From positions 76,231 to 140,230 of the forward strand of contig DATEHU010000033.1 of the NCBI GenBank assembly GCA_035279405.1: a stretch of DNA of 64,000 nt. Reading direction: 5' to 3'. A program made the translations under genes and the position numbers. Within the stretch, counting starts at the first letter, position 1. The number at the start of each line of letters is the position of its first letter. Positions 1 through 64,000 of the stretch are shown here, piece by piece. The DNA is from Gammaproteobacteria bacterium. GTDB lineage: Bacteria; Pseudomonadota; Gammaproteobacteria; Natronospirales; REEB76. The notes beneath the pieces are model-generated. The model ran no database searches. It was not told the origin of the DNA and saw nothing but the letters and a program-made list of their open reading frames with translations.

Positions 1-2218
1 CCCACGCAGGTCCATCTGGAATGGCAAAAAGTGAGGCCTTACTCCCGGTCGCCTGCACCCACCATGGCGTGGTTACGCATCCGACGCGGAGGAGATGGAT
101 AACTCTGAACAAGAGCTTGAATTCGTCATCAAAGAGCTCGGCTTTGTGATTCGCAAGAAACTCTGAGGACTTCGGCGAATGTAATAGAGCTACAAGCGTG
201 TCATCGACAAATTGCGGCGTATACCCGGCGCCACGAATAACAGACTCGAAGACCTGGTTGGACGCCCGGTCGCTCGACTCCAGCAGTTCTCCGATCCATT
301 TCCGGTAGGTTCGACGAATTGCCGGGTAGGTGCCAAGGGCGGTCGCTAGCACCTGAAGGGACTCGTGCGAGCTAAGGTACTGTTCTTCGACCCACTGCAA
401 AATCGCCCAGTCCTCAAGAACATCATGCGCCGGTGCAACTAGGATCTGGGAATGTGAAGGTCCGGCGACCAGGGAATCACTGCGTAAATGCTCCAGAACG
501 GCCGGATCTAGATCACCGCACGGAGCGTAGAGCGCCAGTGCTCTCGCTCTTCGTACCGCTATTTCCATGAAGACCTGCTCGCGCTTCCGTGGCATCCCAT
601 TGCCAGTCTGGTGGTCGACCCTGACAATATCTCGCCAGAACCGGTCCCGAAATCCGCGCTCGTCCTGGGGCAGCGCTGAAGTCGATGCCCAATTAATGCG
701 GAGTGCCTTGTCTAAAACGTATGGATTGCGTAGCAACCTACGCAGGGCGGGGTCGGCCATTGGTCTCTTGAGGGCTGGGTATGCTAACTCCACTTCTGTT
801 AGTTCATCGTCGCCAAGCTGCGGAATCGCCATTACAGTGTGTGCTGATGCGCCGAGCAAACCTGTTCTTACCAAGTCCGTCGAGTACTCGCGGCAAGTCA
901 GAACAAGACGCCAACTCTTATCCTTCGCGATAAGTGTGAGGAGGTCGGAGAAACCGTCACGTGTCGATGCCTCAAGCAGGCGCTCAATGCTTTCGACCAA
1001 GAGTACCTTGCTTGTCTGTGACGCCATGGTCGCACCAAGAGCAGCCGCCGACACGTTTACACCAATTGAGCGAAGCGTTGTATCGAGATGTGTGGATTTA
1101 AATTCTTCTGCTCTGAAGCAGAATATAAAGTGCTCTCTCGATAACGTTGCCATTACATCCTTAGTGACAACAGACTTACCGGAACCTGCAGCACCCGAAA
1201 TCAATACGATCTGATTTGCGGTCAACTCGCCCATTACCCGCTGCACAAGGGCAGCTCGCGGTAAGTGCAAATCAGTACCAATGGTCGACCTAATACCATC
1301 CAAGATAACGTTGGAATGATCTCTAAGAGTCGTTAGTAGAGCGTTCTCGGCAGTGCCGATGCCTCCATGGCGAGAGGTAAGAGCCTCTGGCAGATCACCT
1401 AATTTAAAGCTACGTGCAGTAGCCATCCCTTGACTTGCAATAGTCAGAAGTTGATTCCAAGTCGCGCCTGCTGTCGCGACTGGATCCGCATCTTTCGTGG
1501 TATAGGCAAGAAGCGACCTGATGGAAGCTTCTGACTGACTAGTAGAGGTGTGCAGGTCCAAGACCAGAACGTCGATTGCTTTGAGGAAGGCCCAAATCGA
1601 GGATGCTGATCGTGCTTCTCCGACCAATTGTCCTACCAATTGTTGGATTACCTTACAGTAATCTACAGTTTTGTTATTTACAAACCCTGGAATGGCCAAG
1701 CGACGTTCGAAATCGTCGGCAGAAGATGCGGCTTTTGCGCAATCAAGAAGGCCAGTGAAATGCTCGAGCAGGGCATTTGTGCCTCGCAGCGTAGCCAATA
1801 CAAGACGATCGGTGCCCGGTAAAAACAGACTCTTGTTGTTGAAGTCATCCCACCAGTCGGATACTACCTTTTTGAAATCCTCATCTGATACACCGACAGT
1901 TACCTTGCGTTTTACTTGACCGATAAGCTTGTGGCACTTGTGGCTGGAGTCTCGAACTGTGACTAGGAAATCGTCGGTATTCCAGCCTAGGTGCTCAGTC
2001 TGGAGGTCAACCTGTATGACCGTGCTATCGGTGAATATTGGTGGGGTGGCGCTAACTAGAAGCTGCGCAAGCCAGTAAGCATCAACATGTTGCTCAAAGA
2101 ATGTGCCAGCACCGCCGGTTGCTGCCGGGCTAGAGACGGCAACTTGTTGTGAATCATCGGGTGATCCGGCGACGCGTTCCCGTTGCGGCTCAGCCGGTTC
2201 CTCTGACTCGTTGTTCAT
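1..2218 (-). CDS. STAND/NACHT-like P-loop NTPase with an N-terminal PD-(D/E)xK (Cap4/DUF4297-like) nuclease-like domain. Partial: the 3' end runs off the left edge of the window.
   Basis: My own reverse-complement translation starts at the ATG at 2218 (MNNESEEPAEPQRERVAG...). The frame stays open for 739 codons down to base 2 with no stop, so it is absent from the supplied ORF track. Motifs: Walker A GAAGSGKS (nt 1172-1195), Walker-B-like VLLVESIE, LVLTCRE (TSR-like sensor 1), LRNPYVL (NPL-like motif). The N-terminal GTFFEQHV..E74..DD82/83..GQVK103 resembles a PD-(D/E)xK core. Family assignment is from motif recall, not a search. Confidence 0.7.
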   Translation of the reverse strand, partial: MNNESEEPAEPQRERVAGSPDDSQQVAVSSPAATGGAGTFFEQHVDAYWLAQLLVSATPPIFTDSTVIQVDLQTEHLGWNTDDFLVTVRDSSHKCHKLIGQVKRKVTVGVSDEDFKKVVSDWWDDFNNKSLFLPGTDRLVLATLRGTNALLEHFTGLLDCAKAASSADDFERRLAIPGFVNNKTVDYCKVIQQLVGQLVGEARSASSIWAFLKAIDVLVLDLHTSTSQSEASIRSLLAYTTKDADPVATAGATWNQLLTIASQGMATARSFKLGDLPEALTSRHGGIGTAENALLTTLRDHSNVILDGIRSTIGTDLHLPRAALVQRVMGELTANQIVLISGAAGSGKSVVTKDVMATLSREHFIFCFRAEEFKSTHLDTTLRSIGVNVSAAALGATMASQTSKVLLVESIERLLEASTRDGFSDLLTLIAKDKSWRLVLTCREYSTDLVRTGLLGASAHTVMAIPQLGDDELTEVELAYPALKRPMADPALRRLLRNPYVLDKALRINWASTSALPQDERGFRDRFWRDIVRVDHQTGNGMPRKREQVFMEIAVRRARALALYAPCGDLDPAVLEHLRSDSLVAGPSHSQILVAPAHDVLEDWAILQWVEEQYLSSHESLQVLATALGTYPAIRRTYRKWIGELLESSDRASNQVFESVIRGAGYTPQFVDDTLVALLHSPKSSEFLANHKAELFDDEFKLLFRVIHLLRVGCVTTPWWVQATGSKASLFAIPDGPAW

Positions 2219-2419
2219 GCCATCTATCACTTAATTGGCTTAGCGCCGCATCCACTGATCTCAATTATCCCTGTCTGATTTTAAGCTTGGGAATGTCTGA
2301 TCAATTGAGTGAGTTTAGTGGATTGGCGATGCTTAAGGTGGTGAGGGTTTCTTGATTTTAAGCCGTCAAATAGCAATGACCACACAAACATATCAGAATT
2401 TCCCCAGCATGAAACCTTC
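1..2419. other. AT-richer accessory segment (candidate genomic islet) abutting the 3' end of thyA
   Basis: Hand counts of several 60-nt lines give about 47-55% G+C here, against about 62-70% from thyA/lgt onward. The resident gene uses many A/T-ending codons. No tRNA, integrase or direct repeat is visible at the right-hand edge. The left edge lies outside the window. Confidence 0.6.
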
Positions 2420-3214
2420 CTACACCGCTACCGGCGCCTTGATGGCCGGATGCGATTGATAATTGGCGATCTCGAAATCCTCGAAACGGTAATCAAAAAG
2501 CGTGGGCGGTTTGCGCTTGATGACCAGCGTCGGCAGGGGATACGGCTTGCGCGTCAACTGCTCATCCACCTGCTCCAGATGATTGACATACAAATGGCAA
2601 TCGCCGCCGGTCCAGATGAATTCGCCCGGCTGCAGGCCGGTCTGCTGCGCGAGCATGTGGGTGAGCAGCGCGTAGGAACAGATGTTGAACGGCACGCCGA
2701 GGAAAACATCGGCGCTGCGCTGGTAGAGCTGACAGGAAAGCCGGCCGTTCGCCACGTAGAACTGGAAGAATGCGTGGCAAGGCTGCAAAGCCATCTTGTC
2801 GAGGTCCGCCACGTTCCAGGCGCTCACGATCAGGCGGCGTGAATCCGGATTGCTGCGCAACTGCTCCAGGACCTTTGAAATCTGATCAATATGGCGCCCG
2901 TCCGGCGCCGGCCAGGAACGCCATTGATAGCCGTACACCGGGCCGAGATTGCCTTGCTCGTCGGCCCACTCGTCCCAGATACTCACACCGTGCTCGTGCA
3001 AATAGCCAGTATTGGTATCGCCGCGCAGGAACCACAGCAGTTCGCAGATGATGGAGCGAAAATGCAGTTTCTTGGTGGTCACGGCGGGGAAGCCACCGGC
3101 CAAATCGAAGCGCATCTGGTAACCGAATACCGACAGCGTGCCGGTGCCGGTGCGGTCGCTTTTGCGTGCGCCGCGGTCGCGCACGTGACGCATGAGTTCC
3201 AGATACTGCCGCAT
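2420..3214 (-). CDS. thyA: thymidylate synthase
   Basis: 264-aa ORF starting [38 protein letters not shown]. It contains the ThyA active-site context [13 protein letters not shown] and [13 protein letters not shown]. Confidence 0.97.
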
Positions 3215-4080
3215 CAGGCGCTCTCTGCAGTCGATTTGCGCCGGTAGGCCAACACCAGCAGCACGATGCCGACCGCGATCAACGGCAGCGATAGAATCTG
3301 GCCCATGGTCATCCAGCCGAACGCCAGATAGCCGAACTGCGGGTCCGGCAGGCGTACGAACTCGACCGCAAAGCGGAAACAGCCATACAGCAGCGCAAAC
3401 AGGCCGGACGCGGCCATGCGCGGGCGCGGTTTCATGGTGAACACGAACAGCACTACGAACATCACCACGCCTTCCAGCAGGAATTCATACAGCTGGGTCG
3501 GCTGGCGCGGCAGGCTGAAGCCGTTGACGGCATCGCGGCAATACTCACCGCCGGTGAATCGCGTGTTGGTGCACGGCAGACGCATGGCCCAGGGCAGCGT
3601 CGTGGAAATCTTGCCCCACAATTCGCCGTTGATGAAATTGCCGATACGGCCGGCCGCCAGCCCAATGGGCACCACCACCGCGGAAAAATCCACCACGTCG
3701 AAGTAGTGCTTGTGATACTTGCGCGCAAGCAGCGCGACCGCAACCAGCACGCCGAGCAGGCCGCCGTGGAACGACATGCCTCCGTCCCAGACCTGGAAGA
3801 TGTACAGCGGATTCTGCCATTCCAGCCACTGACCCTCCGGCGTGTAGGCGTAGAACAGCGTGTAGCCGATGCGCCCGCCGATGACCACGCCGAGCGCCAC
3901 GTAAAACAGCAGATCGCCCACCTGCTCCGCGGTCCAGCCGCTGGCGTAGCGGCGCGACACCCGCAGGCGCGCGGCCAGGTAACAACCCAGGAAGCCGATG
4001 AGGTAGGTAATGCCGTACCAGTGCACCTTGAGCGGGCCGAGGCTGAAAGCGACCGGATCGAAATCGGGATAGGTGAGCAT
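3214..4080 (-). CDS. lgt: prolipoprotein diacylglyceryl transferase
   Basis: 288 aa starting [30 protein letters not shown], multi-pass membrane protein. The last base of its TGA stop (3214-3216) is shared with the thyA ATG. The lgt-thyA pairing is classical. Confidence 0.95.
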
Positions 4081-4171
4081 GGGTGGCTATTTTAAGCGAC
4101 AAGCTGTGAATTTCCGCGCGATCCACGCGACGAATCTGCTCGCATGATCATCCCTGTGCTCCCGGTCGCCG

Positions 4172-5362
4172 CTAGTGCGGCTCACTCAGGACACGCACGA
4201 AAAACGCCTTGAGGTACGCGGTTTCGAGAATCGCCGGATGCACCGGATGATCCGCGGCCTGTGCGCCGCGCTCCAGCAGCTGCGCTTCGCGGTTCAGATG
4301 GCGGGCGGCAGACTGAATCGCCGCCACCAGTTCGTCCGCCGGCAGATGATGGGAACATGAGCAGGAGATCAGCAGGCCGTCGTGCGCCAGCAACTGCATG
4401 CCCAGCTGATTCAGGCGCCGGTAGGCATCGCGGCCGGCTGCCAGATCCTTCCTGCGCTTGACGAAAGCCGGCGGGTCGAGAATCACCACGTCGAATTTCT
4501 CGCCGGCCGCATGCAGGGCGCGCAGGCCGTCGAAGGCATCCGCCTTGTGCACGCCGACGCGCACAGAGTTGAGCGCGGCATTGTGCTCCGCCAGCGCCAG
4601 CGCGCCGGCCGAGCTGTCCATGCACAGTGCCTCGCGCGCTCCCCACGCCAGCGCCTGAATTCCCCACGCGCCCACGTAGCTGAACACGTCCAGCACGCGC
4701 CGGCCGGAGACGTATCGCGCCAGCCGGCCGCGATTGTCGTGCTGGTCGAAGAACCAGCCGGTTTTTTGGCCACCCGCGAGCACTATCTCGAATTTCCGCC
4801 CGTGCTCCTCGACGATCACCCGTTCAGGCACCTCGCCATACGCGGTGTCGGTATACAGCGGCAGGCCTTCCAGCTCACGGATGCTCACGTCGTTGCGCCA
4901 CAGAATCCCGGCCGGTTTAAGTACCGTGGCGAGCGCCGCCACAATGTCATCTTTCATCCGCTCCATGCCGGCGGTGGTGATCTGCGCCACCAGCACCTCG
5001 CCATAACGGTCCACCACCAGACCCGGCAAGCCGTCGGATTCACCGAACACCAGCCGGTAAAACGGCCGCGGATACAGCTGCGCGCGCAGCGCCAGCGCAA
5101 GGTTCAGGCGCTGCACCAGCCATGCGCTGTCCGGCGGATGGCGCTCGTCCCGCGACAGGATGCGCGCACAGATGAGCGAATTGGGATTGACATAGCCGCT
5201 GCCGAGAAAACGGCCGCCGTGGTCGCGTATTTCCACCGCATCGCCGGGGCCGAACGCCGTGAGCGGTGTGCGCGCGGTGTCCACTTCGTTGCTGAACACC
5301 CACAGGTGACCGGTCCGCAGGCGCCGGTGTGCATTCTTTTTCAATATCAGCGACGGCAGCAT
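4172..5362 (-). CDS. rlmI: class I SAM-dependent rRNA (cytosine-C5) methyltransferase, RlmI-like (PUA + MTase)
   Basis: 396 aa. N-terminus [22 protein letters not shown], then [25 protein letters not shown], and VILDPPAF (SAM-MTase motif IV). Confidence 0.8.
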
Positions 5363-5391
5363 ATTTTTATCCCCTTATTCGCTCGCGGTCC

Positions 5392-5613
5392 GGGGGACTT
5401 GAAATCCCCCCTCTTTCGCACTTCGCAATCGTGCTTCGTGCGAAAGTCCAGGGCAGCCCTGAGCACTCTGCCATCCTGCGTCGTGTTCAGGTCCAGGGAG
5501 ACCCATCCCTGGTCTCCCGCACATCGCTTCGCGATGTGCCCATGGCTGCCCGCTCGGGGCTTCGCCCCTTGCCCCCTTTGAAAAGGGGGACGCGCTTCGC
5601 GCGGGGGGATTTG
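5392..5613. repeat. MITE/REP-like element bounded by AAATCCCCCC ... GGGGGGATTTG inverted termini (copy A)
   Basis: gggggacttgaaatcccccc lies at 5392-5411 and ggggggattt at 5603-5612. The internal palindrome ccccctttgaaaaggggg is at 5572-5589. The 3' part is about 80% identical by eye to 49101-49160. The ORF-track extension of the next gene (5329-5685) merely translates this element. Confidence 0.7.
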
Positions 5614-5685
5614 TACTGTGTGTCAATTTTGTTGAGTGCTCCAAGGGCTTATAGTGTTCCGCATTGTATCAACGCGATCAATTCC

Positions 5686-7737
5686 ATGAGCAATCCAGCA
5701 CACGCCAACCGGTTGGCTGGTGAAACCAGTCCGTATCTTTTGCAACACGCCCACAACCCCGTGGACTGGCACGCGTGGAACGCGGACGCCCTGGCTCTGG
5801 CGCGCACGCAAAACAAACCGATCCTGCTCTCCATCGGCTACTCCGCCTGCCACTGGTGTCACGTGATGGCGCACGAATCCTTCGAGGATGCCGACACCGC
5901 CGCGCTCATGAACCGGCTGTTCGTCAACATCAAGGTGGACCGCGAGGAACGCCCGGACCTGGACCGCGTATATCAGCTCGCGCACCAGGTGCTTGTGCAG
6001 CGCGGCGGCGGCTGGCCATTGACGGTGTTCCTCACGCCCGATGACCTTACGCCGTTCTTCGCCGGCACCTATTTCCCGCGCGAACCGCGCTACGGCATGC
6101 CCGGTTTCAGGGAAGTATTGGAGCGCGTCGCACAGTTTTACCGCGAGCATCGCGACGAGCTGCGGCAACAAAACGCCGCGCTCCGCGACGCAATCCAGCG
6201 CAGCGCCGGCGAAACCGCCACTTCCGCCGGGGAATTGACGCGCGCTCCGCTGGAAGCGGCTTACCGCTCGCTCACGGAAAGCTTCGATGCGCGCTTCGGC
6301 GGCTTCGGGCGTGCGCCCAAGTTCCCGCATGCGCCAAGCCTGGAATTCCTGCTGTGGCACGCCGCCGATGCGGACTCCGACGCGCAGAGCGCAAACCGCA
6401 GCCGGACCATGGTGGAAACCACGCTCACGCGCATGGCCCAGGGCGGCCTCTACGACCAGTTGGGCGGCGGCTTCTGCCGCTACTCAACCGATGCAGCCTG
6501 GATGATCCCGCACTTCGAAAAGATGCTTTACGACAACGGGCCGCTGCTCGCCCTGTATGCACAAACCGCAAAATTCACCGGTAGCAGCTTCTATGCGGAC
6601 ATCGCCAAGCAGACGGCCGCATGGGTCATGGCCGAGATGCAGTCGCCGCAGGGCGGCTACTATTCCAGCCTGGACGCGGATTCCGAAGGCCACGAAGGCA
6701 AGTATTACATCTGGGACAAAGAGGAGGTCCGCGCACTGCTGAGCCCAGAAGAATTCGCCGCGTTTGCACCGCGCTATGGACTGGACCAACCGCCGAATTT
6801 TGAGGGCCATTGGCATCTGTACGTGCCACAGATAGCTACCCCCTCTCCCCCATCGGTGAGAGCGAAGGATCAGGCGGTGTTGGAATCCACGCGGCGGAAA
6901 TTGCTGGAAGCGCGGCGCAAGCGCGTACGCCCCGGCCTCGACGACAAGGTGCTTACCGCCTGGAACGGCCTGATGATCCGCGGCATGGCACTGGCCGGCC
7001 GTCTGCTCGACGAGCCGCGATTTGTCGAATCCGCAGAGCGCGCCGCCCGTTTCGTGCGCGGGCATCTTTGCCGTGACGGCCAACTGCTGGCTTCCTGGCG
7101 CGATGGTCAGGCCAGGCTGCCGGCCTATCTGGACGATTACGCCTTGCTGCTGGATGGCGTGCTGGAACTTCTGCAAGCCCGCTGGGACAGCGAATTGTTC
7201 GGCTTTGCCCGCCAGTTAGCCGATGGCCTGCTGGTACGCTTCGAAGACAAAGAACACGGAGGCTTCTGGTTCACGGCCAACGATCAGGACATCCCGCTGT
7301 ATCGTCCCAAGACCTTCAGCGATGAATCGCTGCCCGCCGGCAACGCGGTGGCCGCCCGCGTTCTGCTGCGGCTCGGTCATGTGTGTGCAGAGCCACGCTA
7401 TCTCGACGCGGCCGAACGCACGGTCAAAGCCGCGCTACCGTCGGTAAACCGTTATCCCGAAGCTCACGCCAGCATGCTGCTGGCGCTCCAAGACGCCCTC
7501 GAACCGCCGACTATGGTCGTAGTGCGGGGCAAGGCAGACAAGCTGCACGCGTGGCAAAAGCAGCTGGACCGGAAATTCGATCCGCGACGGATTGTGCTGG
7601 CAATTCCCAGCGATGCTGAGAATCTGATGGGCTTGCTGGCGCAATGTGCGCCACGCGGAGATGCCTGTGCTTATGTATGCCGTGGTACACAGTGCTCATT
7701 GCCCATCGAGACCCTAGAAGAACTCGCATCGCTCTAA
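5686..7737 (+). CDS. thioredoxin-domain protein of the YyaL/DUF255 type (N-terminal thioredoxin-like domain plus (alpha/alpha)6 domain)
   Basis: I moved the start to the ATG at 5686 ([36 protein letters not shown]...). The protein has [20 protein letters not shown]. The 119 upstream codons in the track ORF lie inside a repeat. Confidence 0.85.
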
Positions 7738-7772
7738 GACGCACTGGGCGGATAGCCGCGCGCTACGCTGAG

Positions 7773-8315
7773 TTACGCGTCGTCATCCGGTCGCGGCGAC
7801 GGACCCAGCAACTTGCGATAAATCGCGGCGTTTTCGGCATCGAAGCAGCAGGCCACGATGCTGCGGAATTTCCCGTCGCAGTCGTGCATGACCTTGAGCG
7901 CGATACGCGCAGCCTCCGGCTTCGGATAGCGGTACACTCCGGTGCTGATGCACGGAAAGGCAATGCTGCGGGCTTTGGCGTCCATCGCCAGCATGCAGGC
8001 GCTGCGGTAACAGCTCTCCAGCAACTGCGGCTCGCCGTATGCACCGTCGCGCCACACCGGGCCGACGGCATGGATCACCCACTTGGCTTTGAGGCGAAAT
8101 CCCGGCGTGATGCGCGCTTCGCCGGTTGGACAGCCACCGAGCTTGCGGCAGGCTTCCAGCAGTTCCGGGCCGGCAGCGCGATGGATGGCGCCGTCCACGC
8201 CGCCGCCGCCGAGCAGCGTGGTGTTGGCGGCGTTCACGACCGCCTCCACGTCGAGGTCGGTAATGTCGTACTGGATGACCTTGATCACGGACGATGCTTC
8301 GGCACCCAGGCCCAC
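7773..8315 (-). CDS. ymdB: macro-domain protein, O-acetyl-ADP-ribose deacetylase-like
   Basis: [43 protein letters not shown] is the macro-domain signature. An in-frame GTG at 8288 overlaps the upstream stop (GTGA) and may be the real start. Confidence 0.85.
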
Positions 8316-8815
8316 AGCATGCGGCAGCGCATGGGTTCCACTCCGCTCTGGTCTGTGACTTTGACGGGCACCACGATTTCGCCTTTCTCCTCGGCGCGCA
8401 CGCGCGTGCGCGCACCGGCCTCCAACGTCGCCTCGGCCAGCAGGTCGCCCTGGGCGCGCTTGAGATATTCGAGCTGCATGCTCTTCAGCAGCGGCACGCG
8501 GTCTTCCGGCAGGTTCATGGTAAGCAGCGTGCCGCTGGCGGTCTCCGCGAGCAAGGCCACGGCCGCGGCGTGCACCGAGCCGATGTGGTTTCGCACACGT
8601 CTGCGATTGCGCAAAAAGAGCAGTGCGCGTTCCTCGCCGAGTTCCAGGAACTGCAGGCGTGCGGTGTGCATGAAGGGGACGTTTTTGCCGAAGGCCCAGG
8701 TAAGTACCCGCCAGCGCAGCGAGGGCCGCAGCTTGCCAAGCTTGTGCACGGTGCGGTTGAGTTGGCTGGGAATGGGATTGTCCATGGCTGCTGCTGGCGC
8801 GCGCTGCGTATTCAA
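8285..8815 (-). CDS. hotdog-fold protein (DUF4442/PaaI-like thioesterase fold)
   Basis: 176 aa. The segment ...[23 protein letters not shown]... is typical of PaaI/DUF4442 hotdog proteins. The assignment is from recall only. Confidence 0.55.
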
Positions 8816-8831
8816 GTCCCCCTCATCCCGG

Positions 8832-8856
8832 CTTCTCCCCCTTGAAGGGGGAGAAG
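8832..8856. repeat. perfect 10-bp stem hairpin (cttctccccc-ttgaa-gggggagaag), related to the CCCCC-TTT-GAAA-GGGGG repeat family
   Basis: Read directly. It sits between the sspB stop (8874) and the start of the next minus-strand gene (8815). No U-tract follows it on the minus strand. Confidence 0.7.
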
Positions 8857-8873
8857 GGACAAGGAAACGAAAT

Positions 8874-9284
8874 TCATTTTACGACCTTGAGGCTGGGCTT
8901 TTTGCCAGCGGCAGGTTTGCGTGACTTGTCACTCCCGACCGGCGCGGGAGCGCCGGGCTTCGGTTCCTCTTCCGGTCCGAACACGATGCCCTGACCGGTT
9001 TCCTGCGCGTAAATGGCGAGCACGGCGTCCAGTGGCACGCTCACGTGGCGCGACACGCCGCCGAAGCGCGTCTCGAATTCCAGCTGCTGGTTATTCCCCA
9101 GATCCAGTCCGCGCGTTGCCGTATGGCTCAGGTTGAGCACCAGCTTGCCGTCCTGCGCGTACCCTGCGGGGGCCTGTACGCCCACGACACCCGTATCCAC
9201 GACGATATGCGGCGTGTGGCCGCTGTCCACGATCCATTGATGCATGGCGCGCAACAGATAGGGCTTGCGGGAAAGCATGGGCAA
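8874..9284 (-). CDS. sspB: ClpXP adaptor, stringent starvation protein B
   Basis: The ORF starts MPMLSRKPYLLRAMHQWIVDSGHTPHIVVD. The C-terminal ...PSLKVVK matches the ClpX-binding tail (E. coli ...LRVVK). It lies downstream of sspA. Confidence 0.9.
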   Translation of the reverse strand: MPMLSRKPYLLRAMHQWIVDSGHTPHIVVDTGVVGVQAPAGYAQDGKLVLNLSHTATRGLDLGNNQQLEFETRFGGVSRHVSVPLDAVLAIYAQETGQGIVFGPEEEPKPGAPAPVGSDKSRKPAAGKKPSLKVVK

Positions 9285-9323
9285 CGCCGGTGTGTGCGCC
9301 GAATCGGGCCCGCTCGGCGCCGT

Positions 9324-9983
9324 TCAGATGTCGTCGCGCATTTCGCGCTCGGCTTCGGTAAGGCTGGATTTGAACGCCGGGCGGTGAAACAGGCGCTCGG
9401 CGTATTTTTGCAGCGCCTTGGCCTGGGCAGGAATGTCGATCTCATAGCGCGGCAAGCGCCACAGGATCGGCGCCAGGCTGCAATCCACCAGCGAGAACTC
9501 GTCGCTCAGAAAGAACGGTTTGACGGCAAACGCATCGGTAGCCGCGAGCAAGCCCTCGCGCAACAGCTTGCGCGCGCGCAAGTGCGGCTTGCCGGGGGAA
9601 CGCTCGATGTCGTCCACCAGCGCATACCAGTCGCGCTCGATGCGATACAGCGCCAGGCGGAAGCGCGCGCGCGCCACCGGGTCCACGGGCATCAGCGGCG
9701 GGTGCGGGAAGCGCTCGTCCAGATATTCCATGATGATGCGCGGCTCGTAGAGCGCCAGTTCACGGTCCACGAGCGTGGGCACGCTGTTGTAGGGATTGAG
9801 TTCCAGCAGATCCTCGGGCAGCTTGCTGCCCTCGATGTTGACGATGTCCATGGCAATGCCTTTTTCCGCCAGCACCAGGCGTACGCGGTGGCAATGCGGA
9901 TCCGTGGCTCGCGAATACAAGGTCATGGCAGTAGGGGTGTGTGCAGGAACCTGCTCGTCCGAATGCGCTTGTGGGCGTGTCAT
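9324..9983 (-). CDS. sspA: stringent starvation protein A (GST-like)
   Basis: MTLYSRATDPHCHRVRLVLAEKGIAMDIVNIE...LNPYNSVPTLVDRELALYEPRIIMEYLDERFPHPPLMP. The likely true start is the internal ATG at 9926 (MTLYS). Confidence 0.9.
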   Translation of the reverse strand: MTRPQAHSDEQVPAHTPTAMTLYSRATDPHCHRVRLVLAEKGIAMDIVNIEGSKLPEDLLELNPYNSVPTLVDRELALYEPRIIMEYLDERFPHPPLMPVDPVARARFRLALYRIERDWYALVDDIERSPGKPHLRARKLLREGLLAATDAFAVKPFFLSDEFSLVDCSLAPILWRLPRYEIDIPAQAKALQKYAERLFHRPAFKSSLTEAEREMRDDI

Positions 9984-10007
9984 GTCAGGAGTCCGGGTGC
10001 TGGCGTA

Positions 10008-10751
10008 TCAATGTACTTTTTTCCAGATCTCGCGCTTGAGCAGATACGCAATGATGAAAAACACCACCAGGAATCCGATGACCCGCAGGCCGAGCGTGAG
10101 ACTGGTGAGCTTGACGGGATCGCCCATGTAGGCAAGGAAACTGGTGATGTCGCGGGCGGCCTTGTCGAACTCGGCCGGCGTCATTTTGCCGGGCGTGACC
10201 TGTTCGAAATGGTCAAACACCTGATAGCTGCTGCCGTCGGGGTTCTTGACCGTGGTGAATACCGCGCGTTGCGTACCCTGCAGCTCCCACAGCACGTCCG
10301 GCATGGCGACGTGTGGAAATACCGTGTTGTTGACCCCGGTCGCGCTCTTGGGATCCAGATAGAAGGATTTCAGGTAAGTGTAAATCCAGTCGTCACCGCG
10401 GATGCGTGATTCCAGCGACAGGTCCGGCGGCGCCACGCCAAACCACTTGATCGCATCCGCCTGCGGCATGGCGCTGACCATGGTATCGGTGGCCTTGCCG
10501 CCGCCGAACATCAGATAGCTTTCGAGTTGCGGGTCGCTGAGGCCCAGATCCTGGCCGACGCGGTTATAGCGCACGTATTGGGCCGAGTGACAACCCATGC
10601 AGTAGTTCACGAAGAACTTCGCGCCGCGCTGCAAGGACGCGGTGTTGCTCACGTCCACGTTGGCGGCCTGCAGCTTCACGCCTTCGTCCTGGGCGCGGAC
10701 CGCCAGCGGCAGCAGCGCCAACAGCAGTGCGCATACGATGATGTTCTTCAT
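10008..10751 (-). CDS. petC: cytochrome c1 subunit of ubiquinol-cytochrome c reductase
   Basis: I moved the start to the ATG at 10751 (MKNIIVCALLLALLPLAVRA signal peptide). It has the haem motif CMGCHS and a C-terminal membrane anchor. There is an ATGA overlap with the petB stop. The track ORF 10008-11300 is an upstream extension into petB. Confidence 0.9.
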   Translation of the reverse strand: MKNIIVCALLLALLPLAVRAQDEGVKLQAANVDVSNTASLQRGAKFFVNYCMGCHSAQYVRYNRVGQDLGLSDPQLESYLMFGGGKATDTMVSAMPQADAIKWFGVAPPDLSLESRIRGDDWIYTYLKSFYLDPKSATGVNNTVFPHVAMPDVLWELQGTQRAVFTTVKNPDGSSYQVFDHFEQVTPGKMTPAEFDKAARDITSFLAYMGDPVKLTSLTLGLRVIGFLVVFFIIAYLLKREIWKKVH

Positions 10752-12229
10752 TCGGCCGCCACCCCCACGTGAGTCTCGTGCCGCGCTTTGGTCCGCACAC
10801 GCTCCGGCACCGGCTTGGGCTGCATGAGCCTGGGTATGACTGCCGGCCACAACAGGAAAATCACGCAGTAGCCGAACGGAATCAGCCACGACCACATCTT
10901 GAGGTGCGCAATGCTCGGCACCCAGCTCATCCAGTCGAGCAACGAGATGATGATCATTACCACCACGAAGGTGCTGATCAGAAAAACGCGCGAGCGCGGC
11001 CGGGAATACACCCACGCCGCCACGAAGAACAGGAAGTACAACTCCGAAAGCCGCTGGCCGATCTCCGCCCAGAACAGCGTGGCGAGTTGCATGCCGATGT
11101 AACCGAGCACCAGGAAAGTCACGGCGAACAGCACCAATACCCAGCGGTACAGTGAGCCGCGGTAGCGGATGGACTTCACCGGGTTGCGATCCAGCCACGG
11201 GAGGAAGAACAGGATCACGATGGCCACCAGCAGTGCCAGCGCGCCCAGATCCTTGTTGGGGATAGAGCGCAGGATCGCGTAGTAGGGTCCGAAGTACCAC
11301 AGCGGATGGATGTCGGGCGGGGTCTTGAGTGGATTGGCGGGTTCGAAATTGGACGGTTCCAGGAACAGCCCGTGCATGCCAGGCGCGAAGAAGATGATGG
11401 CGGAGAAGATCGCGATGAACACGATCACGCCGCAGATATCCTTCATGGTGTAGTACGGATGGAACGGGATGCCGTCGAGCGGGATGCCGGTCGCCGGGTC
11501 CTTGTGCTTCTTGATCTCCACGCCGTCGGGATTGTTGGAGCCCACTTCGTGCAGCGCGATCAGGTGGAACAGCACCAGGCCGAGCAGCACCAGCGGCACC
11601 GCCACCACGTGCAGCGCGAAGAAACGGTTGAGGGTAATGCCGGAAACGCCGAAGTCGCCCTTGATCCAGGTTTCGATGGCATTGCCGATGCCGGGAATCG
11701 CCCCGAACAGCGAAAGGATCACGTTCGCGCCCCAGTAGGACATCTGCCCCCAGGGCAGCAGGTAGCCCATGAAAGCCTCCGCCATGAGCGCTACGTAGAT
11801 GAGCACCCCGAAAATCCAGATGAGTTCGCGCGGCTTCTTGAACGAGCCGTACATCACGCCGCGGAACATGTGCAGGTACACCACCACGAAGAACAGCGAG
11901 GCGCCCACCGAATGCATGTAGCGCAGCAGCCAGCCCCAGTTGACATCGCGCATGATGTATTCCACCGAGGCAAACGCTCCCGTGGCGGAAGGCTGGTAAT
12001 TCATCGCCAGGAAGATCCCGGTGAGGATCTGGTTCACGAGGATCAGGAGCGCAATCGAGCCGAAGAAATACCAGAAGTTGAAGTTCTTGGGCGCGTAATA
12101 CTCGGCGACGTGTTTCTTCCAGGTCGACGACATCGGGAAGCGCGCGTCAATCCACTCGCGCAGGCCGTGCAGCCAGCCCCCGGTGACGTCCAGGTAGTCG
12201 CGTTTCAGCTTGGGTTCTTCATTGCTCAT
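10748..12229 (-). CDS. petB: cytochrome b
   Basis: 493 aa. Diagnostic segments: NFNFWYFFGSIALLILVNQILTGIFLAMNY, WGWLLRYMHSVGASLFF, PLWYFGPYYAILR. It has about 80 extra C-terminal residues (see findings). Confidence 0.95.
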   Translation of the reverse strand: MSNEEPKLKRDYLDVTGGWLHGLREWIDARFPMSSTWKKHVAEYYAPKNFNFWYFFGSIALLILVNQILTGIFLAMNYQPSATGAFASVEYIMRDVNWGWLLRYMHSVGASLFFVVVYLHMFRGVMYGSFKKPRELIWIFGVLIYVALMAEAFMGYLLPWGQMSYWGANVILSLFGAIPGIGNAIETWIKGDFGVSGITLNRFFALHVVAVPLVLLGLVLFHLIALHEVGSNNPDGVEIKKHKDPATGIPLDGIPFHPYYTMKDICGVIVFIAIFSAIIFFAPGMHGLFLEPSNFEPANPLKTPPDIHPLWYFGPYYAILRSIPNKDLGALALLVAIVILFFLPWLDRNPVKSIRYRGSLYRWVLVLFAVTFLVLGYIGMQLATLFWAEIGQRLSELYFLFFVAAWVYSRPRSRVFLISTFVVVMIIISLLDWMSWVPSIAHLKMWSWLIPFGYCVIFLLWPAVIPRLMQPKPVPERVRTKARHETHVGVAAE

Positions 12230-12267
12230 CGAATCCCGCTCCCGGAATGTTCAGGACTGCCCGGCGT

Positions 12268-12888
12268 TCACCACACCAGCGGCTCGGTCCAGGTGGAATG
12301 CGAGTCCACCGGATCCTCGCCGATGCGGACCACCTTGTCGTTCAAGTAACGGTGCCGCGGCACCGGCAGATTCAGGGGTGCCGGCACGTTCTTGAACACG
12401 CGCCCGGCCAAGTCATAAAGCGAGCCGTGGCAGGGACAGTGGAATCCGCCCGGCCAGGTGGGACCGACGCTCGGATCACCCGGCTGCGGCACATACAGCG
12501 GCGAACAGCCCAGATGCGTGCAAATGCCCACCACCACGAACAGGTCGGGCTTGATGGAACGCCAGCCATTCTTGGCATACGCGGGTTGCTGGGGTTCTGC
12601 GGAATCGGGGTCGCGCAGCAACGGGTCATTCTTGGGCAACTCGGCCAGCGCCACCTGCCCACGCTGCACCACCCACACCGGCTTGTTGCGCCACACGGCC
12701 TTGATGAGCGCGCCCGGTTCGATCTTGCTGTAGTCAATGTCGGTAGGTCCGCCAAGCGCCAAGGCTTTGGCGCTGGGGTTCATGGAGGTGACAAACGGCA
12801 CCGCGGTGACGCATACCCCGATGGCACCCACCACGACGGTCGCAACGGTGAGGAAATGGCGTTTGCTCTGGTCTATTTCGTCGCTCAT
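12268..12888 (-). CDS. petA: Rieske iron-sulfur subunit of ubiquinol-cytochrome c reductase
   Basis: 206 aa with the Rieske boxes CTHLGCSP and CPCHGS. Confidence 0.95.
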   Translation of the reverse strand: MSDEIDQSKRHFLTVATVVVGAIGVCVTAVPFVTSMNPSAKALALGGPTDIDYSKIEPGALIKAVWRNKPVWVVQRGQVALAELPKNDPLLRDPDSAEPQQPAYAKNGWRSIKPDLFVVVGICTHLGCSPLYVPQPGDPSVGPTWPGGFHCPCHGSLYDLAGRVFKNVPAPLNLPVPRHRYLNDKVVRIGEDPVDSHSTWTEPLVW

Positions 12889-13054
12889 TCACCCCGCTCC
12901 GTACAACTCAGGCGCCACAGGCCATGGGCGGCCGGCCCGTGAGGCGGAAGATTCGGCTGGAATACTTGAAGAGTGCAGCATTATACACAGCCGCTTTGCG
13001 GCCCCGCCAGTCTACACACCCCGGGCTGACCTGACGGCGGCCGCATGCTAGCGT

Positions 13055-14173
13055 ATGCCGATGCGGACTTTGGCGGGTGCCCTTTCCTTTGCGCTGCGCG
13101 CGGTGGTCGTTGGCCTGGCGATCGCGTTCGTGGTGGTGTACTTCCACCCGTCGCTGCTCACCGGTCCGGGTCGGCTTGCGCCTTATGGCGACGCCGGGTC
13201 ATACGCCTCCGCGGTGACGGCCTCGTCTACGTCGGTGGTGAACGTATTCAGCGCACGGCGCACGCGCGCTCCGCAACTCCCCGGTGCACCCTTGGGGCGC
13301 AGCGATTTCGACAACCTGCCGCCGCGCGTCCGCACCCAGACCAGTTTGGGTTCCGGCGTGATCGTCAGCCCCGACGGCTACATCCTCACCAATTACCACG
13401 TGATCAGCGGCGCCGAGGCCATACAGGTGGGGCTTGCCGACGGGCGCAGCGCGCCAGCACGGGTGGTGGGCGTGGACCCGGACACCGACCTGGCGCTTAT
13501 CAAGATCGGCCTCCCCGGTTTGCGGCCCATCGACATGGGGCGCTCGGACGATCTGCACGTGGGCGACGTGGTGCTGGCCATCGGCGACCCCTATGGCGTC
13601 GGCCAGACCGTGACGCACGGCATCGTGAGCGCTCTCGGCCGCAGCCAGCTCGGCCTGAGCACCTTCGAGAATTTCATCCAGACAGATGCGTCCATCAACC
13701 CCGGCAACTCCGGTGGCGCGCTGGTCGACGTGCACGGCCGGCTGGTCGGCATCAATACCGCGCTGTTTTCGCCGAACGGCAGCTCCACCGGCATCGGCTT
13801 CGCTATTCCCGTAAACCTGGCGCGCGGCGTCATGCAGCAGCTTATTGCCTACGGACGCGTGCGCCGCGGTTACCTGGGCGTCGAGCCGCAGGACATCACC
13901 CCGCAACTGGCCGCGGCCTTCCGGTTGAACAGCACCGACGGGTTCATCATTACCAGCCTGGCGCCGAACGGGCCGGGCAGCCGTGCGGGCCTGGTGCCCG
14001 GCGACGTGATTCAAAGCATAGACGGCAAGCCGGTCATCAACAGCCACGATGCACTCGACCGCATCGCCGGGCAGCCGCCCGGCACCTTGGTGACGCTGGG
14101 CGGCGTCCATCAGGGCAAAGCGTTTAGCGTCAAGGTGAAAATCGCCGAGCGGCCCGTACAGGCCAGCAGCTGA
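13055..14173 (+). CDS. degS: membrane-anchored trypsin-like serine protease with one PDZ domain (DegS/AlgW-like)
   Basis: 372 aa. N-terminal TM segment ALRAVVVGLAIAFVVVYF, catalytic GNSGGALVD, single C-terminal PDZ region (GVEPQDITPQLAAAF...). The symbol is given by architecture only. Confidence 0.75.
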   Translation: MPMRTLAGALSFALRAVVVGLAIAFVVVYFHPSLLTGPGRLAPYGDAGSYASAVTASSTSVVNVFSARRTRAPQLPGAPLGRSDFDNLPPRVRTQTSLGSGVIVSPDGYILTNYHVISGAEAIQVGLADGRSAPARVVGVDPDTDLALIKIGLPGLRPIDMGRSDDLHVGDVVLAIGDPYGVGQTVTHGIVSALGRSQLGLSTFENFIQTDASINPGNSGGALVDVHGRLVGINTALFSPNGSSTGIGFAIPVNLARGVMQQLIAYGRVRRGYLGVEPQDITPQLAAAFRLNSTDGFIITSLAPNGPGSRAGLVPGDVIQSIDGKPVINSHDALDRIAGQPPGTLVTLGGVHQGKAFSVKVKIAERPVQASS

Positions 14174-14192
14174 TTTGAGTAAACAATAAGGC

Positions 14193-14280
14193 GTGAGGCG
14201 TTCGAAAGTGTAGCGCTGAAAATTTGCTCGTCAAGATTTTCTCGCTTTTTCTGACCCCTCACTCCCTCACCCCTCACTTC
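14193..14280. repeat. GTGAGG / CCTCAC heptamer-repeat element (copy 1)
   Basis: gtgagg is at 14193-14198 and cccctcactccctcacccctcacttc at 14255-14280. The element lies between the convergent degS-like and murA stops. Confidence 0.65.
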
Positions 14281-14283
14281 TTG

Positions 14284-15552
<1,269 letters not shown>

Positions 15553-15569
15553 TCAGCGTGCTCGCGGCA

Positions 15570-15848
15570 TCACGCCGCGGATTGGCGTTGCCACTCGTCC
15601 GGAGTCAGGGTACGCAGACTGAGTGCGTGTATCTCCCCGCCAATGCGTTCGCCCAACGCTCGGTACACCATCTGGTGGCGCGCCAGCGGGCGTTTGCCGG
15701 CGAACACTTCCGCGATAATGAGCGCTTCGAAGTGCGTGCCGTCCTCGCTCTGGACGCGCACTTCCGCCGTGGGCAGGCCCTGCATGATGAGATGCTCGAC
15801 TTCAGCGGGCGACACGTGCTGGCTCCGGGAACCTGGGAACCGGCACAT
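15570..15848 (-). CDS. ibaG: BolA-family protein (IbaG/YrbA-like)
   Basis: I moved the start to the ATG at 15848 (92 aa). ...VRVQSEDGTHFEALIIAEVFAGKRPLARHQMVYRALGERIGGEIHALSLRTLTPDEW parallels E. coli IbaG. It sits immediately upstream of murA, as in E. coli. Confidence 0.75.
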   Translation of the reverse strand: MCRFPGSRSQHVSPAEVEHLIMQGLPTAEVRVQSEDGTHFEALIIAEVFAGKRPLARHQMVYRALGERIGGEIHALSLRTLTPDEWQRQSAA

Positions 15849-15949
15849 GATACCCGATTGGCTGCGGGCGCCGGCACCGCGGGACCGGAACCCGCGGGCA
15901 AAACGTGTATCATGACGGCTCGCGCGTTTTTCCACGGCTGCACCTGCCG

Positions 15950-16930
15950 ATGAACCGCAACGACAACGCCAGCCTGTTGCAGCATGCCATTCAGGTTCTG
16001 CAAACCGAAGCCGCGGCCGTGGCGGCACTCGCGTCGCGTGTAGATGAACGCTTTGCCGCGGCCTGCCGCGTGCTGCTCGAGTGCCGCGGCCGGGCCGTGG
16101 TCATGGGCATGGGCAAGTCCGGCCATGTGGCCAGCAAGATCGCCGCCACGCTCGCCTCCACCGGCACGCCGGCGTTCTACGTGCATCCCGGCGAAGCCAG
16201 TCACGGCGACATGGGCATGATCACCGGCGGGGACGTGGTGCTGGCCGTGTCCAATTCCGGCGAAACCGCCGAACTGCTTACCCTGTTGCCGCTCATCAAG
16301 CGCCTCGGCGTCAAGCTGCTCACCCTCACCGGCCACCCGCAGTCCACGCTCGCCAAAGCCGCGGATGTGAACCTGGACGTGAGCGTAGCGCAGGAAGCCT
16401 GCCCACTGAACCTCGCACCCACGGCCAGCACCACCGCGGCGTTAGCGATGGGCGACGCACTCGCCGTATCCTTGCTGGAGGCGCGCGGTTTCACCCAGGA
16501 GGATTTCGCGCGCTCGCATCCCGGCGGCTCACTCGGCCGGCGCCTGTTGCTGCACGTCGAGGACATCATGCACACCGGCAGCGCGGTGCCGGCGGTGGCG
16601 CAGGACGCGCTGTTGAGCGCGGCACTCATGGAAATGACGCACAAGGGCCTGGGCATGACGGTCATCGTGGATGCAAAAAACCACGTGGCCGGAATTTTCA
16701 CCGACGGCGATCTGCGGCGTGCGCTGGACCGTGAACTCAACGTGCACCGCGCGCGCATTGCCGACGTCATGACGCGCAACTGCACTACGGTGCGTGGCGA
16801 GGTGCTCGCCGGAGAAGCCATTCGCATCATGAACGACAAGCGCATCACCGTGCTGCCGGTAGTGGACGCGGACAACGTGCTGGTCGGTGCGCTGCACATG
16901 CACGACCTGGTGCGTGCCGGCGTGGTGTGA
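15950..16930 (+). CDS. kdsD: arabinose-5-phosphate isomerase (KpsF/GutQ family: SIS domain plus tandem CBS domains)
   Basis: I moved the start to the ATG at 15950 (MNRNDNASLLQHAIQVL...). The SIS motif is VVMGMGKSGHVASKIAATLASTGTPAFYVHPGEASHGDMG. Confidence 0.9.
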   Translation: MNRNDNASLLQHAIQVLQTEAAAVAALASRVDERFAAACRVLLECRGRAVVMGMGKSGHVASKIAATLASTGTPAFYVHPGEASHGDMGMITGGDVVLAVSNSGETAELLTLLPLIKRLGVKLLTLTGHPQSTLAKAADVNLDVSVAQEACPLNLAPTASTTAALAMGDALAVSLLEARGFTQEDFARSHPGGSLGRRLLLHVEDIMHTGSAVPAVAQDALLSAALMEMTHKGLGMTVIVDAKNHVAGIFTDGDLRRALDRELNVHRARIADVMTRNCTTVRGEVLAGEAIRIMNDKRITVLPVVDADNVLVGALHMHDLVRAGVV

Positions 16931-16931
16931 C

Positions 16932-17432
16932 ATGCCCGCGGTGGAAGAACGTGCGGCGCGCGTGCAACTTGCGGTGTTCGACGTGGACGGCGTGTTCACC
17001 GACGGGCGGCTGTATTACGGGGCCAGGGGCGAGCAATTAAAGGCTTTTCACGTGCGCGACGGTCACGGCATCAAACTGCTGCTGCGTCACGGTCTACGCG
17101 TAGCGGTGATCTCGGGGCGCCGCTCGCCCGCGGTGGCGCTGCGCATGCGGGAACTCGGAATCCGTCACCTGTTTCAGGGCCGCGATGACAAGCTGGCGGT
17201 ACTGCAGAAACTCCTGCAACAATTCAAACTGGCCTGGAATCAGGTGGCCTGTGTCGGCGACGATCTTGTGGATTTGCCCTTGTTCGAATCCGCGGGTCTG
17301 GCGGTCGCGGTGGCCGATGCACAGCCCGAAGTACGCGCGCGCGCTCACCACGTGACCCGCACACGCGGCGGTGAAGGCGCGGTGCGCGAGGTTTGCGACT
17401 TGCTGCTCACCGCGCGGAACCGCAAAGCGTGA
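16932..17432 (+). CDS. kdsC: 3-deoxy-D-manno-octulosonate 8-phosphate phosphatase
   Basis: I moved the start to the ATG at 16932, 1 nt after the kdsD stop. The HAD motif is LAVFDVDGVFTDGRLYY, followed by ...VACVGDDLVDLP. Confidence 0.9.
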   Translation: MPAVEERAARVQLAVFDVDGVFTDGRLYYGARGEQLKAFHVRDGHGIKLLLRHGLRVAVISGRRSPAVALRMRELGIRHLFQGRDDKLAVLQKLLQQFKLAWNQVACVGDDLVDLPLFESAGLAVAVADAQPEVRARAHHVTRTRGGEGAVREVCDLLLTARNRKA

Positions 17433-17995
17433 GCGCGCGCTTCGCCGCGGGATTCCTGCTGCTGGTGCTGGCGGCCGCCGGCACCTGGTGGCTGCTGCGC
17501 CAGGTCGCGCCGCCCGGCGTGCCGCCGCCGGCTCCACCCACGCATGTGCCGGATTACACCTTCACCGACGCCACGGTCACGGAACTCGACACCCAGGGCC
17601 AGCCACACACTGTGTTGCGCTCGCCGCGCATGCTGCATCATCCCGACGACGACAGCATCGAAGTGTTTGCGCCGCGCATCCGCTATTTCATCAGCGGCAG
17701 TCCGCCCTGGGACGTGGCGGCGGACCACGCGCTGCTGCCCTCCGGCAACCAGCGCGTGGAACTTGCGGGTCACGTGCAAATGCAGCATCCGGCCGACAAC
17801 GGCGGCCCCGCGCTGGTGGTGCAGACGGACAAAATGAACGTGAACCTCAACACCAACATCGCCACCACGGCCGACCCCGTGGAAATCACCCAGGGCGGAA
17901 GCCGCATGACCGGCGTAGGACTGGAAGCCTGGCTCGACGACAACCGCCTGTTGCTGCAGAGTCAGGTGCGGGGCGCATATGTACACCAGCCGTAA
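17393..17995 (+). CDS. lptC: LPS export protein LptC
   Basis: It has a single N-terminal TM segment (FAAGFLLLVLAAAGTWWLL) and sits between kdsC and lptA. An in-frame GTG at 17429 forms a GTGA overlap with the kdsC stop and may be the true start. Confidence 0.75.
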   Translation: MRLAAHRAEPQSVSARFAAGFLLLVLAAAGTWWLLRQVAPPGVPPPAPPTHVPDYTFTDATVTELDTQGQPHTVLRSPRMLHHPDDDSIEVFAPRIRYFISGSPPWDVAADHALLPSGNQRVELAGHVQMQHPADNGGPALVVQTDKMNVNLNTNIATTADPVEITQGGSRMTGVGLEAWLDDNRLLLQSQVRGAYVHQP

Positions 17996-18506
17996 TTGGC
18001 GTTGGCTGGTGGCAGCCGGGCTGCTGTGCCTGGCCGTGTCGGCACTGGCGCTGAAAACCGACCGCAACCAGCCCATCAATATCCAGGCGGATCACGGCGA
18101 TTTCACCAACGATTCCAAGGCCAATACCGGCACGGGCGTGTACACCGGGCATGTGCTCATCACCCAGGGCAGCATCCGCATCACCGCCGACAAGGCCGTG
18201 CTGCACATGCGCAATGGGGAAATCCAGACCGCCGACATCACCGGCGCGCCCGCGAGCTTCCGGCAGCAACCGGACAGCGGCGCACTGGTGACCGGCACCG
18301 CCGCGGAAATCACCTACAACCAGAACAGCAACGAAGTGGATCTGTCGGGCAATGCCGAGCTGCACCAGGGCGAGCGTCTGCTGACCGCCGACGTGATTCA
18401 TTACAACACGAGTACCGAGCACGTCATCGCGCTGGGCGGCAAGAGCAGCGAGCGCGTGCACATCACCATCCCGCCCAGGGCGGCCACGCACACGCCGCCC
18501 GCATGA
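17979..18506 (+). CDS. lptA: LPS transport periplasmic protein LptA
   Basis: 175 aa with a signal peptide. [46 protein letters not shown] is the OstA-like fold signature. Confidence 0.85.
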
Positions 18507-19228
18507 GCACGCTGCGCGCCGAGAATCTGCTCAAGCGCTACCGCAGACGCGAGGTGGTGCGCAACGTGTCCCTGGAGGTCAAGCGCGGCGAAGTCGTGGG
18601 CCTGCTGGGCCCCAACGGCGCGGGCAAAACCACCTGCTTCTACATGATCGTGGGCCTGGTGCCGGCCGACGGCGGACGCATCTTCCTGGATGACTCCGAA
18701 CTCACGCCCCTGCCCGTGCACGCGCGCGCGCGTCTGGGGCTGGGCTACCTGCCGCAGGAAGCCTCGGTATTCCGCAAGCTCACGGTGGCCGACAACATCC
18801 TCGCGATCCTGGAAACCCGCCCGCGCCTGACGCGTGCGCAACGCCAGGAGCGCCTGCAGCAATTGCTCGAAGAGTTGCACATCGCGCATCTGCGCGATGC
18901 ACTGAGTTTGTCGCTGTCCGGCGGCGAACGCCGGCGGGTCGAGATCGCGCGCGCGCTGGCCGCGGATCCGGCCTTCATGCTGTTGGACGAGCCGTTCGCG
19001 GGCGTGGACCCGCTCTCGGTGCTCGACATCCAGCGCATCGTCGCGCACCTCAAGGAGCGTAACATCGGCGTGCTCATCACCGATCACAACGTGCGCGAAA
19101 CCCTGGGGATCTGCGCCCGCGCCTATATCATCAGCAGCGGCGAGGTCATTGCCGCCGGCCCGCCGCAGGCCATCCTCGCCAACCAGCAGGTGCGCAGCGT
19201 GTACCTGGGCGAGAATTTTAGGCTATAA
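18503..19228 (+). CDS. lptB: LPS export ABC transporter ATP-binding protein
   Basis: I moved the start to the ATG at 18503 (ATGA overlap with the lptA stop). [19 protein letters not shown]..., Walker [10 protein letters not shown], signature [15 protein letters not shown]. Confidence 0.95.
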
Positions 19229-19339
19229 CTATCCCATGGCGTGCGGCCCCTGTCCCGCTTCCCAGGCGAAGCGTCGGGCACGGCTTCCCCGGCCGCCGGG
19301 CACGACGCAAGTTGTTGTTTGACAAAGGATCCCAGGGAC

Positions 19340-20788
19340 TTGAAAGCCACACTCGGACTCCGGCAAACCCAACGGCTCAGCATGACGCCGGAGATGCGCC
19401 AGGCCTTGGGATTGCTGCAGATGTCGGCGCTGGAACTGCGCGACACGGTGCAGAACGCGCTGGAGCACAACCTGCTGCTGGAAAGCGACGCGGACCAGTC
19501 CGAGACGCAATTCCCCGACGTTGGCGAGCCTTCTGCGGAGGCGCCCGAGCAAGACCCGGCGGAAGCCGGCGATGCCGAAGAGCTGCCGTTGGCCGACATG
19601 GACAGTGCCGATCCTGCCTCCGCCCTGGGTGCGGGCGGAGAAGAGGACTGGCCCGAACCCGCCGCGCCGACCGGCGCCAGCCTGCAGGAGCATCTGCGTG
19701 CGCAGCTGGACCTCGCGCACCTGAGTGCCCACGACAAGGCCATCGGCGCATTGCTCATAGACAGCATCAACGACGACGGTTACCTGAGCGACGGCCTCGA
19801 GGAACTGCGCCTAGCACTCGGCGATCAGGGAGCTCGGCCGGAGCCCGAAGAAATGGATGCCGTGCTGCATCACCTGCAGGCCCTGGATCCGCCGGGCGTG
19901 GCGGCGCGCAACCTTGCCGAGTGCCTCGGCATCCAGCTGCGCCAGCAGCCGGCCACCCCGGCGCGCGACCTGGCGCTGCAGCTGGTGAGCAAGCATCTCG
20001 AGGATCTCGCGGCGCACGCGCATTCCCAGCTCGCGCGCCTGCTGAACGTGAGCGCGCAGGAGCTGGCCGCCGCCGTGGTCCTGGTGCAGTCGCTCAATCC
20101 GCGCCCGGGCACCGCCTTGGCTTCCAGCACCGTGGATTTCGTGATCCCGGACGTGGTGGTTTCACGGCGTGACGGCCGCTGGGTGGTGGAACTTAACCCC
20201 GAGACAGCGCCGCGCCTGCGCGTCAATGCCCTGTATGCCGCGGCGCTCGGACGGCGGCGCAACGGCGCGAATGCCGACCTGGGACGGCAGCTGCAGGAGG
20301 CGCGCTGGCTGGTACGCAGCCTGCGCATGCGCAACGAAACCCTGCTGCGCGTGGCGCGCAGCATCGTGCGCCGGCAGATGGAGTTTCTCAATCGCGGCGA
20401 GGAAGCCATGCGCCCGCTGATGCTCAAGGAAATCGCCGCCGAACTCAGCTTGCACGAATCCACCATCTCGCGGGTGGTGGCCAACAAATACCTGGCGGCG
20501 CCGCGCGGCACGCTCGCATTCCGGCACTTTTTTTCCAACGAATTGTCTACTGATGACGGCGGCGCATTGTCGGCTACCGCCACCCGCGCCCTGATCCGCA
20601 AACTGGTCGCCGGCGAGAATCCGCAACAGCCGCTGAGCGATGACCGCATTACCCGGGAACTCGTGAGCCGCGGCATCCGCGTGGCACGACGCACGGTCGC
20701 CAAGTACCGTGAGTCCATGGCCATACCCGCGGCTCACGAGCGCAAACGCGTGGCAACGCAGCGTCAACACGAGGAACGCAAGGAGTAA
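19340..20788 (+). CDS. rpoN: RNA polymerase sigma-54 factor
   Basis: The region-I motif LKATLGLRQTQRLSMTPEMRQALGLLQMSALEL begins at an in-frame TTG at 19340. The track ORF starts 33 codons earlier. The C-terminal RpoN box is ...ARRTVAKYRESMAIP. Confidence 0.9.
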   Translation: MKATLGLRQTQRLSMTPEMRQALGLLQMSALELRDTVQNALEHNLLLESDADQSETQFPDVGEPSAEAPEQDPAEAGDAEELPLADMDSADPASALGAGGEEDWPEPAAPTGASLQEHLRAQLDLAHLSAHDKAIGALLIDSINDDGYLSDGLEELRLALGDQGARPEPEEMDAVLHHLQALDPPGVAARNLAECLGIQLRQQPATPARDLALQLVSKHLEDLAAHAHSQLARLLNVSAQELAAAVVLVQSLNPRPGTALASSTVDFVIPDVVVSRRDGRWVVELNPETAPRLRVNALYAAALGRRRNGANADLGRQLQEARWLVRSLRMRNETLLRVARSIVRRQMEFLNRGEEAMRPLMLKEIAAELSLHESTISRVVANKYLAAPRGTLAFRHFFSNELSTDDGGALSATATRALIRKLVAGENPQQPLSDDRITRELVSRGIRVARRTVAKYRESMAIPAAHERKRVATQRQHEERKE

Positions 20789-20791
20789 AGC

Positions 20792-21115
20792 ATGCAAATC
20801 GACATTACCGGTCACCATGTGGATATCACCCCGGCGCTGCGCAACTACGTGCACGCCAAACTCGAGCGCTTGGCGCGACATTTCGATCACGTCACCGACA
20901 TGCACGTGGTGCTCGCGGTAACCAAGCTGGAACACCGCGCCGAGGCCACCTTGCGCATCAACGGCGGCAAGCTGTTTGCCGACGCGGTGGAAAACGACAT
21001 GTATGCCGCTATTGACGTACTCGGCGACAAGCTCGCGCGCCAGGTGACCAAACACAAGGAGAAGCTCAGCGATCACAGCGACCGCACGAGCGTGCGCACG
21101 GATGCAGTTCCCTAG
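20792..21115 (+). CDS. hpf: ribosome hibernation promoting factor (short HPF/RaiA family)
   Basis: 107 aa starting MQIDITGHHVDITPALRNYVHAKLERLARHF. It lies directly after rpoN. Confidence 0.9.
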   Translation: MQIDITGHHVDITPALRNYVHAKLERLARHFDHVTDMHVVLAVTKLEHRAEATLRINGGKLFADAVENDMYAAIDVLGDKLARQVTKHKEKLSDHSDRTSVRTDAVP

Positions 21116-21246
21116 GCGGTGAGATTGCCCATCCGCAGACCGCCAACCCGCACCGGCGAGCGACGGCGGCGGATTTTTTGCATTCCTGCCGCGGACAGGT
21201 ATGCTGAGTGCATGAGCATCCACTACTGCCCGCTGCACGATATCGC

Positions 21247-22104
21247 ATGCGCCTCATAATCCTGAGCGGCCTGTCCGGCTCCGGCAAATCCGTGGCCCTG
21301 CGCATGCTCGAGGACCTGGACTATTACTGTGTGGACAATCTCCCGGCGAGATTGCTGGAAGACTTTGTGCGCGTCACGCTGTTGAGCGGCGATCCCGCCT
21401 ACGCCAGCATGGCCGTCGGCATAGACGCGCGCAATCTGCCCGACGACATCGCCGAAGTACCGCAGTCCGTGGCACGTGTGCGCGCCAAAGGGGTGGATTG
21501 CCGGATCGTATTCCTGCAGGCCGAAGACAGTGTGCTCATCAAACGCTACAACGAAAGCCACCGGCCGCATCCGCTGGCAGGCGCGGGCCGTTCGTTGCGC
21601 GAAGCCATCGATGCGGAACGCGAACTACTCGGACCCCTGGCGGACCATGCCGACCTGATTCTCGACACCTCGCGCACCTCGGTGCACGCGCTGAGAGAAC
21701 TGGTGCGCGCGCGCATCCAGCGTGAAGCGCGCAAGCAATTGTCGCTGATGTTCCAGTCATTCGGCTATCGCAACGGCTTGCCCGGCGATTCGGATTTCGT
21801 GTTCGACGCCCGTGGTCTGCCGAACCCGTACTGGGAACCGGAGCTGCGACCGCTTTCCGGCCAGGATGTGGCGGTGGCCGGGTTCCTGGAAAAAAGCCCG
21901 CAGGTGCAGGCCTTCGTCCACGACCTCACCGCATTTCTGGAAACCTGGATTCCCCGGTTCGAGGATTCCAACCGTCAGTACCTGACGGTTGCCATCGGCT
22001 GCACCGGCGGCTATCACCGTTCGGTGTTTGTCGTGGACCGGCTGGCAGAACATTTCAAGAACCAAGGCAGAAATGTGCTGATAAGGCACAATGAACTGAA
22101 GTAG
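21247..22104 (+). CDS. rapZ: RNase adapter protein RapZ (YhbJ)
   Basis: I moved the start to the ATG at 21247. MRLIILSGLSGSGKSVALRMLEDLDYYCVDNLP, then ...AIGCTGGYHRSV. Confidence 0.92.
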   Translation: MRLIILSGLSGSGKSVALRMLEDLDYYCVDNLPARLLEDFVRVTLLSGDPAYASMAVGIDARNLPDDIAEVPQSVARVRAKGVDCRIVFLQAEDSVLIKRYNESHRPHPLAGAGRSLREAIDAERELLGPLADHADLILDTSRTSVHALRELVRARIQREARKQLSLMFQSFGYRNGLPGDSDFVFDARGLPNPYWEPELRPLSGQDVAVAGFLEKSPQVQAFVHDLTAFLETWIPRFEDSNRQYLTVAIGCTGGYHRSVFVVDRLAEHFKNQGRNVLIRHNELK

Positions 22105-22114
22105 CGTTTGCACG

Positions 22115-22163
22115 CGGGTTCCCGCACCCGCGGGCGTGGCACTTTCGTTTCGGCGAAAGTGCC
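22115..22163. repeat. two adjacent REP-like hairpins downstream of rapZ
   Basis: cgcggg-ttcccgca-cccgcg lies at 22115-22134. The perfect 10-bp stem ggcactttcg-tttcgg-cgaaagtgcc lies at 22138-22163. No U-tract follows. The remainder of the 270-bp gap (to 22374) is also GC-rich, repeat-like sequence. Confidence 0.55.
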
Positions 22164-22374
22164 TAAAGCCATTCCCCCGGAGCGCGGGTCGCGGAAGCCG
22201 CAACTGCCCTGCGCGCTTCGCTCGCTGCGGAGTTGCGCTCACGGCACCTCCCTGTGCCGGTCGCGCGAACTCGGCATCCTGCCTTCGTCCCTGACGGGCT
22301 AACCTTGCTCGCTCCAGTGGTCGGCTCGCGCTACGGGTATAGAGGAACAGGAATGGCGCAACAGTTAGGGAAAT

Positions 22375-23616
22375 CTATGACTTTTCATCTGGTTTAATAT
22401 CATCCTCACATTGCGCTATTCCTAGAAACGCCAGCAACTTGTCGGCGTGCGCGAGCGCATCCTTGCGGCCCAATTCCAGCAGTTCGCGGCAGAATCCGCT
22501 TTCAAACAACAGGTAACTGGCGAGCTGACTGCCGCTCTTGCGGGCACCGCCCAAGATGCGCAGCAGTATGCGCACGCTGCGCGGAAATTCCTGCACGTGG
22601 CGTTGCGCAATCTCGCGCATGTCCTCGCTGGGCACAATCACCAGGGTGTCAATTACCTTGAGCGACGGCGACGGGCCGGACGCCGCCGCCAGTTCCCGCA
22701 CGGTGTTGTTGATGCGCTGCAGGCGCTCAAGATCGGCATACAGGTTGTCACTGAACACCATATCCATGAGGTAGCCCGCCAACTGCCCCGGTGACGGATA
22801 CGCCACTTCCGCGCCCGGCTCCGGCAATTTGTTCGCCTGCTCGTTGCGCACACCGATCACCAGGATGCGATCCGCGCCGAGGTGTACGGCCGGGCTGAGC
22901 GGGGCCGTCTGGCGTAGCGAACCGTCACCGTAATACTCGCGTCCCAGTCGCACCGCCGGGAATATCACCGGCAGTGCCACGGAGGCCATGACGTGATCCA
23001 GACGCAACTCTGCCGGCTGGCCGATGCGCCGCGTGCGGTGCCAGGCCTTGAGACCCGGCTTGCCCTTGTAGAAGCACACGGCGCGCGCCGAGGTGTACCC
23101 GGAACAGGTCAGCGACAGCGCGTCCAGCGCGCCTGCGTCAATGGCTTCCTGCAGGCGCGCGAAGATGATGTGCCGCTCCAGCAGCTTGCGCAGCGGCGTG
23201 TTGTCGAGCAGTGCAATCACGTTGCGGCGTGCGAAGCCCGCGTGCAGCAGCGCCATGAGCCAGGACATGACGTTTTTGAACATGGTGCCCGCGTCGGTGC
23301 GAAACACCAGATCGCTGCGAATGTGCTCCCACACGCCCGCGAGTTCCTGCGCGCCACGGCGGAATTGCAGTGCATGGGCGGCAATCAGGGTGGCGTTGAT
23401 GGCGCCCGCCGAGACGCCCGACACGATGGGGAACGGCGAGGCCGCATCCGGCGGCAGCAGCTCGGAAATCGCCTGGAGTACGCCGGCCTGATACGCGGCG
23501 CGCGCCCCGCCCCCGGGCAGAACCAGCCCGACCTTCGGCCGCAGCGCATGCGCCTCAGCCATGCGGCATCCGCCACCGCCCGATACGGGGCCCGGCAAAT
23601 CCTGGGTTAAAATCAT
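22375..23616 (-). CDS. patatin-like phospholipase family protein
   Basis: It has the oxyanion motif LVLPGGGARAAYQAGVL and the nucleophile elbow GVSAGAINA. A more likely start is the ATG at 23562 (MAEAHALRPKVGLVL). Confidence 0.85.
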   Translation of the reverse strand: MILTQDLPGPVSGGGGCRMAEAHALRPKVGLVLPGGGARAAYQAGVLQAISELLPPDAASPFPIVSGVSAGAINATLIAAHALQFRRGAQELAGVWEHIRSDLVFRTDAGTMFKNVMSWLMALLHAGFARRNVIALLDNTPLRKLLERHIIFARLQEAIDAGALDALSLTCSGYTSARAVCFYKGKPGLKAWHRTRRIGQPAELRLDHVMASVALPVIFPAVRLGREYYGDGSLRQTAPLSPAVHLGADRILVIGVRNEQANKLPEPGAEVAYPSPGQLAGYLMDMVFSDNLYADLERLQRINNTVRELAAASGPSPSLKVIDTLVIVPSEDMREIAQRHVQEFPRSVRILLRILGGARKSGSQLASYLLFESGFCRELLELGRKDALAHADKLLAFLGIAQCEDDIKPDEKS

Positions 23617-23706
23617 GTATATTCAAGGCCGTAGAGTTGGATACTGCAGAGGTTCCTTTGAACTTGTTGCCACCTGTTCCTCACGTTCCGAAACTGCCGC
23701 CGCGTC

Positions 23707-24513
23707 ATGCAGAATCTGAACCTTTGGGTCCCTAAATCGCCGAAGCTGGCGGGCCGGCAGGCGCAGAGTAGCGCATCCGACACCGATGTGCCGCGACCGC
23801 TGCTGCGCATCGTGATCCTCAACACCAAAGGCGGCTGCGGCAAATCCACGCTGGCCACCAACCTTGCCGCCTATTATGCCTCGCACGACTACCGCACTGC
23901 GTTGCTGGACGCCGATCCGCAAGCCTCCAGCCTGCACTGGCTGCAAAATCGCGACGGTGCACATAAAGCAATCACCGCCATCAACGGCGCCGACCGCAGC
24001 CTGCGCGTCACCCGCAGTTTCCAGATGCGCGTTCCGCCGGGGATCGAACGCCTGATCGTGGATACGCCGGCGGCGCTGGACAGCACCCGCCTCCAGGACA
24101 TGACGCGCGACGCTGACGCCATTCTCATTCCAGTGCTGCCATCGGACATCGACATCCACGCGGTTTCCCGCTGCGTCGCCGAACTGCTGCTCGCGGGACG
24201 CGTGGAACAGCGCCGCGAGCGGGTGGCGGTGATCGCCAACCGTGTGAAGAAGAACACGCTGGTGTACGCAAAATTGCAGCGCTTCCTGAGCAGCCTGGGC
24301 ATCACGTTTGCGGCGAGCCTGCGCGATACGCAGAATTATGTGCATGCTTCGGAATGGGGCCTCGGCATCCATGAGCTCGAAGCCCAGGGCTCGGACCAGG
24401 ATGCTCTCGACTGGGAACCCCTCGTCCAGTGGCTGGAACAGCGCCGCGTGCAAGCCAACGCAATGCCGGACGACGACGACGCAGACGAGACCGCGACTCA
24501 GTCGCCGGGCTGA
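23707..24513 (+). CDS. ParA/MinD-family P-loop ATPase (orphan; no parB seen)
   Basis: Deviant Walker A in RIVILNTKGGCGKSTLATNLA, then LLDADPQASS. The acidic C-terminal tail is ...MPDDDDADETATQSPG. An in-frame GTG at 23788 is a possible alternative start. Confidence 0.8.
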   Translation: MQNLNLWVPKSPKLAGRQAQSSASDTDVPRPLLRIVILNTKGGCGKSTLATNLAAYYASHDYRTALLDADPQASSLHWLQNRDGAHKAITAINGADRSLRVTRSFQMRVPPGIERLIVDTPAALDSTRLQDMTRDADAILIPVLPSDIDIHAVSRCVAELLLAGRVEQRRERVAVIANRVKKNTLVYAKLQRFLSSLGITFAASLRDTQNYVHASEWGLGIHELEAQGSDQDALDWEPLVQWLEQRRVQANAMPDDDDADETATQSPG

Positions 24514-26879
24514 AATACCAGCGTATGTTGAGCCGCGCCGGGCAAAAACGGCGTCGCTTCACCCCGCACCCACGCAGGCTGACTGTTGCGGTAATACGCA
24601 GAGAACGGATAACCGCTCTGGCCGGTCGGCATCTCGAAGATGCCGTGCGCCAGATTCGCGGGCTCCACGTCCATGCGCTCGGACGCGCCGAAATCCACGC
24701 CCTGCACGCGCGGCATATTGCTGTCACCGGGCAGCTCCACCGGCCGCATGTCCAGCCAGCGGCCCAGAAACGGCAGCCCGCGCGTCATGGGCTGCTGAAT
24801 GCGCACCAGATTGCGCTCGCCCCAGGTGCGCGTGCTTAGCCCACTGCCAGGCAACCAGAGCTGCTTGATGACCTGATCCACGGCGGCGAGCAACAAATCA
24901 TTCCAGCTCTTGTATTTTGGATCGAGCAAATTCACCGGTCGTTGTGTCACCATGGCCCACAACGCAGCTTCGCGCTGCGTGAGTATGCGGTAATCGCACG
25001 GCGGATCAATTTTCCTGCAGGGGGCCGTGAGCGCACTGAACGCCACGGCATCCACCTGCTGGCGGAAATCGCGTACCAGCCGATAACCAACGGAATCCAC
25101 CGCAGCACGCCCGCCCCAGTTTTCCACGTAGTGCCGAAATTGCGCGCGGCGCGGATGTGCGTTCAAAGTCGGCGGCGCCAGCAGTTGCAGCGCCAGCGAG
25201 CGCCAGCGCGCGAGGAACACCGCACGGTCGTCGAGTTCGATGGCCAGCATGTCGGCGGGCGTTAATTTGTCCTGCACCAGCAGATCATCGCGGATCTGCT
25301 GCGCACGCGCGCCGAGATCGTAGCCGCCGTCGCCGATCTGCGCGAGCATCGCGCCGTCCACCACGCGCGCGTTCGCGGTCCATAGGCGTCCGCCGGGCGG
25401 ATCCACAATGCGCGGGTACTGTTCCGGTGCCAGCCAGCCGGTCCAGCCTACGCCCGTCTTGTCCCAATACGCCGGGAACTCCGGATCGTAACCGCTGCGC
25501 AGCGGAATTTTTCCGGCGATGGTCCAGGCAATATGGCCTTTGCTGTCCACCACCAGAAAATTCTGTTCCGGCATGCCGGCGCGGTTGGCAATCGCCATGG
25601 CCTGCTGAATGTTCTGCGCTGCGGCCATTTCACTGAGTTCGGCGTTGGTGGCAGCGGGATCCGCGGCGATCCAGTGCACGGCGCGCGGTACCCCATCGTG
25701 ATCCTGGCCGGTCACCGGCCCCCAGAGGGTGTCGGTTACGTGCATCACCACGGGCTTGTGGCCGGCGACCTGAATGATTTCCTGGTGATGGCTGAACGCG
25801 CGCCAGCCGTCGGGCGTCAGGTAGGCATTAGCATCGCCCGGCTCGAGCCGCAGATTGACGAGCGCGGTCCAGTTGCCATAGCTGTTGGTGAAACCCCATG
25901 CGACGTGGCCATTGCTGCCGACCACCACCAGCGGCAGGCCCGGCAGGGTCACGCCGGTCACCGCGACCGGCGTGCCGTCGGCGGCGCGGTAATCGAGCTG
26001 CGCACGGTACCAGATGTTCGGCACCGCGAGCCCCAGGTGCATGTCGTTGGCGAGAATCGCGTGACCGTCTTTGCTGTGCGCGGCATCCACGGCAAAACTG
26101 TTGCTGCCCAGCACCACTTCGCCGGCCAGGGGCGCAACGCCGGTGTCCGCGAACTCGGCCTGCGGCCAAGTGCGCAAATCCACCGCACGGCTTGCGGGTA
26201 TCGGCGGCGTGGCGTCGGGCTCACCGAGAACCGACGCATCCCATTGGGTGCCCGCCGCATCGAGGAAATCGAACAGCGGTTTGGGCAAGGTGTCGCGCAT
26301 CAGCGCGAGCTGCGAGGCACGCCGGTCGTAGGCGTCCTGCAGGTCGAAATACATGGCAAAGATCACCAGCACCGAGTCCGCAGGCGTCCACGGCTGCGGC
26401 CGCTGGCGCAGCAGACCGTACTCGAACGGCCGGGTCTTGAGCGCCGCCAGGCCCGCATTCACGCCGTCCGCGTAGGCGGTGATCATGGCGCGCCGCTGCG
26501 GCGTAGCGCGCGCAAGCACCTGTTGCGCTACGGCACGCAGGCGAAACAGGCGGTGCTGTTCGTCGAACTTCACCGCGGCCGATCCCACCAGGGCTGCGAG
26601 TTCTCCGGCCGCGAGCCTGCGCATCAGGTCCATCTGGAAAAAGCGGTCCTGGGCGTGCAGAAAACCCAGAACGCGCGCCGCATCCTGCTGGTTTGCGGCC
26701 GTGACTGTCGGGACGCCGAGCGCATCGCGCGTGACGGTCACCGGCGCACTCAAACCCGCGAGCCTCACGCTGCCATCCAGTTGCGGCGCGCTGCCGCGCA
26801 GGAATACGGTGATCGCGATTACGACCGCCGCAATCAGCACGACGATGACCACCAATGCGCTGACCAGAACCCGCCGCAT
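24498..26879 (-). CDS. penicillin/AHL acylase family protein (Ntn hydrolase)
   Basis: 793 aa with an N-terminal anchor or signal (LVSALVVIVVLIAAVVIAITVF). The internal ...VLGSNSFAVDAAHSKDG fits the Ser-Asn N-terminal nucleophile of the beta chain. Its 3' end overlaps the convergent ParA-like gene by 16 nt. Confidence 0.85.
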   Translation of the reverse strand: MRRVLVSALVVIVVLIAAVVIAITVFLRGSAPQLDGSVRLAGLSAPVTVTRDALGVPTVTAANQQDAARVLGFLHAQDRFFQMDLMRRLAAGELAALVGSAAVKFDEQHRLFRLRAVAQQVLARATPQRRAMITAYADGVNAGLAALKTRPFEYGLLRQRPQPWTPADSVLVIFAMYFDLQDAYDRRASQLALMRDTLPKPLFDFLDAAGTQWDASVLGEPDATPPIPASRAVDLRTWPQAEFADTGVAPLAGEVVLGSNSFAVDAAHSKDGHAILANDMHLGLAVPNIWYRAQLDYRAADGTPVAVTGVTLPGLPLVVVGSNGHVAWGFTNSYGNWTALVNLRLEPGDANAYLTPDGWRAFSHHQEIIQVAGHKPVVMHVTDTLWGPVTGQDHDGVPRAVHWIAADPAATNAELSEMAAAQNIQQAMAIANRAGMPEQNFLVVDSKGHIAWTIAGKIPLRSGYDPEFPAYWDKTGVGWTGWLAPEQYPRIVDPPGGRLWTANARVVDGAMLAQIGDGGYDLGARAQQIRDDLLVQDKLTPADMLAIELDDRAVFLARWRSLALQLLAPPTLNAHPRRAQFRHYVENWGGRAAVDSVGYRLVRDFRQQVDAVAFSALTAPCRKIDPPCDYRILTQREAALWAMVTQRPVNLLDPKYKSWNDLLLAAVDQVIKQLWLPGSGLSTRTWGERNLVRIQQPMTRGLPFLGRWLDMRPVELPGDSNMPRVQGVDFGASERMDVEPANLAHGIFEMPTGQSGYPFSAYYRNSQPAWVRGEATPFLPGAAQHTLVFQPGD

Positions 26880-26944
26880 GTTTGGTAATTCTTGTCGGTT
26901 AGACAGCGGATGTTACTCGCCGGGACGTGCGCCGTGCCAGCGCC

Positions 26945-28126
26945 TCAGGCCTGTCGCAAGCTCGCGGCAATCGGCAGGCGCACCGCGCGTACGGCCGGCA
27001 GGATGCCGCCCAGTATGCCCATCACCAGTGCGTACACCAGACCCCAACCCAGCAATTGCGGTGTCACGGCAAAGCGGAACGCGATGATCGTAAGCGTGTT
27101 GAATGTGGTGGCCTGAAAGCCGTTGAACAGCAGATACGCAAGCACTCCGCCGCACACGCCGCCCACCAGTCCGAGCACCAGGGCTTCGATCAGCACCGAG
27201 CACAGTACCGGCGTGCGCGCGAATCCCAGCGCGCGCAGCATGGCTATTTCCTGGGTACGCGCGGCGACCGCCGTGTACATGGTGTTGACCGCGCCAAACA
27301 CCGCGCCTCCGCCCATGAGTATGGCGATGATGACGCCGACGATGCCGATGAACATGCTCAGGCCCTGGGCCTGTCCGGCGAAGTAATCCGACTCGCGTTG
27401 CACGCTCACGTTCAACTGCGGGTTGTGTTCGAGCGATTGCTGGAATTCCGGAAACGCACTCGCGCTGGCGAGCTTCGCGTACATCGAGCTCACGGAGTTG
27501 CCGCGTTGATAGGCGCCCTGCAGCACCGGCAGGCTGGTCCAGATCTCGGAGTTGTGCAGACCTCCGCCGTCATCGAAGATGCCCACGACCTTCCAGTCAT
27601 AGCGGCCCGAATGCAGCGTGTCCCCGAGCTGCACGCCCTGAAACAGGCGTGCCGCATCCGCGCCCACGATGACTTCATTCAGTCCGGGCGACAGCATGCG
27701 CCCGGAGATAATGTGCACCCTGGGATGCACCTTGAACGCTGCGGCCGTCACGCCGCGGAACGACACGTTCGACTGCAATCCGCTGCTGCGTTTTTTCAGG
27801 CTGATCTGCACCAGCAATTCGGGCGAGACCAGCGGGCCATTCGGCCCCTGAGCCACGCCCGGCGCCTGGCCCACGGTGAAATCGCTGTTGCCGGCAAGCA
27901 CGCTGTTCACCTCGCTGCCGGCGCCGCCGCGCAGCACGATCGCGACATCCGGTGAACCCGTGGTGGTAAGCGTTGCGTGGAATCCCGCGCGGATCGACAG
28001 AATCGCGACCACCACCAGCACCACGCCCGCGAACCCGACCACCGCCACCAGCGAGGAATCCAGCCGCCGGCCGAGGTTGCGGAAATTCATCAGGCTCACT
28101 GCCGCGAGTTGCTTCAAGCCATTCAT
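26945..28126 (-). CDS. ABC transporter permease, FtsX/MacB-type
   Basis: 393 aa: N-terminal TM, large periplasmic domain, C-terminal FtsX module (...AARTQEIAMLRALGF...). ATGA overlap with the upstream permease. Confidence 0.8.
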   Translation of the reverse strand: MNGLKQLAAVSLMNFRNLGRRLDSSLVAVVGFAGVVLVVVAILSIRAGFHATLTTTGSPDVAIVLRGGAGSEVNSVLAGNSDFTVGQAPGVAQGPNGPLVSPELLVQISLKKRSSGLQSNVSFRGVTAAAFKVHPRVHIISGRMLSPGLNEVIVGADAARLFQGVQLGDTLHSGRYDWKVVGIFDDGGGLHNSEIWTSLPVLQGAYQRGNSVSSMYAKLASASAFPEFQQSLEHNPQLNVSVQRESDYFAGQAQGLSMFIGIVGVIIAILMGGGAVFGAVNTMYTAVAARTQEIAMLRALGFARTPVLCSVLIEALVLGLVGGVCGGVLAYLLFNGFQATTFNTLTIIAFRFAVTPQLLGWGLVYALVMGILGGILPAVRAVRLPIAASLRQA

Positions 28127-29280
28127 CCCGCGCTCCTCAGCGCCGCCACTACCTGCAAGCGCATGGCACGGCTGACCGGCAAGACCGCCGACAACACGCC
28201 CAGAAGCAGCATCAGCAATATGCCCAGCCCCGCACCCTGCAAGGGCAAATACAGCCCCGGCAGGAACTGCAGCAGCGCGCCCGGAATCGCGCCGATCACG
28301 GCATACGCCAGCGCCAGCCCGATAATTCCGCCGATGACCGTCAGCAGCAGCGATTCCGCGAGCACCAGACCTACCAGCCGCCTGTTGCCAAAACCCACGG
28401 CTTTGAGCACCGCCAGCTCTGCGGTACGCTCGCGCACGGACTGTGCCATGGTGTTGGCGGTCACCAGCAGCATGGTGAACAGCACCGCGCTTACCACTGC
28501 GGTCACGATCGCGCCGATATCGCCGAACTGCGCCGCGAAGTTCGAGACAAACGCCTTCTCCGTCGAGGTGCGCGTTTCGAAGGGGGAATTAGCAAACAGT
28601 GCATCCACAGCCTGCGCCACCTGGCCGGCTTCGGCCGGATTGGCAATCTGCAGCACGAACCAGCTCACGGTGTTGTTGGCAAACGCGCGCGCATCGTCCA
28701 GATACTGATAGTGCATGAACAGCTGGTTGTCGCCGCCTCTCTGGCTGCTGGTGTAGATGCCGTCCACGACTACGTCCCAGGTGTTGTTGCCGTGTGCATC
28801 GCGCCAGATATTGGAACGCAGCGGAACCTGCTGGCCGATTTTCCAGCCGTAGGCTTGGGCGAGCGCCGCCCCGACGATCACCCCGCGTTTGTCTGCAAGC
28901 CACGCCCGTTGCTGCACAACCGGTATCGAATATTCCGGATACACCGCGAAAAAATCCTGGCTGCGTACCGCCATGGCGAAGATGGGGTTGCGCGGATCCT
29001 GGTAATAGCCGCCCACCCAGGCCTGGGGATTCACGCGTTCCACGTCCTTGACATGGGCGATGCGCTCGCCATAGCTGATGGGCAGCGAGACGGTGAGCGA
29101 CACCGCACTCATGGTGAGCAAACGGTTGGCACCGGCGTAATTCGCGCCCAGCGTGAACGCCTCGCGAATCGCCATGAGCATGCCGAACAGCAGGAATGCG
29201 AACACCACCGACAACAGCGTGAACACCAGACGCGTCTTGTGGCGCGTGAGATTGGACCAGAGCAAGGGGAGATATTTCAC
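28123..29280 (-). CDS. ABC transporter permease, FtsX/MacB-type
   Basis: The probable start is the GTG at 29280 (VKYLPLLWSNLTRHKTRLVFTLLSVVFAFLLFG). The FtsX module is ...RERTAELAVLKAVGF.... The track ORF starts 28 codons earlier. Confidence 0.8.
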   Translation of the reverse strand: MKYLPLLWSNLTRHKTRLVFTLLSVVFAFLLFGMLMAIREAFTLGANYAGANRLLTMSAVSLTVSLPISYGERIAHVKDVERVNPQAWVGGYYQDPRNPIFAMAVRSQDFFAVYPEYSIPVVQQRAWLADKRGVIVGAALAQAYGWKIGQQVPLRSNIWRDAHGNNTWDVVVDGIYTSSQRGGDNQLFMHYQYLDDARAFANNTVSWFVLQIANPAEAGQVAQAVDALFANSPFETRTSTEKAFVSNFAAQFGDIGAIVTAVVSAVLFTMLLVTANTMAQSVRERTAELAVLKAVGFGNRRLVGLVLAESLLLTVIGGIIGLALAYAVIGAIPGALLQFLPGLYLPLQGAGLGILLMLLLGVLSAVLPVSRAMRLQVVAALRSAG

Positions 29281-29513
29281 GTTGGCGGTTCCCGTGCCGT
29301 GTGCTGAGTACCGCTCCCAGGTTCCCGGATCACGGCGCCGGGAATTATTGCCTGTGCCGCGCACGATTGCCAGCCCGCGGCATCACCGTCCGCGCATGAT
29401 AAATGTCATGCCGTGCCCGGGCGTGACATTCGTCACGCCCAAGTCCTGACGGTTGGGACTCGCCACACCGCAGCTTGAGTCGCATCCTGTGCCCACTGAA
29501 ACCGGAGAGCTGC

Positions 29514-30434
29514 ATGTACAACCCCAGCCAGACCCATGCCGTGATCGCCGCGCTACGAAACGTCACCAAGCGTTACGGCACGGTCACCGCCGTGGACCGG
29601 CTGAGCCTCTATGTCCGCCAGGGCGAAGTGCTGGCACTGCTTGGCCCGAATGGCGCGGGCAAAACCACGAGCGTCAACCTGCTTCTGGGTCTCGCCTGGC
29701 CCACGACTGGCGCGGTTGAGCTTTTCGGTCAGTCGCCCCGCGAGGTGGCCGCGCGCCGTCGCATCGGCGCCATGCTGCAAGGGGCGCAGTTGGGCAGTCA
29801 TGCGCGCGTCGGCGAGATAATTGCACTGTATTCCGGTTATTACCTGCAGCCGCTGGCGTTAGCCGAAACGCTGCGCACTGCCGGGCTCGAAGGGTTGGAA
29901 AACCGGCCGGTGGTAAAACTCTCTGGCGGACAGAAACAACGGCTCGCGTTCGCGCTCGCCATCTGCGGCAATTCCGAACTGTTGTTTCTGGACGAGCCGA
30001 CCGTGGGCCTGGACGTGGAAGCGCGCCGCGGTTCCTGGGTATCCATTCGCCGCCTCAAGGAACAGGGCCGCAGCGTCGTGCTTACTACGCATTACATCGA
30101 GGAAGCTGATGCGCTTGCCGATCGCATCGTGGTCATAAACCGCGGTCGGCTGGTCGCCGAGGGTACTCCCGCGGAAATCAAACGTACAGTTGCACAGCGT
30201 CACATCCGCTGCATTACCAAACTGAGCATGGCACAGATCCGGATGCTGCCCGGCGTCACAACCGTGTCGCAGGAAAGCGCACGGCTGGACATCGTCGCCG
30301 CACATCCCGAGAGCGTATTGTTCGAGATGCTCAAGCTCGATCCGGCACTGCGCGACCTCGAAGTCACCGGTGCCAAACTCGAAGAAGCGTTTTTGGTTCT
30401 CACCGACGACCATCGTGAGGAGCAAGCCGCATGA
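29514..30434 (+). CDS. ABC transporter ATP-binding protein (ABC-2 / drug-exporter type)
   Basis: I moved the start to the ATG at 29514. Walker [10 protein letters not shown], signature LSGGQKQRLAFALAI, Walker B LLFLDEPT. Confidence 0.9.
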   Translation: MYNPSQTHAVIAALRNVTKRYGTVTAVDRLSLYVRQGEVLALLGPNGAGKTTSVNLLLGLAWPTTGAVELFGQSPREVAARRRIGAMLQGAQLGSHARVGEIIALYSGYYLQPLALAETLRTAGLEGLENRPVVKLSGGQKQRLAFALAICGNSELLFLDEPTVGLDVEARRGSWVSIRRLKEQGRSVVLTTHYIEEADALADRIVVINRGRLVAEGTPAEIKRTVAQRHIRCITKLSMAQIRMLPGVTTVSQESARLDIVAAHPESVLFEMLKLDPALRDLEVTGAKLEEAFLVLTDDHREEQAA

Positions 30435-31315
30435 ATACCGCAAGCGCCAAAGAAACTTCGGATGCCCTTATTGCATCGTCATTCCCGCAAAAGCGGGAAT
30501 CCAGTGACTCAAATACCTTGACCCCCGCTTCCGCGGGGGTGACAGATAAATCAAAACGCTGGACTTGGCAGGATACGCTTGGGGTATATCTGCGCGAAGC
30601 GGGCTTCGAGTTTGGGGAACTGATGCGCATGCCAGGTTTCGCGCTGCCGACACTGTTATTCCCCACCATGTTCTACGTGTTCTTCGGCCTGATCTTCGGC
30701 CGGAGCGGCGATCATCAGGTCGCCACCTACATGCTCGCGACCTACGGCACCTTCGGCATCATGGGGCCGGCGCTCTTCGGCTTCGGCGTGCATGTGGCAA
30801 TGGAGCGTGAGCGCGGCATTCTGGCACTGAAGCGCGTCGCGCCCATGCCACCCATGGCCTATCTGTTCGCCAAGGCCGCCATGGCCATGCTGTTTGCGCT
30901 GGTCATCGTGCTAATGCTATTTTTGCTGGGCGCACTGTTCGGCGGCGTGGCGCTGCCGCGCAGCGAGTGGTGGCTGCTCGCAGTCGCCTTGATCGTTGGG
31001 ACGTTGCCGTTTTGCGCGGTGGGCCTGGCGATCGGTGTGCGCGTCGGTGGCCAGGCGTCAGTCGCCATCATCAATCTCGTCTATCTGCCGATGTCATTCC
31101 TTTCGGGCCTGTGGGTGCCGCTGCAATTCTTTCCGCGCTGGCTGCAAGTCATGGCCAATGTATTCCCGGCCTATCATCTGGGCCAGATCGCACTCGGAAT
31201 CGTGCACCAGGACGATGGCAGCCGGTTCCTCGCGCATCTGATTTATCTGCTGCTGTTTACCGTGGTATGCCTAGGATTTGCGCAGCGCGGCTGGCGGCGG
31301 ATTCAGGATCGTTAA
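30431..31315 (+). CDS. ABC-2 type transporter permease
   Basis: Six predicted TM helices from ...FALPTLLFPTMFYVFFGLIF onward. The start is ambiguous: either the ATG at 30431 (ATGA overlap with the ATPase stop) or the GTG at 30539. A REP hairpin pair lies between them (see findings). Confidence 0.75.
   Translation: MNTASAKETSDALIASSFPQKRESSDSNTLTPASAGVTDKSKRWTWQDTLGVYLREAGFEFGELMRMPGFALPTLLFPTMFYVFFGLIFGRSGDHQVATYMLATYGTFGIMGPALFGFGVHVAMERERGILALKRVAPMPPMAYLFAKAAMAMLFALVIVLMLFLLGALFGGVALPRSEWWLLAVALIVGTLPFCAVGLAIGVRVGGQASVAIINLVYLPMSFLSGLWVPLQFFPRWLQVMANVFPAYHLGQIALGIVHQDDGSRFLAHLIYLLLFTVVCLGFAQRGWRRIQDR
30481..30540. repeat. REP hairpin pair (attcccgc-aaaa-gcgggaat and acccccgc-ttcc-gcgggggt)
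   Basis: Read directly. The minus-strand translation gives the familiar spurious peptide ...WIPAFAGMT (track ORF 30468-30653). Confidence 0.75.
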
Positions 31316-31328
31316 CCGGAGAACCCCC

Positions 31329-32870
31329 ATGAGCAGCAGGCAGCAAGGCATGATTCGCAGTGGCCTCATCATCTCGCTGTTGATCGCCGCGGCGGTCGTG
31401 GTGTTGTTCCTCCTGCCCACGCCGAAACCCGGCTTACCGGCGCACGCGGCGGTTACCGACACCGCCGCCACAACGCCCGCCGACTGCATTAAAACTCCAG
31501 CGGGCTTCAGTTCGCCCGCGGTGCTCGCAGCGAGCGCACCGGAAAGTCTGTGGAAAGGATGGACCTACAGCCACGCAATCGTACTCAGCGCCACGCCGGT
31601 TGCGGCGCTCATGGACCAGTCGGTCACCATCCGCGTGAGCGGACTCAAACCCGGCGAGCCGGTTACCTTGCGCGCCAGCATGCGGGATTACCTGCATCGC
31701 ACCTGGAGCGCCGAAGCGATTTTCTTCGCCGATGACCACGGTGTGGTGGACGTGACGCGCGATGCGCCTAAGTACGGCAGTTATTCCGGTATGCACGCCA
31801 TGGGTCTCGTCTGGTCCATGCTGCCGGAGAACGTGAAGAAGCCGCAGGAGGTCATGTATGACCCTTCGCTGGAGGACGCGAGCTATCCGCTCAGCGTCGA
31901 AGCGCTGGCGGGAAACCGGGTGCTCGCGCAAGCCACGCTCACGCGTTATCTGCGCACACCCGGCGTTACCAAGACTCTGGTCACCGCCGACGGTTTGGAG
32001 GGTGAGCTGTACACGCCCGTCACATCCGGTCCGCATGCCGCAGTGCTGGTACTGGGCGGATCGGAAGGCGGCTGGCTGTCGTCATCGCCGGAAGCCGCAC
32101 TGCTCGCCTCGCACGGTTACACCGCACTGGCGCTCGCCTATTTCCAGGGATTCCAGTCTTTCGATCCGCAGCTTGCCAGCCTGCCGAAAATGTTGATGAA
32201 CATTCCGCTGGAATACTTTGCCAAGGCGGCGGATTTTCTCAAACAACAACCCAACGTGGATCCGAAGCACATCGCCATCATCGGCTGGTCCAAGGGCGCG
32301 GAAGCCGCGCTGATCACGGCCGCGACCTTTCCGAAGGAATTTCAGGCGGTGATCGGATTCATGCCGAGTTCGGTGGTGTGGTCCGGTATTGAATACGGCC
32401 CCGGCCCCATCAGTTCATCCTGGACGCTACACGGCAAAGCTCTGCCCTGGGTCAACCCAGTGATAAATCCCGCCATGTTCAGCAGCGGCCAACCGCTGGC
32501 CTTCGTCGGCGCTTACCAAGCCGGATTGAAAGACGTAGCCGCGGCGGATAAAGCCGTCATTCCGGTGGAAAAAATTGCCGGGCCGGTGCTGTTGATCTCC
32601 GCCACCGACGACCAGATCTGGCCGTCGCCGCTCATGGCGCTCCAGATCATGCAGCGACTCGCTGCACACCATCACGCTTGCGACGATGAATCGCTGTGTT
32701 ATTCCGGCGCTGGTCACGACATTCAGGCAGCCTACCGCCCGACCAATGCCGGCGTCGTAGCCGTACCCGGAGGCAGTTTCGCCTTCGGCGGCAATCCGAC
32801 CGCCTACGCGTACGCTGATCGCGACGCCTGGAACAAAGTGCTGGCATTCCTGCACAAGTCCCTTCATTGA
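31329..32870 (+). CDS. BAAT/acyl-CoA thioesterase family hydrolase with an N-terminal membrane anchor
   Basis: I moved the start to the ATG at 31329 (MSSRQQGMIRSGLIISLLIAAAVVVLFLL). VSGLKPGEPVTLRASMRD...GSYSGMHAMGLVWSMLP parallels the ACOT/BAAT N-terminal domain. The nucleophile elbow is IIGWSKGAEAAL. Confidence 0.8.
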   Translation: MSSRQQGMIRSGLIISLLIAAAVVVLFLLPTPKPGLPAHAAVTDTAATTPADCIKTPAGFSSPAVLAASAPESLWKGWTYSHAIVLSATPVAALMDQSVTIRVSGLKPGEPVTLRASMRDYLHRTWSAEAIFFADDHGVVDVTRDAPKYGSYSGMHAMGLVWSMLPENVKKPQEVMYDPSLEDASYPLSVEALAGNRVLAQATLTRYLRTPGVTKTLVTADGLEGELYTPVTSGPHAAVLVLGGSEGGWLSSSPEAALLASHGYTALALAYFQGFQSFDPQLASLPKMLMNIPLEYFAKAADFLKQQPNVDPKHIAIIGWSKGAEAALITAATFPKEFQAVIGFMPSSVVWSGIEYGPGPISSSWTLHGKALPWVNPVINPAMFSSGQPLAFVGAYQAGLKDVAAADKAVIPVEKIAGPVLLISATDDQIWPSPLMALQIMQRLAAHHHACDDESLCYSGAGHDIQAAYRPTNAGVVAVPGGSFAFGGNPTAYAYADRDAWNKVLAFLHKSLH

Positions 32871-32905
32871 ATCCAGACTCTTTCAACACACACGAGGACA
32901 AAGTC

Positions 32906-33571
32906 ATGTCACATTTCCGCAGCAGATTCAAACTCAGCGGCCTGACGGCCGTTGCAGCAATTCTATTTGCCGGTTCGTTGTCGGCTGCGCCCACCGCGCA
33001 ATTATCCGCACCGGTTGCCAGCGTCGCGCCCGCCGGCACTGTCCTGATCGGTAACTTCGAAGGCAAGACCACAGTGAACAAGCAATACGGCACTCTCGTC
33101 ATCAATCACAGCCCGGAATTCGGCTGGGGCTGGTCGGTGACTACCGATCAGCGGGCCGGCGGCAATTCGGTAGCCGAGATCGCCTTGATTCATCCCGGTG
33201 CTGCCGGTACCAGGGGCGCATTGCAGATAACCGGCGAGATCAAACCGGGCTTTCCCTACGGCCCGTGGGCTGGCGCCATCTGGTTCCCGGGCCACGAACC
33301 CATGCAACCCGCTGACCTCTCAGCCAAGACGGAACTGACGTTCTGGGCGCGCGGCAAGGCCGGGAGCTACAACCTCATGCTGATGTCGGGCAGCCCCGGC
33401 GACATCCCGTTGTATGCTTCGTTCGTGACCACGCCCAAATGGAAGGAATACCATATTCCCCTGGCGGCCTCCTTCCCCAATGCCGACTGGAAGCAGGTGT
33501 ATTTCCTCGCTTTCAGCGCCGCCAATCAGGGAAAGTTTCAGTTCGATCTTGATCAAGTGAGTTTGCACTAA
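32906..33571 (+). CDS. secreted protein of unknown function (possibly a CIA30/CBM11-like beta-sandwich)
   Basis: I moved the start to the ATG at 32906 (MSHFRSRFKLSGLTAVAAILFAGSLSAAP signal peptide). The fold guess rests only on ...DQRAGGNSVAEI... and overall beta-rich composition. Confidence 0.55.
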   Translation: MSHFRSRFKLSGLTAVAAILFAGSLSAAPTAQLSAPVASVAPAGTVLIGNFEGKTTVNKQYGTLVINHSPEFGWGWSVTTDQRAGGNSVAEIALIHPGAAGTRGALQITGEIKPGFPYGPWAGAIWFPGHEPMQPADLSAKTELTFWARGKAGSYNLMLMSGSPGDIPLYASFVTTPKWKEYHIPLAASFPNADWKQVYFLAFSAANQGKFQFDLDQVSLH

Positions 33572-33575
33572 GCAC

Positions 33576-34748
33576 ATGCATGCACAAGGCGAGAAAATCT
33601 GGCAGCCGGTAGTGAGGCCGTTTCTCTGGCTTCACCACCGGCTGCTGCCGGGCAATACGCAATTCGGATGGACGCCCTATCTGTGGCTGCCCTACCTCAC
33701 TTTTTTCTTTCTCAACTATACAAACAAACCGTTTGGCGCCCTGCGCTGGACTCTATATGCGGTCGCGGGCCTGGTGTTCATCGCGCTGTATTTCCGCGGC
33801 TACCATGCCGCCAACCGCCGCGCCACACGCGAACTCGGCTGGATCATCACCGTCATCACCCTGCTCGGCTGCGGCTTCATGTGGCCGAACGCCAACGGTC
33901 TGGTGTTTTTCATTTATGCCGCCGCATTATGCGGCAGTCTCGATACCGTCAAGAACGGAGTGTGGGCGCTGCTGCTGATCATCGTCGCGTGTTTCAGCAG
34001 CGCGTTATTGGCAAACGTCAATCTCATGGTTTTGAGTTACATTCTGTTTTTCGTAATTGTCCTTGGCCTGGCCAATCTTTATTTCGGCGAGATGGGCCGC
34101 AAGAACCGCGCGCTCAAGCTGTCGCAGGACGAGATCCGCAAGCTCGCCGCCAGTGCCGAGCGCGAGCGCATCGCGCGCGACCTGCACGACCTCCTGGGCC
34201 ACACGCTCACGCTCGTGACCGTCAAGGCAGAACTCGCGGCCAAGCTTGCGGAGCGCGATCTCGCGGGCGCAGCGCGTGAAATCCGCGACGTGGAGCGCAT
34301 CTCGCGCGAGGCGCTCGCCCAGGTGCGCGAGGCGGTGGGCGGCTATCGCAGCAGCGGTCTGGTCGGCGAACTCGTCAATGCGCGCGTGGCGCTCACCGCC
34401 GCCAACGTCAGGCTGGCGGAAAGAGTGGAGCCGCCGAAATTGTCTCCCGCACAGGACTCGGTGCTCGCCATGGTGCTGCGCGAAGCCGTGACCAACGTGA
34501 TCCGTCATTCCGGCGCGCACCACTGCCGCATTGAACTCGAAAACCGCGACCGGGAACTGTGCCTGCTGATCGAGGACGACGGCCGCGGCGGCACCCTGCA
34601 CGAGGGCCACGGCCTCAAAGGCATGCGCGAGCGCCTGCAGACGGAGGCTGGCCGGCTGGAAATCGACTCCGGCCATGGCGGCACGCGCCTCACCGTGCTG
34701 TTGCCCACGCATCCCTCTGCTCCGGAAAGCGGACCGGTGATGGCCTGA
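33576..34748 (+). CDS. sensor histidine kinase, HisKA_3 (DesK/NarX-like) family
   Basis: The N-terminal half is polytopic. The H-box is ERERIARDLHDLLGHTLTLV. The HATPase_c region includes ...DDGRGG...GHGLKGMRERL. Confidence 0.85.
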   Translation: MHAQGEKIWQPVVRPFLWLHHRLLPGNTQFGWTPYLWLPYLTFFFLNYTNKPFGALRWTLYAVAGLVFIALYFRGYHAANRRATRELGWIITVITLLGCGFMWPNANGLVFFIYAAALCGSLDTVKNGVWALLLIIVACFSSALLANVNLMVLSYILFFVIVLGLANLYFGEMGRKNRALKLSQDEIRKLAASAERERIARDLHDLLGHTLTLVTVKAELAAKLAERDLAGAAREIRDVERISREALAQVREAVGGYRSSGLVGELVNARVALTAANVRLAERVEPPKLSPAQDSVLAMVLREAVTNVIRHSGAHHCRIELENRDRELCLLIEDDGRGGTLHEGHGLKGMRERLQTEAGRLEIDSGHGGTRLTVLLPTHPSAPESGPVMA

Positions 34749-34750
34749 GC

Positions 34751-35353
34751 ATGATCAAGGTGCTCGTCGCCGAAGACCAGGGCATGATCCTGGGCGCACT
34801 CGCCGCGATGCTGGACCTCGAAGAGGACATTTCGGTGGTGGCGCGCGCCGCCAACGGCAAGGAGGCACTCAAACTCGCGGCGGAATTCAATCCGGACGTC
34901 GCGGTCACCGACATCGAGATGCCGGGCATGACCGGTCTGGAATTCGCCGCGGCGTTGCAGGCACACCAGCATGCCGCCAAAGTCATCATCGTGACCACAT
35001 TTGCGCGGCCGGGTTATCTGCGCCGCGCGCTCGACGCGGGCGTCAAGGGCTATCTGCTGAAGGACGCACCGGCGGAACAACTGGCGAATGCCATCCGCAA
35101 GGTACATGACGGCGGCAAGGTAATCGCGCCGGAACTCGCCACGGAAGCGTGGGAAAGCGCGGATCCGCTCAACGACCGCGAGCGTCAGGTGCTGCGCCTC
35201 GCCGGCGAGGGCCTGGCAAGCGCGGACATTGCCAAGCAGTTATTTCTCTCCGAAGGCACGGTGCGCAACTATCTTTCCGAAGCCATCGGCAAACTTGGTG
35301 CCGCCAATCGCATCGAAGCCGCGCGCATCGCACGTCAGAAAGGTTGGCTTTAG
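34751..35353 (+). CDS. response regulator, NarL/LuxR family
   Basis: I moved the start to the ATG at 34751 (MIKVLVAEDQGMILGAL...VAVTDIEMPGMTGLE). The C-terminal HTH is LNDRERQVLRLAGEGLASADIAKQLFLSEGTVRNYLSEAIGKLG. Confidence 0.92.
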   Translation: MIKVLVAEDQGMILGALAAMLDLEEDISVVARAANGKEALKLAAEFNPDVAVTDIEMPGMTGLEFAAALQAHQHAAKVIIVTTFARPGYLRRALDAGVKGYLLKDAPAEQLANAIRKVHDGGKVIAPELATEAWESADPLNDRERQVLRLAGEGLASADIAKQLFLSEGTVRNYLSEAIGKLGAANRIEAARIARQKGWL

Positions 35354-35396
35354 GCGAAAACACGCCGCCGGCCATCGGCATGCAGGGATTTTCGGC

Positions 35397-35996
35397 TTAG
35401 TGCAGCGGGTGGATCTGCGGAGAACTATCCAGCAGCGGGCGCGCCATGTCCCTGCGCACCGAGATTACGTCCGGAAGTTTCGCAACCTGTGCCGCTTCGG
35501 CAGCAGTGAGCTTCACCGTCATGCCGTTCATGGCGTAGAAATACACAAAAGCCGGCGTCACCGTGCACCCCAGCGCAGCGTCCAAGCTGGCCAGGAATTT
35601 TTCCTGCTGCGCCTTGAGATAGGCGAGATACGCACGGCTGGCCGGACTGTTCAGATCAAGAGATCGCGCACCCGTAACCGCAGGGTTTGTGGCCGCCAAG
35701 CCCGGCAGGTCACCCGCGTAGCTCGCCAGAGGCGCGGCGCTGAGCTGCACGATGTACGGCTGCGCAGCGGTCGCATCCGCCACTCCGGCATTTGAAGCGC
35801 GTGCGCTCGCCCCGATCACCGGGGCAATCTTCAGGGTTTTCTGCGGCGTACTGCTGCATGCACCCAGCAGCAAAGCGCACATCAGCATCATTGCCACAAT
35901 CAGTACACTGATCAAGAAACGCACGCTACGCTCCAAGGCCGCAAGTGGGCCGCGAAACATGTGCACACTTGTCATTCGGGTACGCGCGTAGCGCAA
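35397..35996 (-). CDS. lipoprotein consisting of a stand-alone subtilisin-propeptide (inhibitor I9-like) domain
   Basis: Lipobox LLLGAC. The remainder (YIVQLSAAPLASY...FYAMNGMTVKLTAAEAAQVAKLPDVISVRRD) aligns by eye with the propeptide of the adjacent subtilase (YIVQFNVLPAAIY...HYALNGMAVRLTAAQVAQLRSLPNVKSIQPD). Confidence 0.7.
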   Translation of the reverse strand: MRYARTRMTSVHMFRGPLAALERSVRFLISVLIVAMMLMCALLLGACSSTPQKTLKIAPVIGASARASNAGVADATAAQPYIVQLSAAPLASYAGDLPGLAATNPAVTGARSLDLNSPASRAYLAYLKAQQEKFLASLDAALGCTVTPAFVYFYAMNGMTVKLTAAEAAQVAKLPDVISVRRDMARPLLDSSPQIHPLH

Positions 35997-36052
35997 TCAC
36001 GGAAGCGCCGGTTTTCGACCACTCCGCTTGCACGCTTCCTGCGTACATTGCA

Positions 36053-39000
36053 TTACGCGCACTTCCGGCGGCGCAGCACCGTCACACCCAGACCCAGCGC
36101 CAGCAATCCCAGCAGACCGAGGCCGCCGCCACCGCCGCTGGAGGGTGACTGCACGCTGAAGCTCACACTGCCGAACGTACCGCCACCGGGCGGGGGTATG
36201 GTCACGGACACCGCATAGGTTCCGGCGTTGGCAATCGCCGATGCCGGCACGGTTGCGGTTAATTGCGTGGACGACACAAAGGTCGCGGTAAGCGGCGTGC
36301 CGTTGAAATTGACCATGGCTCCGTTCACGAAGTTGGTGCCGTTCACGGTCAATTTGAACGCGCCTCCACCTGCGGTGGCGCTGGTGGGTGAAATGTTCGT
36401 GACTGTCGGCTCGGCCGCCACGTTCTCGGTTACCGGCACCACGATGAACGGTGTGTTCGGGTCATTGCCAAGCACGCACAACACGCCGCCGATGCTGCCC
36501 GCGGCCAGCGCAGCCGGATTGAACTGCACGGTCACCGTGCCGGTGGAATTCGGCTGGACGGCGCCGCTCGTGGCGCTGAGGCTCAGGCCGGGAATGGCGC
36601 TCACCGCGCTGCCCGAGCAGTTGAGCGTACCCATGAGTTCGAACGCCAGCGACATGCTGCCGGTGGCATTCTTGTCCACATTGGTATTCGGACCCAGCAA
36701 GGCCCAGTTTGCGATTCCCGGCGATCCCGCCGCCTGCCCAAACAGATTACCCGGGTCAATGAGCGAACCGCTGCCGCCGCCGGGCGCCGATTCGAACCAG
36801 TACCAGGCTTCGTTCGTGCAGCCGCTCCCGGACTTGAAGGCGCAGCTGTCATTGAAGGTGGGAACCACCAGCAGCCAGTACTTGCCCGCGGACAGATTGA
36901 GGGCCGGCGCCCCGGCTGTGCCGAGATCAAGATCGATGTTGCTGAATTGGGTATCCGTGGTCACACCCGGCGCGGTGGGTGCCGCCGTAAAACTCCACAG
37001 ATAGTCATTCTTGCCGTCTTCCGGATTGCCCGCCGGCTCGCCGTTGGCGTCGGCATACACATACCAGGAGATTTGCGTGGCATCCGCTGCGGCGCCGGCC
37101 GCTGTCGAACTTTGTGCAAAGCCCTCGGCGTTCACACCGGTAATGCTGCCCGCCACCGGCATGCTGAAGGTATCAGCGCTGTAAAGGCCGTGACCGTCAC
37201 TGGTGAAGTAGGACGAGGGGACGCCATTGTCGCTGCTGTCGGAAGGCCGGTTTACGATGGGCACGGGACTGCTGGCGCGCGGTACGCTGCCAGTGCCGGC
37301 ATCAGCCATGAGCGGGTTCGCCGCGCTGCCGGCCGGGCTGGCGACGCTGTCGAGTGTCCAATTGAGCACGCCGGGGCCGGTGTTCTGGATGGTCAGCGCC
37401 TGAGTCTGGGTGCTGCCGCCGGCGGTCAGCGCCTGCGTGAATGAACCGGGCGACACGCCCATCTTCGGCTGTGGCACGGCATTGAAGACCGCCACCGGGA
37501 AATGTTGCGTCGGCGCGGCGCTGCCGTCGGGCTCTGTGCTGCTGGTGGTGAAATCCACGCGCCCGAAGACCCATTGATTGACGGTCAATCCGCCCATCGA
37601 AGCCGTGAATGTCAGCACCTCGGTGGCGCCCGGATTCAGGGTGAATGAGGTCGGACTCACGGTCAGCCACGGCACGGTTGACGTCACGGTGTAATTGAGC
37701 CCCACCGTTTGCACCGAGGTCAGAGTGCGCGTCCAACTGCAGCTCGCCTGGCAGTTGGCGTTGCCGAGGCTCGGCAGATTGATCCCGGTGGGATCGCCGC
37801 CGCTGTCCGGATTCTCGGCGTCGAAATTCGCCTTGGTTACCTCCAGCACGAAGCCGGCACGCGCCGCCACGTTCACCTGAATGCGGCCCGCACCCGCGCT
37901 CTGCGGCGTCGGCGGTTCCGGTTCCGTGACCGTGCAGGAGTTGGCCGTCGCGTTGGCGGCATCGCATTGATCGTGCAGGTTTGCATCCGGCACTGCCGTG
38001 GTCATGAGCGCCGACTTGATGGCCATGGGATCCCAGCTGGAATGCAATTCCATCAGCAGTGCGCCCGCGCCCGTGCTGTGCGGCGTGGCCATGGACGTGC
38101 CATCGAGGAAACCGAAAGTTTCCTGCTGATTGTCCGGACAGGTGGAAGGCGTGACGGTGTAACAGGGATCCGCCAAGGCGCCCAGGATGCTTACACCCGG
38201 CGTCACCACGTCCGGCTTGATCAGGCTGTCAAACGCATTCGGCGTTGCGGGATAGGTGCCCACGGGTCCGCGCGAGCTGAAGCCGGCCACGAAGTCCGCG
38301 GCCGATGTATTGCCGCTGCTGTAGGTGGCGCCGGAGAGTTGTGCCGTCAATGTCGCGCTACCGCTGCCCGTGATCCAGTTGCGCAGCGTGTTTCCGTCCG
38401 TGATATCAATCAGCGTGCCGGGAATATCGTATTGCTCGGCGACCATGAGACTACTGCTGGCGGGGGTGGTGGCAATTACCACAGCGCCCGCGCCGCCCTG
38501 CTTGGCGTCGTCCGCCTTGTCCACCAGCGCAATCGCGCCGCGATCGCAGAGCACGATGACCCCAGCGGGCAATGCCGGCGTGGTAAAGGTCTGGCCCGCG
38601 GGCACGGCGAAGGGATACAGACACTGCGCGGCATCGGTTTGCGCGTTGCCTGAGGGTTGCACGTAGGCCTGGCCCGACTGCGAATACTTCTGGCTCGCGT
38701 AGTTCGCCGTCAACCAGGCGTAATACTGCGTGCTGTACGTATAGGCGCTGTTTCCGGCATACACGATGGGCGCCGGACCAAAACCGCCGGTCGCGCCCTG
38801 ACCGCTGAGGGTGCCGGTCGGCGTTCCCGTGCCGCCGCTGAAATTCTCCAGATTGTTCGGACCGAACTGCCCGTCATGGGTACCGGCGGCCACGGTCATG
38901 ACCCAGGGTCCCAGGTGCTGCACCGCATACTGGCTGCCTGGCGTCTGGCTGTTCGGCGGGTTGGCGGGTCCGCCATTGCCGGCGGCGGCGGACACGAAGA

Positions 39001-40189
39001 TGCCCGCCTGCTCGGCCGCTTCAAAAGCCTGCTCCACCGGATCGTTGTAGGGATCGTCGCTGCCGCCGATGGAATAATTGATGACCATGCCCTTGAAGCC
39101 GGTGGGATCGGCGGTTTTCAGCGCGCTCAAATCCTGGATCGCCTGATCCACGGCGGCGATACTGGCTGATTCGCTGCACTGATCCTTGGGATCGCAGACG
39201 TCGTACGCGATGATATTCGCGTGGGGTGCGACACCCGAGAAATTGAAGCCGATGCCGGCTACCGTAGCGGTGGTGAAATTGCCCGCGGCAATGCTTGCCG
39301 TGTGCGAGCCGTGGCCCTCGGAATCTCGCGGCGAGTTTGCGTCGTTGCCCGTGCTCAGGGTGTACGTGTAGGCGCCGATTAATTTGGAATTGCAGGGGAA
39401 ACTCGCCTGATAGGTATCCGGCTGCCCGGCCGCGGTATTGGCCGGATTGCATACGCCCAGATAGCTGCTGGCGCCCAGCGGATTGGCAATCGTGTAGCCG
39501 TCCGCGCCGGCGGCGGCAAACGAGGAATTGGCCGCGTTAATGCCGGTGTCCAGGTCCGCAACCACCACGCCTTCGCCTTCGTTGTCACTGCCGCTGCCGG
39601 TGTTGAAAGTGGGCAGGGCCCAGAGCTGCGCCGAACCGATCCAACTGCGGCTCGGAAACGTATCGGTCGCGGTCGCGGGAATCGGCACGCTCACCGGCCG
39701 GAAAGACCGGTCGGGCTGAATGGATTTCACGTTGGGGAGACTGCGCAATTGCGCCACTTGCGCGGCGGTCAAGCGCACGGCCATGCCGTTCAGGGCATAG
39801 TGATAGTCAAAACGCGGGCGCAGCGGGCGCTGCACAATGCTGGCGGCACGGGTCAGAAACTGCGCGTGCTGCGTGGCCATTGCGCGCACATAGGCCTGGA
39901 TGGTCGGAGCGCGCACATCCAGGTAACGTTGGCCGCGGCTCTCGGTGCTGTGGGTCTCAACCCCGGCGCCGCGCGCATAGATCGCCGCCGGCAGGACATT
40001 GAATTGCACGATGTAACTTTGCATGCCGTCGGCACGGACCGCGGCGGCAACCTTGTCGGCGGCCGGCCTGAATATCTTTTGTGCCACGCCGATGCTGAGC
40101 TGCAAACCGCCCGCCGCCACCGCGGCAGCGGCCAGGACCAATACGGCGACCCCCACCAATCCCCGGAAATGTGCGAGATGCAGTTTCAT
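36053..40189 (-). CDS. S8 family serine peptidase (subtilase) with I9 propeptide, PA-like insert, multiple Ig/IPT-like domains and a GlyGly-CTERM-like tail
   Basis: I moved the start to the ATG at 40189 (MKLHLAHFRGLVGVAVLVLAAAAVAA signal). Catalytic Asp in VVVADLDTGI, His in HGSHTASIAAG, Ser in DGTSMATPH. The C-terminus is ...SSGGGGGLGLLGLLALGLGVTVLRRRKCA. Confidence 0.9.
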   Translation of the reverse strand: MKLHLAHFRGLVGVAVLVLAAAAVAAGGLQLSIGVAQKIFRPAADKVAAAVRADGMQSYIVQFNVLPAAIYARGAGVETHSTESRGQRYLDVRAPTIQAYVRAMATQHAQFLTRAASIVQRPLRPRFDYHYALNGMAVRLTAAQVAQLRSLPNVKSIQPDRSFRPVSVPIPATATDTFPSRSWIGSAQLWALPTFNTGSGSDNEGEGVVVADLDTGINAANSSFAAAGADGYTIANPLGASSYLGVCNPANTAAGQPDTYQASFPCNSKLIGAYTYTLSTGNDANSPRDSEGHGSHTASIAAGNFTTATVAGIGFNFSGVAPHANIIAYDVCDPKDQCSESASIAAVDQAIQDLSALKTADPTGFKGMVINYSIGGSDDPYNDPVEQAFEAAEQAGIFVSAAAGNGGPANPPNSQTPGSQYAVQHLGPWVMTVAAGTHDGQFGPNNLENFSGGTGTPTGTLSGQGATGGFGPAPIVYAGNSAYTYSTQYYAWLTANYASQKYSQSGQAYVQPSGNAQTDAAQCLYPFAVPAGQTFTTPALPAGVIVLCDRGAIALVDKADDAKQGGAGAVVIATTPASSSLMVAEQYDIPGTLIDITDGNTLRNWITGSGSATLTAQLSGATYSSGNTSAADFVAGFSSRGPVGTYPATPNAFDSLIKPDVVTPGVSILGALADPCYTVTPSTCPDNQQETFGFLDGTSMATPHSTGAGALLMELHSSWDPMAIKSALMTTAVPDANLHDQCDAANATANSCTVTEPEPPTPQSAGAGRIQVNVAARAGFVLEVTKANFDAENPDSGGDPTGINLPSLGNANCQASCSWTRTLTSVQTVGLNYTVTSTVPWLTVSPTSFTLNPGATEVLTFTASMGGLTVNQWVFGRVDFTTSSTEPDGSAAPTQHFPVAVFNAVPQPKMGVSPGSFTQALTAGGSTQTQALTIQNTGPGVLNWTLDSVASPAGSAANPLMADAGTGSVPRASSPVPIVNRPSDSSDNGVPSSYFTSDGHGLYSADTFSMPVAGSITGVNAEGFAQSSTAAGAAADATQISWYVYADANGEPAGNPEDGKNDYLWSFTAAPTAPGVTTDTQFSNIDLDLGTAGAPALNLSAGKYWLLVVPTFNDSCAFKSGSGCTNEAWYWFESAPGGGSGSLIDPGNLFGQAAGSPGIANWALLGPNTNVDKNATGSMSLAFELMGTLNCSGSAVSAIPGLSLSATSGAVQPNSTGTVTVQFNPAALAAGSIGGVLCVLGNDPNTPFIVVPVTENVAAEPTVTNISPTSATAGGGAFKLTVNGTNFVNGAMVNFNGTPLTATFVSSTQLTATVPASAIANAGTYAVSVTIPPPGGGTFGSVSFSVQSPSSGGGGGLGLLGLLALGLGVTVLRRRKCA

Positions 40190-40507
40190 CGGCGTGCCCC
40201 TCGAAAGCTGAAACGAACCAAACCACGTGCGGTTAACCGGCAAAGACGCAAGCGCGTTGAAATGATCGGCAGAATCCCCTCAAGTTCCCTTTGAGATGGT
40301 TCGTTTCTAGCACAGCGTCCGCGTGCAAGTCAAAATCACGGCGCACGGCCCCGATGGAGAACCGGTCATGCAGATATTCTCCGGCGGCCAGCCGCAGCAC
40401 GCAGTTACTTGATTCCTGTCGTGCACGGCACACAATGCTCAGGTTGGCGGTGGAGTGCCCGAGGCGCATACTGCGCGTCCATGATCGTTCCACCGTCGAG
40501 GTGCGTG

Positions 40508-42373
40508 ATGCTCAAGCTGGCCGTTCCGCTTCTTTCCCTTGCGCTTGTCATCCCCATGACTTCTGTCCTCGGCGAGCCGCCGCAGGCATCCAACAGCATG
40601 TACAGCGGCATCGCGATTCCGGCATCGAAAACACCGGTGCATGTCGGCGGCTTCCCGCCACGGGTTGAGCCCGCCGATCTCGTGCTGCGCGGCGGCAGCA
40701 TTGAAACGCTTGATCCGGTGCAGCCCGAAGTCCAGGCGCTTGCGGTGCATGACGGCAGGATTCTCGCGCTCGGCAGCGATGCCGCGATCGCGCATTACAT
40801 CGGCAAGCACACCCGGGTGCTCGACCTGCACGGCGCCTTCGTCACGCCCGGCTTCATCGAGGGCCACGGACACCTGCTGCAAACCGGGCGTTCGCTCATG
40901 GAGCTGAATGTCGGTCAGGCGCCCGATTGGGACGCCATCGTGGCGATGGTCAAAGCCGCGGTCGCCAAGGCCAGGCCCGGCGAATGGATCGTCGGCTTCG
41001 GCTGGCAGCAGACCAAATGGAAAATCGTGCCGCAGCCTAACGTAGACGGCCTGCCGCTGCCGGCCGGACTGGATGCGGTCTCACCGCACAACCCGGTGCT
41101 GCTCGAGCACGTCAGTGGCCACGCGGTGTATGCCAACGCCGCGGCGCTGAAGCTCGCCGGCATCACCCGTGACACACCTAACCCGGTGGGTGGAACCATC
41201 GTGCGCGACGCAGGCGGAAACGCCATCGGCATGCTGCGCGATACCGCCGACAGTGCGGTGTTCACCGCCTACGCGCGCTACCTCGCCACCCTGCCGCCCG
41301 CGGACATCGCCGCGCGCCGCGAACAGGCGCTGCAACTGGCGGTGCACAACGAAATCAGCAAGGGCATCACTACCTTCGTGGACATGGGCGAGGATTTCGC
41401 CACCGTGGACTGGATCAAGCAGCAGGCCGCAAAAGGACTGCCGCTGCGGCTGTACGTGAACATCGCGGGCGAGTCCGTGGCCGCGCTCAATGCGCATCTC
41501 GCGCAATACCGCAGCGTCGGCTACGCCGACAATCATTTCACGGTGCGCGGCGTGGGCGAAATTCTGTCCGACGGTGCGCTCGGCACGCGCAGCGCCTGGA
41601 TGCTCGAGCCCTACAGCGACGCGCCGGACATCACCGGCAAGAACGTCACGCCCATGGATGAAATCCGGCAAATCGCCGAGATTGCCGCACGCGATCAGTT
41701 CCAGCTCTCGGTACACGCCATCGGCGATCGCGCCAACCGCGAAGTGCTGGATCTGTATCAGAGGATTTTCACCGCAGATCCGGCCGCGCACGCGCTGCGC
41801 TGGCGCATCGAACATGCACAGCACTTGAACCCCGGCGACATTCCGCGCTTCGCCAAACTTGGAGTAATTGCCTCCATGCAATCCATCCATGCGTGCTCGG
41901 ACGCGCCGATGGTGATTCCGCGCCTGGGTGAGCAGCGCGCAAAAGAAGGCGCCTACGTGTGGCACGCGCTCATCGAGTCGGGCACCATGGTGCTCGATGG
42001 CACCGACACACCGGTCGAGGACACCAATCCGATCCCGAATTTCTACTGCGGCGTGACGCGCGGCTACGGCGCCGGGAGATACTTCTTCCCGGATCAGGTC
42101 AAGACGCGCATGCAGGAGCTGCGCTCTTACACCTGGAACAACGCCTACGCGATATTCGAGGATCAGGAACTCGGCTCACTCGTGCCCGGCAAACTCGCCG
42201 ACCTGGACGTGTTCTCGGGCAATCTGCTGACGCTGCCCGTGGGCGACATCCTGCGCACGCGCGTGCTGTACACCATCGTCGGCGGCAAGATCGTGTACCA
42301 GCGGCCGGGCGCGGAAAACTGGCGCAGCGGCCAGTTATTCGAACCCATGCCGGAGTTCAACCACGTGCAGTAA
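40508..42373 (+). CDS. secreted amidohydrolase family protein (Amidohydro_3 / YtcJ-like)
   Basis: I moved the start to the ATG at 40508 (MLKLAVPLLSLALVIPMTSVLG signal). The metal motif is PGFIEGHGHLL, followed by ...SVHAIGDRAN... and ...GTDTPVE. Confidence 0.8.
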   Translation: MLKLAVPLLSLALVIPMTSVLGEPPQASNSMYSGIAIPASKTPVHVGGFPPRVEPADLVLRGGSIETLDPVQPEVQALAVHDGRILALGSDAAIAHYIGKHTRVLDLHGAFVTPGFIEGHGHLLQTGRSLMELNVGQAPDWDAIVAMVKAAVAKARPGEWIVGFGWQQTKWKIVPQPNVDGLPLPAGLDAVSPHNPVLLEHVSGHAVYANAAALKLAGITRDTPNPVGGTIVRDAGGNAIGMLRDTADSAVFTAYARYLATLPPADIAARREQALQLAVHNEISKGITTFVDMGEDFATVDWIKQQAAKGLPLRLYVNIAGESVAALNAHLAQYRSVGYADNHFTVRGVGEILSDGALGTRSAWMLEPYSDAPDITGKNVTPMDEIRQIAEIAARDQFQLSVHAIGDRANREVLDLYQRIFTADPAAHALRWRIEHAQHLNPGDIPRFAKLGVIASMQSIHACSDAPMVIPRLGEQRAKEGAYVWHALIESGTMVLDGTDTPVEDTNPIPNFYCGVTRGYGAGRYFFPDQVKTRMQELRSYTWNNAYAIFEDQELGSLVPGKLADLDVFSGNLLTLPVGDILRTRVLYTIVGGKIVYQRPGAENWRSGQLFEPMPEFNHVQ

Positions 42374-42405
42374 AGGCATGAGCGCGGCAGTGCGCATCCA
42401 CAGCT

Positions 42406-43833
42406 TCACGCGCCCACGTGCAGAATCTTGAAGCTGTTGGTGCCGCCGGTCACGCCGCTGAGTTCGCCCTTGGTGCAGATCACGTAATCGCCGTTCTTCA
42501 CCAGCTCGCGTTTGCGCAGCTCGCCCACGGCGCTTTCCAACACGCGATCGGCGTTCTCGTGCAGCACGTCGAAGGCCACCGGGTACACGCCGCGGTACAA
42601 GGTCACGCGCCGGCGCGTGGCTTCGTGGCGGGTCATGGCGTAGATCGGGATGCCGGAGCTGATGCGCGACATCCACAGCGGGGTCGAACCGGACTCGGTG
42701 AGCGCGATGATGGCCTTCACGTCCATGTGGTTGGCGGTGTACATCACCGCCATGGCAATGGCTTCGTCCACGCGCTCGATGTGCTGTTCCTGACGGCGCG
42801 CGGAACGCAAGGTTACGCGCTGGCGCTCGGCGCCCTCGCAGACCCGTGCCATGGCCTCCACGGTCTTGACCGGGTATTTTCCGGCGGCGGTCTCCGCCGA
42901 CAGCATCACCGCATCGGTGCCGTCCATGACCGCATTCGCCACGTCCAGCACCTCGGCGCGCGTCGGCACCGGGCTCGCGATCATGGATTCCATCATCTGC
43001 GTGGCGGTGATCACCACGCGCTGCAGTTCGCGGGCGCGGTGGATGATGAGCTTCTGGATGCCGGGCAGTTCGGCATCGCCGATTTCCACCGCCAGATCGC
43101 CGCGCGCCACCATGACCGCATCGCTGGCCTTGATAATGCCGTCCAGATTCTGGATGGCCTCGGCGCGCTCGATTTTGGCGACGATTCCCGCCTTGCTGCC
43201 GGCTGCGCGCAACAGACTGCGTGCCCTTTCGATGTCGGCCGCATCGCGCGGAAACGATACCGCGAGATAATCCACGCCCAATTGCTCGGCGAACTTGACG
43301 TCGCGCAGATCCTTGTCGGTGAGCGCGGCCGCAGACAGTCCGCCGCCCTGACGGTTGATGCCCTTGTGGTCGGAAAGCTCGCCGCCGTTCTCCACGCGGC
43401 ACAGGATGCGCGCACCCTTGACGCTGTCCACCCTCAGGGTGATTTCGCCGTCGCCCAGCACCAGCAGGTCGCCGGTTTTGACGTCGGAAGGCAGCGCCTT
43501 GTAGCTCAGCCCGACGCTTTCGCTGCTGCCGGCGTTGTCCGGCAATTGCGCATCGAGCGTGAACGCCTGGCCGTCCTTGAGCGTGACCTTGCCGTCGCGG
43601 AATTTCTCGATGCGGATCTTGGGGCCCTGCAAATCGCCGAGCACGCCCACGTCCTTGCCGACCCTGGCGGACGCGGCGCGCAGCTCCTGCACGCGGCGTT
43701 GGTGGTCGGCAGCTTCGCCGTGGGAAAAATTCAGCCGCACCACGTCTACGCCTGCACGCACGATGGCTTCCAGCGTCTCCGGCTTGTCGGTCGCGGGCCC
43801 GAGCGTGGCGACAATTTTTGTTCTGCGCGGCAT
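42406..43833 (-). CDS. pyk: pyruvate kinase
   Basis: 475 aa. MPRRTKIVATLGPATDKPETLEAIVRAGVDVVRLNFSHG, then ...MVARGDLAVEI.... Confidence 0.95.
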   Translation of the reverse strand: MPRRTKIVATLGPATDKPETLEAIVRAGVDVVRLNFSHGEAADHQRRVQELRAASARVGKDVGVLGDLQGPKIRIEKFRDGKVTLKDGQAFTLDAQLPDNAGSSESVGLSYKALPSDVKTGDLLVLGDGEITLRVDSVKGARILCRVENGGELSDHKGINRQGGGLSAAALTDKDLRDVKFAEQLGVDYLAVSFPRDAADIERARSLLRAAGSKAGIVAKIERAEAIQNLDGIIKASDAVMVARGDLAVEIGDAELPGIQKLIIHRARELQRVVITATQMMESMIASPVPTRAEVLDVANAVMDGTDAVMLSAETAAGKYPVKTVEAMARVCEGAERQRVTLRSARRQEQHIERVDEAIAMAVMYTANHMDVKAIIALTESGSTPLWMSRISSGIPIYAMTRHEATRRRVTLYRGVYPVAFDVLHENADRVLESAVGELRKRELVKNGDYVICTKGELSGVTGGTNSFKILHVGA

Positions 43834-43890
43834 GGCCTAATTATGCGCTGTGCTTTTCGGGATTGCGAACGCGCGGGAAAAAACAGTTGC

Positions 43891-43945
43891 GAGTGAGAAA
43901 GTGAGGCCGTGACACCTCACTCCTCACTCCTCACACCCTCACTTC
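43891..43945. repeat. GTGAGG / CCTCAC heptamer-repeat element (copy 2), overlapping the pgk 3' end
   Basis: gagtgagaaagtgaggccgtgacacctcactcctcactcctcacaccctcacttc. The right arm supplies the last 9 sense codons and the stop of pgk. Confidence 0.7.
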
Positions 43946-45113
43946 GTTCTTCCAGCATCGCCACCGCCGGCAGCTTCCGGCCTTCGAGAAATTCAAGAAA
44001 CGCGCCGCCGCCGGTGGATATATAGGAGATGCGATCGGCCACGCCATACTTGTCGAGTGCCGCGAGTGTGTCGCCACCGCCGGCGATGGAAAATGCCGGG
44101 CTCTCGGCCACGGCCTCCGCCACCGCACGCGTGCCTTCGCCGAACTGATCGAACTCGAATACACCCACCGGACCGTTCCACACAATGGTGCCGGCCTGTT
44201 TCAGGAATTGCGCATACAGCTCCGCGGTATCCGGGCCGATGTCGAGAATCATCTCGTCCGCGCCCACCTCGCCCACTTTGCGCACATCGGCCTCCGCGCT
44301 CGCAGCAAACTCCCGCGCCACGACCACGTCCACGGGCAGCGGAACGCTCCCCTTGCGCGCGCGTGCCGTCTCCATGAGCCGCTTGGCCTCGGGGATCAAA
44401 TCCGGTTCATACAGCGATTTGCCGATCTTGTGGCCCGCCGCGGCAATGAAGGTATTCGCGATGCCGCCGCCGACGATCAACTGGTCCACCACTTTGATCA
44501 GCGCATCCAGCACCGTGAGTTTGCTGGACACCTTGGACCCCGCGACAATCGCCACCAGTGGCCGTGCCGGATTTTGCATTGCGCGCGCCAGGGCTTCCAG
44601 CTCGCCGGCCAACAAAGGCCCCGCACACGCGATGGGCGCGTATTTGGCCACCCCGTGTGTGGAAGCTTCGGCGCGGTGCGCGGTGCCGAATGCGTCCATC
44701 ACGTAGATGTCGCAGAGCGCCGCCATCTTGCGCGCCAGAGCATCGTCATCTTTTTTCTCGCCCTTGAGAAAGCGCACGTTTTCGCAGAGCACGGCTGCAC
44801 CGGGCGCAACAGCTACGCCCTTGAGCCAATGCCCGGCCAGCGGCACATTCACGCCCAGAAGCTCGCTGAGCCGGGCGGCCACCGGCGCAAGCGAAAGGGC
44901 CGCATCGAATTCGCCCTCTTTCGGTCGGCCGAGATGCGACATGAGCATGACGCGCGCGCCGGCCTTGAGCGCCTGCTGAATCGTCGGCAGCGCGGCGCGG
45001 ATACGCGCGTCGCTGGTGATTCGGCCGGTCTCGTCCAGCGGTACGTTGAAATCCTCGCGGATCAGCACGCGCTTGCCGCGCAGATCGAGGTCCGTCATCT
45101 TGATCAAATGCAT
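43917..45113 (-). CDS. pgk: phosphoglycerate kinase
   Basis: 398 aa. ...[15 protein letters not shown]..., ...[10 protein letters not shown]-type segment [13 protein letters not shown]. The C-terminus ...[18 protein letters not shown] ends inside the repeat. Confidence 0.97.
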
Positions 45114-45137
45114 ATTTGCTCTTATACGCTAGGACAT

Positions 45138-45255
45138 GGTGAGGGTGAGGCCGCGCACTTCGTGCGCTGGTGAGGGAGTGAGGCGTGAGGTAAAGAAACT
45201 ATGCCAACAGCATCGCCACTCCTGCTCCTCACTTCCTCACTCCTCACCCCTCACT
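45138..45255. repeat. GTGAGG / CCTCAC heptamer-repeat element (copy 3), a long imperfect inverted repeat between pgk and gap
   Basis: The left arm ggtgagggtgagg...ggtgagggagtgaggcgtgagg is at 45138-45190. The right arm ctcctcacttcctcactcctcacccctcactc is at 45225-45255. Confidence 0.75.
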
Positions 45256-45256
45256 C

Positions 45257-46264
45257 TTATTTCGCGTTCCAGAATGCCAGCGCAACATCCAGCATGCGGT
45301 TGCTGAAACCCCACTCGTTGTCGTACCAGCCGCAGACCTTCACCAGCCGGCCCAGGGCCCTGGTCATCCACGCATCGTAGGTGCAGGACGCCGGGTTGTG
45401 ATTGAAGTCCACCGACACCAGCGGCTTGTCGTTGTAGTCCAGCACGCCTTTCAAACTACCGGCACTGGCCTTTTTCATGATGCCGTCAATTTCGTTCTTG
45501 CTGGCGTCGCGCCCGGCAAGAATCGTAAGGTCCACGATTGACACGTTGATGGTAGGCACGCGGATCGCGAAGCCGTCGAGTTTGCCGGCGAGTTCCGGCA
45601 GCACCAGGCCGATGGCGGACGCCGCGCCGGTCTTGGTGGGAATCATGGATTGCGTCGCCGAGCGCGCGCGCCGCAGGTCCTTGTGATACACGTCGGTCAG
45701 CACCTGATCGTTGGTGTAGCTGTGCACGGTGTTCATGAGGCCGCCGACGATGCCGACGCTCTCGTTCAGCACCTTGGCGAGCGGCGCGAGGCAGTTGGTG
45801 GTACAGGAGGCATTCGAGATCACGGTGTGTGAAGCCTTCAGAATGCCGTGATTGACGCCGTACACCACGGTCGCGTCCACGCCTTCGGCGGGAGCGGAAA
45901 TCAGCACTTTCTTTGCGCCGCCCTGCAGGTGCACCGCGGCCTTGGCCTTGCTCGCGAACAGTCCGGTGGACTCGATCACGAGTTCCGCGCCCGCGCTCGC
46001 CCAGGGAATTTTCGCCGGGTCGCGCTCCGCGAACACACGGATGCGGTCACCGTTCACGACGATGGCATCGCCCTCCACGGTCACGCTGCCGGGAAATTTT
46101 CCGTGCGCGGTGTCGTACTGGGTCAGGTGCGCGTTGGTCGCGGCGTCGCCCAGATCGTTGATGGCGACGATCTTCAAATCGTTCTTGTGCGACCCCTCAT
46201 AAAGCGCGCGCAAGATGTTGCGGCCAATGCGGCCGTAACCGTTAATGCCAATCTTGACAGCCAT
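45257..46264 (-). CDS. gap: type I glyceraldehyde-3-phosphate dehydrogenase
   Basis: 335 aa. [20 protein letters not shown] with the active site [12 protein letters not shown]. Confidence 0.97.
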
Positions 46265-46376
46265 CGTCTTGCTCCTTGTCAGTCAGTTCATTCTGAAATC
46301 ACGTGCTGCGTACTGAGTGCTGCGTCAAAGTCAAAGCTTCTTGCGCAGCCCGCGGCACCGGGCACCCAGTACCTTC

Positions 46377-48377
46377 TCATTGGCCGAGCGCCGCCTTCAC
46401 ATTCGCGACGACGTTCTCCACGGTGAAACCAAATTCCTTGAAGACCTCTTCGCCCGGCGCCGAAGCGCCGTAATGGTCAATCCCGACCACGCGTCCTCGG
46501 TCACCCACGTAGCGCGGCCAGAATCCGGTGACTCCAGCTTCCACTGCCACGCGCGCCGTGACCGCTCGCGGCAACACGTATTCGTGCCAGTCCTTGTCCT
46601 GGACGTCGAACACACTGGTGCAGGGCATCGAGACCACGCGTACGCGCAGTTTTTGTTTGGCGAGTTCCCTGGCGGCGTTCACCGCGAGGCCCACTTCCGA
46701 GCCGGTGGCGATGAGGATGGCATCCGGCGCACCTTCGGTATCCACCAATATATAGGCGCCGCGGCGGATGTCGCGCACCTGCGCCGTGCTGCGCGTCTGG
46801 TGCGGCAGACTCTGGCGCGAGAGCGCGAGCGCGGTGGGTCCCCGGCGGCGTTCGATGGCGGCTTGCCAGGCCACCGCGGTTTCGACGTCGTCACAGGGGC
46901 GCCAGAGTTCCAGGCCCGGCATGAGGCGCAGACTTGCCAGATGTTCGATGGGCTGGTGCGTGGGGCCGTCGCCGCCGAGCCCGATGGAATCGTGCGTATA
47001 TATAAGAATGCTGCCCGCGCCCATGAACGAGGCCAGGCGTACCGCATTGCGGGCGTAATCGGAAAACGTCAGGAACGTGCCGCCATAGGGGATCAGCCCG
47101 CCATGCAGCGCCATCGCATTGAGGATCGTGGTCATGGAAAACTCGCGCACGCCGAAGTGCAGGTAGTTGCCGTCGAAATTGTCGCGGCTGATGACACGCG
47201 AACCTTTCCAGAAGGTATCGTTGGACTCGGTGAGATCCGCCGAGCCGCCGACCAGCTCGGGCAGCAACGGTCCGAAGGCGTTGAGCGCCTGCTGCGATGC
47301 CTTGCGCGTCGCCATGTCGGCACCCTTGGCGGCAATCCCGGTCACCACCTGTTCCGCCTGTTTGGTCCAGTTCTCCGGCAGCCGCCCGGCCGCGCGGCGT
47401 TCGAACTCGGCCGCCAGTTCCGGATATGACTTGCGGTATTCCGCGAACAGCTTGTTCCAGTTGTCCTCGAAAGCCCGGCCGCGCGCCTTGGCGTCCCACG
47501 CGGCGTAATATTCCTTCGGAATCTCGAACGGCGGATATTTCCAGCCGAGCGCGACGCGCGCGGCCGCGACTTCCTCGGCGCCGAGCGCCGAGCCGTGACA
47601 CGCCGCCGTGCCCTGCTTGTGCGGGGCGCCGTAACCGATGATGGTCTTGCAGCAGAGGATCGAGGGGCGATCGGTGACCGCACGCGCCTCTTCGATCGCG
47701 CGCTTGACCGCCGCGCCGTCCATGCCGTCCACGTTGCGCACCGCGTGCCAGCCATAGGCTTCGAAACGCTTGGGCACATCGTCCGTGAACCAGCCCTTCA
47801 CGTGCCCGTCGATGGAAATGCCGTTGTCATCGTAAAACGCGATCAACTTGCCCAAGCCGAGCGTGCCCGCAAGCGAGCAGGCGCCGTGCGAGATTTCCTC
47901 CATCAGGCAGCCGTCGCCGCAAAACACATAGGTGTGATGGTCCACGATCTTGAAGCCGGGGCGGTTGAATTGCTGCGCCAGCAACCGTTCCGCAAGCGCA
48001 AATCCCACGGCGTTGCCCAAGCCCTGGCCGAGCGGCCCGGTGGTGGTCTCCACGCCGGGCGTGACGCCGTACTCGGGATGGCCCGGAGTTTTCGAATGCA
48101 ACTGCCGCAGGCGCTCGATCTCGGCCATCGGCAGGTCGTAGCCCGAGAGATGCAGCGCCGCGTACTGCAGCATGCAGCCGTGGCCGTTCGAGAGCAGAAA
48201 CCGGTCGCGGTCCGGCCAGTGGGGATCGGCGGGATTGTGCTTCAGGTAATCGTTCCACAGCACTTCGGCGATGTCCGCCATGCCCATGGGCATGCCGGGA
48301 TGACCGGATTTGGCGCGCTCCACCGCATCCATGGCAAGCACGCGAATGCAATTTGCGAGTTCGCGGCGAGAGGACAT
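46377..48377 (-). CDS. tkt: transketolase
   Basis: I moved the start to the ATG at 48377. [41 protein letters not shown] parallels the E. coli TktA N-terminus. The track ORF begins 4 codons earlier. Confidence 0.97.
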
Positions 48378-48480
48378 TGGAATCTCCACTCAGGCAGGGT
48401 GTCTATTTTCGCGCACGTCGCACTCAGGTACAACTCGACCGCGTAAAATGTCGTCCGTTGTAAAGTGAGGCGACCTTGCC

Positions 48481-48936
48481 TTGAGCAAGCCATATCAACA
48501 GGAACTCGAAGTGCGCTGGGCTGATCTCGACCCCAACGGCCACATGCGCCACACCGCCTACATGGACTGCGCGGCGCAGGCGCGCGTCGGTTTCCTGAAC
48601 GCCGACGGCTTCACGCTGGAGCGCTTCCGCGCACTCGGCATCGGCCCGGTGCTGTTCCGCGAGGAAGCCCAGTACCTGCGCGAAGTGCGCGCCAACGAGC
48701 GCCTGCGCGTCACCACGGAGATCGCGGGGCTCTCGCCCAACCGCAAGCACTGGCGCATCCGCCACCAGATTTTCAAGGCGGACGGCGAACTCGCCTGCGT
48801 GGTAAACGTACAGGGCGCGTGGCTGGACCTGAGGGCGCGCAAAATCGTGCCGTCGCCCGCGGAGCTGACCCAGGCGATGGAGAAGGTCCCGCGCACCCAG
48901 GATTTTGCCGAGTTCGAGCCCCGCAAGCCCGCGTGA
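48481..48936 (+). CDS. acyl-CoA thioesterase, 4HBT/YbgC-like hotdog fold
   Basis: 151 aa with a TTG start in the track. ELEVRWADLDPNGHMRHTAYMDCAAQARVGFL fits the 4HBT N-terminal pattern. Confidence 0.7.
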   Translation: MSKPYQQELEVRWADLDPNGHMRHTAYMDCAAQARVGFLNADGFTLERFRALGIGPVLFREEAQYLREVRANERLRVTTEIAGLSPNRKHWRIRHQIFKADGELACVVNVQGAWLDLRARKIVPSPAELTQAMEKVPRTQDFAEFEPRKPA

Positions 48937-48976
48937 TTCGCGTTTCCAGCGTCGCCATTGATGTGGAGAAGCCCCG

Positions 48977-49160
48977 CAAATCCCCCCTCACCCCCCTTTT
49001 CCAAAGTGGGGCACGCCGCAGTAGAACGTGCCGATACAACACCGCGCTTCGCCCCCCCTTTTTGCAAAGGGGACGCTGCAGCAAGATGTGCCAATCCAGC
49101 GCGGCGATTCCCCTTCCCCCCTTTGCAAAGGGGGGCGCGCCGCAGGCGCGGGGGGATTTG
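48977..49160. repeat. MITE/REP-like element with CAAATCCCCCC ... GGGGGGATTTG inverted termini, built from three imperfect tandem units of about 60 bp (copy B)
   Basis: The units lie at roughly 48981-49040, 49041-49100 and 49101-49160. Each contains a CCCC-TTT-(G)CAAA-GGGG palindrome followed by gc(c)gcag. Track ORFs here (for example 48558-49205 minus) translate to the typical ...KGG..GGF repeat peptides. Confidence 0.75.
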
Positions 49161-49324
49161 ACGCCGCGGCACCAGCAAGACCGAGCTGTTCCTGCTGCCA
49201 GCCATTCAGGTGTTCCCTTCCGGCGAGTACGCCTGAAGATTAAGCAAACTTAATGCACGAGTTCGTGCGAAACAGGCAACAGCAACTAAACTTGATTTTC
49301 CCGCGCCGCTTCAAGAGGCGAACC

Positions 49325-49810
49325 ATGCCGTTACGCAGCCTGCTGCTTTGCCTCTGCCTTGCGCCCGTGAGTGGCGTATTTGCCGGGACAGCGCCGCCGC
49401 CCGCCGCGGCGTCCGCCACCGTAGCCCTGCACGTCACTTACCAGGTCACGGAAAAACCCGCGAAATGTCCCGCGGGAATGCATCCGCAAGGTGGCTGCGT
49501 GTGGTTGATCGGCACAACACTCGAATCCGCCGCCCGCTGGCCCGAAATGCGCCGGCTTGCGATTGTGGATGCTCCCGCGCCGGGGCTGCCCGCAGGTTGC
49601 GACACCGCCACCAGCAGCGGCGTACTCTACGGCAAACACGGGAATGTTCATTTCAAAGGCAGGGGCTATTACTGTCCGAAAACCGACACCGCCTTGTACC
49701 GCTACACTCTCGACGCAGCGCAGGCGAAGCGTCATGACCTGCCCGTGCATGGCACGATCCGTTACACCGGCAGCAGCAACTCCGAGATCTTTGCGTCTTC
49801 CGACCAATAA
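49325..49810 (+). CDS. secreted protein of unknown function
   Basis: I moved the start to the ATG at 49325 (MPLRSLLLCLCLAPVSGVFAG signal peptide). The mature part has four Cys. I recognise no family. Confidence 0.5.
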   Translation: MPLRSLLLCLCLAPVSGVFAGTAPPPAAASATVALHVTYQVTEKPAKCPAGMHPQGGCVWLIGTTLESAARWPEMRRLAIVDAPAPGLPAGCDTATSSGVLYGKHGNVHFKGRGYYCPKTDTALYRYTLDAAQAKRHDLPVHGTIRYTGSSNSEIFASSDQ

Positions 49811-49828
49811 CATCACGAGGGTCCAGCC

Positions 49829-50842
49829 ATGAAAACACCCGTACTTCCCTCTCTTTTGCTCGCTCTGTTACCGCTCCCCACGTTGGCGGCACCCACACTG
49901 CTCACGCCGCAAGCCGTCATCAAGATTCCCGGCGGCGAACACGGCATCGGTTTTGACGACATCGGCTACGCCGCGGCCTTGAACCGCATCACGGTTCCGG
50001 CGGGCGCCACAGGCAATCTGGTGCTGATTGATCCCGCCACCGACGCGCTCACCGTCATTCCCGGCGTAAGCGCACCGCCCGCGAACAGCAAGGAGCGCCG
50101 CGAGGGCACCAGCTCCGCCATGTATGCCGAAGGGTTCCTGTTTGCGAGTGATCACGACCCAGCCGAAGTCGTGGCCATCAATCCGCATAGCAAGGCCATC
50201 GTGGGACGCACCGCACTCGAAAGCGGACCGGACTATGTGCGCTACGTGGCTCGCACCCATGAAATCTGGGTGACCGAACCGGAAAAAGAGCAGATACAGG
50301 TTTTCAAATTATCCGTGTCCTCAAAGCCCATACTTACGCAGGAAGCCGTCATTCACATCGCCGGCGGTCCGGAATCTCTCGAAATAGACGATGCACGCAA
50401 CCGCGTCTACTCCAATCTCTGGAAGGACAAGACGGTTGAAATGGAACTCACCACGCACAAGGTGCTGGCCGAATGGCCGAATACCTGCAAAGGCTCGCGT
50501 GGCCTCGCGCTGGATGAGGAACGCGACCACCTGTTCGTGGCCTGTACCGAAGGCAAGGTGGCGGTGCTCTCGCCCGGCGAACACGGCAAAGTGCTGGCGA
50601 GCGCGCCGGCCGGCGCCGGCATAGACATCATCAGCTACAACCCGGCGCTGCATCATCTGTACGTGCCCGGTGCACGTGCCGCCACGCTCACGATCTTCGA
50701 TGTGTCTCCGGCCGGCGCACTCGAGGCGCTCGCCGTTTACAAAACCGCCGAGCATGCCCACTGTGTCACCGACGACAACCACGGTCACGTCTTCGTCTGC
50801 GACCCGCGCGGCGGCGACATTCTGAAAATAGACGACCGCTGA
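49829..50842 (+). CDS. secreted beta-propeller-like repeat protein (YncE/YVTN-like, tentative)
   Basis: 337 aa with the signal peptide MKTPVLPSLLLALLPLPTLAAP. It shows repeated ...G.p.gla.D......lfVa......v.v.d-type blades (for example RGLALDEERDHLFVACTEGKVAVL). The fold guess is by pattern only. Confidence 0.55.
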   Translation: MKTPVLPSLLLALLPLPTLAAPTLLTPQAVIKIPGGEHGIGFDDIGYAAALNRITVPAGATGNLVLIDPATDALTVIPGVSAPPANSKERREGTSSAMYAEGFLFASDHDPAEVVAINPHSKAIVGRTALESGPDYVRYVARTHEIWVTEPEKEQIQVFKLSVSSKPILTQEAVIHIAGGPESLEIDDARNRVYSNLWKDKTVEMELTTHKVLAEWPNTCKGSRGLALDEERDHLFVACTEGKVAVLSPGEHGKVLASAPAGAGIDIISYNPALHHLYVPGARAATLTIFDVSPAGALEALAVYKTAEHAHCVTDDNHGHVFVCDPRGGDILKIDDR

Positions 50843-50850
50843 GCTACCTT

Positions 50851-50958
50851 CGTTCGCCCTGAGCGTAGTACCGCAGGTACGAAGTCGAGGGGTGGAGTAC
50901 GGGAATTTACCGTGCTCCGACTTCGCGGGACGGCATTCCGCTACGCTCAGCACGAACG
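50851..50958. repeat. 108-bp element with 18-bp terminal inverted repeats (cgttcgccctgagcgtag ... ctacgctcagcacgaacg), copy 1
   Basis: Read directly; the termini match at 16 of 18 positions. The inner pair is gaagtcgag / ccgacttcg. Homologous termini occur at 60866-60959. Confidence 0.7.
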
Positions 50959-50992
50959 CTTTAAGATTCTGAATGGTCTCTGGAAATGATCA

Positions 50993-51658
50993 CTATTGGT
51001 TCAGCCATTTAGGGCCACTGACAAACGGATTGCCGCGCTCATAGAAACGCAGCCGGCGGTCCGCGTCCTTGGTGATGCCGATGCGCACGCCGCGGCCGAT
51101 GCGTCCAACCGGCCGCAAGGCGTGCGCCAGCCACAGCGGGCCTTGGGCACACAAGTCCAGGCCGTCCAGTTTCATGGTCACGCGCAGTGCCGCCGCCAGG
51201 CGTCCCGGCCCGCGCGCCAGATCCTTGTCCGCGACATGGCTGCGGCCGCGCTTCATCAGCTCCTCGCCAGCCAGCGGCTCCAGTGCGCGGAACAACACGG
51301 CCGCGCCCACCCCCTCCTTTTCCGCGCTCACGTTCAGCATGTAGTAATTGCCGTAAATGAAATACACGTAGGCATGCCCGGGCGGCAGAAACAGCGAACG
51401 GTTGCGCTTGGTCATGCCGTTGAACGCGTGACAGGCCTTGTCGTAAGGCAGATAGGCTTCGGTTTCCACGATACGCCCGATGATCCGGCGTTGAGGCAGT
51501 TCGCGCACAAGCGTCTTGCCGATGAGATACCGCGCAAGTTTGGTCGCGGCCACGGGCAGGCTGCGGCGTGACAACCGCCGCAAGGAACTGATGGACGACG
51601 TCGGGATGCTCACGCGATCAGCTTCACGAGCCGGGTTCGCCCGTCTCACGCTGGACAA
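50993..51658 (-). CDS. mpg: DNA-3-methyladenine glycosylase (AAG/Mpg family)
   Basis: 221 aa. LARYLIGKTLVREL...GRIVETEAYLPYDKACHAFNGMTKRNRSLFLPPGHAYVYFIYGNYYMLNV. Confidence 0.85.
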   Translation of the reverse strand: MSSVRRANPAREADRVSIPTSSISSLRRLSRRSLPVAATKLARYLIGKTLVRELPQRRIIGRIVETEAYLPYDKACHAFNGMTKRNRSLFLPPGHAYVYFIYGNYYMLNVSAEKEGVGAAVLFRALEPLAGEELMKRGRSHVADKDLARGPGRLAAALRVTMKLDGLDLCAQGPLWLAHALRPVGRIGRGVRIGITKDADRRLRFYERGNPFVSGPKWLNQ

Positions 51659-51736
51659 CGTAAACCGTGCCGCGGCATGGCCACCCTCTCATCGAGATTC
51701 CCATGCACCCACTATGGCATACGGCACACTCATGGG

Positions 51737-51768
51737 AAATAAAAAGCCCCGCCGCGAACGGCAGGGCT
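51737..51768 (-). terminator. rho-independent terminator of the RRM-protein gene
   Basis: The minus-strand RNA reads AGCCCUGCCG-UUCG-CGGCGGGGCU (10-bp stem with one G.U pair and a UUCG loop), followed by UUUUUAUUU. It lies 37 nt downstream of the stop at 51805. Confidence 0.85.
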
Positions 51769-51804
51769 TTTCATCGTCTGAATCAAATCAGACACACCGC
51801 AGAT

Positions 51805-52116
51805 TTACCACCGAGAGCGGTTACCACCACCATTACCGCCACCGCCAGAGCGGAAGCCACCGGTACGCGGCTTGTCGGTGGCAACGCTGACCTTGAGCGG
51901 ACGACCGCTGAGGTCCTTGCCATTCTGCTCGAGCGCCTTCTCCGCCGCGGCCTGGGTCGCGAAGGTGATGAATCCGAAGCCCTTGGGGCGGCCGGTATCG
52001 CGATCCATGATCAGGGCCAGTTCTGAAATTTCGCCGTACTGGGAAAAGATTCCGCGCAACTGCGTTTCATCCACCGAGTAAGGAAAATTTCCCACATACA
52101 GTTTGTTCTGTGACAT
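51805..52116 (-). CDS. RRM-type RNA-binding protein with a Gly-rich tail
   Basis: 103 aa. RNP-2 is KLYVGNF and RNP-1 is KGFGFITF. The C-terminus is ...GGFRSGGGGNGGGNRSRW. Confidence 0.9.
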   Translation of the reverse strand: MSQNKLYVGNFPYSVDETQLRGIFSQYGEISELALIMDRDTGRPKGFGFITFATQAAAEKALEQNGKDLSGRPLKVSVATDKPRTGGFRSGGGGNGGGNRSRW

Positions 52117-52155
52117 TGCAATCTCTCTTAAAAGTAATGGATAACTTGAACGTTT

Positions 52156-52431
52156 GTTCTCGAAAACAGTGGCGGGTAATGACTGTCAGAAGCCATCTCA
52201 AAAATGACTGGGTACGCGCAGAGCACGACTGGCATTAGCGGGAAACGGGGGCGTACAGGGCGGTACACAAACGAGGTACGGGGATGTACGGGTGCCGCGC
52301 AAGCCCTGAAAGTCCCCGGTCGGGGAGGAAACAGGATGCCGAAGCGGCGATTCCGAGCTGACGCTACTGGGCTTTGCCAGACGCAGTGGTTTTTGAGATG
52401 GCTTCTGAATACCGCTGACTGTGTTGAGAAC
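52156..52431. repeat. long-range inverted repeat (perfect 18-bp core, about 45-bp imperfect arms) enclosing about 185 nt
   Basis: cagaagccatctcaaaaa at 52187-52204 is the exact reverse complement of tttttgagatggcttctg at 52390-52407. The arms extend imperfectly out to gttctc (52156) and gagaac (52431). Confidence 0.8.
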
Positions 52432-52642
52432 GCGCGCTTTATACCACGTCCTGCGGAATATAGATAGCAAAGACAGAAGCTAGACGGAGCTATGGCCGTT
52501 TTGCTCGATGTTCTCGAGACCACAAAATGTACACAGCCGTGTCTTGCATGCTCCCCGGGCCGGGACTCCCCGAACTGCGTGGAGAACGCCATGAGTTCGC
52601 TAGTGGGTCCGCGTCGCAAAGGAAGTGGCGAAGCCATCCTGA

Positions 52643-53326
52643 TCAGGATTTTAGCGGCTGGGGACGTGTGGCTCCGATAGGCAAATCCACCGCCCGCTTC
52701 ATCTGGGGCGTATCAAAGATGCCGGGGTCACGCAGATAATCCTGCATCATCTCCAGCGAATCCTGGCCCCAGAACAACTGCTCCCCGATAAGGAAAGTCG
52801 GTACGCCGAAAACGCCTTTGGATATGGCGGTATCGGTGTTGGTTTTCAACTTCGCCTTGATTCCGGGATCAGCCAATGTCGCCTGAGCATCCTTGATTCC
52901 AAGCCGCCGCCCCAGCTCGGCAATTTCCCCGGGGTCCTGTAAATCCCGCCCTTCCTGCCAGATCATGTCGAATGCAACCGCCACATTCGCAGGATTTGGC
53001 CCGGCGGCAATGAGCAATCGCTGCGCGGCCAGTGAATTGAAGGGATGCGAGGGCGGCATCTTGAACGGAATCCCCAGATTGCCTGCGAGCCACGTCACAT
53101 ACCGATAGGTGTAGGTTCGTTTGGCCGGGATTTCCGCCGGACCCTTTTGGTCCCAGTGCTTCAGCAGCCCTGCGAGCAGGACGGGAACGTATTCAATTTC
53201 AAGGGACTCAGGGAGCTTGTGCAACAGTTTGAGATGCAGATACGCAAACGGAGAAATCACATCAAAATACCAATTCGCGCGAGTCATCTTGCACTCCAGC
53301 ACAGACATGAAACTGTAGTCTGCCAC
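52643..53326 (-). CDS. 2-hydroxychromene-2-carboxylate isomerase family protein (DsbA-like fold)
   Basis: NWYFDVISPFAYLHLKLL..., then ...GVFGVPTFLIGEQLFWGQDSLEMM. The likely start is the internal ATG at 53287. Confidence 0.75.
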   Translation of the reverse strand: MADYSFMSVLECKMTRANWYFDVISPFAYLHLKLLHKLPESLEIEYVPVLLAGLLKHWDQKGPAEIPAKRTYTYRYVTWLAGNLGIPFKMPPSHPFNSLAAQRLLIAAGPNPANVAVAFDMIWQEGRDLQDPGEIAELGRRLGIKDAQATLADPGIKAKLKTNTDTAISKGVFGVPTFLIGEQLFWGQDSLEMMQDYLRDPGIFDTPQMKRAVDLPIGATRPQPLKS

Positions 53327-53388
53327 TGATTATTTAGATATTCGCTCTGACCCCATTTCTCCCACCTTTCTCCTCAGCACGCGGTCCG

Positions 53389-54150
53389 TTACCAAACCCG
53401 CGGCAGCGTGTGCCAGATGACGTAAGCGACCATCGCAAACAGGAACACGCCAAAAATCCGTCTGAGTAGCGCCTGCGGCAGGCGCTTCGCGAACTGATGT
53501 CCGGCGAGACTTCCGGCCGCGCCGACGAGCACGAACACGCCGATGATCCGCCAGTCCACGTGCAGGCCTTGCGCCGACAGCGAGAGCAGATGGCGCACGA
53601 AGCCCGTGAATGCCGCCAGCATGATGACCACCAGACTGGTGGCGACCGCCTGGCGCATATCGAGCCCCCCGAGAAGCACCAGCGCAGGCACGATCAGAAA
53701 CCCGCCGCCCACGCCCACGATACCGGCCAGTACGCCGACGCCGAATCCAATGAGCACGATCTTCCAGAGCACGTGGCGGCGGGGTTCCGCGGCTTCGGTG
53801 ACACGCCGTCGCAGCATCATAACCGCCGCGGTCAGCATTACCGCGGCGAATATCAGCAGTTGCACCTCGCCGGAAAGGAATTCCGCAATCCAGGCTCCGG
53901 CCCAGGCCCCGGCCATGTCCGGAATTCCAAACCACAGCACCCAGCGCCACTGCACCAGCCGCTGCCGGGCATACGGCAGCGCACCCACGAGGCTGATGCC
54001 GCCCACGATGCCGAGCGAGGCGCCGATGGCGAGCTTGTCCGGCATGTGCACCAGATACAGCAGCACCGGCACCGTCAGGATGGAACCGCCGGAGCCCAAA
54101 AGCCCCAGGACCAGGCCAATCAGTACCGCACCGAGCAAGGCAAGCAGCAT
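53389..54150 (-). CDS. TauE/SafE family sulfite/anion exporter
   Basis: I moved the start to the ATG at 54150. MLLALLGAVLIGLVLGLLGSGGSILTVPVLLYLV; polytopic membrane protein. Confidence 0.8.
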   Translation of the reverse strand: MLLALLGAVLIGLVLGLLGSGGSILTVPVLLYLVHMPDKLAIGASLGIVGGISLVGALPYARQRLVQWRWVLWFGIPDMAGAWAGAWIAEFLSGEVQLLIFAAVMLTAAVMMLRRRVTEAAEPRRHVLWKIVLIGFGVGVLAGIVGVGGGFLIVPALVLLGGLDMRQAVATSLVVIMLAAFTGFVRHLLSLSAQGLHVDWRIIGVFVLVGAAGSLAGHQFAKRLPQALLRRIFGVFLFAMVAYVIWHTLPRVW

Positions 54151-54193
54151 GCGGAAATCTTTCCGGTTTGAGGCGCGCCAGTATATAGAATGA

Positions 54194-55099
54194 GTGAGTA
54201 AAACAGGCCGGGAGCATGTCGTGTCCGCCGAGATCACCGCTTTCTTCCACAAGCCCTCCTCCACGTTCAGCTACGTGGTGAGCGACCTCGCCACGCGGCA
54301 CGCCGCGGTAATTGATCCGGTGCTGGACTATGACGCCGCCGCCGGCCGCACGGCTGTGGAATCGGCGCAGACGCTCGTGGATTTCCTGCGCCGCAGCGGC
54401 TGCACGCTCGACTGGATTCTGGAAACCCACGCGCATGCGGACCATCTGAGCGCCGCGCAATTCGTCAAGGGCGAACTCGGTGGACGCATCTGCATCGGCG
54501 AAGGCATTCGCCAAGTGCAGCAAACTTTCAAAGCGTTCTACAACTTGGGGGGTGAATGCAAACCCGATGGCCGTCAATTCGATCATCTGTTCAAGGACGG
54601 CGAGATATTTCAAATCGGCACACTGGAAGCGCGCGTCATGGCCACGCCGGGGCACACCGGTGACAGCGTGACCTACGTGATTGACGGCGCCGTTTTCGTG
54701 GGCGACACGCTGTTCATGCCGGACTCCGGCACGGCGCGTTGTGACTTCCCGGGATGCGATGCCGGCACGCTCTACGATTCCATCCGCAAAATCCTGTCAC
54801 TGCCGCCCGAGACACGCCTGTTCATGTGTCACGACTACGCACCCGGCGGACGCGAATACAAGCATGAAACAACGGTAGCCGAACAGAAGCGCGCCAACAT
54901 CCACGTCCATGACGGCGTGTCGCGCGCAGCCTTCATCAAACTGCGAACTGAACGCGACAAAACCCTGAGCGTTCCGGCGTTGTTGCTGCCTGCCATCCAG
55001 GTCAACATCCGCGCGGGCCGCTTGCCCGAGCCCGAAGGCAATGGTGTTAGCTATCTCAGGATTCCTCTCAATATCAACTTATCCAATCAGAAATCATGA
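54194..55099 (+). CDS. MBL-fold metallo-hydrolase (persulfide-dioxygenase-like, tentative)
   Basis: It has the ETHAHADH metal motif, ...ATPGHTGDSVTYV... and ...GDTLFMPDSGTARCDFPG.... The track ORF starts at a GTG (54194); an alternative in-frame GTG lies at 54221. Confidence 0.8.
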   Translation: MSKTGREHVVSAEITAFFHKPSSTFSYVVSDLATRHAAVIDPVLDYDAAAGRTAVESAQTLVDFLRRSGCTLDWILETHAHADHLSAAQFVKGELGGRICIGEGIRQVQQTFKAFYNLGGECKPDGRQFDHLFKDGEIFQIGTLEARVMATPGHTGDSVTYVIDGAVFVGDTLFMPDSGTARCDFPGCDAGTLYDSIRKILSLPPETRLFMCHDYAPGGREYKHETTVAEQKRANIHVHDGVSRAAFIKLRTERDKTLSVPALLLPAIQVNIRAGRLPEPEGNGVSYLRIPLNINLSNQKS

Positions 55100-55242
55100 C
55101 CACTCGAAAACTCAAAAAGGTTCCTCTCGGAAAATCTCGCGCTGTTACGGATTCCCGTGTGAAGTCGCTGCTAGGCAAGTATAGAGGCAAGAGGTTGCTC
55201 AGGGCTCTGGCGATGGAGAAGAAACGGGAACGGGAGATTTGA
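55096..55242 (+). CDS. small basic ORF (48 aa) of unknown function
   Basis: Translated by hand: MTTRKLKKVPLGKSRAVTDSRVKSLLGKYRGKRLLRALAMEKKREREI. Its ATG overlaps the preceding stop (ATGA). It is below the 60-aa cut-off of the track. There is no other support for it. Confidence 0.3.
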   Translation: MTTRKLKKVPLGKSRAVTDSRVKSLLGKYRGKRLLRALAMEKKREREI

Positions 55243-56300
55243 CGACAGCCGATAATCGCTATGCGGATTCAGCGTTTCGATCGCAAAAATACGGAGTCCC
55301 GATGAAAATCGAGATATTTTCGCTGACCGCTGGTGAATTGTCCTACCTTCGTAAGGTTCTCTGTGGGCACCCCCATCTTTTGCAGTGAAGGTTTATGCGC
55401 TACCGGAGAAACCAGCAGTGTGCCGTCGTTATCGAAAGAGATGAAGCCGCGGTCAAAGAGATGGTCAATAGACGGCGTAAGAAGGAGGCCGTTTTCTCCA
55501 TCCAGTCGCTCCTCATTGGAGCTGTCACGCCAAGGTTTGCAATGGCTGGCTATCAAGTGCTCGGGCCGCTCAACTTTTGTTACGCGGCAGGAGTGTTCAA
55601 TTAAAGCAACGCGTTGTTTGAACATACCCTGACCGCGGCGTGCAAGTATCAGCGCAGATTTCTCTGTTTCCGGAATTTTCTTGTCTGATTCAATTACGGC
55701 CTTTATATGGTCTTCCCAGTTTTGCACATCATCGAAATTTTTCGGGGCGTACTGAGTGTCAGCTTTTGTTGCCCGCTCCCAGAATTGTCGGGCTTCAAAG
55801 CCGATGAGAGCGAGTAACTCCTGAGCCAGAAGCGGCTCAATCCAGGTGAGGTAAATAGCTTGATTTCCGCGCCCGGATGATTGCAAGGGAGAATAGCGCT
55901 CGGGCAGATAGGGGCGCAAGCGCTCGATATTGTCTATTGGCTTTATTTGGTGTTCGAGCACTCTGAAATCCACGTTCACACACCAACCGATCCGGTTCCA
56001 ATTTGGGCCAGCGTTGCCGAATTCCGGAGGTTTGGGGGCTTCTCGTGCATAACTGGTGGCAAGCCCTAGTGCTTTGATCAATGTATCTTCAAACGAGAAT
56101 ATGAGGTCGCTTGGCGCCACTTCCCGCATTGATTCGTAAAATGGATTGATTGAACCATCGGATTTACGTTTAGGTGACCAGAGATAACCGCCTCGAACTT
56201 CTTGTTCGAAAGTCTGATTCTGATTCACCCACCAGAATTTCATTGTGAAGGGCACATGCGATGGCATCGTCTTTTATGGCCACCGCAATTGTAGGTCATC
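55100..56300. other. second AT-richer islet (small ORF plus HNH endonuclease) between core genes
   Basis: Hand-counted lines give about 38-55% G+C against the GC-rich flanks. No integrase or convincing flanking direct repeat was seen. Confidence 0.55.
55269..56267 (-). CDS. HNH endonuclease (HNH_2-type nuclease domain) with an unassigned N-terminal domain of about 170 aa; candidate restriction-type nuclease
   Basis: The C-terminal part (aa 208-285, nt 55413-55646) reads RRGQGMFKQRVALIEHSCRVT...LIASHCKPWRDSSNEERLDGENGLLLTPSIDHLFDRGFISF. The N-terminus is MKFWWVNQNQTFEQEVRGGYLWSPKRKSDGSINPFYESMREVAPSDLIFSF. A possible true start is the ATG at 56243. Confidence 0.8.
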   Translation of the reverse strand: MPSHVPFTMKFWWVNQNQTFEQEVRGGYLWSPKRKSDGSINPFYESMREVAPSDLIFSFEDTLIKALGLATSYAREAPKPPEFGNAGPNWNRIGWCVNVDFRVLEHQIKPIDNIERLRPYLPERYSPLQSSGRGNQAIYLTWIEPLLAQELLALIGFEARQFWERATKADTQYAPKNFDDVQNWEDHIKAVIESDKKIPETEKSALILARRGQGMFKQRVALIEHSCRVTKVERPEHLIASHCKPWRDSSNEERLDGENGLLLTPSIDHLFDRGFISFDNDGTLLVSPVAHKPSLQKMGVPTENLTKVGQFTSGQRKYLDFHRDSVFLRSKR

Positions 56301-56317
56301 CCGGTAACCGATGACGC

Positions 56318-56348
56318 ATAAAAAAGCGCCGCCTGTTCATGCAGCGCT
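56318..56348 (-). terminator. rho-independent terminator downstream of hppA
   Basis: The minus-strand RNA reads AGCGCUGC-AUGAACAG-GCGGCGCU (7 of 8 positions paired), followed by UUUUUUAU. Confidence 0.7.
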
Positions 56349-56357
56349 TGGATTCCC

Positions 56358-56418
56358 TGTAGGAGCGGCATTCTTGCCGCGATCTTGCAGAATCGCGGCC
56401 GAGACGGCCGCTCCCACA
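56358..56418. repeat. REP-like nested hairpin (tgtaggagcggc ... gccgctcccaca)
   Basis: The outer stem is ggagcggc/gccgctcc and the inner stem gccgcgat/atcgcggc. A related 5' half, tgtgggagcggc, recurs at 60821-60832. Confidence 0.65.
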
Positions 56419-56426
56419 AAAGATAG

Positions 56427-58457
56427 CTATTTCACCAGCAGCGGGATAATGAGCAGCGCGACGATGTTGATGATCTTGATGAGCGGGTTGATGGCCGGGC
56501 CGGCGGTGTCCTTGTAGGGGTCGCCCACGGTGTCGCCGGTCACGGCCGCCTTGTGGGCCTCGGAGCCCTTGCCGCCCAAGTTGCCATCCTCGATGTATTT
56601 CTTGGCGTTGTCCCAGGCACCGCCGCCCGTGGTCATGGAAATCGCCACGAACAGGCCGGTGACGATGGTGCCGACCAGTACGCCGCCGAGCATCTGCGCA
56701 CCGAAGGCCACGCCGATGATGATCGGCACCACGATCGGCAGCAGCGAGGGGATGATCATTTCCTTGATGGCCGCTTTGGTGAGCATATCTACGGCGCGCG
56801 AGTAATCGGGCTTGGCCTTGCCGGTCATGATGCCCGGGATTTCCTTGAACTGGCGGCGCACCTCGTTGACGATGCCGCCCGCAGCACGACCCACGGCTTC
56901 CATGGCCATGGCGCCGAACAGGTAGGGAATCAATCCGCCGATGAACAGGCCGATGATGACCTTGTAGTCGGACAGGTCGAAGCTGAAAGTCTTGCCGAGC
57001 GCCGCAAGGTTGTGAGTGTAGTCGGCGAACAGCACCACCGCGGCGAGCGCCGCCGAGCCGATGGCGTAGCCCTTGGTCACGGCCTTGGTGGTGTTGCCGA
57101 CCGCGTCCAGCGGATCGGTGACCGCACGCACCTCTTTCGGCAGGTCCGCCATTTCCGCGATGCCGCCGGCGTTGTCGGTGATCGGACCGTAGGCGTCGAG
57201 CGCCACAACCACACCGGTCATGGACAGCATGGTGGCGGCGGCGATGGCGATGCCGTACAGCCCCGCACACAGATACGCCACGCCGATGCTGATGCAGATG
57301 GCGATCACCGGCAGTGCCGTGGCCTTCATGGATATGCCGAGCCCCGCGATGATGTTGGTGGCGTGTCCGGTGGTCGAAGCCTGGGCGATGTGCTTCACCG
57401 GCTTGAACTGGGTGCCGGTGTAGTACTCGGTGATGGCGACCAGCACCACGGTCAGCACAGGGCCGACCACGGCCGCTTCAAACACGCCCAGATAGCCGAT
57501 ACTCGGCATGCCGGACATCAGCCAGCGGCTCACGAAGAAAAAGCCGATGATCGAGAGAATCGCGGCCACGATCACGCCGGCATACAGCGCGTTCATGATC
57601 TTGCCGCCTTCCTTGCCGCGCACCGCGAAGATGCCGATGACCGAAGCGAGGATGGACACGCCGCCAAGCGCCAGCGGGTAGACGATGGCATTGCTGCCGA
57701 GTTCCTTGATCATCAGGCCACCGAGCAACATCGAAGCCACCATGGTGACGCAGTAAGTCTCGAACAGGTCCGCGGCCATGCCGGCGCAGTCGCCCACGTT
57801 GTCGCCGACGTTGTCGGCGATCACCGCCGGGTTACGCGGGTCGTCCTCGGGGATGCCGGCCTCGACCTTGCCGACAAGATCCGCACCCACGTCCGCGCCC
57901 TTGGTGAAGATGCCGCCGCCCAGGCGCGCGAAGATCGAGATCAGCGACGCGCCGAAGGCCAGGCCGATGAGTGCGTGCAGCGCGGTTTCCTCGCTCAAGA
58001 ACTGGCGCAGGATCATGTAATAGACCGTGATGCCGAGGAGCGCCAGGCCCGCGACCAGCATGCCGGTGATGGCGCCGCTGCGAAACGCAAGCTTGAGCGC
58101 GGCCTTCACGCCATGGCGCGCGGCTTCGGCTGTGCGCACGTTGGCGCGCACCGAGATGTTCATGCCGATGTAGCCGGCCGCGCCGGAGAAGATGCTGCCG
58201 ATGGCGAAGCCGATGGCCGCGGGCCAGCTCTTCAGCACGAAACCAATGAGCAGGAACAACACGATGCCGGCCATGGCAATGGTGCGGTACTGGCGGTTGA
58301 GATACGCCTTGGCGCCCACCTGGATGGCGGCGGCGATTTCGCGCATGCGCTCGTTGCCGGCGGGGCGTTTCAGCACCCAGCCCACTGAAATCACTCCATA
58401 CAGGATCGCGACGATCCCGCAGGCCAGGGCGAACCACAAATCGGCTGTGATGGTCAT
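56427..58457 (-). CDS. hppA: membrane-bound proton-translocating pyrophosphatase
   Basis: I moved the start to the ATG at 58457 ([21 protein letters not shown]). Diagnostic segments are [38 protein letters not shown] and ...[20 protein letters not shown]. Confidence 0.95.
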
Positions 58458-58471
58458 CGAGTTATCTCCGG

Positions 58472-59737
58472 TCAGAGGGTGAAGCTCGTGGTCAATTTTC
58501 CGGGCACCGCAACGTTGCGCAGCGTAACGTACTGCGGCAGCCCGTTTTTGTAAGGTGGATAGTCCTCGCCGCGGATCAGGGGCGCAAGATAGCGCCGGCA
58601 CTTCGGCGTGATGCCGAAGCCGTCCTTGGTGATGAAATCCCGCGGCATGAATTTTTCACGGTTGGCCACGTCGGTGAGTTTCGCCATGCCGACGACCCAT
58701 TTGTAGGGCTTATCGGATTTGCGCACGATGGTGGGCATCACCGCGTTGTGGCCCTTGAGGGCGAATTCCACCGCCGCCTTGCCGACCGCGTAGGCCTGAT
58801 CCACGTCGGTCTTGCTCGCGATGTGGCGCGCGGAACGTTGCAGATAATCGGCCACCGCCCAGTGGTATTTGTAATCCAGGTTTTCCTTGACCAGGTTGGC
58901 GACGAACGGCGCCACGCCGCCCAGTTGCGCGTGGCCGAAGGCGTCCCGGGTGCCGGCTTCGGCAAGGAATTTTCCGTCCCGGTTGCGCACGCCTTCCGAT
59001 ACCACGATCACGCAGTAGTCATCGCGTTTCACGCTGTCGCTGACCTTGTTCAGAAACGCCGCCTGGTCGAACGGAATCTCGGGAAACAGGATGACCTGCG
59101 GCGCATCCCCGGCCTTTTCCTGCGCCAGGCCGCCGGCCGCGGCGATCCAGCCCGCGTGCCGGCCCATGACTTCCATGACAAACACCTTGGTGGAGGTCTT
59201 GGCCATCGAGGCGACATCCAGTGCGGCCTCCTTGATGGACACCGCCACGTACTTCGCCACCGAACCGAAGCCGGGGCAGCAATCCGTGATCGGCAGGTCG
59301 TTGTCCACGGTTTTGGGTATGTGGATTGCCTGCACGGAGTAACCGAGTTTTTCCGAGAGCTGGGAGACCTTGAGACAGGTATCGGCCGAGTCGCCGCCGC
59401 CGTTGTAGAAGAAGTAACCGATGCGATGGGCGCGGAAAACGTCGATCAGGCGCTCGTACTGTGCGCGATTTTCCTCGTGGCCCTTGAGCTTGTAGCGGCA
59501 GGAGCCGAACGCGCCGCCCGGTGTGTGGCGCAGTGCCCTGATGGCAGCGGCCGATTCACGGCCGGTGTCAATCAAATCTTCCATAAGCGCGCCGATGATG
59601 CCGTTGCGGCCGGCATAGACTTTACCGATGCGGTTTTTGTGCCGGCGCGCGGTCTCGATGACACCGCAGGCACTGGCGTTGATGACGGCGGTCACGCCGC
59701 CCGACTGGGCATAAAAGGCGTTCTGGGTGAAAGCCAT
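58472..59737 (-). CDS. pfp: 6-phosphofructokinase family protein, probably PPi-dependent (Pfp)
   Basis: I moved the start to the ATG at 59737 ([28 protein letters not shown]...). Other segments are ...[12 protein letters not shown]... and ...[13 protein letters not shown]. Its stop is 14 nt before the hppA start. The phosphoryl donor is inferred from context, not shown by the sequence. Confidence 0.8.
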
Positions 59738-59795
59738 GAAAAGGAAACTCTTGTATTTGTGGGCGGAGCGGCCGACCTCCCCCGGGCCGGCGGGC

Positions 59796-59823
59796 ATTGT
59801 AGCGGGGCGGGCACGAATTGCAA
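59796..59823 (-). promoter_or_regulatory. candidate sigma-70 promoter for pfp-hppA
   Basis: The minus strand reads TTGCAA-N16-TACAAT, preceded by a T-run (gcgattttttt, UP-element-like). The -10 element ends about 58 nt upstream of the ATG at 59737. This is a motif match only. Confidence 0.45.
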
Positions 59824-59849
59824 AAAAATCGCCCACTGGCGCGGGCGCG

Positions 59850-59878
59850 TTGACGTTCCGGGAATCAGCGGGTACTTT
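59850..59878 (+). promoter_or_regulatory. candidate sigma-70 promoter for adk
   Basis: TTGACG-N17-TACTTT, about 84 nt upstream of the adk ATG. This is a motif match only. Confidence 0.35.
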
Positions 59879-59961
59879 ACGCCTGCCGTGAAGCCCTGCC
59901 CGCGCCCCGCGCGCCTCAGGCTCCACCGGCTGTCCCGCCCAACATCAACACGAGACACCAC

Positions 59962-60819
59962 ATGAGAATTGTGCTGCTGGGGGCTCCCGGCTCCGGTAAA
60001 GGGACGCAGGCGGACAAGCTCTCCGCGAAATACCGTATTCCCCACGTTTCCACGGGAGACCTGCTGCGCGAGGCGCTGGCGGCCGGATCGCCGCTCGGGC
60101 TGCAGGCCAAGGCCGCTATGGACGCCGGCCAACTGGTGTCCGACGAAATCGTGCTCGGCATCATCCGCGAGCGCTTGCGTGCCGCGGACGCCCGCAACGG
60201 CGCCATCCTCGACGGCTTCCCGCGCAACCTGTCCCAGGCGCAGGTGCTGGATGAGATGCTGCGCGCGCTCGGCCAGCCGCTGGACTGCGCGGTGCTGCTG
60301 GACGTGGATTTCGACGTGCTGCTGCAGCGTCTCGCCGGCCGGCGTACCTGCGAAAACTGCGGCGCCACTTACAACATTTATACCAATCCGCCGCGCCTCG
60401 ACGACCAGTGCGACCGCTGCGGTGCGCCCCTGCACCACCGTCCGGACGACAACGAGGTCACCATCAGCAACCGCCTGCGGGTGTACGAGCTGCAGACCAA
60501 ACCGCTGTTCGCCTTTTATCGCAACCAGGGCAAGCTGGAAACCGTCAACGGCACCGGCGAAGTGGACGAGATTTTCGGCCGTTTGGTGGCCGTGCTCGAT
60601 CCGGTCGCCAAGGGCTTGCGCAAACCCAAGCTGCCGCTCCCCGTGAACCCCTTGCGCAAAGGCAAATCCGTCAAAGCGCCGGTCAAACCCTTACCGAAAA
60701 AACCGGTGGTCAAGCCGGTCAAATCAAAATCAAAGCCCGCGCACCAGCCCGCGAGCGTCAAACCCAAACCATCGAAAAGCGTCAAGCGTCCCGCCAGGAA
60801 GAGCCGTACGCGCAAATAA
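59962..60819 (+). CDS. adk: adenylate kinase with a Cys4 (zinc-type) LID and a 73-aa Lys/Pro-rich C-terminal extension
   Basis: MRIVLLGAPGSGKGTQ. The LID is CENCGATYNIYTNPPRLDDQCDRCG. The core ends near ...EIFGRLVAVL (aa 212). The tail is DPVAKGLRKPKLPLPVNPLRKGKSVKAPVKPLPKKPVVKPVKSKSKPAHQPASVKPKPSKSVKRPARKSRTRK. Confidence 0.9.
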   Translation: MRIVLLGAPGSGKGTQADKLSAKYRIPHVSTGDLLREALAAGSPLGLQAKAAMDAGQLVSDEIVLGIIRERLRAADARNGAILDGFPRNLSQAQVLDEMLRALGQPLDCAVLLDVDFDVLLQRLAGRRTCENCGATYNIYTNPPRLDDQCDRCGAPLHHRPDDNEVTISNRLRVYELQTKPLFAFYRNQGKLETVNGTGEVDEIFGRLVAVLDPVAKGLRKPKLPLPVNPLRKGKSVKAPVKPLPKKPVVKPVKSKSKPAHQPASVKPKPSKSVKRPARKSRTRK

Positions 60820-60865
60820 ATGTGGGAGCGGCGAGCGGACCCATGGGTCCGCGCCGCGATTCCTG

Positions 60866-60959
60866 CCGTTCACGCTGAGCGTAGCTCGCATGAGCGAGCG
60901 GAGTCGAAGCGTCCTCACCCTTCGACTTCGGCCTCGCGGCCTACGCTCAGGGGGAACGG
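60866..60959. repeat. 94-bp element with 19-bp terminal inverted repeats (ccgttcacgctgagcgtag ... ctacgctcagggggaacgg), copy 2
   Basis: Read directly. The termini are homologous to 50851-50958. The inner pair is gtcgaag / cttcgac. Confidence 0.7.
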
Positions 60960-61000
60960 AGTTTTTGGACGCATGCAGCCTGAAGCCGCTCCTGCAAAAT

Positions 61001-62155
61001 TCAGGTTTTCTTTTCCTGTGATTGAATTTGCAGGGTGCCATCTTTGACGCCGAGCGCGGTCTTGCCTTCAAGCAAATCCAGCAACGTCCGGCCTGCGGTG
61101 TCCAGCCGCCAGCCCTGCAACACCGGCACATCGCGCGCGCCGCGCACCAACTGCTCGAGTTCTCCGCGGCTCGCGAGCTGCGCCGAACTCACGCCAGCCG
61201 CGGTACCTTGCAGACGCAGCACCGACATGAGCGCATCCACGAGCGCGTCCTGAGCATTGCTCAAGCGTTCGGGCAAAGGCGCCGGTTTGCCCGCGCTTTG
61301 CGCTGCGCCGATCAACGCCAGCCATTCTTCCGCGTGCCTGGTGAGCGCGCTTTCCGCCAGACCGCGCACTGCACGCAGCTCATCAATGCCGGCAGGCAAT
61401 TGCTTCGCAATGTCCATCAACGCCTCGTCCTTGAGCACCCACTGGCGCGGCAGATCGCTCTGCATCGCGGTACGCTCGCGCCATGCGGCCAGCGCCTTGG
61501 CGGCAGCCAACTGACGCGGCTTAAGCCGTTGCTGGCCGCGCAACTTCTGCCAGGCGTTGTCCGGATCCGGGCGATAGGTAGCGGGATCGGTGAGGCGCGC
61601 GGTCTCCGTCCCCAGCCAGCTAATGCGCTGCTGGCTTTCGAGCTTGTGTTTCAGGCGCGGATAAATCTCGCGCAGGTAGCGCACATCATCGGCGGCGTAT
61701 TGGCGCACCAGCGGCGCCAGCGGCCGACGTGTCCAGTCGGCACGCGTGTGGCTCTTGTCCAGATTCACTCCGAGTACGCCCTGCACCACCGTCGCGTAAC
61801 CGGCCTGGTCGGGAAACCCCGCGAAGCTCGCCGCCAGTTGGGTGTCGAACAGCGGCGCCGGCACCTGGCCGTTCAGATTGAAGAAGATTTCCAGGTCCTG
61901 ACGCGCCGAATGCAGTACCTTGAGAATGCGCGCGTCGTCGAGCACCGCCAGCAGCGGCTCGAGCGACGCCAGCGCCAACACGTCCACGCACGCGACCAGT
62001 TGCGGCGTAGCCACCTGTACCAGGCACAGCTTGGGATAATAAGTGCGTTCCCGCATGAATTCCGTATCCAGCGCCAGCCACTCGCTGCGGCCGAGGTCGG
62101 CGCACAGCGCCTGCAACGCCTCGGCGGTTTCGATCCACAGATAATCGTCGCTCAT
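61001..62155 (-). CDS. rnd: ribonuclease D
   Basis: I moved the start to the ATG at 62155 (MSDDYLWIETAEALQALCADL...LALDTEFMRERTYYPKLCLVQV). It has the DEDDy exonuclease motifs, and the HRDC region follows. Confidence 0.9.
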   Translation of the reverse strand: MSDDYLWIETAEALQALCADLGRSEWLALDTEFMRERTYYPKLCLVQVATPQLVACVDVLALASLEPLLAVLDDARILKVLHSARQDLEIFFNLNGQVPAPLFDTQLAASFAGFPDQAGYATVVQGVLGVNLDKSHTRADWTRRPLAPLVRQYAADDVRYLREIYPRLKHKLESQQRISWLGTETARLTDPATYRPDPDNAWQKLRGQQRLKPRQLAAAKALAAWRERTAMQSDLPRQWVLKDEALMDIAKQLPAGIDELRAVRGLAESALTRHAEEWLALIGAAQSAGKPAPLPERLSNAQDALVDALMSVLRLQGTAAGVSSAQLASRGELEQLVRGARDVPVLQGWRLDTAGRTLLDLLEGKTALGVKDGTLQIQSQEKKT

Positions 62156-62177
62156 GGAATTTTCGGGCTGAAGTCCG

Positions 62178-62741
62178 GTGGGCCGGCACGGTATGATGCG
62201 TGGCGGTCGTTGCACGGGAGGACGGGTGAAAGCAATTGTACGCACCTGCTGGCAGATTTGCCTGTTGCGTCAGGGTCCGCAGGTGTTCCCGCGTTCCTGG
62301 ATCTTGTTCGTCATCCTGCTGCTGGTTTACATGGCCGCGGACGTGGCGCTGTTCGTAGCGCAGGGATTGCGCGGCCGGGTACTGTTGCCGGAACTGCTGC
62401 TGGACACGGCATTGTTGCTGGCGTTCTTTGCGCTGGTGCTGACGATCTGGCAGAAACTCGAGCGTTTCAACCAGACGCTCAGCGCGCTGCTCGGCACGAG
62501 TACCATCATCATGCTCGTGGCCGTGCCGCTTACCTTGCTGGCCACGCTGCTGCCCGCGTCCACCGGCACGCAGGCAGTGGGCGTGTTGCTGTGGGTGATT
62601 GTGGCCTGGAACGTGCTGGTCACGGGCCACATCCTGCGGCATGCGCTCAATACCTGGCTCACGCTCGGTATTTTCATCGCCGGCACCTACGTGGTGCTTA
62701 ATTTGGTAATGTTCTCCGTGTTGTTCCCCATGCGGATCTGA
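62178..62741 (+). CDS. inner-membrane protein of unknown function (4-5 predicted TM segments)
   Basis: Hydrophobic stretches include WILFVILLLVYMAADVALFVA, LLLDTALLLAFFALVLTIW, IIMLVAVPLTLLATLL, GVLLWVIVAWNVLVTG and LGIFIAGTYVVLNLVMFSVLF. The start is uncertain; an in-frame GTG lies at 62226. Confidence 0.5.
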   Translation: MGRHGMMRGGRCTGGRVKAIVRTCWQICLLRQGPQVFPRSWILFVILLLVYMAADVALFVAQGLRGRVLLPELLLDTALLLAFFALVLTIWQKLERFNQTLSALLGTSTIIMLVAVPLTLLATLLPASTGTQAVGVLLWVIVAWNVLVTGHILRHALNTWLTLGIFIAGTYVVLNLVMFSVLFPMRI

Positions 62742-62743
62742 GC

Positions 62744-64000
62744 ATGCGCATCCACATACTCGGCATTTGCGGCACTTTCATGGGCGGGATTGCGGCGCTG
62801 GCGCGCGCCGCCGGCCACCAGGTGAGCGGCTCGGACGACAACGTATATCCACCCATGAGCACGCAGCTTGAATCGCTGGGAATTCCCCTGCTTGCGGGCT
62901 ATGCCGTGGAGCATCTCAAGCCCGCACCGGATCTGGTGCTGGTAGGCAACGCGCTGTCGCGCGGCAACCCGGAACTGGAAACGGTGCTGGTACGCGGCCT
63001 GCCCTACACCTCCGGCCCGCAATGGCTGGCGGAAAACGTGCTGCGCGGCCAGCACGTGCTGGCAGTGGCCGGCACGCACGGCAAGACCACCACCAGCAGC
63101 ATGCTGGTGTGGATTCTGGAACAGGCCGGCCTGAAACCGGGTTACCTCATCGGCGGCCTGCCGCGCGATTTCAAGTCGTCGGCCCGTGCCGGCAGCGGCC
63201 AGTACTTCGTGGTGGAAGCCGACGAGTACGACACCGCGTTTTTCGACAAGCGTGCCAAGTTCATGCATTACCGCCCGCGCACCGCGGTGCTCAACAATCT
63301 TGAATATGACCACGCGGACATCTATCCGGACCTCGCCAGTATCCAGACGCAATTCCAGTACCTGCTGCGTACCGTGCCGCGCAACGGATTGCTCGTGGCC
63401 AACGCCGCGGATGTCGCGCTGCAAAACGTGTTTGCCCAGGGTTGCTGGACGCCGCGCGAGACTTTCTCGCTCACCGAAGGGGACTGGACCGCGCGTCACG
63501 TGGCCGCGGACGGCAGCGCCTTCACCGTGACGTGGCGCGGCAAGCCCGCCGCCATGGTGGAATGGCGGCTGCTCGGCAAGCACAACGTCCTGAATGCGCT
63601 GGCGGCGATAGCCGCGGCCCATCACGTGGGCGTGATCCCGAGTCAGGCGGCCGAAGCCCTGATCCGTTTCCAGGGCGTGAAACGCCGGCTCGAGGTGCGC
63701 GCACGCGTGGACGGCGTCACGGTGTACGACGACTTCGCCCACCACCCCACCGCCATCGCCGCCACACTCAACGGCCTGCGCCAGCACGTCGGCAAACAGC
63801 GCATCATCGCCTTGCTCGAGCCGCGCTCCGCGAGCATGAAGCTCGGTGTGCATCGCGACAGCCTGGCCGCCGCGCTCGCCGATGCCGACCGCGTGTTCGT
63901 GTATCAGGCACCGAACGTCACCTGGGACGTGGCCGGCGCCCTGCAGCCGCTGGGCGCTCGGGCCAGTGTCAGCGGGGAGTTTTCGCAGTTGGTGGATGCC
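62744..64000 (+). CDS. mpl: UDP-N-acetylmuramate:L-alanyl-gamma-D-glutamyl-meso-diaminopimelate ligase; partial, continues past the right edge
   Basis: My own translation from the ATG at 62744: MRIHILGICGTFMGGIAALARAAGHQVSGSDDNVYPPMSTQLE...VAGTHGKTTTSSML...EADEYDTAFFDKRAKF.... The frame is open for 419 codons to base 64000, so it is absent from the ORF track. Confidence 0.9.
   Translation, partial: MRIHILGICGTFMGGIAALARAAGHQVSGSDDNVYPPMSTQLESLGIPLLAGYAVEHLKPAPDLVLVGNALSRGNPELETVLVRGLPYTSGPQWLAENVLRGQHVLAVAGTHGKTTTSSMLVWILEQAGLKPGYLIGGLPRDFKSSARAGSGQYFVVEADEYDTAFFDKRAKFMHYRPRTAVLNNLEYDHADIYPDLASIQTQFQYLLRTVPRNGLLVANAADVALQNVFAQGCWTPRETFSLTEGDWTARHVAADGSAFTVTWRGKPAAMVEWRLLGKHNVLNALAAIAAAHHVGVIPSQAAEALIRFQGVKRRLEVRARVDGVTVYDDFAHHPTAIAATLNGLRQHVGKQRIIALLEPRSASMKLGVHRDSLAAALADADRVFVYQAPNVTWDVAGALQPLGARASVSGEFSQLVDA

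Follow-up and report, generated by a model that had tools for sequence, protein, structure and literature searches.

Why should a large secreted protease that carries its own I9 propeptide be followed immediately by a gene for a second I9 domain, and what might such a domain do once it is a separate, membrane-tethered protein? The question is raised by two minus-strand open reading frames in a 64,000-nt window of DNA from a soil gammaproteobacterium (the whole stretch analyzed here), which an initial annotation described as an S8 protease and a small I9-only protein. Both reading frames exist, and their gene models, conservation, sequence relationship and possible functions are considered below. 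All coordinates are those of the window, and all features lie on the minus strand.

Domain structure of the protease

The larger gene (36053..40189) encodes a secreted S8A subtilase of 1378 aa with cucumisin/C5a-peptidase-like architecture, and its product is an exact sequence match to NCBI HKV97238.1 (“S8 family serine peptidase”). Pfam Peptidase_S8 matches aa 205-736 above its gathering score (E = 5.6×10−38), delimiting a catalytic domain at 37982..39577. The Asp, His and Ser motifs quoted initially are all present, i.e., VVVADLDTGI at 208-217 (Asp214), HGSHTASIAAG at 293-303 (His293) and DGTSMATPH at 696-704 (Ser699). The oxyanion residue is Asn405, and the columns of D214, H293 and N405 are invariant in the protease family alignment. 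Above the Pfam gathering score are also a PA domain inserted in the catalytic domain (aa 537-602; 38384..38581) and a TIG/IPT Ig-like domain (TIG at aa 1260-1345, E = 6×10−11; feature at aa 1260-1346, 36152..36412), the latter being also a “choice-of-anchor Z” repeat domain by the NCBIfam model CoaZ_rpt_PGGG (102.8 bits, cut-off 30). The catalytic domain is followed by an Fn3-like domain (aa 803-882; 37544..37783), for which fn3_6 (23.3 bits, cut-off 26.4) and fn3_5 both stay below the gathering score; the region is beta-rich in the AF2 model and matches the C-terminal domain of cucumisin and SBT3. The model of residues 1-900 reached a pTM of 0.83, and its best PDB matches are cucumisin (4yn3_A, E = 4.5×10−39), SBT3 and streptococcal C5a peptidase (ScpA). 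By its Asp-His-Ser order, oxyanion Asn, PA insert and Fn3-like domain, the product is an S8A subtilase of the cucumisin/pyrolysin/C5a-peptidase type.

At the N-terminus, a predicted Sec-type signal peptide region (about aa 1-36, beginning MKLHLAHFRGLVGVAVLVLAAAAVAAGG; 40082..40189) contains a predicted helix at 8-22 with low pLDDT. The I9-type propeptide reported at this end of the protein is borne out by Pfam, with an Inhibitor_I9 match at aa 107-162 (27.7 bits, cut-off 21.2). Together with the AF2 model and the alignment with the small protein, this match delimits a cis propeptide at aa 57-166 (YIVQF...SIQPD-RSFRPV; 39692..40021). Its I9 core has a pLDDT above 90. Confidence falls directly after residue 166, and a low-confidence linker (167-177) precedes the mature N-terminus.

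The C-terminus carries a putative sorting tail of the GlyGly-CTERM/MYXO-CTERM type (36056..36151), composed of the Ser/Gly-rich stretch SSGGGGG, a hydrophobic helix and RRRK, and assigned from tail conservation and profile matches. The GlyGly-CTERM signal has been defined as tripartite (PMC6219818), and the tripartite tail of the protease is kept in nine orthologues. Taken in isolation, the tail gives its highest score with MYXO-CTERM (24.3 bits, cut-off 20), and it is without the invariant Cys of that motif (PMC11980579). The GlyGly_CTERM model (TIGR03501, cut-off 15.5) is passed by a single tail, that of the L018 orthologue (17.6 bits); those of L019 and L020 score 13.8 bits. No rhombosortase gene was found among the approximately 32 window proteins scanned, the window being 64 kb of a 275-kb contig. 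In its Gly/Ser-rich motif, hydrophobic helix and basic cluster, the C-terminus resembles that of VesB of Vibrio cholerae, a secreted protease held at the cell surface via the GlyGly-CTERM/rhombosortase route (PMC6219818). VesB differs in that it belongs to the trypsin-like S1 proteases, and no I9 partner is known for it.

Gene model and parts of the small lipoprotein

The downstream reading frame (35397-35996) was initially read as a 199-aa lipoprotein separated from the protease gene by 56 nt. On sequence grounds, the true start is almost certainly the GTG at 35924 rather than the TTG of the longer frame, because GGAG lies 6 nt upstream and because homologues and the NCBI model (HKV97237.1, 175 aa, “protease inhibitor I9 family protein”) begin there. 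With this start, the gene spans 35397..35924 (stop codon at 35397-35399) and encodes 175 aa, and the gap is 128 nt. The length and spacing first given are thus revised, whereas the lipobox, the I9 match and the lack of a catalytic domain all hold.

The intergenic spacer (35925..36052, with the GGAG) is conserved in close relatives. No promoter- or terminator-like site was found in these 128 nt, and the RNA fold of the spacer is nothing unusual (z = -1.05). The distance between the genes ranges among relatives from a 4-nt overlap (L019) to 146 nt, with 8 nt in L014. The two genes may be co-transcribed; strict co-transcription is not universal, because a terminator-like hairpin lies between them in L018.

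The protein begins with a signal peptide, MRFLISVLIVAMMLMCALL-LGAC (35856..35924), with a predicted lipidated Cys23 at 35856-35858 and Ser at position +2. All 25 family members having an N-terminus show a lipobox-like motif, and none has Asp at +2. The signal peptide with its lipobox (LLGA-C23) thus marks the small protein as a predicted bacterial lipoprotein. Residues 24-54 (35763..35855) form a putatively disordered tether (pLDDT 33-48), which is poorly conserved in the family alignment and fast-evolving (dN/dS about 0.6-1.1 against close relatives). The tether leads into an I9, or subtilisin-propeptide-like, domain (aa 55-159; 35448..35762) closing at the invariant Asp159. A C-terminal tail, MARPLL-DSSPQIHPLH (aa 160-175; 35400..35447), is disordered in the AF2 model of the protein alone.

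The search with Inhibitor_I9 (PF05922) suggested at the outset gave 26.4 bits for the small reading frame (gathering score 21.2, E = 1.2×10−5), the Pfam scan found no catalytic domain in it, and several homologues have a precomputed PF05922 match. The AF2 model has a pLDDT of about 90 or more across most of residues 55-160, with strands at 55-61, 134-139 and 153-158, helices at 94-118 and 141-147, and a strand bridge near residue 125. Foldseek with this model retrieved pro-subtilisin E, the BPN' prosegment, the cucumisin propeptide, POIA1 and the PCSK9 prodomain (TM 0.56-0.70 on the target, with weak E-values; 0.66-0.70 for pro-subtilisin, the cucumisin propeptide, POIA1 and PCSK9), and a PDB profile search with the protein retrieved the cucumisin propeptide (4yn3_B, E = 6×10−6). 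By profile and predicted fold, the small protein belongs to peptidase inhibitor family I9 (Pfam PF05922/MEROPS I9).

Conservation and synteny of the gene pair

The protease and lipoprotein genes form a conserved protease/partner module. The proposed survey of S8 genes with I9-only neighbors revealed that the pair is retained in at least eight further lineages, with protease identities of 40-92%. An orthologous giant S8 gene lies directly upstream of the lipoprotein gene in every locus examined (L001, L002, L013, L014, L015-17, L018, L019, L020/21).

A small gene homologous to the N-terminus of its neighbor could be a decaying partial duplicate of the 5' end of the protease gene, or a mis-called reading frame. 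The probability of this reading is negligible. The homologues keep an intact frame and a length of 159-187 aa at identities down to about 42%, and comparison with relatives gave a dN/dS of 0.14-0.39 for the whole gene and about 0.2 for the I9 domain. A lipobox, absent from the protease, has been gained and is kept in 25 of 25 members, and the neighbor's propeptide is not the closest relative of the small gene. The concern that the small frame might be unconserved or disrupted in relatives is thereby removed, as it is intact and under purifying selection.

A second, separate family of I9 lipoproteins (L023/L024) is encoded 29 nt upstream of a different PA-domain S8 gene whose product has its own I9 domain. 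The trans tail of this family (..L-E-L-H) is unlike the cis tail of its partner (..H-L-P-L).

Relationship between the free and the cis propeptide

The pairwise alignment called for by the initial annotation, which had taken the lipoprotein for a second copy of the protease's own propeptide, gave 37% identity over 115 aa (BLASTP, E = 2×10−16), so that the similarity is not due to chance. The homology stands, but calling the lipoprotein a second copy goes too far, since its I9 core is 36% identical to the neighboring propeptide and up to 53-55% identical to the propeptides of other subtilases. Given as a range, the identity of the small I9 core to its partner's propeptide is 36-44%, and many other propeptides are closer. 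By sequence identity, then, the lipoprotein is not a recent copy of its neighbor's propeptide. Cognate specificity is not evident from the I9 core, because the partner's propeptide is less similar to it than many others.

Under such circumstances, one could suppose that the lipoprotein is a defensive inhibitor directed at foreign subtilases of soil competitors, its position beside an S8 gene being merely historical. The consensus-like I9 core, nearer to propeptides of unrelated bacteria than to that of the neighbor, would fit this reading. Nevertheless, we regard it as very unlikely, given the strict synteny with one orthologous protease over the entire divergence of the family, the overlap of the two genes in some lineages, the resemblance of the lipoprotein tail to the partner's own tail, and the adjacency of the independent I9-lipoprotein family to an S8 gene as well.

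The tail resemblance concerns the residues following the invariant Asp (D). The pattern [P/T][L/V/M/A/I] at D+5/D+6 is found in 25 of 27 members of the small-protein family and in 14 of 162 other S8 propeptides. Of the seven orthologues of the partner protease, all carry Pro at D+5 and four show the complete two-residue pattern, and the cis tail of the window protease, R-P-V166, resembles that of the lipoprotein. Two sequences of the small family (L013s and P0011, which represent the same gene) end exactly at the Leu of D+6, and two more end one residue later. A hydrophobic residue (Leu/Val/Met) at Asp+6 presumably stands as far from the Asp as P1 does in the propeptides of subtilisin BPN' and cucumisin, as aligned from their known sequences. 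Judged by this alignment geometry, Leu165, six residues past Asp159, would be a P1-like residue.

Proposed function

We consider it modestly probable that the lipoprotein inhibits the adjacent protease as a propeptide mimic tethered to the envelope. The protease would be made as a pre-pro-enzyme, exported by the Sec route and folded with its I9 propeptide as a helper; the GlyGly-CTERM-type tail then probably gives it a lipid anchor on the cell surface. The single I9 domain of the lipoprotein would hang from an acylated Cys by a flexible tether of about 30 residues, and the E. coli +2 rule would predict an outer-membrane location. The free domain would then bind the mature catalytic domain like a cleaved propeptide, with its beta-sheet packed onto two surface helices of the protease and its tail (R-P-L-L165) occupying the S4-S1 subsites. 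As a tight cognate inhibitor, it would neutralize protease that is active in the periplasm or at the producer's own cell surface. Its role could thus be self-protection and activity gating, as in potempins with KLIKK peptidases, SUB1-ProM with SUB1, and SPI-1 with plant subtilases.

The main rival to the inhibitor reading is that the lipoprotein acts in trans as a foldase or maturation factor, a tethered steric chaperone which folds the giant protease at the envelope or refolds it after membrane transit, inhibition being a by-product. Models for such a role are the lipase-specific foldases and PrtM, the lipoprotein of the lactococcal cell-envelope proteinase PrtP. Propeptides are also normally degraded by their own protease, which is a point against the inhibitor reading. 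A membrane tether beside the export route would suit a maturation factor, and the tight pairing of overlapping (L019) or 8-nt-spaced (L014) genes would suit a stoichiometric assembly factor. Moreover, the cis propeptide is the more divergent from the family consensus, its median identity to other propeptides being 30% against 44% for the small I9 in a comparison set biased toward the small family. Propeptides of the I9 type are intramolecular chaperones as well as inhibitors, but no characterized stand-alone I9 acts as a foldase (PMC6993865). In addition, the protease retains a full cis I9 domain whose fold is predicted with confidence, and it thus has no obvious need of a second foldase. The product-like, hydrophobic-ended tail suits an active-site blocker, yet it also occurs in chaperoning propeptides and discriminates weakly. 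Overall, the trans-foldase is somewhat unlikely.

Alternatively, the lipoprotein could be a surface docking or retention partner, which holds the mature or released protease as a latent complex until a signal releases or activates it, so that its part would be that of a receptor or timer and not of a guard. Both proteins have predicted membrane-anchoring signals, and the long flexible tether would let the I9 domain reach a neighboring anchored enzyme. The small gene also changes faster than the protease gene (dN 0.12-0.15 vs. 0.04-0.08). However, the protease has a predicted anchor of its own, which makes a second retention device look redundant, and no regulatory element was found. Such a docking role seems quite unlikely.

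The sequence evidence leans toward an inhibitor over a trans chaperone, on account of the conserved P1-like residue, the partner-like tail and the stand-alone I9 precedents. All characterized stand-alone I9-like proteins are inhibitors (PMC6993865), and outer-membrane lipoprotein inhibitors co-encoded with secreted peptidases guard the outer membrane of their producer (PMC9890683).

Significance and comparison with known systems

The principle of protecting the envelope with a cognate inhibitor whose gene adjoins that of a secreted protease is already known, and the NCBI label of the small protein already names an I9-family inhibitor. The gain is incremental, not conceptual. New here is a predicted lipid-anchored I9 domain whose gene stays with that of a giant, presumably surface-sorted subtilase, together with a second family in which the order of the two genes is reversed. 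No characterized bacterial stand-alone I9 inhibitor was found in the literature searched, in which all characterized cases are eukaryotic; if a conserved bacterial I9 holds, then bacteria, too, have made the propeptide a separate regulator in its own right. A bolder reading, which we consider unlikely, is that these are the first bacterial stand-alone I9s, widespread lipid-tethered propeptide mimics forming switchable, surface-anchored pairs with giant GlyGly-CTERM-sorted subtilases. Beyond protecting the cell, the I9 protein would set when and where the protease is active, for instance by letting it go when substrate or prey is touched, or by serving as a trans-foldase that the protease needs once it has crossed the outer membrane. 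On this view, the module would have at least two independent origins, the I9 partner lying downstream of the protease in one family and upstream of it in the second. In practice, such proteins may be ready-made inhibitors or folding aids, probably of high specificity, for the large cucumisin-like subtilases of bacteria, enzymes that are difficult to express. A PF05922-only reading frame with a lipobox adjoining an S8 gene would be the genomic signature of more cases.

With cis I9 propeptides (cucumisin, SBT3, subtilisin BPN'/E, Tk-subtilisin), the lipoprotein shares PF05922, the same predicted topology, and an Asp cap with a hydrophobic P1-like residue at the end of the six-residue tail behind it. 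It differs in being a polypeptide of its own that bears a signal for export and lipidation; it is never covalently joined to the catalytic domain and has no autoprocessing step.

Stand-alone I9 or propeptide-like inhibitors of eukaryotes include Pleurotus POIA1, yeast PBI2 (the proteinase B inhibitor), Arabidopsis SPI-1, Toxoplasma MIC5 and Plasmodium SUB1-ProM (PMC6993865). They too are small separate products consisting of the subtilisin-propeptide fold alone, a fold which is predicted for the lipoprotein. SUB1-ProM is likewise encoded beside its target subtilase gene, SPI-1 targets the cucumisin-type plant subtilases that are the closest solved relatives of the window protease, and the structures matched by the small I9 domain include POIA1 and the cucumisin propeptide. 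These eukaryotic proteins are soluble, whereas the bacterial protein has a lipoprotein signal and a tether. Several of them are without detectable propeptide similarity, whereas the lipoprotein is clearly homologous to propeptides; and inhibition has been measured for them, while the lipoprotein is known from its sequence.

PopD of Myxococcus xanthus resembles the lipoprotein in its small size and in sharing an operon with a subtilisin-like protease, PopC, which it complexes and holds back. It differs in that it is described as blocking secretion, its target protease having no signal peptide, and in its removal by regulated proteolysis; no report calls it a lipoprotein (PMC6434023, PMC4320627).

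The initial annotation knew of no characterized membrane-tethered bacterial I9 inhibitor encoded directly behind its protease. This seems to be right, but tethered inhibitors of another fold are known from the KLIKK-peptidase/potempin system of Tannerella forsythia, in which PotC inhibits the S8 subtilase mirolase (PMC9890683). Potempins, too, are small lipoproteins (outer-membrane-anchored in their case) whose genes directly adjoin that of the secreted, surface-sorted peptidase inhibited by each, one of their targets is a subtilase, and they protect the producer's outer membrane, the role proposed here for the lipoprotein. Membership in the potempin family can be rejected from the predicted alpha/beta I9 fold, as potempins are OB-folds or eight-stranded beta-barrels with a reactive-centre loop, although the lipoprotein may work in a potempin-like manner. 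Potempin genes lie upstream of the peptidase gene, whereas the lipoprotein gene lies downstream and that of the second family (L023/L024) upstream. The potempin system also belongs to another phylum and depends on the T9SS, whereas the window protease has a putative GlyGly-CTERM-type tail.

Results

The protease gene was found on the minus strand as an open reading frame of 1396 aa (36053-40243), in which translation from an internal ATG at 40189 yields the 1378-aa S8 protease reported in the initial annotation (HKV97238.1, named "S8 family serine peptidase" at NCBI). The small gene on the same strand had been read as a 199-aa protein, which is its longest form in the ORF listing (35397-35996). 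However, a GGAG lies 6 nt before a GTG at 35924, the start at this GTG is shared with small-protein homologues of divergent relatives (the relative's locus L013 has an ATG there), and the resulting 175-aa product is exactly HKV97237.1. The small gene thus almost certainly begins at GTG 35924 (35397-35924), and therefore the spacer between the two genes is 128 nt rather than the 56 nt first described. NCBI names HKV97237.1 "protease inhibitor I9 family protein," and so automated annotation had already assigned the small protein to I9; the literature search found no publication on a bacterial I9 lipoprotein. In the 128-nt spacer, a search for a sigma-70-like promoter or terminator found none, and an RNA element was dropped as a candidate because the fold of the spacer is no better than that of shuffled sequence (z = -1.05).

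The small protein is composed of a lipoprotein signal (MRFLISVLIVAMMLMCALL-LGA-C, aa 1-22 plus Cys23), which agrees with the lipobox noted earlier, a low-complexity tether (aa 24-54), the I9 domain (aa 55-159), and a C-terminal tail, MARPLLDSSPQIHPLH (aa 160-175), with both tether and tail disordered in the AlphaFold2 model. Inhibitor_I9 (PF05922) is its sole Pfam match (26.4 bits, E 1.2e-5), and thus a propeptide-type domain is present without a catalytic domain, as had been proposed. Modelled by AlphaFold2 from a 16-sequence alignment, the core reaches a pLDDT of ~90 or more over most of its length, with elements in the order strand, helix, strand, strand, helix, strand. Foldseek matches in the PDB include pro-subtilisin E, the subtilisin BPN' prosegment, the cucumisin propeptide, POIA1, and the PCSK9 prodomain at target-normalised TM-scores of 0.56-0.70, with weak E-values for this short domain; MORF proteins are likewise among the matches. 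Among PDB sequences, the small-protein profile matched the cucumisin propeptide 4yn3_B at E 6e-6.

The protease carries its own I9 propeptide, as first described (Inhibitor_I9, aa 107-162, 27.7 bits against a gathering score of 21.2), followed by Peptidase_S8 (aa 205-736, E 5.6e-38) with an inserted PA domain (aa 537-602), an Fn3-like region scoring under the gathering score (aa 803-882), and a TIG domain (aa 1260-1345). The Asp, His, and Ser motifs named earlier were located at aa 208-217 (Asp214), 293-303 (His293), and 696-704 (Ser699), with Asn405 as the oxyanion residue; Asp214, His293, and Asn405 are invariant in the family alignments. In an AlphaFold2 model of aa 1-900 (pTM 0.83), the cis I9 core (aa 57-160) is confident, and the linker ahead of the mature N-terminus (aa 167-177) is modelled at low confidence. 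Since the best structural neighbours of the model are cucumisin (E 4.5e-39, 25% identity), SBT3, and streptococcal C5a peptidases, the protease belongs, as a bacterial representative, to the subtilases that carry PA and Fn3 domains.

The end of the protease (36056-36412, minus strand) comprises the "choice-of-anchor Z"/TIG domain (NCBIfam, 102.8 bits for choice-of-anchor Z) and a tripartite sorting tail, SSGGGGG-LGLLGLLALGLGVTVL-RRRKCA, which is kept in nine protease orthologues. Scanned alone, the tail scores as MYXO-CTERM (24.3 bits, cut-off 20), but it is without the invariant Cys that belongs to that signal (PMC11980579). Among orthologue tails, that of L018 exceeds the GlyGly-CTERM cut-off of 15.5 bits (17.6 bits), and those of L019 and L020 are slightly under it (13.8 bits). 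The tail of the window's protease agrees with the published description of GlyGly-CTERM as a Gly/Ser-rich motif, a hydrophobic stretch, and basic residues, a signal that takes VesB of Vibrio cholerae to the cell surface through a rhombosortase and the type II system (PMC6219818). The sequence therefore points to rhombosortase-type surface anchoring as the probable sorting route of the protease. Neither a rhombosortase nor a myxosortase was seen among the ~32 window proteins scanned.

A ~30-residue stretch, PL..Y.GG..GL.AT.P...G...LD..S.AS.AY, is the best-conserved part of both I9 domains (region 35463-35741, minus strand, aa 62-154 of the small protein; aa 64-129 of the protease). It sits between the first strand and first helix of I9, outside the Pfam match, and is missing in classical subtilisin propeptides. 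The stretch is modelled at high confidence in the small protein and at low confidence in its central part in the protease (aa 79-86); contact with the PA domain is one example of a role it might have.

The two I9 domains are homologous far past chance (BLASTP, 37% of 115 aligned residues identical, E 2e-16), in support of one half of the original proposal that the small protein is a second copy of its neighbour's propeptide. The other half was not borne out. Over the I9 core, the neighbour's propeptide shares 36% of residues with the small protein, and the propeptides of the neighbour's orthologues share 39-44%, against up to 53-55% for propeptides of other long subtilases, in a comparison set biased by its selection for similarity to the small family. 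One fragment, probably of the small protein's own family, reaches 62%, and Chloroflexota subtilase propeptides reach 43-48% (tblastn). A recent copy of the 5' end of the adjacent protease gene is thus excluded (36-37% there vs. up to 55% elsewhere). Judged from these identities, the small gene would be either an old duplicate whose cis counterpart diverged faster or a derivative of another subtilase. Two further proteins show additional plasticity of I9 modules in the family: P0021, a 1326-aa subtilase with two tandem I9 domains and hydrophobic, transmembrane-like segments between them, and P0017, which looks like a fusion of two subtilase pre-pro units or a single ORF called across both.

A search of 5.8 billion proteins returned 15 relatives of the small protein, most of them 159-187 aa long and ending shortly past I9, and further stand-alone members at <50% identity (P0016, P0018, P0019, P0022, P0025-27) came from a profile search covering 1.84 billion cluster representatives. 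At every family locus for which DNA context was fetched (L001, L002, L013, L014, L015-17, L018, L019, and L020/21), the immediate upstream neighbour of the small gene is an orthologue of the giant protease, with identity to the window protease from 92% down to ~40%; the co-occurrence that the initial annotation proposed to survey is found at all of these loci. A metagenome scan for further full-length pairs yielded only L022, which encodes an ordinary S8 together with its propeptide, and the full-length orthologues obtained for the protease are all at least 90% identical to it. The paired genes overlap by 4 nt in L019, are 8 nt apart in L014, and lie at most 146 nt apart, and in L018 a strong terminator-like hairpin with a T run (GAGGGGCTGATTTTCAGCCCCTCTTTTTTTT, ~1185-1240) lies between them, so expression coupling would vary by lineage.

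Nei-Gojobori estimates of dN/dS are 0.17-0.26 for the small I9 domain and 0.15-0.18 for the protease, vs. 0.6-1.1 for the signal and tether of the small protein against close relatives. Of the family members, 25 have an intact N-terminus; each of these carries a lipobox-like motif, and none has Asp at +2. This conservation, the low dN/dS, and the kept lipobox thus refute a decaying partial duplication, the doubt attached to the original proposal, and exclude a spurious ORF. Replacements nevertheless accumulate ~3× faster in the small gene than in the protease gene (dN 0.125 vs. 0.042, reference L001). Against the same relatives, the synonymous divergence of the small gene is also ~2× that of the protease gene (dS 0.59 vs. 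0.28, L001), which could be explained by sampling noise over 119 codons or by differing recombination histories of the adjacent genes.

The pair lies in ordinary chromosomal surroundings, with an amidohydrolase gene and then pyk-pgk-gap-tkt upstream. Downstream, a convergent block (31278-35353, plus strand) encodes a BAAT-type acyl-CoA thioesterase, a small protein, a HisKA_3 histidine kinase, and a GerE/LuxR response regulator; it is syntenic with the pair in L015 (all four genes, 1715-5818) and L020 (the last three, 2196-4634). Its small protein matches no Pfam family in the window, and the counterpart in L015/L020 has a weak CIA30 match. Two adjacent FtsX-domain permease genes, LolC/LolE-like in appearance, are found ~6 kb from the lipoprotein gene (26945-29364, minus strand), the one at 28123-29364 with an additional MacB-like periplasmic core domain. 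G+C falls to 0.53 at 1-2000 and 0.56-0.58 at 52001-56000, against ~0.63-0.65 elsewhere; scanning 51000-57000 for repeats gave nothing of note, and neither Rfam matches nor tRNAs occur anywhere in the window.

In subtilisin BPN' and cucumisin, propeptide residue P1 is located six residues past a conserved Asp/Asn found after the last strand, a distance taken from alignment of known sequences. The role of this Asp cap and tail in I9 propeptides has been summarised (PMC6993865). In the stand-alone family, the Asp is invariant (Asp159 in the small protein), position +6 holds Leu, Val, or Met, and position +5 is Pro or Thr in 25 of 27 members. L013s (the L013 small protein) and P0011, which are one and the same gene, end exactly at the +6 Leu, and two more family sequences end one residue past it. 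The partner protease and its orthologues have Pro at +5 in seven of seven cases, with tails reading R-P-V166, K-P-V, R-P-A, or H-P-L in four of the seven. Only 14 of 162 other propeptides share the tail pattern of the stand-alone family, the usual reading being ..L-[E/D/T] followed by TD.GP.WIGA. Model confidence falls past protease residue 166, consistent with a propeptide junction there. These tails are the most specific hint that the free I9 domain may offer the active site a product-like tail resembling that of the partner.

A more distant, separate group of 178-aa I9-only lipoproteins (P0015, P0024, P0056) was also identified. In L023 (753-4404), 29 nt separate the I9 gene from a downstream gene for a 1028-aa S8 with its own I9, PA, and Fn3, an order opposite to that of the window pair. 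The same 29-nt arrangement is found in L024 (5275-8017), where the orthologous S8 is 64% identical to that of L023 and ends at 726 aa at the contig edge; L012 (8001-9374) has a DUF4277 transposase-like gene where the S8 would stand. In this group as well, the small protein has diverged faster than its protease (47% vs. 64% identity). Its trans tail, ..L-E-L-H, is unlike the partner's cis tail, ..H-L-P-L, and therefore tail mimicry is no general rule.

Discussion

The small protein is, by a slight balance of probability, a tethered, cognate, propeptide-mimicking inhibitor of the adjacent protease. This reading is drawn from the fold, the tail, the consistent association with a single protease lineage, the complete cis propeptide that the protease keeps, which leaves less need for a second foldase, and the inhibitory role of every stand-alone I9-like protein characterised so far (PMC6993865). 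The main rival, a trans-acting foldase or maturation factor for the protease, appears rather improbable. Surface docking, a timer role, or inhibition of foreign subtilases are lesser alternatives to inhibition of the neighbouring protease. As such an inhibitor, a free I9 domain on a flexible tether and lipid anchor beside an anchored protease could guard the cell's own envelope, an arrangement with which the predicted anatomy would be compatible. The pair is a well-supported conserved module, conceptually expected and readily testable.

Guarding of the own envelope has been demonstrated for the potempins of Tannerella forsythia, lipoproteins that are co-encoded with secreted peptidases and inhibit them, including the subtilase mirolase (PMC9890683). 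In the PopD/PopC system, a small operon partner restrains a subtilase (PMC6434023, PMC4320627); the available text of these two sources gives no fold for PopD. Lipoprotein inhibitors beside secreted proteases are known with other folds, and free I9-fold inhibitors are known in eukaryotes only, whereas the window's lipoprotein is bacterial and predicted to have the I9 fold.

Follow-up and report, generated by a model that had tools for sequence, protein, structure and literature searches.

The minus-strand gene at positions 55269-56243 of the window (the whole 64-kb stretch of DNA that was analysed) very probably codes for a modification-dependent (type IV) restriction endonuclease that stands alone, belongs to the EVE-HNH class and its TspA15I/VcaM4I/CmeDI group, and acts in phage defence. 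It is the one minus-strand nuclease gene of a low-G+C islet lying between the gene for an MBL-fold hydrolase and the terminator of hppA. An earlier sequence-only reading had argued that a base reader and an HNH nuclease joined in a single polypeptide follow the logic of type IV enzymes; a full-length match to VcaM4I, the conservation of its functional residues and a predicted fold of the EVE/YTH/THYN1 kind all bear this out. The novelty implied by the word "candidate" in that reading was nonetheless overstated, since the same EVE-HNH architecture was described in 2019-2021. The enzyme type is thus already known, and the window protein is, by homology, a new instance of a characterised family.

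Gene, domain architecture and similarity to VcaM4I

Counted from its first ATG, the open reading frame spans 55269-56267 (minus strand) and encodes 332 aa, with the same sequence as previously quoted; the protein itself is however likely to be 324 aa long. The residue equivalent to M9 (MKFWW...) is the start in 56 of 59 aligned homologues and in VcaM4I, all of which lack the preceding MPSHVPFT, and the true start is therefore almost certainly the ATG at 56243, giving 324 aa plus the stop codon. As no clear Shine-Dalgarno sequence was found upstream of either candidate ATG, that the 8-codon 5' extension (56244-56267, minus strand) is probably untranslated is something we infer.

The protein can be divided into a predicted EVE (PUA-like) domain that would read modified cytosine (aa 1-148; 55800-56243), a helical inter-domain linker with approximate borders (around aa 149-188; 55680-55799) and an HNH_2 (beta-beta-alpha-Me) nuclease domain (around aa 189-324; 55272-55679), all on the minus strand. 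The nuclease domain, already recognised as HNH_2 from the letters of the sequence, is matched by Pfam HNH_2 (PF13391) at aa 227-279 of the 332-aa ORF with E = 3.8e-10, above the gathering score. A PADLOC HNH model also matches the C-terminal nuclease part (E = 1e-21), and the NCBIfam PT-DNA restriction model gives a sub-threshold match confined to the HNH part. The N-terminus had been described as an unassigned region of about 170 aa. It is indeed covered by no Pfam, NCBIfam, PADLOC or PHROGs model over aa 1-150, and the Pfam EVE model (PF01878) did not reach its gathering threshold, HNH_2 being the sole Pfam match at E <= 1; its length, on the other hand, is closer to 150 aa, followed by a helical linker of about 40 aa.

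After these profile libraries had given no match, the N-terminal domain was identified by sequence search of the PDB. With phmmer, the query (residues 9-328) matched residues 1-307 of the 309 of VcaM4I (6yex_A) with E = 2e-85 and 290 bits. Identity is 45% across the 307 aligned residues, and amounts to 47% in the EVE domain (VcaM4I residues 1-150), 49% in the HNH domain and 28% in the linker. A Foldseek search with the AlphaFold model likewise ranked 6yex first (E = 1e-30), followed by the EVE protein 2p5d, YTH domains and THYN1 (5j3e, bound to 5mC DNA). The PUA/EVE-like reader proposed earlier is thus recovered by both sequence and fold, the EVE assignment being based on the fold search and on homology to VcaM4I, which owes its own EVE classification to a crystal structure (PMC7897488). 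The model has pLDDT values of 75-94 across the EVE domain and below 50 at 215-258, in the HNH core, so that the geometry of the active site is not readable from it. Predicted helices span 137-147, 149-163 and 171-186, and the predicted order is a beta-rich N-terminal domain, helices and then the HNH region. The fold of the N-terminal domain is also common to THYN1/Thy28 and bacterial stand-alone EVE proteins (5j3e, 2eve, 2gbs, 2p5d), but these carry no nuclease domain and are 11-14% identical to the window protein, which receives no score from the Pfam EVE model.

For VcaM4I from Vibrio campbellii (PDB 6yex, 6yjb, 6ykf, 6ymg), both biochemistry and structure have been worked out: it is an EVE-HNH modification-dependent endonuclease that flips 5mC or 5hmC into a hydrophobic pocket (PMC7897488, PMC6765204). 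Its 309 residues and the 324 of the window enzyme are collinear over their full length, with the same order of EVE domain, linker helices and HNH_2 domain, an arrangement that characterises the group as single chains of about 310-330 aa. All of the VcaM4I residues Q10, T11, E15, W22, S23, P24, W82, Q128, Y130, H224, N241, D250 and D254, whose roles in the pocket, wedge and active site have been described (PMC7897488), are present in the window enzyme: Q10, T11, E15, W22, S23, P24, W82 and Y131 in the pocket, Q128 as the wedge, and H234, N251, D260 and D264 in the active site (H224, N241, D250 and D254 in VcaM4I). Across 60 homologues (alignment A1), 11 of these 13 positions are invariant, including the whole H, N, D, D catalytic set, and the other two are conserved in 59. 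The two enzymes nevertheless differ at 55% of their residues, with Ser in place of H248 of VcaM4I and Thr in place of F132, and in their hosts, a Vibrio for VcaM4I and a gammaproteobacterium-like organism of 63% GC for the window enzyme.

Proposed mechanism and substrate preference

By analogy with VcaM4I, the window enzyme would act, probably as a dimer, which in the group forms through the HNH domains, by scanning DNA with its N-terminal EVE domain and inserting Gln128 as a wedge. The domain would then flip a cytosine substituted at C5 (5mC or 5hmC and perhaps, less well, glucosyl-5hmC) into the hydrophobic pocket, to be stacked between Tyr131 and Trp82/Pro24 and read along its Watson-Crick edge by Thr11, Glu15 and the backbone of Gln10 and Trp22. 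Binding to modified DNA would displace the helical linker that would otherwise block the DNA groove of the HNH domain, as proposed for the auto-inhibitory linker of VcaM4I (PMC7897488). The HNH site, with His234 as the likely general base, Asp260 and Asp264 as putative metal ligands and Asn251 in a structural role, would cut both strands nearby with Mg2+ or Mn2+. The linker to which auto-inhibition is attributed is only 28% identical to that of VcaM4I and about 10 residues longer. The enzyme is presumed to defend the host against phages, and perhaps against plasmids, with hypermodified or methylated cytosines.

Other members of the group help to delimit this prediction. TspA15I from Thioalkalivibrio sp. 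ALJ15 (WP_020146688) and CmeDI (A0A3R2GY07) are the founding members of the EVE-HNH group (Lutz et al. 2019, PMC6765204) and are reported to be about 46-50% identical to VcaM4I. Compared by description, they also combine a PUA/EVE-like N-terminus with a C-terminal HNH domain and are solitary, without a methyltransferase; the source of TspA15I is moreover a gammaproteobacterium, as is that of the window enzyme. TspA15I, VcaM4I and CmeDI prefer 5hmC-containing DNA for cleavage; their restriction of the 5hmC phage T4gt is strong, that of T4 ranges from weak to strong, and lambda-vir is left unrestricted (PMC6765204). They differ from each other on g5hmC and 5mC (PMC6765204), and for this reason what the window enzyme itself prefers is not readable from them in detail; at 45% identity to VcaM4I, its preference may have shifted.

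A first alternative would keep the architecture and change the specificity, with the EVE/YTH-like pocket reading, instead of 5mC/5hmC, another modified base such as 5-hydroxymethyl-uracil, N6-methyladenine or glucosylated hmC. Besides the limited identity to VcaM4I, it draws on the many m6A-binding YTH domains among the closest folds after 6yex, and on the promiscuity of TspA15I, VcaM4I and CmeDI on 5hmdU-containing SP8 DNA together with their differences on g5hmC (PMC6765204). The likeness to YTH domains is however at the level of the fold only (8-17% identity), and the window enzyme shares with VcaM4I both the residues that hydrogen-bond the Watson-Crick edge of cytosine there (T11 by its hydroxyl, E15 by its carboxylate) and the residues that stack on the base, all of them invariant, or conserved in 59 of 60 sequences, in the family. 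Such a change of specificity is thus unlikely, and a reader of 5-substituted cytosines is preferred.

The same logic, a base-flipping reader of the PUA superfamily and a nuclease in one NTP-independent polypeptide, is found in TagI, which has an HNH domain as well, in the SRA-HNH enzymes of the ScoMcrA/ScoA3IV type and in the SRA-nuclease enzymes of the MspJI/AbaSI type. Their readers are SRA domains instead of EVE, with other pocket chemistry and intercalating residues (PMC7897488), and none of these enzymes was matched in the PDB sequence search at E <= 10.

An accessory islet between MBL and hppA

The islet (55066-56323, about 1.26 kb) has a G+C content of 50%, against a window mean of 62.7%. 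The lower-G+C DNA of 1.2 kb noted in the sequence-only reading is therefore real (0.500 versus 0.627 for 55096-56300), although its single 60-bp lines range from 0.42 to 0.57 and not from 38 to 55%. This segment lies 3.8 standard scores below the mean (z = -3.8) and is the 12th lowest of 1256 when all 1205-bp segments are considered; a single other stretch of comparably low G+C is found in the window, at about 1-3 kb. GC3 is 0.52 for the nuclease gene, 0.73 for MBL and 0.89 for hppA. The same contrast in G+C is seen at two related loci, L001 and L082.

The position of the islet between MBL and the hppA terminator was correctly placed from the start, with the MBL stop codon at 55099 and the terminator at 56324-56349. 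This intrinsic terminator (minus strand, identified by a terminator scan), made of a hairpin and a T-tract, forms the right border, and its hairpin GCGCCGCC..GGCGGCGC is kept in the occupied loci L001, L082 and L091 as well as at the empty site of L002. Two copies of the hairpin are present in L001, where they bracket a small ORF and the nuclease gene. On the left, nucleotide homology with the MBL genes of relatives stops at 55065 (55037 for L002), to restart at the terminator and hppA. The last 11 or so codons of the MBL gene (55066-55099, plus strand; ..NINLSNQKS*) are divergent, the protein ending in ..IPVNRF* in L001 and ..IPLDKF* in L002, and were apparently supplied by islet-side sequence. 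In a short and noisy alignment, window positions 55020-55095 align just upstream of the small ORF of L082, apart from the intact MBL gene of this locus.

The MBL/hppA junction is occupied in L001, L082/83, L090 and L091-93, with a protein identity of 78-96% (L001, L082, L091-93), whereas only about 100 bp separate MBL from hppA in the syntenic genome L002, where the DNA of the islet is missing. With three syntenic relatives carrying the islet at this junction and one lacking it, the islet is accessory, yet not recent. The possibility raised earlier that the locus is core sequence in all relatives is thus approached by three of them and countered by L002. Consistent with an older presence, the nuclease has diverged between relatives to the same extent as the MBL protein encoded next to it (78-80% versus 77-79% identity). 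Of the usual signs of horizontal acquisition, deviant composition and a presence/absence polymorphism are observed; no flanking direct repeats were found around the islet, no integrase or transposase ORF in it and no mobility genes in the window. A recent insertion of a mobile element, with neither repeats nor mobility genes and a divergence equal to that of MBL, is accordingly unsupported. An Rfam scan of the whole window returned zero matches.

Retention at one locus across relatives about 20% apart in protein sequence, which is longer than many defence genes persist, could also mean that the gene is a remnant, decaying or domesticated, that has lost its activity or now serves the host in some other function. 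The repeated occupation of the same junction, the lack of mobility genes and flanking repeats, and the lack of a promoter-like site in a simple scan would fit such a remnant. In contrast, the ORF is intact with all catalytic and pocket residues kept, and differences concentrate strongly at third codon positions (62/34/178 by codon position versus L001 and 42/36/174 versus L082), indicating purifying selection. The empty site in L002 also argues against a remnant, GC3 is far below the host level, which means that the gene has not been ameliorated, and close homologues are scattered over unrelated genomes and plasmids. A remnant is hence very unlikely, and an active defence enzyme remains the favoured reading. 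The pair of occupied and empty junctions offers a clean small case of a defence gene placed between a stop codon and the terminator of a neighbour.

Family distribution and absence of an adjacent methyltransferase

The family is very large, with at least 7,993 matches, and full-length homologues occur in 87 plasmid records. Among 50,697 phage records, no full-length homologue and only two matches to the HNH part were found, and a phage origin of the gene is rejected on this ground. In five unrelated loci (L081, L084, L085/86, L087/88 and L089), the gene lies near a DpnI-like gene, an integrase, a resolvase or a transposase fragment.

No methyltransferase gene stands beside the nuclease gene in the window, as had been noticed before, its neighbours encoding a TauE-like protein, the MBL hydrolase, an H+-PPase, PFK and adenylate kinase (ADK), nor in the five unrelated loci. 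As no methyltransferase was found, either among these neighbours or by a crude scan of the 64-kb window for C5-methyltransferase motif IV, a classical R-M system is rejected. A type IV enzyme would need none, the target modification being presumably missing from the DNA of the host. The host should thus itself be without such cytosine modification. Most improbable of all is that the gene encodes an orphan HNH restriction enzyme of a type II-like kind, or a homing-type HNH nuclease, with unmodified DNA as its target. In favour of this, the C-terminal part is matched by PADLOC models bearing a Type II REase label (E = 2e-13 and 9e-12), and TspA15I weakly cleaves and nicks unmodified DNA at GACNGTC-like sites (PMC6765204). 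These matches, however, span the HNH part alone, an unprotected type II enzyme without a methyltransferase nearby would be lethal, the gene is not inside an intron, intein or phage gene, and the characterised relatives cause no toxicity in E. coli and require modification (PMC6765204).

For the organism, resistance to phages whose DNA is of the 5hmC or 5mC type would be the expected consequence of such an enzyme. Public databases label this EVE-HNH family simply as "HNH endonuclease", and no profile library spans the reader domain, so that the label of EVE-HNH type IV enzyme improves the annotation of defence genes; beyond annotation, its significance is small.

A lineage-restricted small ORF next to the nuclease gene

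A basic ORF of 48 aa (MTTRKLKK...LLGKYRGKRLLRALAMEKKREREI; 55096-55242, plus strand) is translationally coupled to the MBL gene, its ATG overlapping the MBL stop codon (ATGA), and runs tail-to-tail toward the nuclease gene. L001 and L082/L083 have homologues at the equivalent place, and tblastn also detects one in L090. Every syntenic relative that carries the nuclease retains the ORF without interruption, and its motif L-x-GKY(R/K)-x-K-x-LL(K/R)AL-x-x-E(K/R)KRE is conserved. Changes in the ORF show a modest excess at third codon positions. It has no Pfam match, and a search of 5.8 billion proteins returned only two matches, both of 48 aa and one of them identical. Found by tblastn in syntenic loci only, and absent from the neighbourhoods of the same five unrelated EVE-HNH loci, it is lineage-restricted, and a role as a general partner of EVE-HNH enzymes is rejected. 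Within this lineage, it is conceivable but quite unlikely that the ORF encodes a partner of the nuclease, for example a small regulator or inhibitor tuning a potentially self-toxic enzyme; were this so, the islet would encode a two-component variant of an enzyme described as solitary.

Domain architecture and functional residues of the nuclease

The nuclease ORF (55269..56267, minus strand; 332 aa counted from the first ATG) is flanked on the left by the stop codon of an MBL-fold hydrolase gene (MBL; 54194..55099, plus strand) and on the right by the intrinsic terminator hairpin of hppA, the H+-pyrophosphatase gene (56324-56349, minus strand). Translation likely starts at the second ATG, at 56243 (MKFWW..., 324 aa), as the equivalent start is used by 56 of 59 aligned homologues and by the crystallised relative VcaM4I; the functional residues below are numbered on this form. 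On the metagenome contig L090, which matches the window over 2,549 bp at 100% identity and is therefore the same strain sampled independently, the gene caller chose an internal start (1338-2198, 286 aa). Such a call would truncate the EVE domain and represents an annotation pitfall for the EVE-HNH family.

Profile searches reach the C-terminal part of the protein: HNH_2 is its sole Pfam match (E = 3.8e-10), NCBIfam restriction-endonuclease models match the same part below threshold, and the coverage of the PADLOC HNH models is limited to the C-terminal half. The first ~150 residues match no profile in Pfam, NCBIfam or PADLOC, and the sequence-only reading was thus right to call the N-terminal domain unassigned. 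In a PDB sequence search, the protein aligns end to end with 6yex_A (E = 2e-85; residues 9-328 of the 332-aa ORF versus 1-307 of 309). This chain is VcaM4I, prototype of the EVE-HNH modification-dependent restriction endonucleases (Pastor et al. 2021, PMC7897488). The two proteins share 45% identity over their length, with 47% within the EVE domain and 49% within the HNH domain; the linker, at 28%, is the least conserved part. An AlphaFold2 model made from 60 homologues (mean pLDDT 74.7) is good for the EVE domain and poor for residues 215-258 of the HNH core. With this model, Foldseek ranks 6yex first in the PDB (E = 1e-30), followed by the EVE-like protein 2p5d, many YTH domains, and THYN1 bound to 5mC DNA; because of this ranking, the N-terminal domain is assigned, at the level of the predicted fold, as an EVE-type reader of the PUA superfamily. 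Together with the VcaM4I alignment, this bears out an earlier guess of a PUA/EVE-like N-terminus. The Pfam EVE profile does not match this region; this reflects how far the profile reaches, and matching it is not what defines the enzyme group.

In VcaM4I, the flipped 5mC or 5hmC is sandwiched by Y130 and W82/P24, its Watson-Crick edge is read by T11, E15, and the backbone of Q10 and W22, and the gap left in the duplex is occupied by Q128; catalysis requires H224, D250, and D254, while N241 is structural (PMC7897488). The window protein has the VcaM4I residue at all 13 functional positions (Q10, T11, E15, W22, S23, P24, W82, Q128, Y131, H234, N251, D260, and D264). Across a 60-sequence alignment (homologues of 58-96% identity), 11 of them are invariant and the other two are conserved in 59 of 60 sequences. 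The gene itself is under purifying selection, since changes relative to two syntenic orthologues concentrate at third codon positions (first/second/third: 62/34/178 versus L001, a gammaproteobacterial MAG labelled Natronospirales, and 42/36/174 versus the metagenomic locus L082).

Mode of action expected from characterised relatives

TspA15I, VcaM4I, and CmeDI preferentially cut 5hmC-containing DNA with Mg2+ or Mn2+. Their restriction is strong against T4gt, weak to strong against wild-type T4 and nil against lambda-vir, and they are non-toxic in E. coli devoid of a methyltransferase (PMC6765204). VcaM4I is a dimer in which the DNA groove of the HNH domain is occluded by the linker helix and the EVE domains; once the linker and the EVE domain are both removed, what is left is a toxic, non-specific nuclease, and cleavage products carry single-nucleotide 3' overhangs (PMC7897488). 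By analogy, the window enzyme would recognise a 5-substituted cytosine by base flipping, auto-inhibition would then be relieved, and a double-strand cut would be made nearby; we infer its substrate ranking, dimerisation, and auto-inhibition from these relatives. The linker aside, it shares with the TspA15I/VcaM4I/CmeDI group every feature compared at the sequence and structure levels. Homology to VcaM4I, predicted fold, and conserved residues support the earlier proposal of a type IV enzyme, with a modified-base reader and an HNH nuclease in one polypeptide, and identify it as an uncharacterised member of this group. Knowledge of the enzyme type dates from 2019 and its structural explanation from 2021; the member is new.

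An accessory islet at the MBL/hppA junction

The low-GC islet had been correctly described from the sequence, with small numerical corrections: G+C of 55096-56300 is 0.500 versus 0.627 for the whole window (z = -3.8; rank 12 of 1256 from the lowest among 1205-bp windows), and ranges from 0.42 to 0.57 by 60-bp line. GC3 is 0.52 for the nuclease gene, 0.73 for MBL, and 0.89 for hppA.

A search with the MBL protein against 185,579 species genomes returned two syntenic relatives. In L001, gene order is TauE, MBL, two paralogous ~135-aa ORFs, a 54-aa ORF, EVE-HNH (78% identical), hppA (95% identical), PFK, and adk. In L002, the site is empty, with an MBL-hppA gap of ~100 bp that contains the same terminator hairpin. 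The junction is also occupied in metagenomic loci L082/83 (EVE-HNH 80% identical; a single 138-aa ORF separates MBL from the small ORF) and L091-93 (96% protein identity), and on the 100%-identical contig L090. The islet is thus accessory and does not belong to a core shared by all relatives. At the nucleotide level, the window matches the MBL genes of its relatives up to 55065 and matches the relatives again from the terminator onward; the insert is therefore placed at ~55066-56323, to the left of the hppA terminator, towards MBL. Neither flanking repeats nor mobility genes were found for the islet in the window. Divergence of the nuclease between relatives is close to that of MBL, and its G+C is low in all of them (0.48-0.51 versus 0.60-0.65); from these sequences, acquisition probably predates the split of the window and relative lineages.

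The ~131-138-aa ORFs between MBL and the small ORF (L001 1154-1549 and 1542-1958, plus strand; L082 6254-6670, minus strand) are absent from the window, and islet content therefore varies between relatives. These paralogues are 46% identical to each other, with a faint SpoIIAA-like/STAS match (E = 0.065). L001 also carries two direct copies of the hppA-type hairpin (1958-1983 and 3307-3332; 81% identical over 26 nt) flanking the small ORF and EVE-HNH module, the window having the hppA-side copy only; the pair may be a footprint of the module's insertion or rearrangement. Finally, the C-terminal tail of the window MBL is divergent (..NINLSNQKS* versus ..NRF* or ..DKF* in relatives), and a short, noisy alignment (window 55020-55099, L082 6149-6223) indicates that L082 apparently has a second, degenerate MBL-3'-end-like stretch (..LPEPEPVT*), directly upstream of its small ORF. 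Two histories are suggested: a duplicated MBL 3' end in L082, or loss of sequence between two copies in the window lineage.

A small ORF facing the nuclease gene

A very basic ORF of 48 aa (55096..55242, plus strand) starts in an ATGA overlap with the MBL stop codon and runs towards the convergent nuclease gene. Its homologues lie at the equivalent place in L001 and L082 and have the motif L-x-GKY(R/K)-x-K-x-LL(K/R)AL-x-x-E(K/R)KRE in common; changes fall in modest excess on third codon positions. Pfam gives no match, and the two database matches are both gene-caller predictions from metagenome assemblies. The ORF is probably either a genuine small gene restricted to this lineage or a conserved leader. 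It is found in syntenic relatives only and is absent from five unrelated EVE-HNH loci, so that a role as general partner of the enzyme is unsupported; that it modulates the nuclease seems very improbable.

Family distribution

At least 7,993 homologues were found at E <= 0.001 among 8,000 scored candidates; among the matches listed, nearly all are full length (320-330 aa), and names, if any, are 'HNH endonuclease' or 'putative restriction endonuclease'. Among plasmid records, 87 carry a full-length homologue (Sphingomonas, Agrobacterium, Photobacterium, Acinetobacter, Bacillus, and others); among the phage records searched, none does. In all five unrelated neighbourhoods, the EVE-HNH gene is solitary, with variable adjoining genes and no methyltransferase beside it. 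Neighbours include a tyrosine integrase with an excisionase-like HTH (L089), a serine recombinase (L085), a transposase fragment (L081), an HNH/HIT protein and a RecD-like helicase (L087), and a DpnI-like gene (L084). Such a distribution is typical of a mobile, stand-alone defence gene.

On L084, an unrelated soil metagenome contig, the DpnI-like gene (771-1541, plus strand; Pfam DpnI and DpnI_C) lies directly upstream of the EVE-HNH homologue (1542-2519, plus strand; 69% identical), with zero gap. DpnI is 6mA-dependent, and the two genes would form a tandem of modification-dependent nucleases, one for adenine and one for cytosine modifications.

Other low-GC stretches of the window

A second low-GC stretch (1-2420; 0.49-0.56) lies upstream of thyA (2420-3214, minus strand) and lgt (3214-4080, minus strand); neither a convincing long ORF nor an Rfam match is present, and the stretch may consist of foreign DNA, degraded or non-coding. 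Another ~500 bp (52120-52640), between genes for an RRM-type RNA-binding protein (51805-52116, minus strand) and a DsbA-like protein (52643-53326, minus strand), holds implausible ORFs only and no Rfam match at the gathering threshold; its G+C is somewhat lower (0.50-0.56) and its GC skew is positive.
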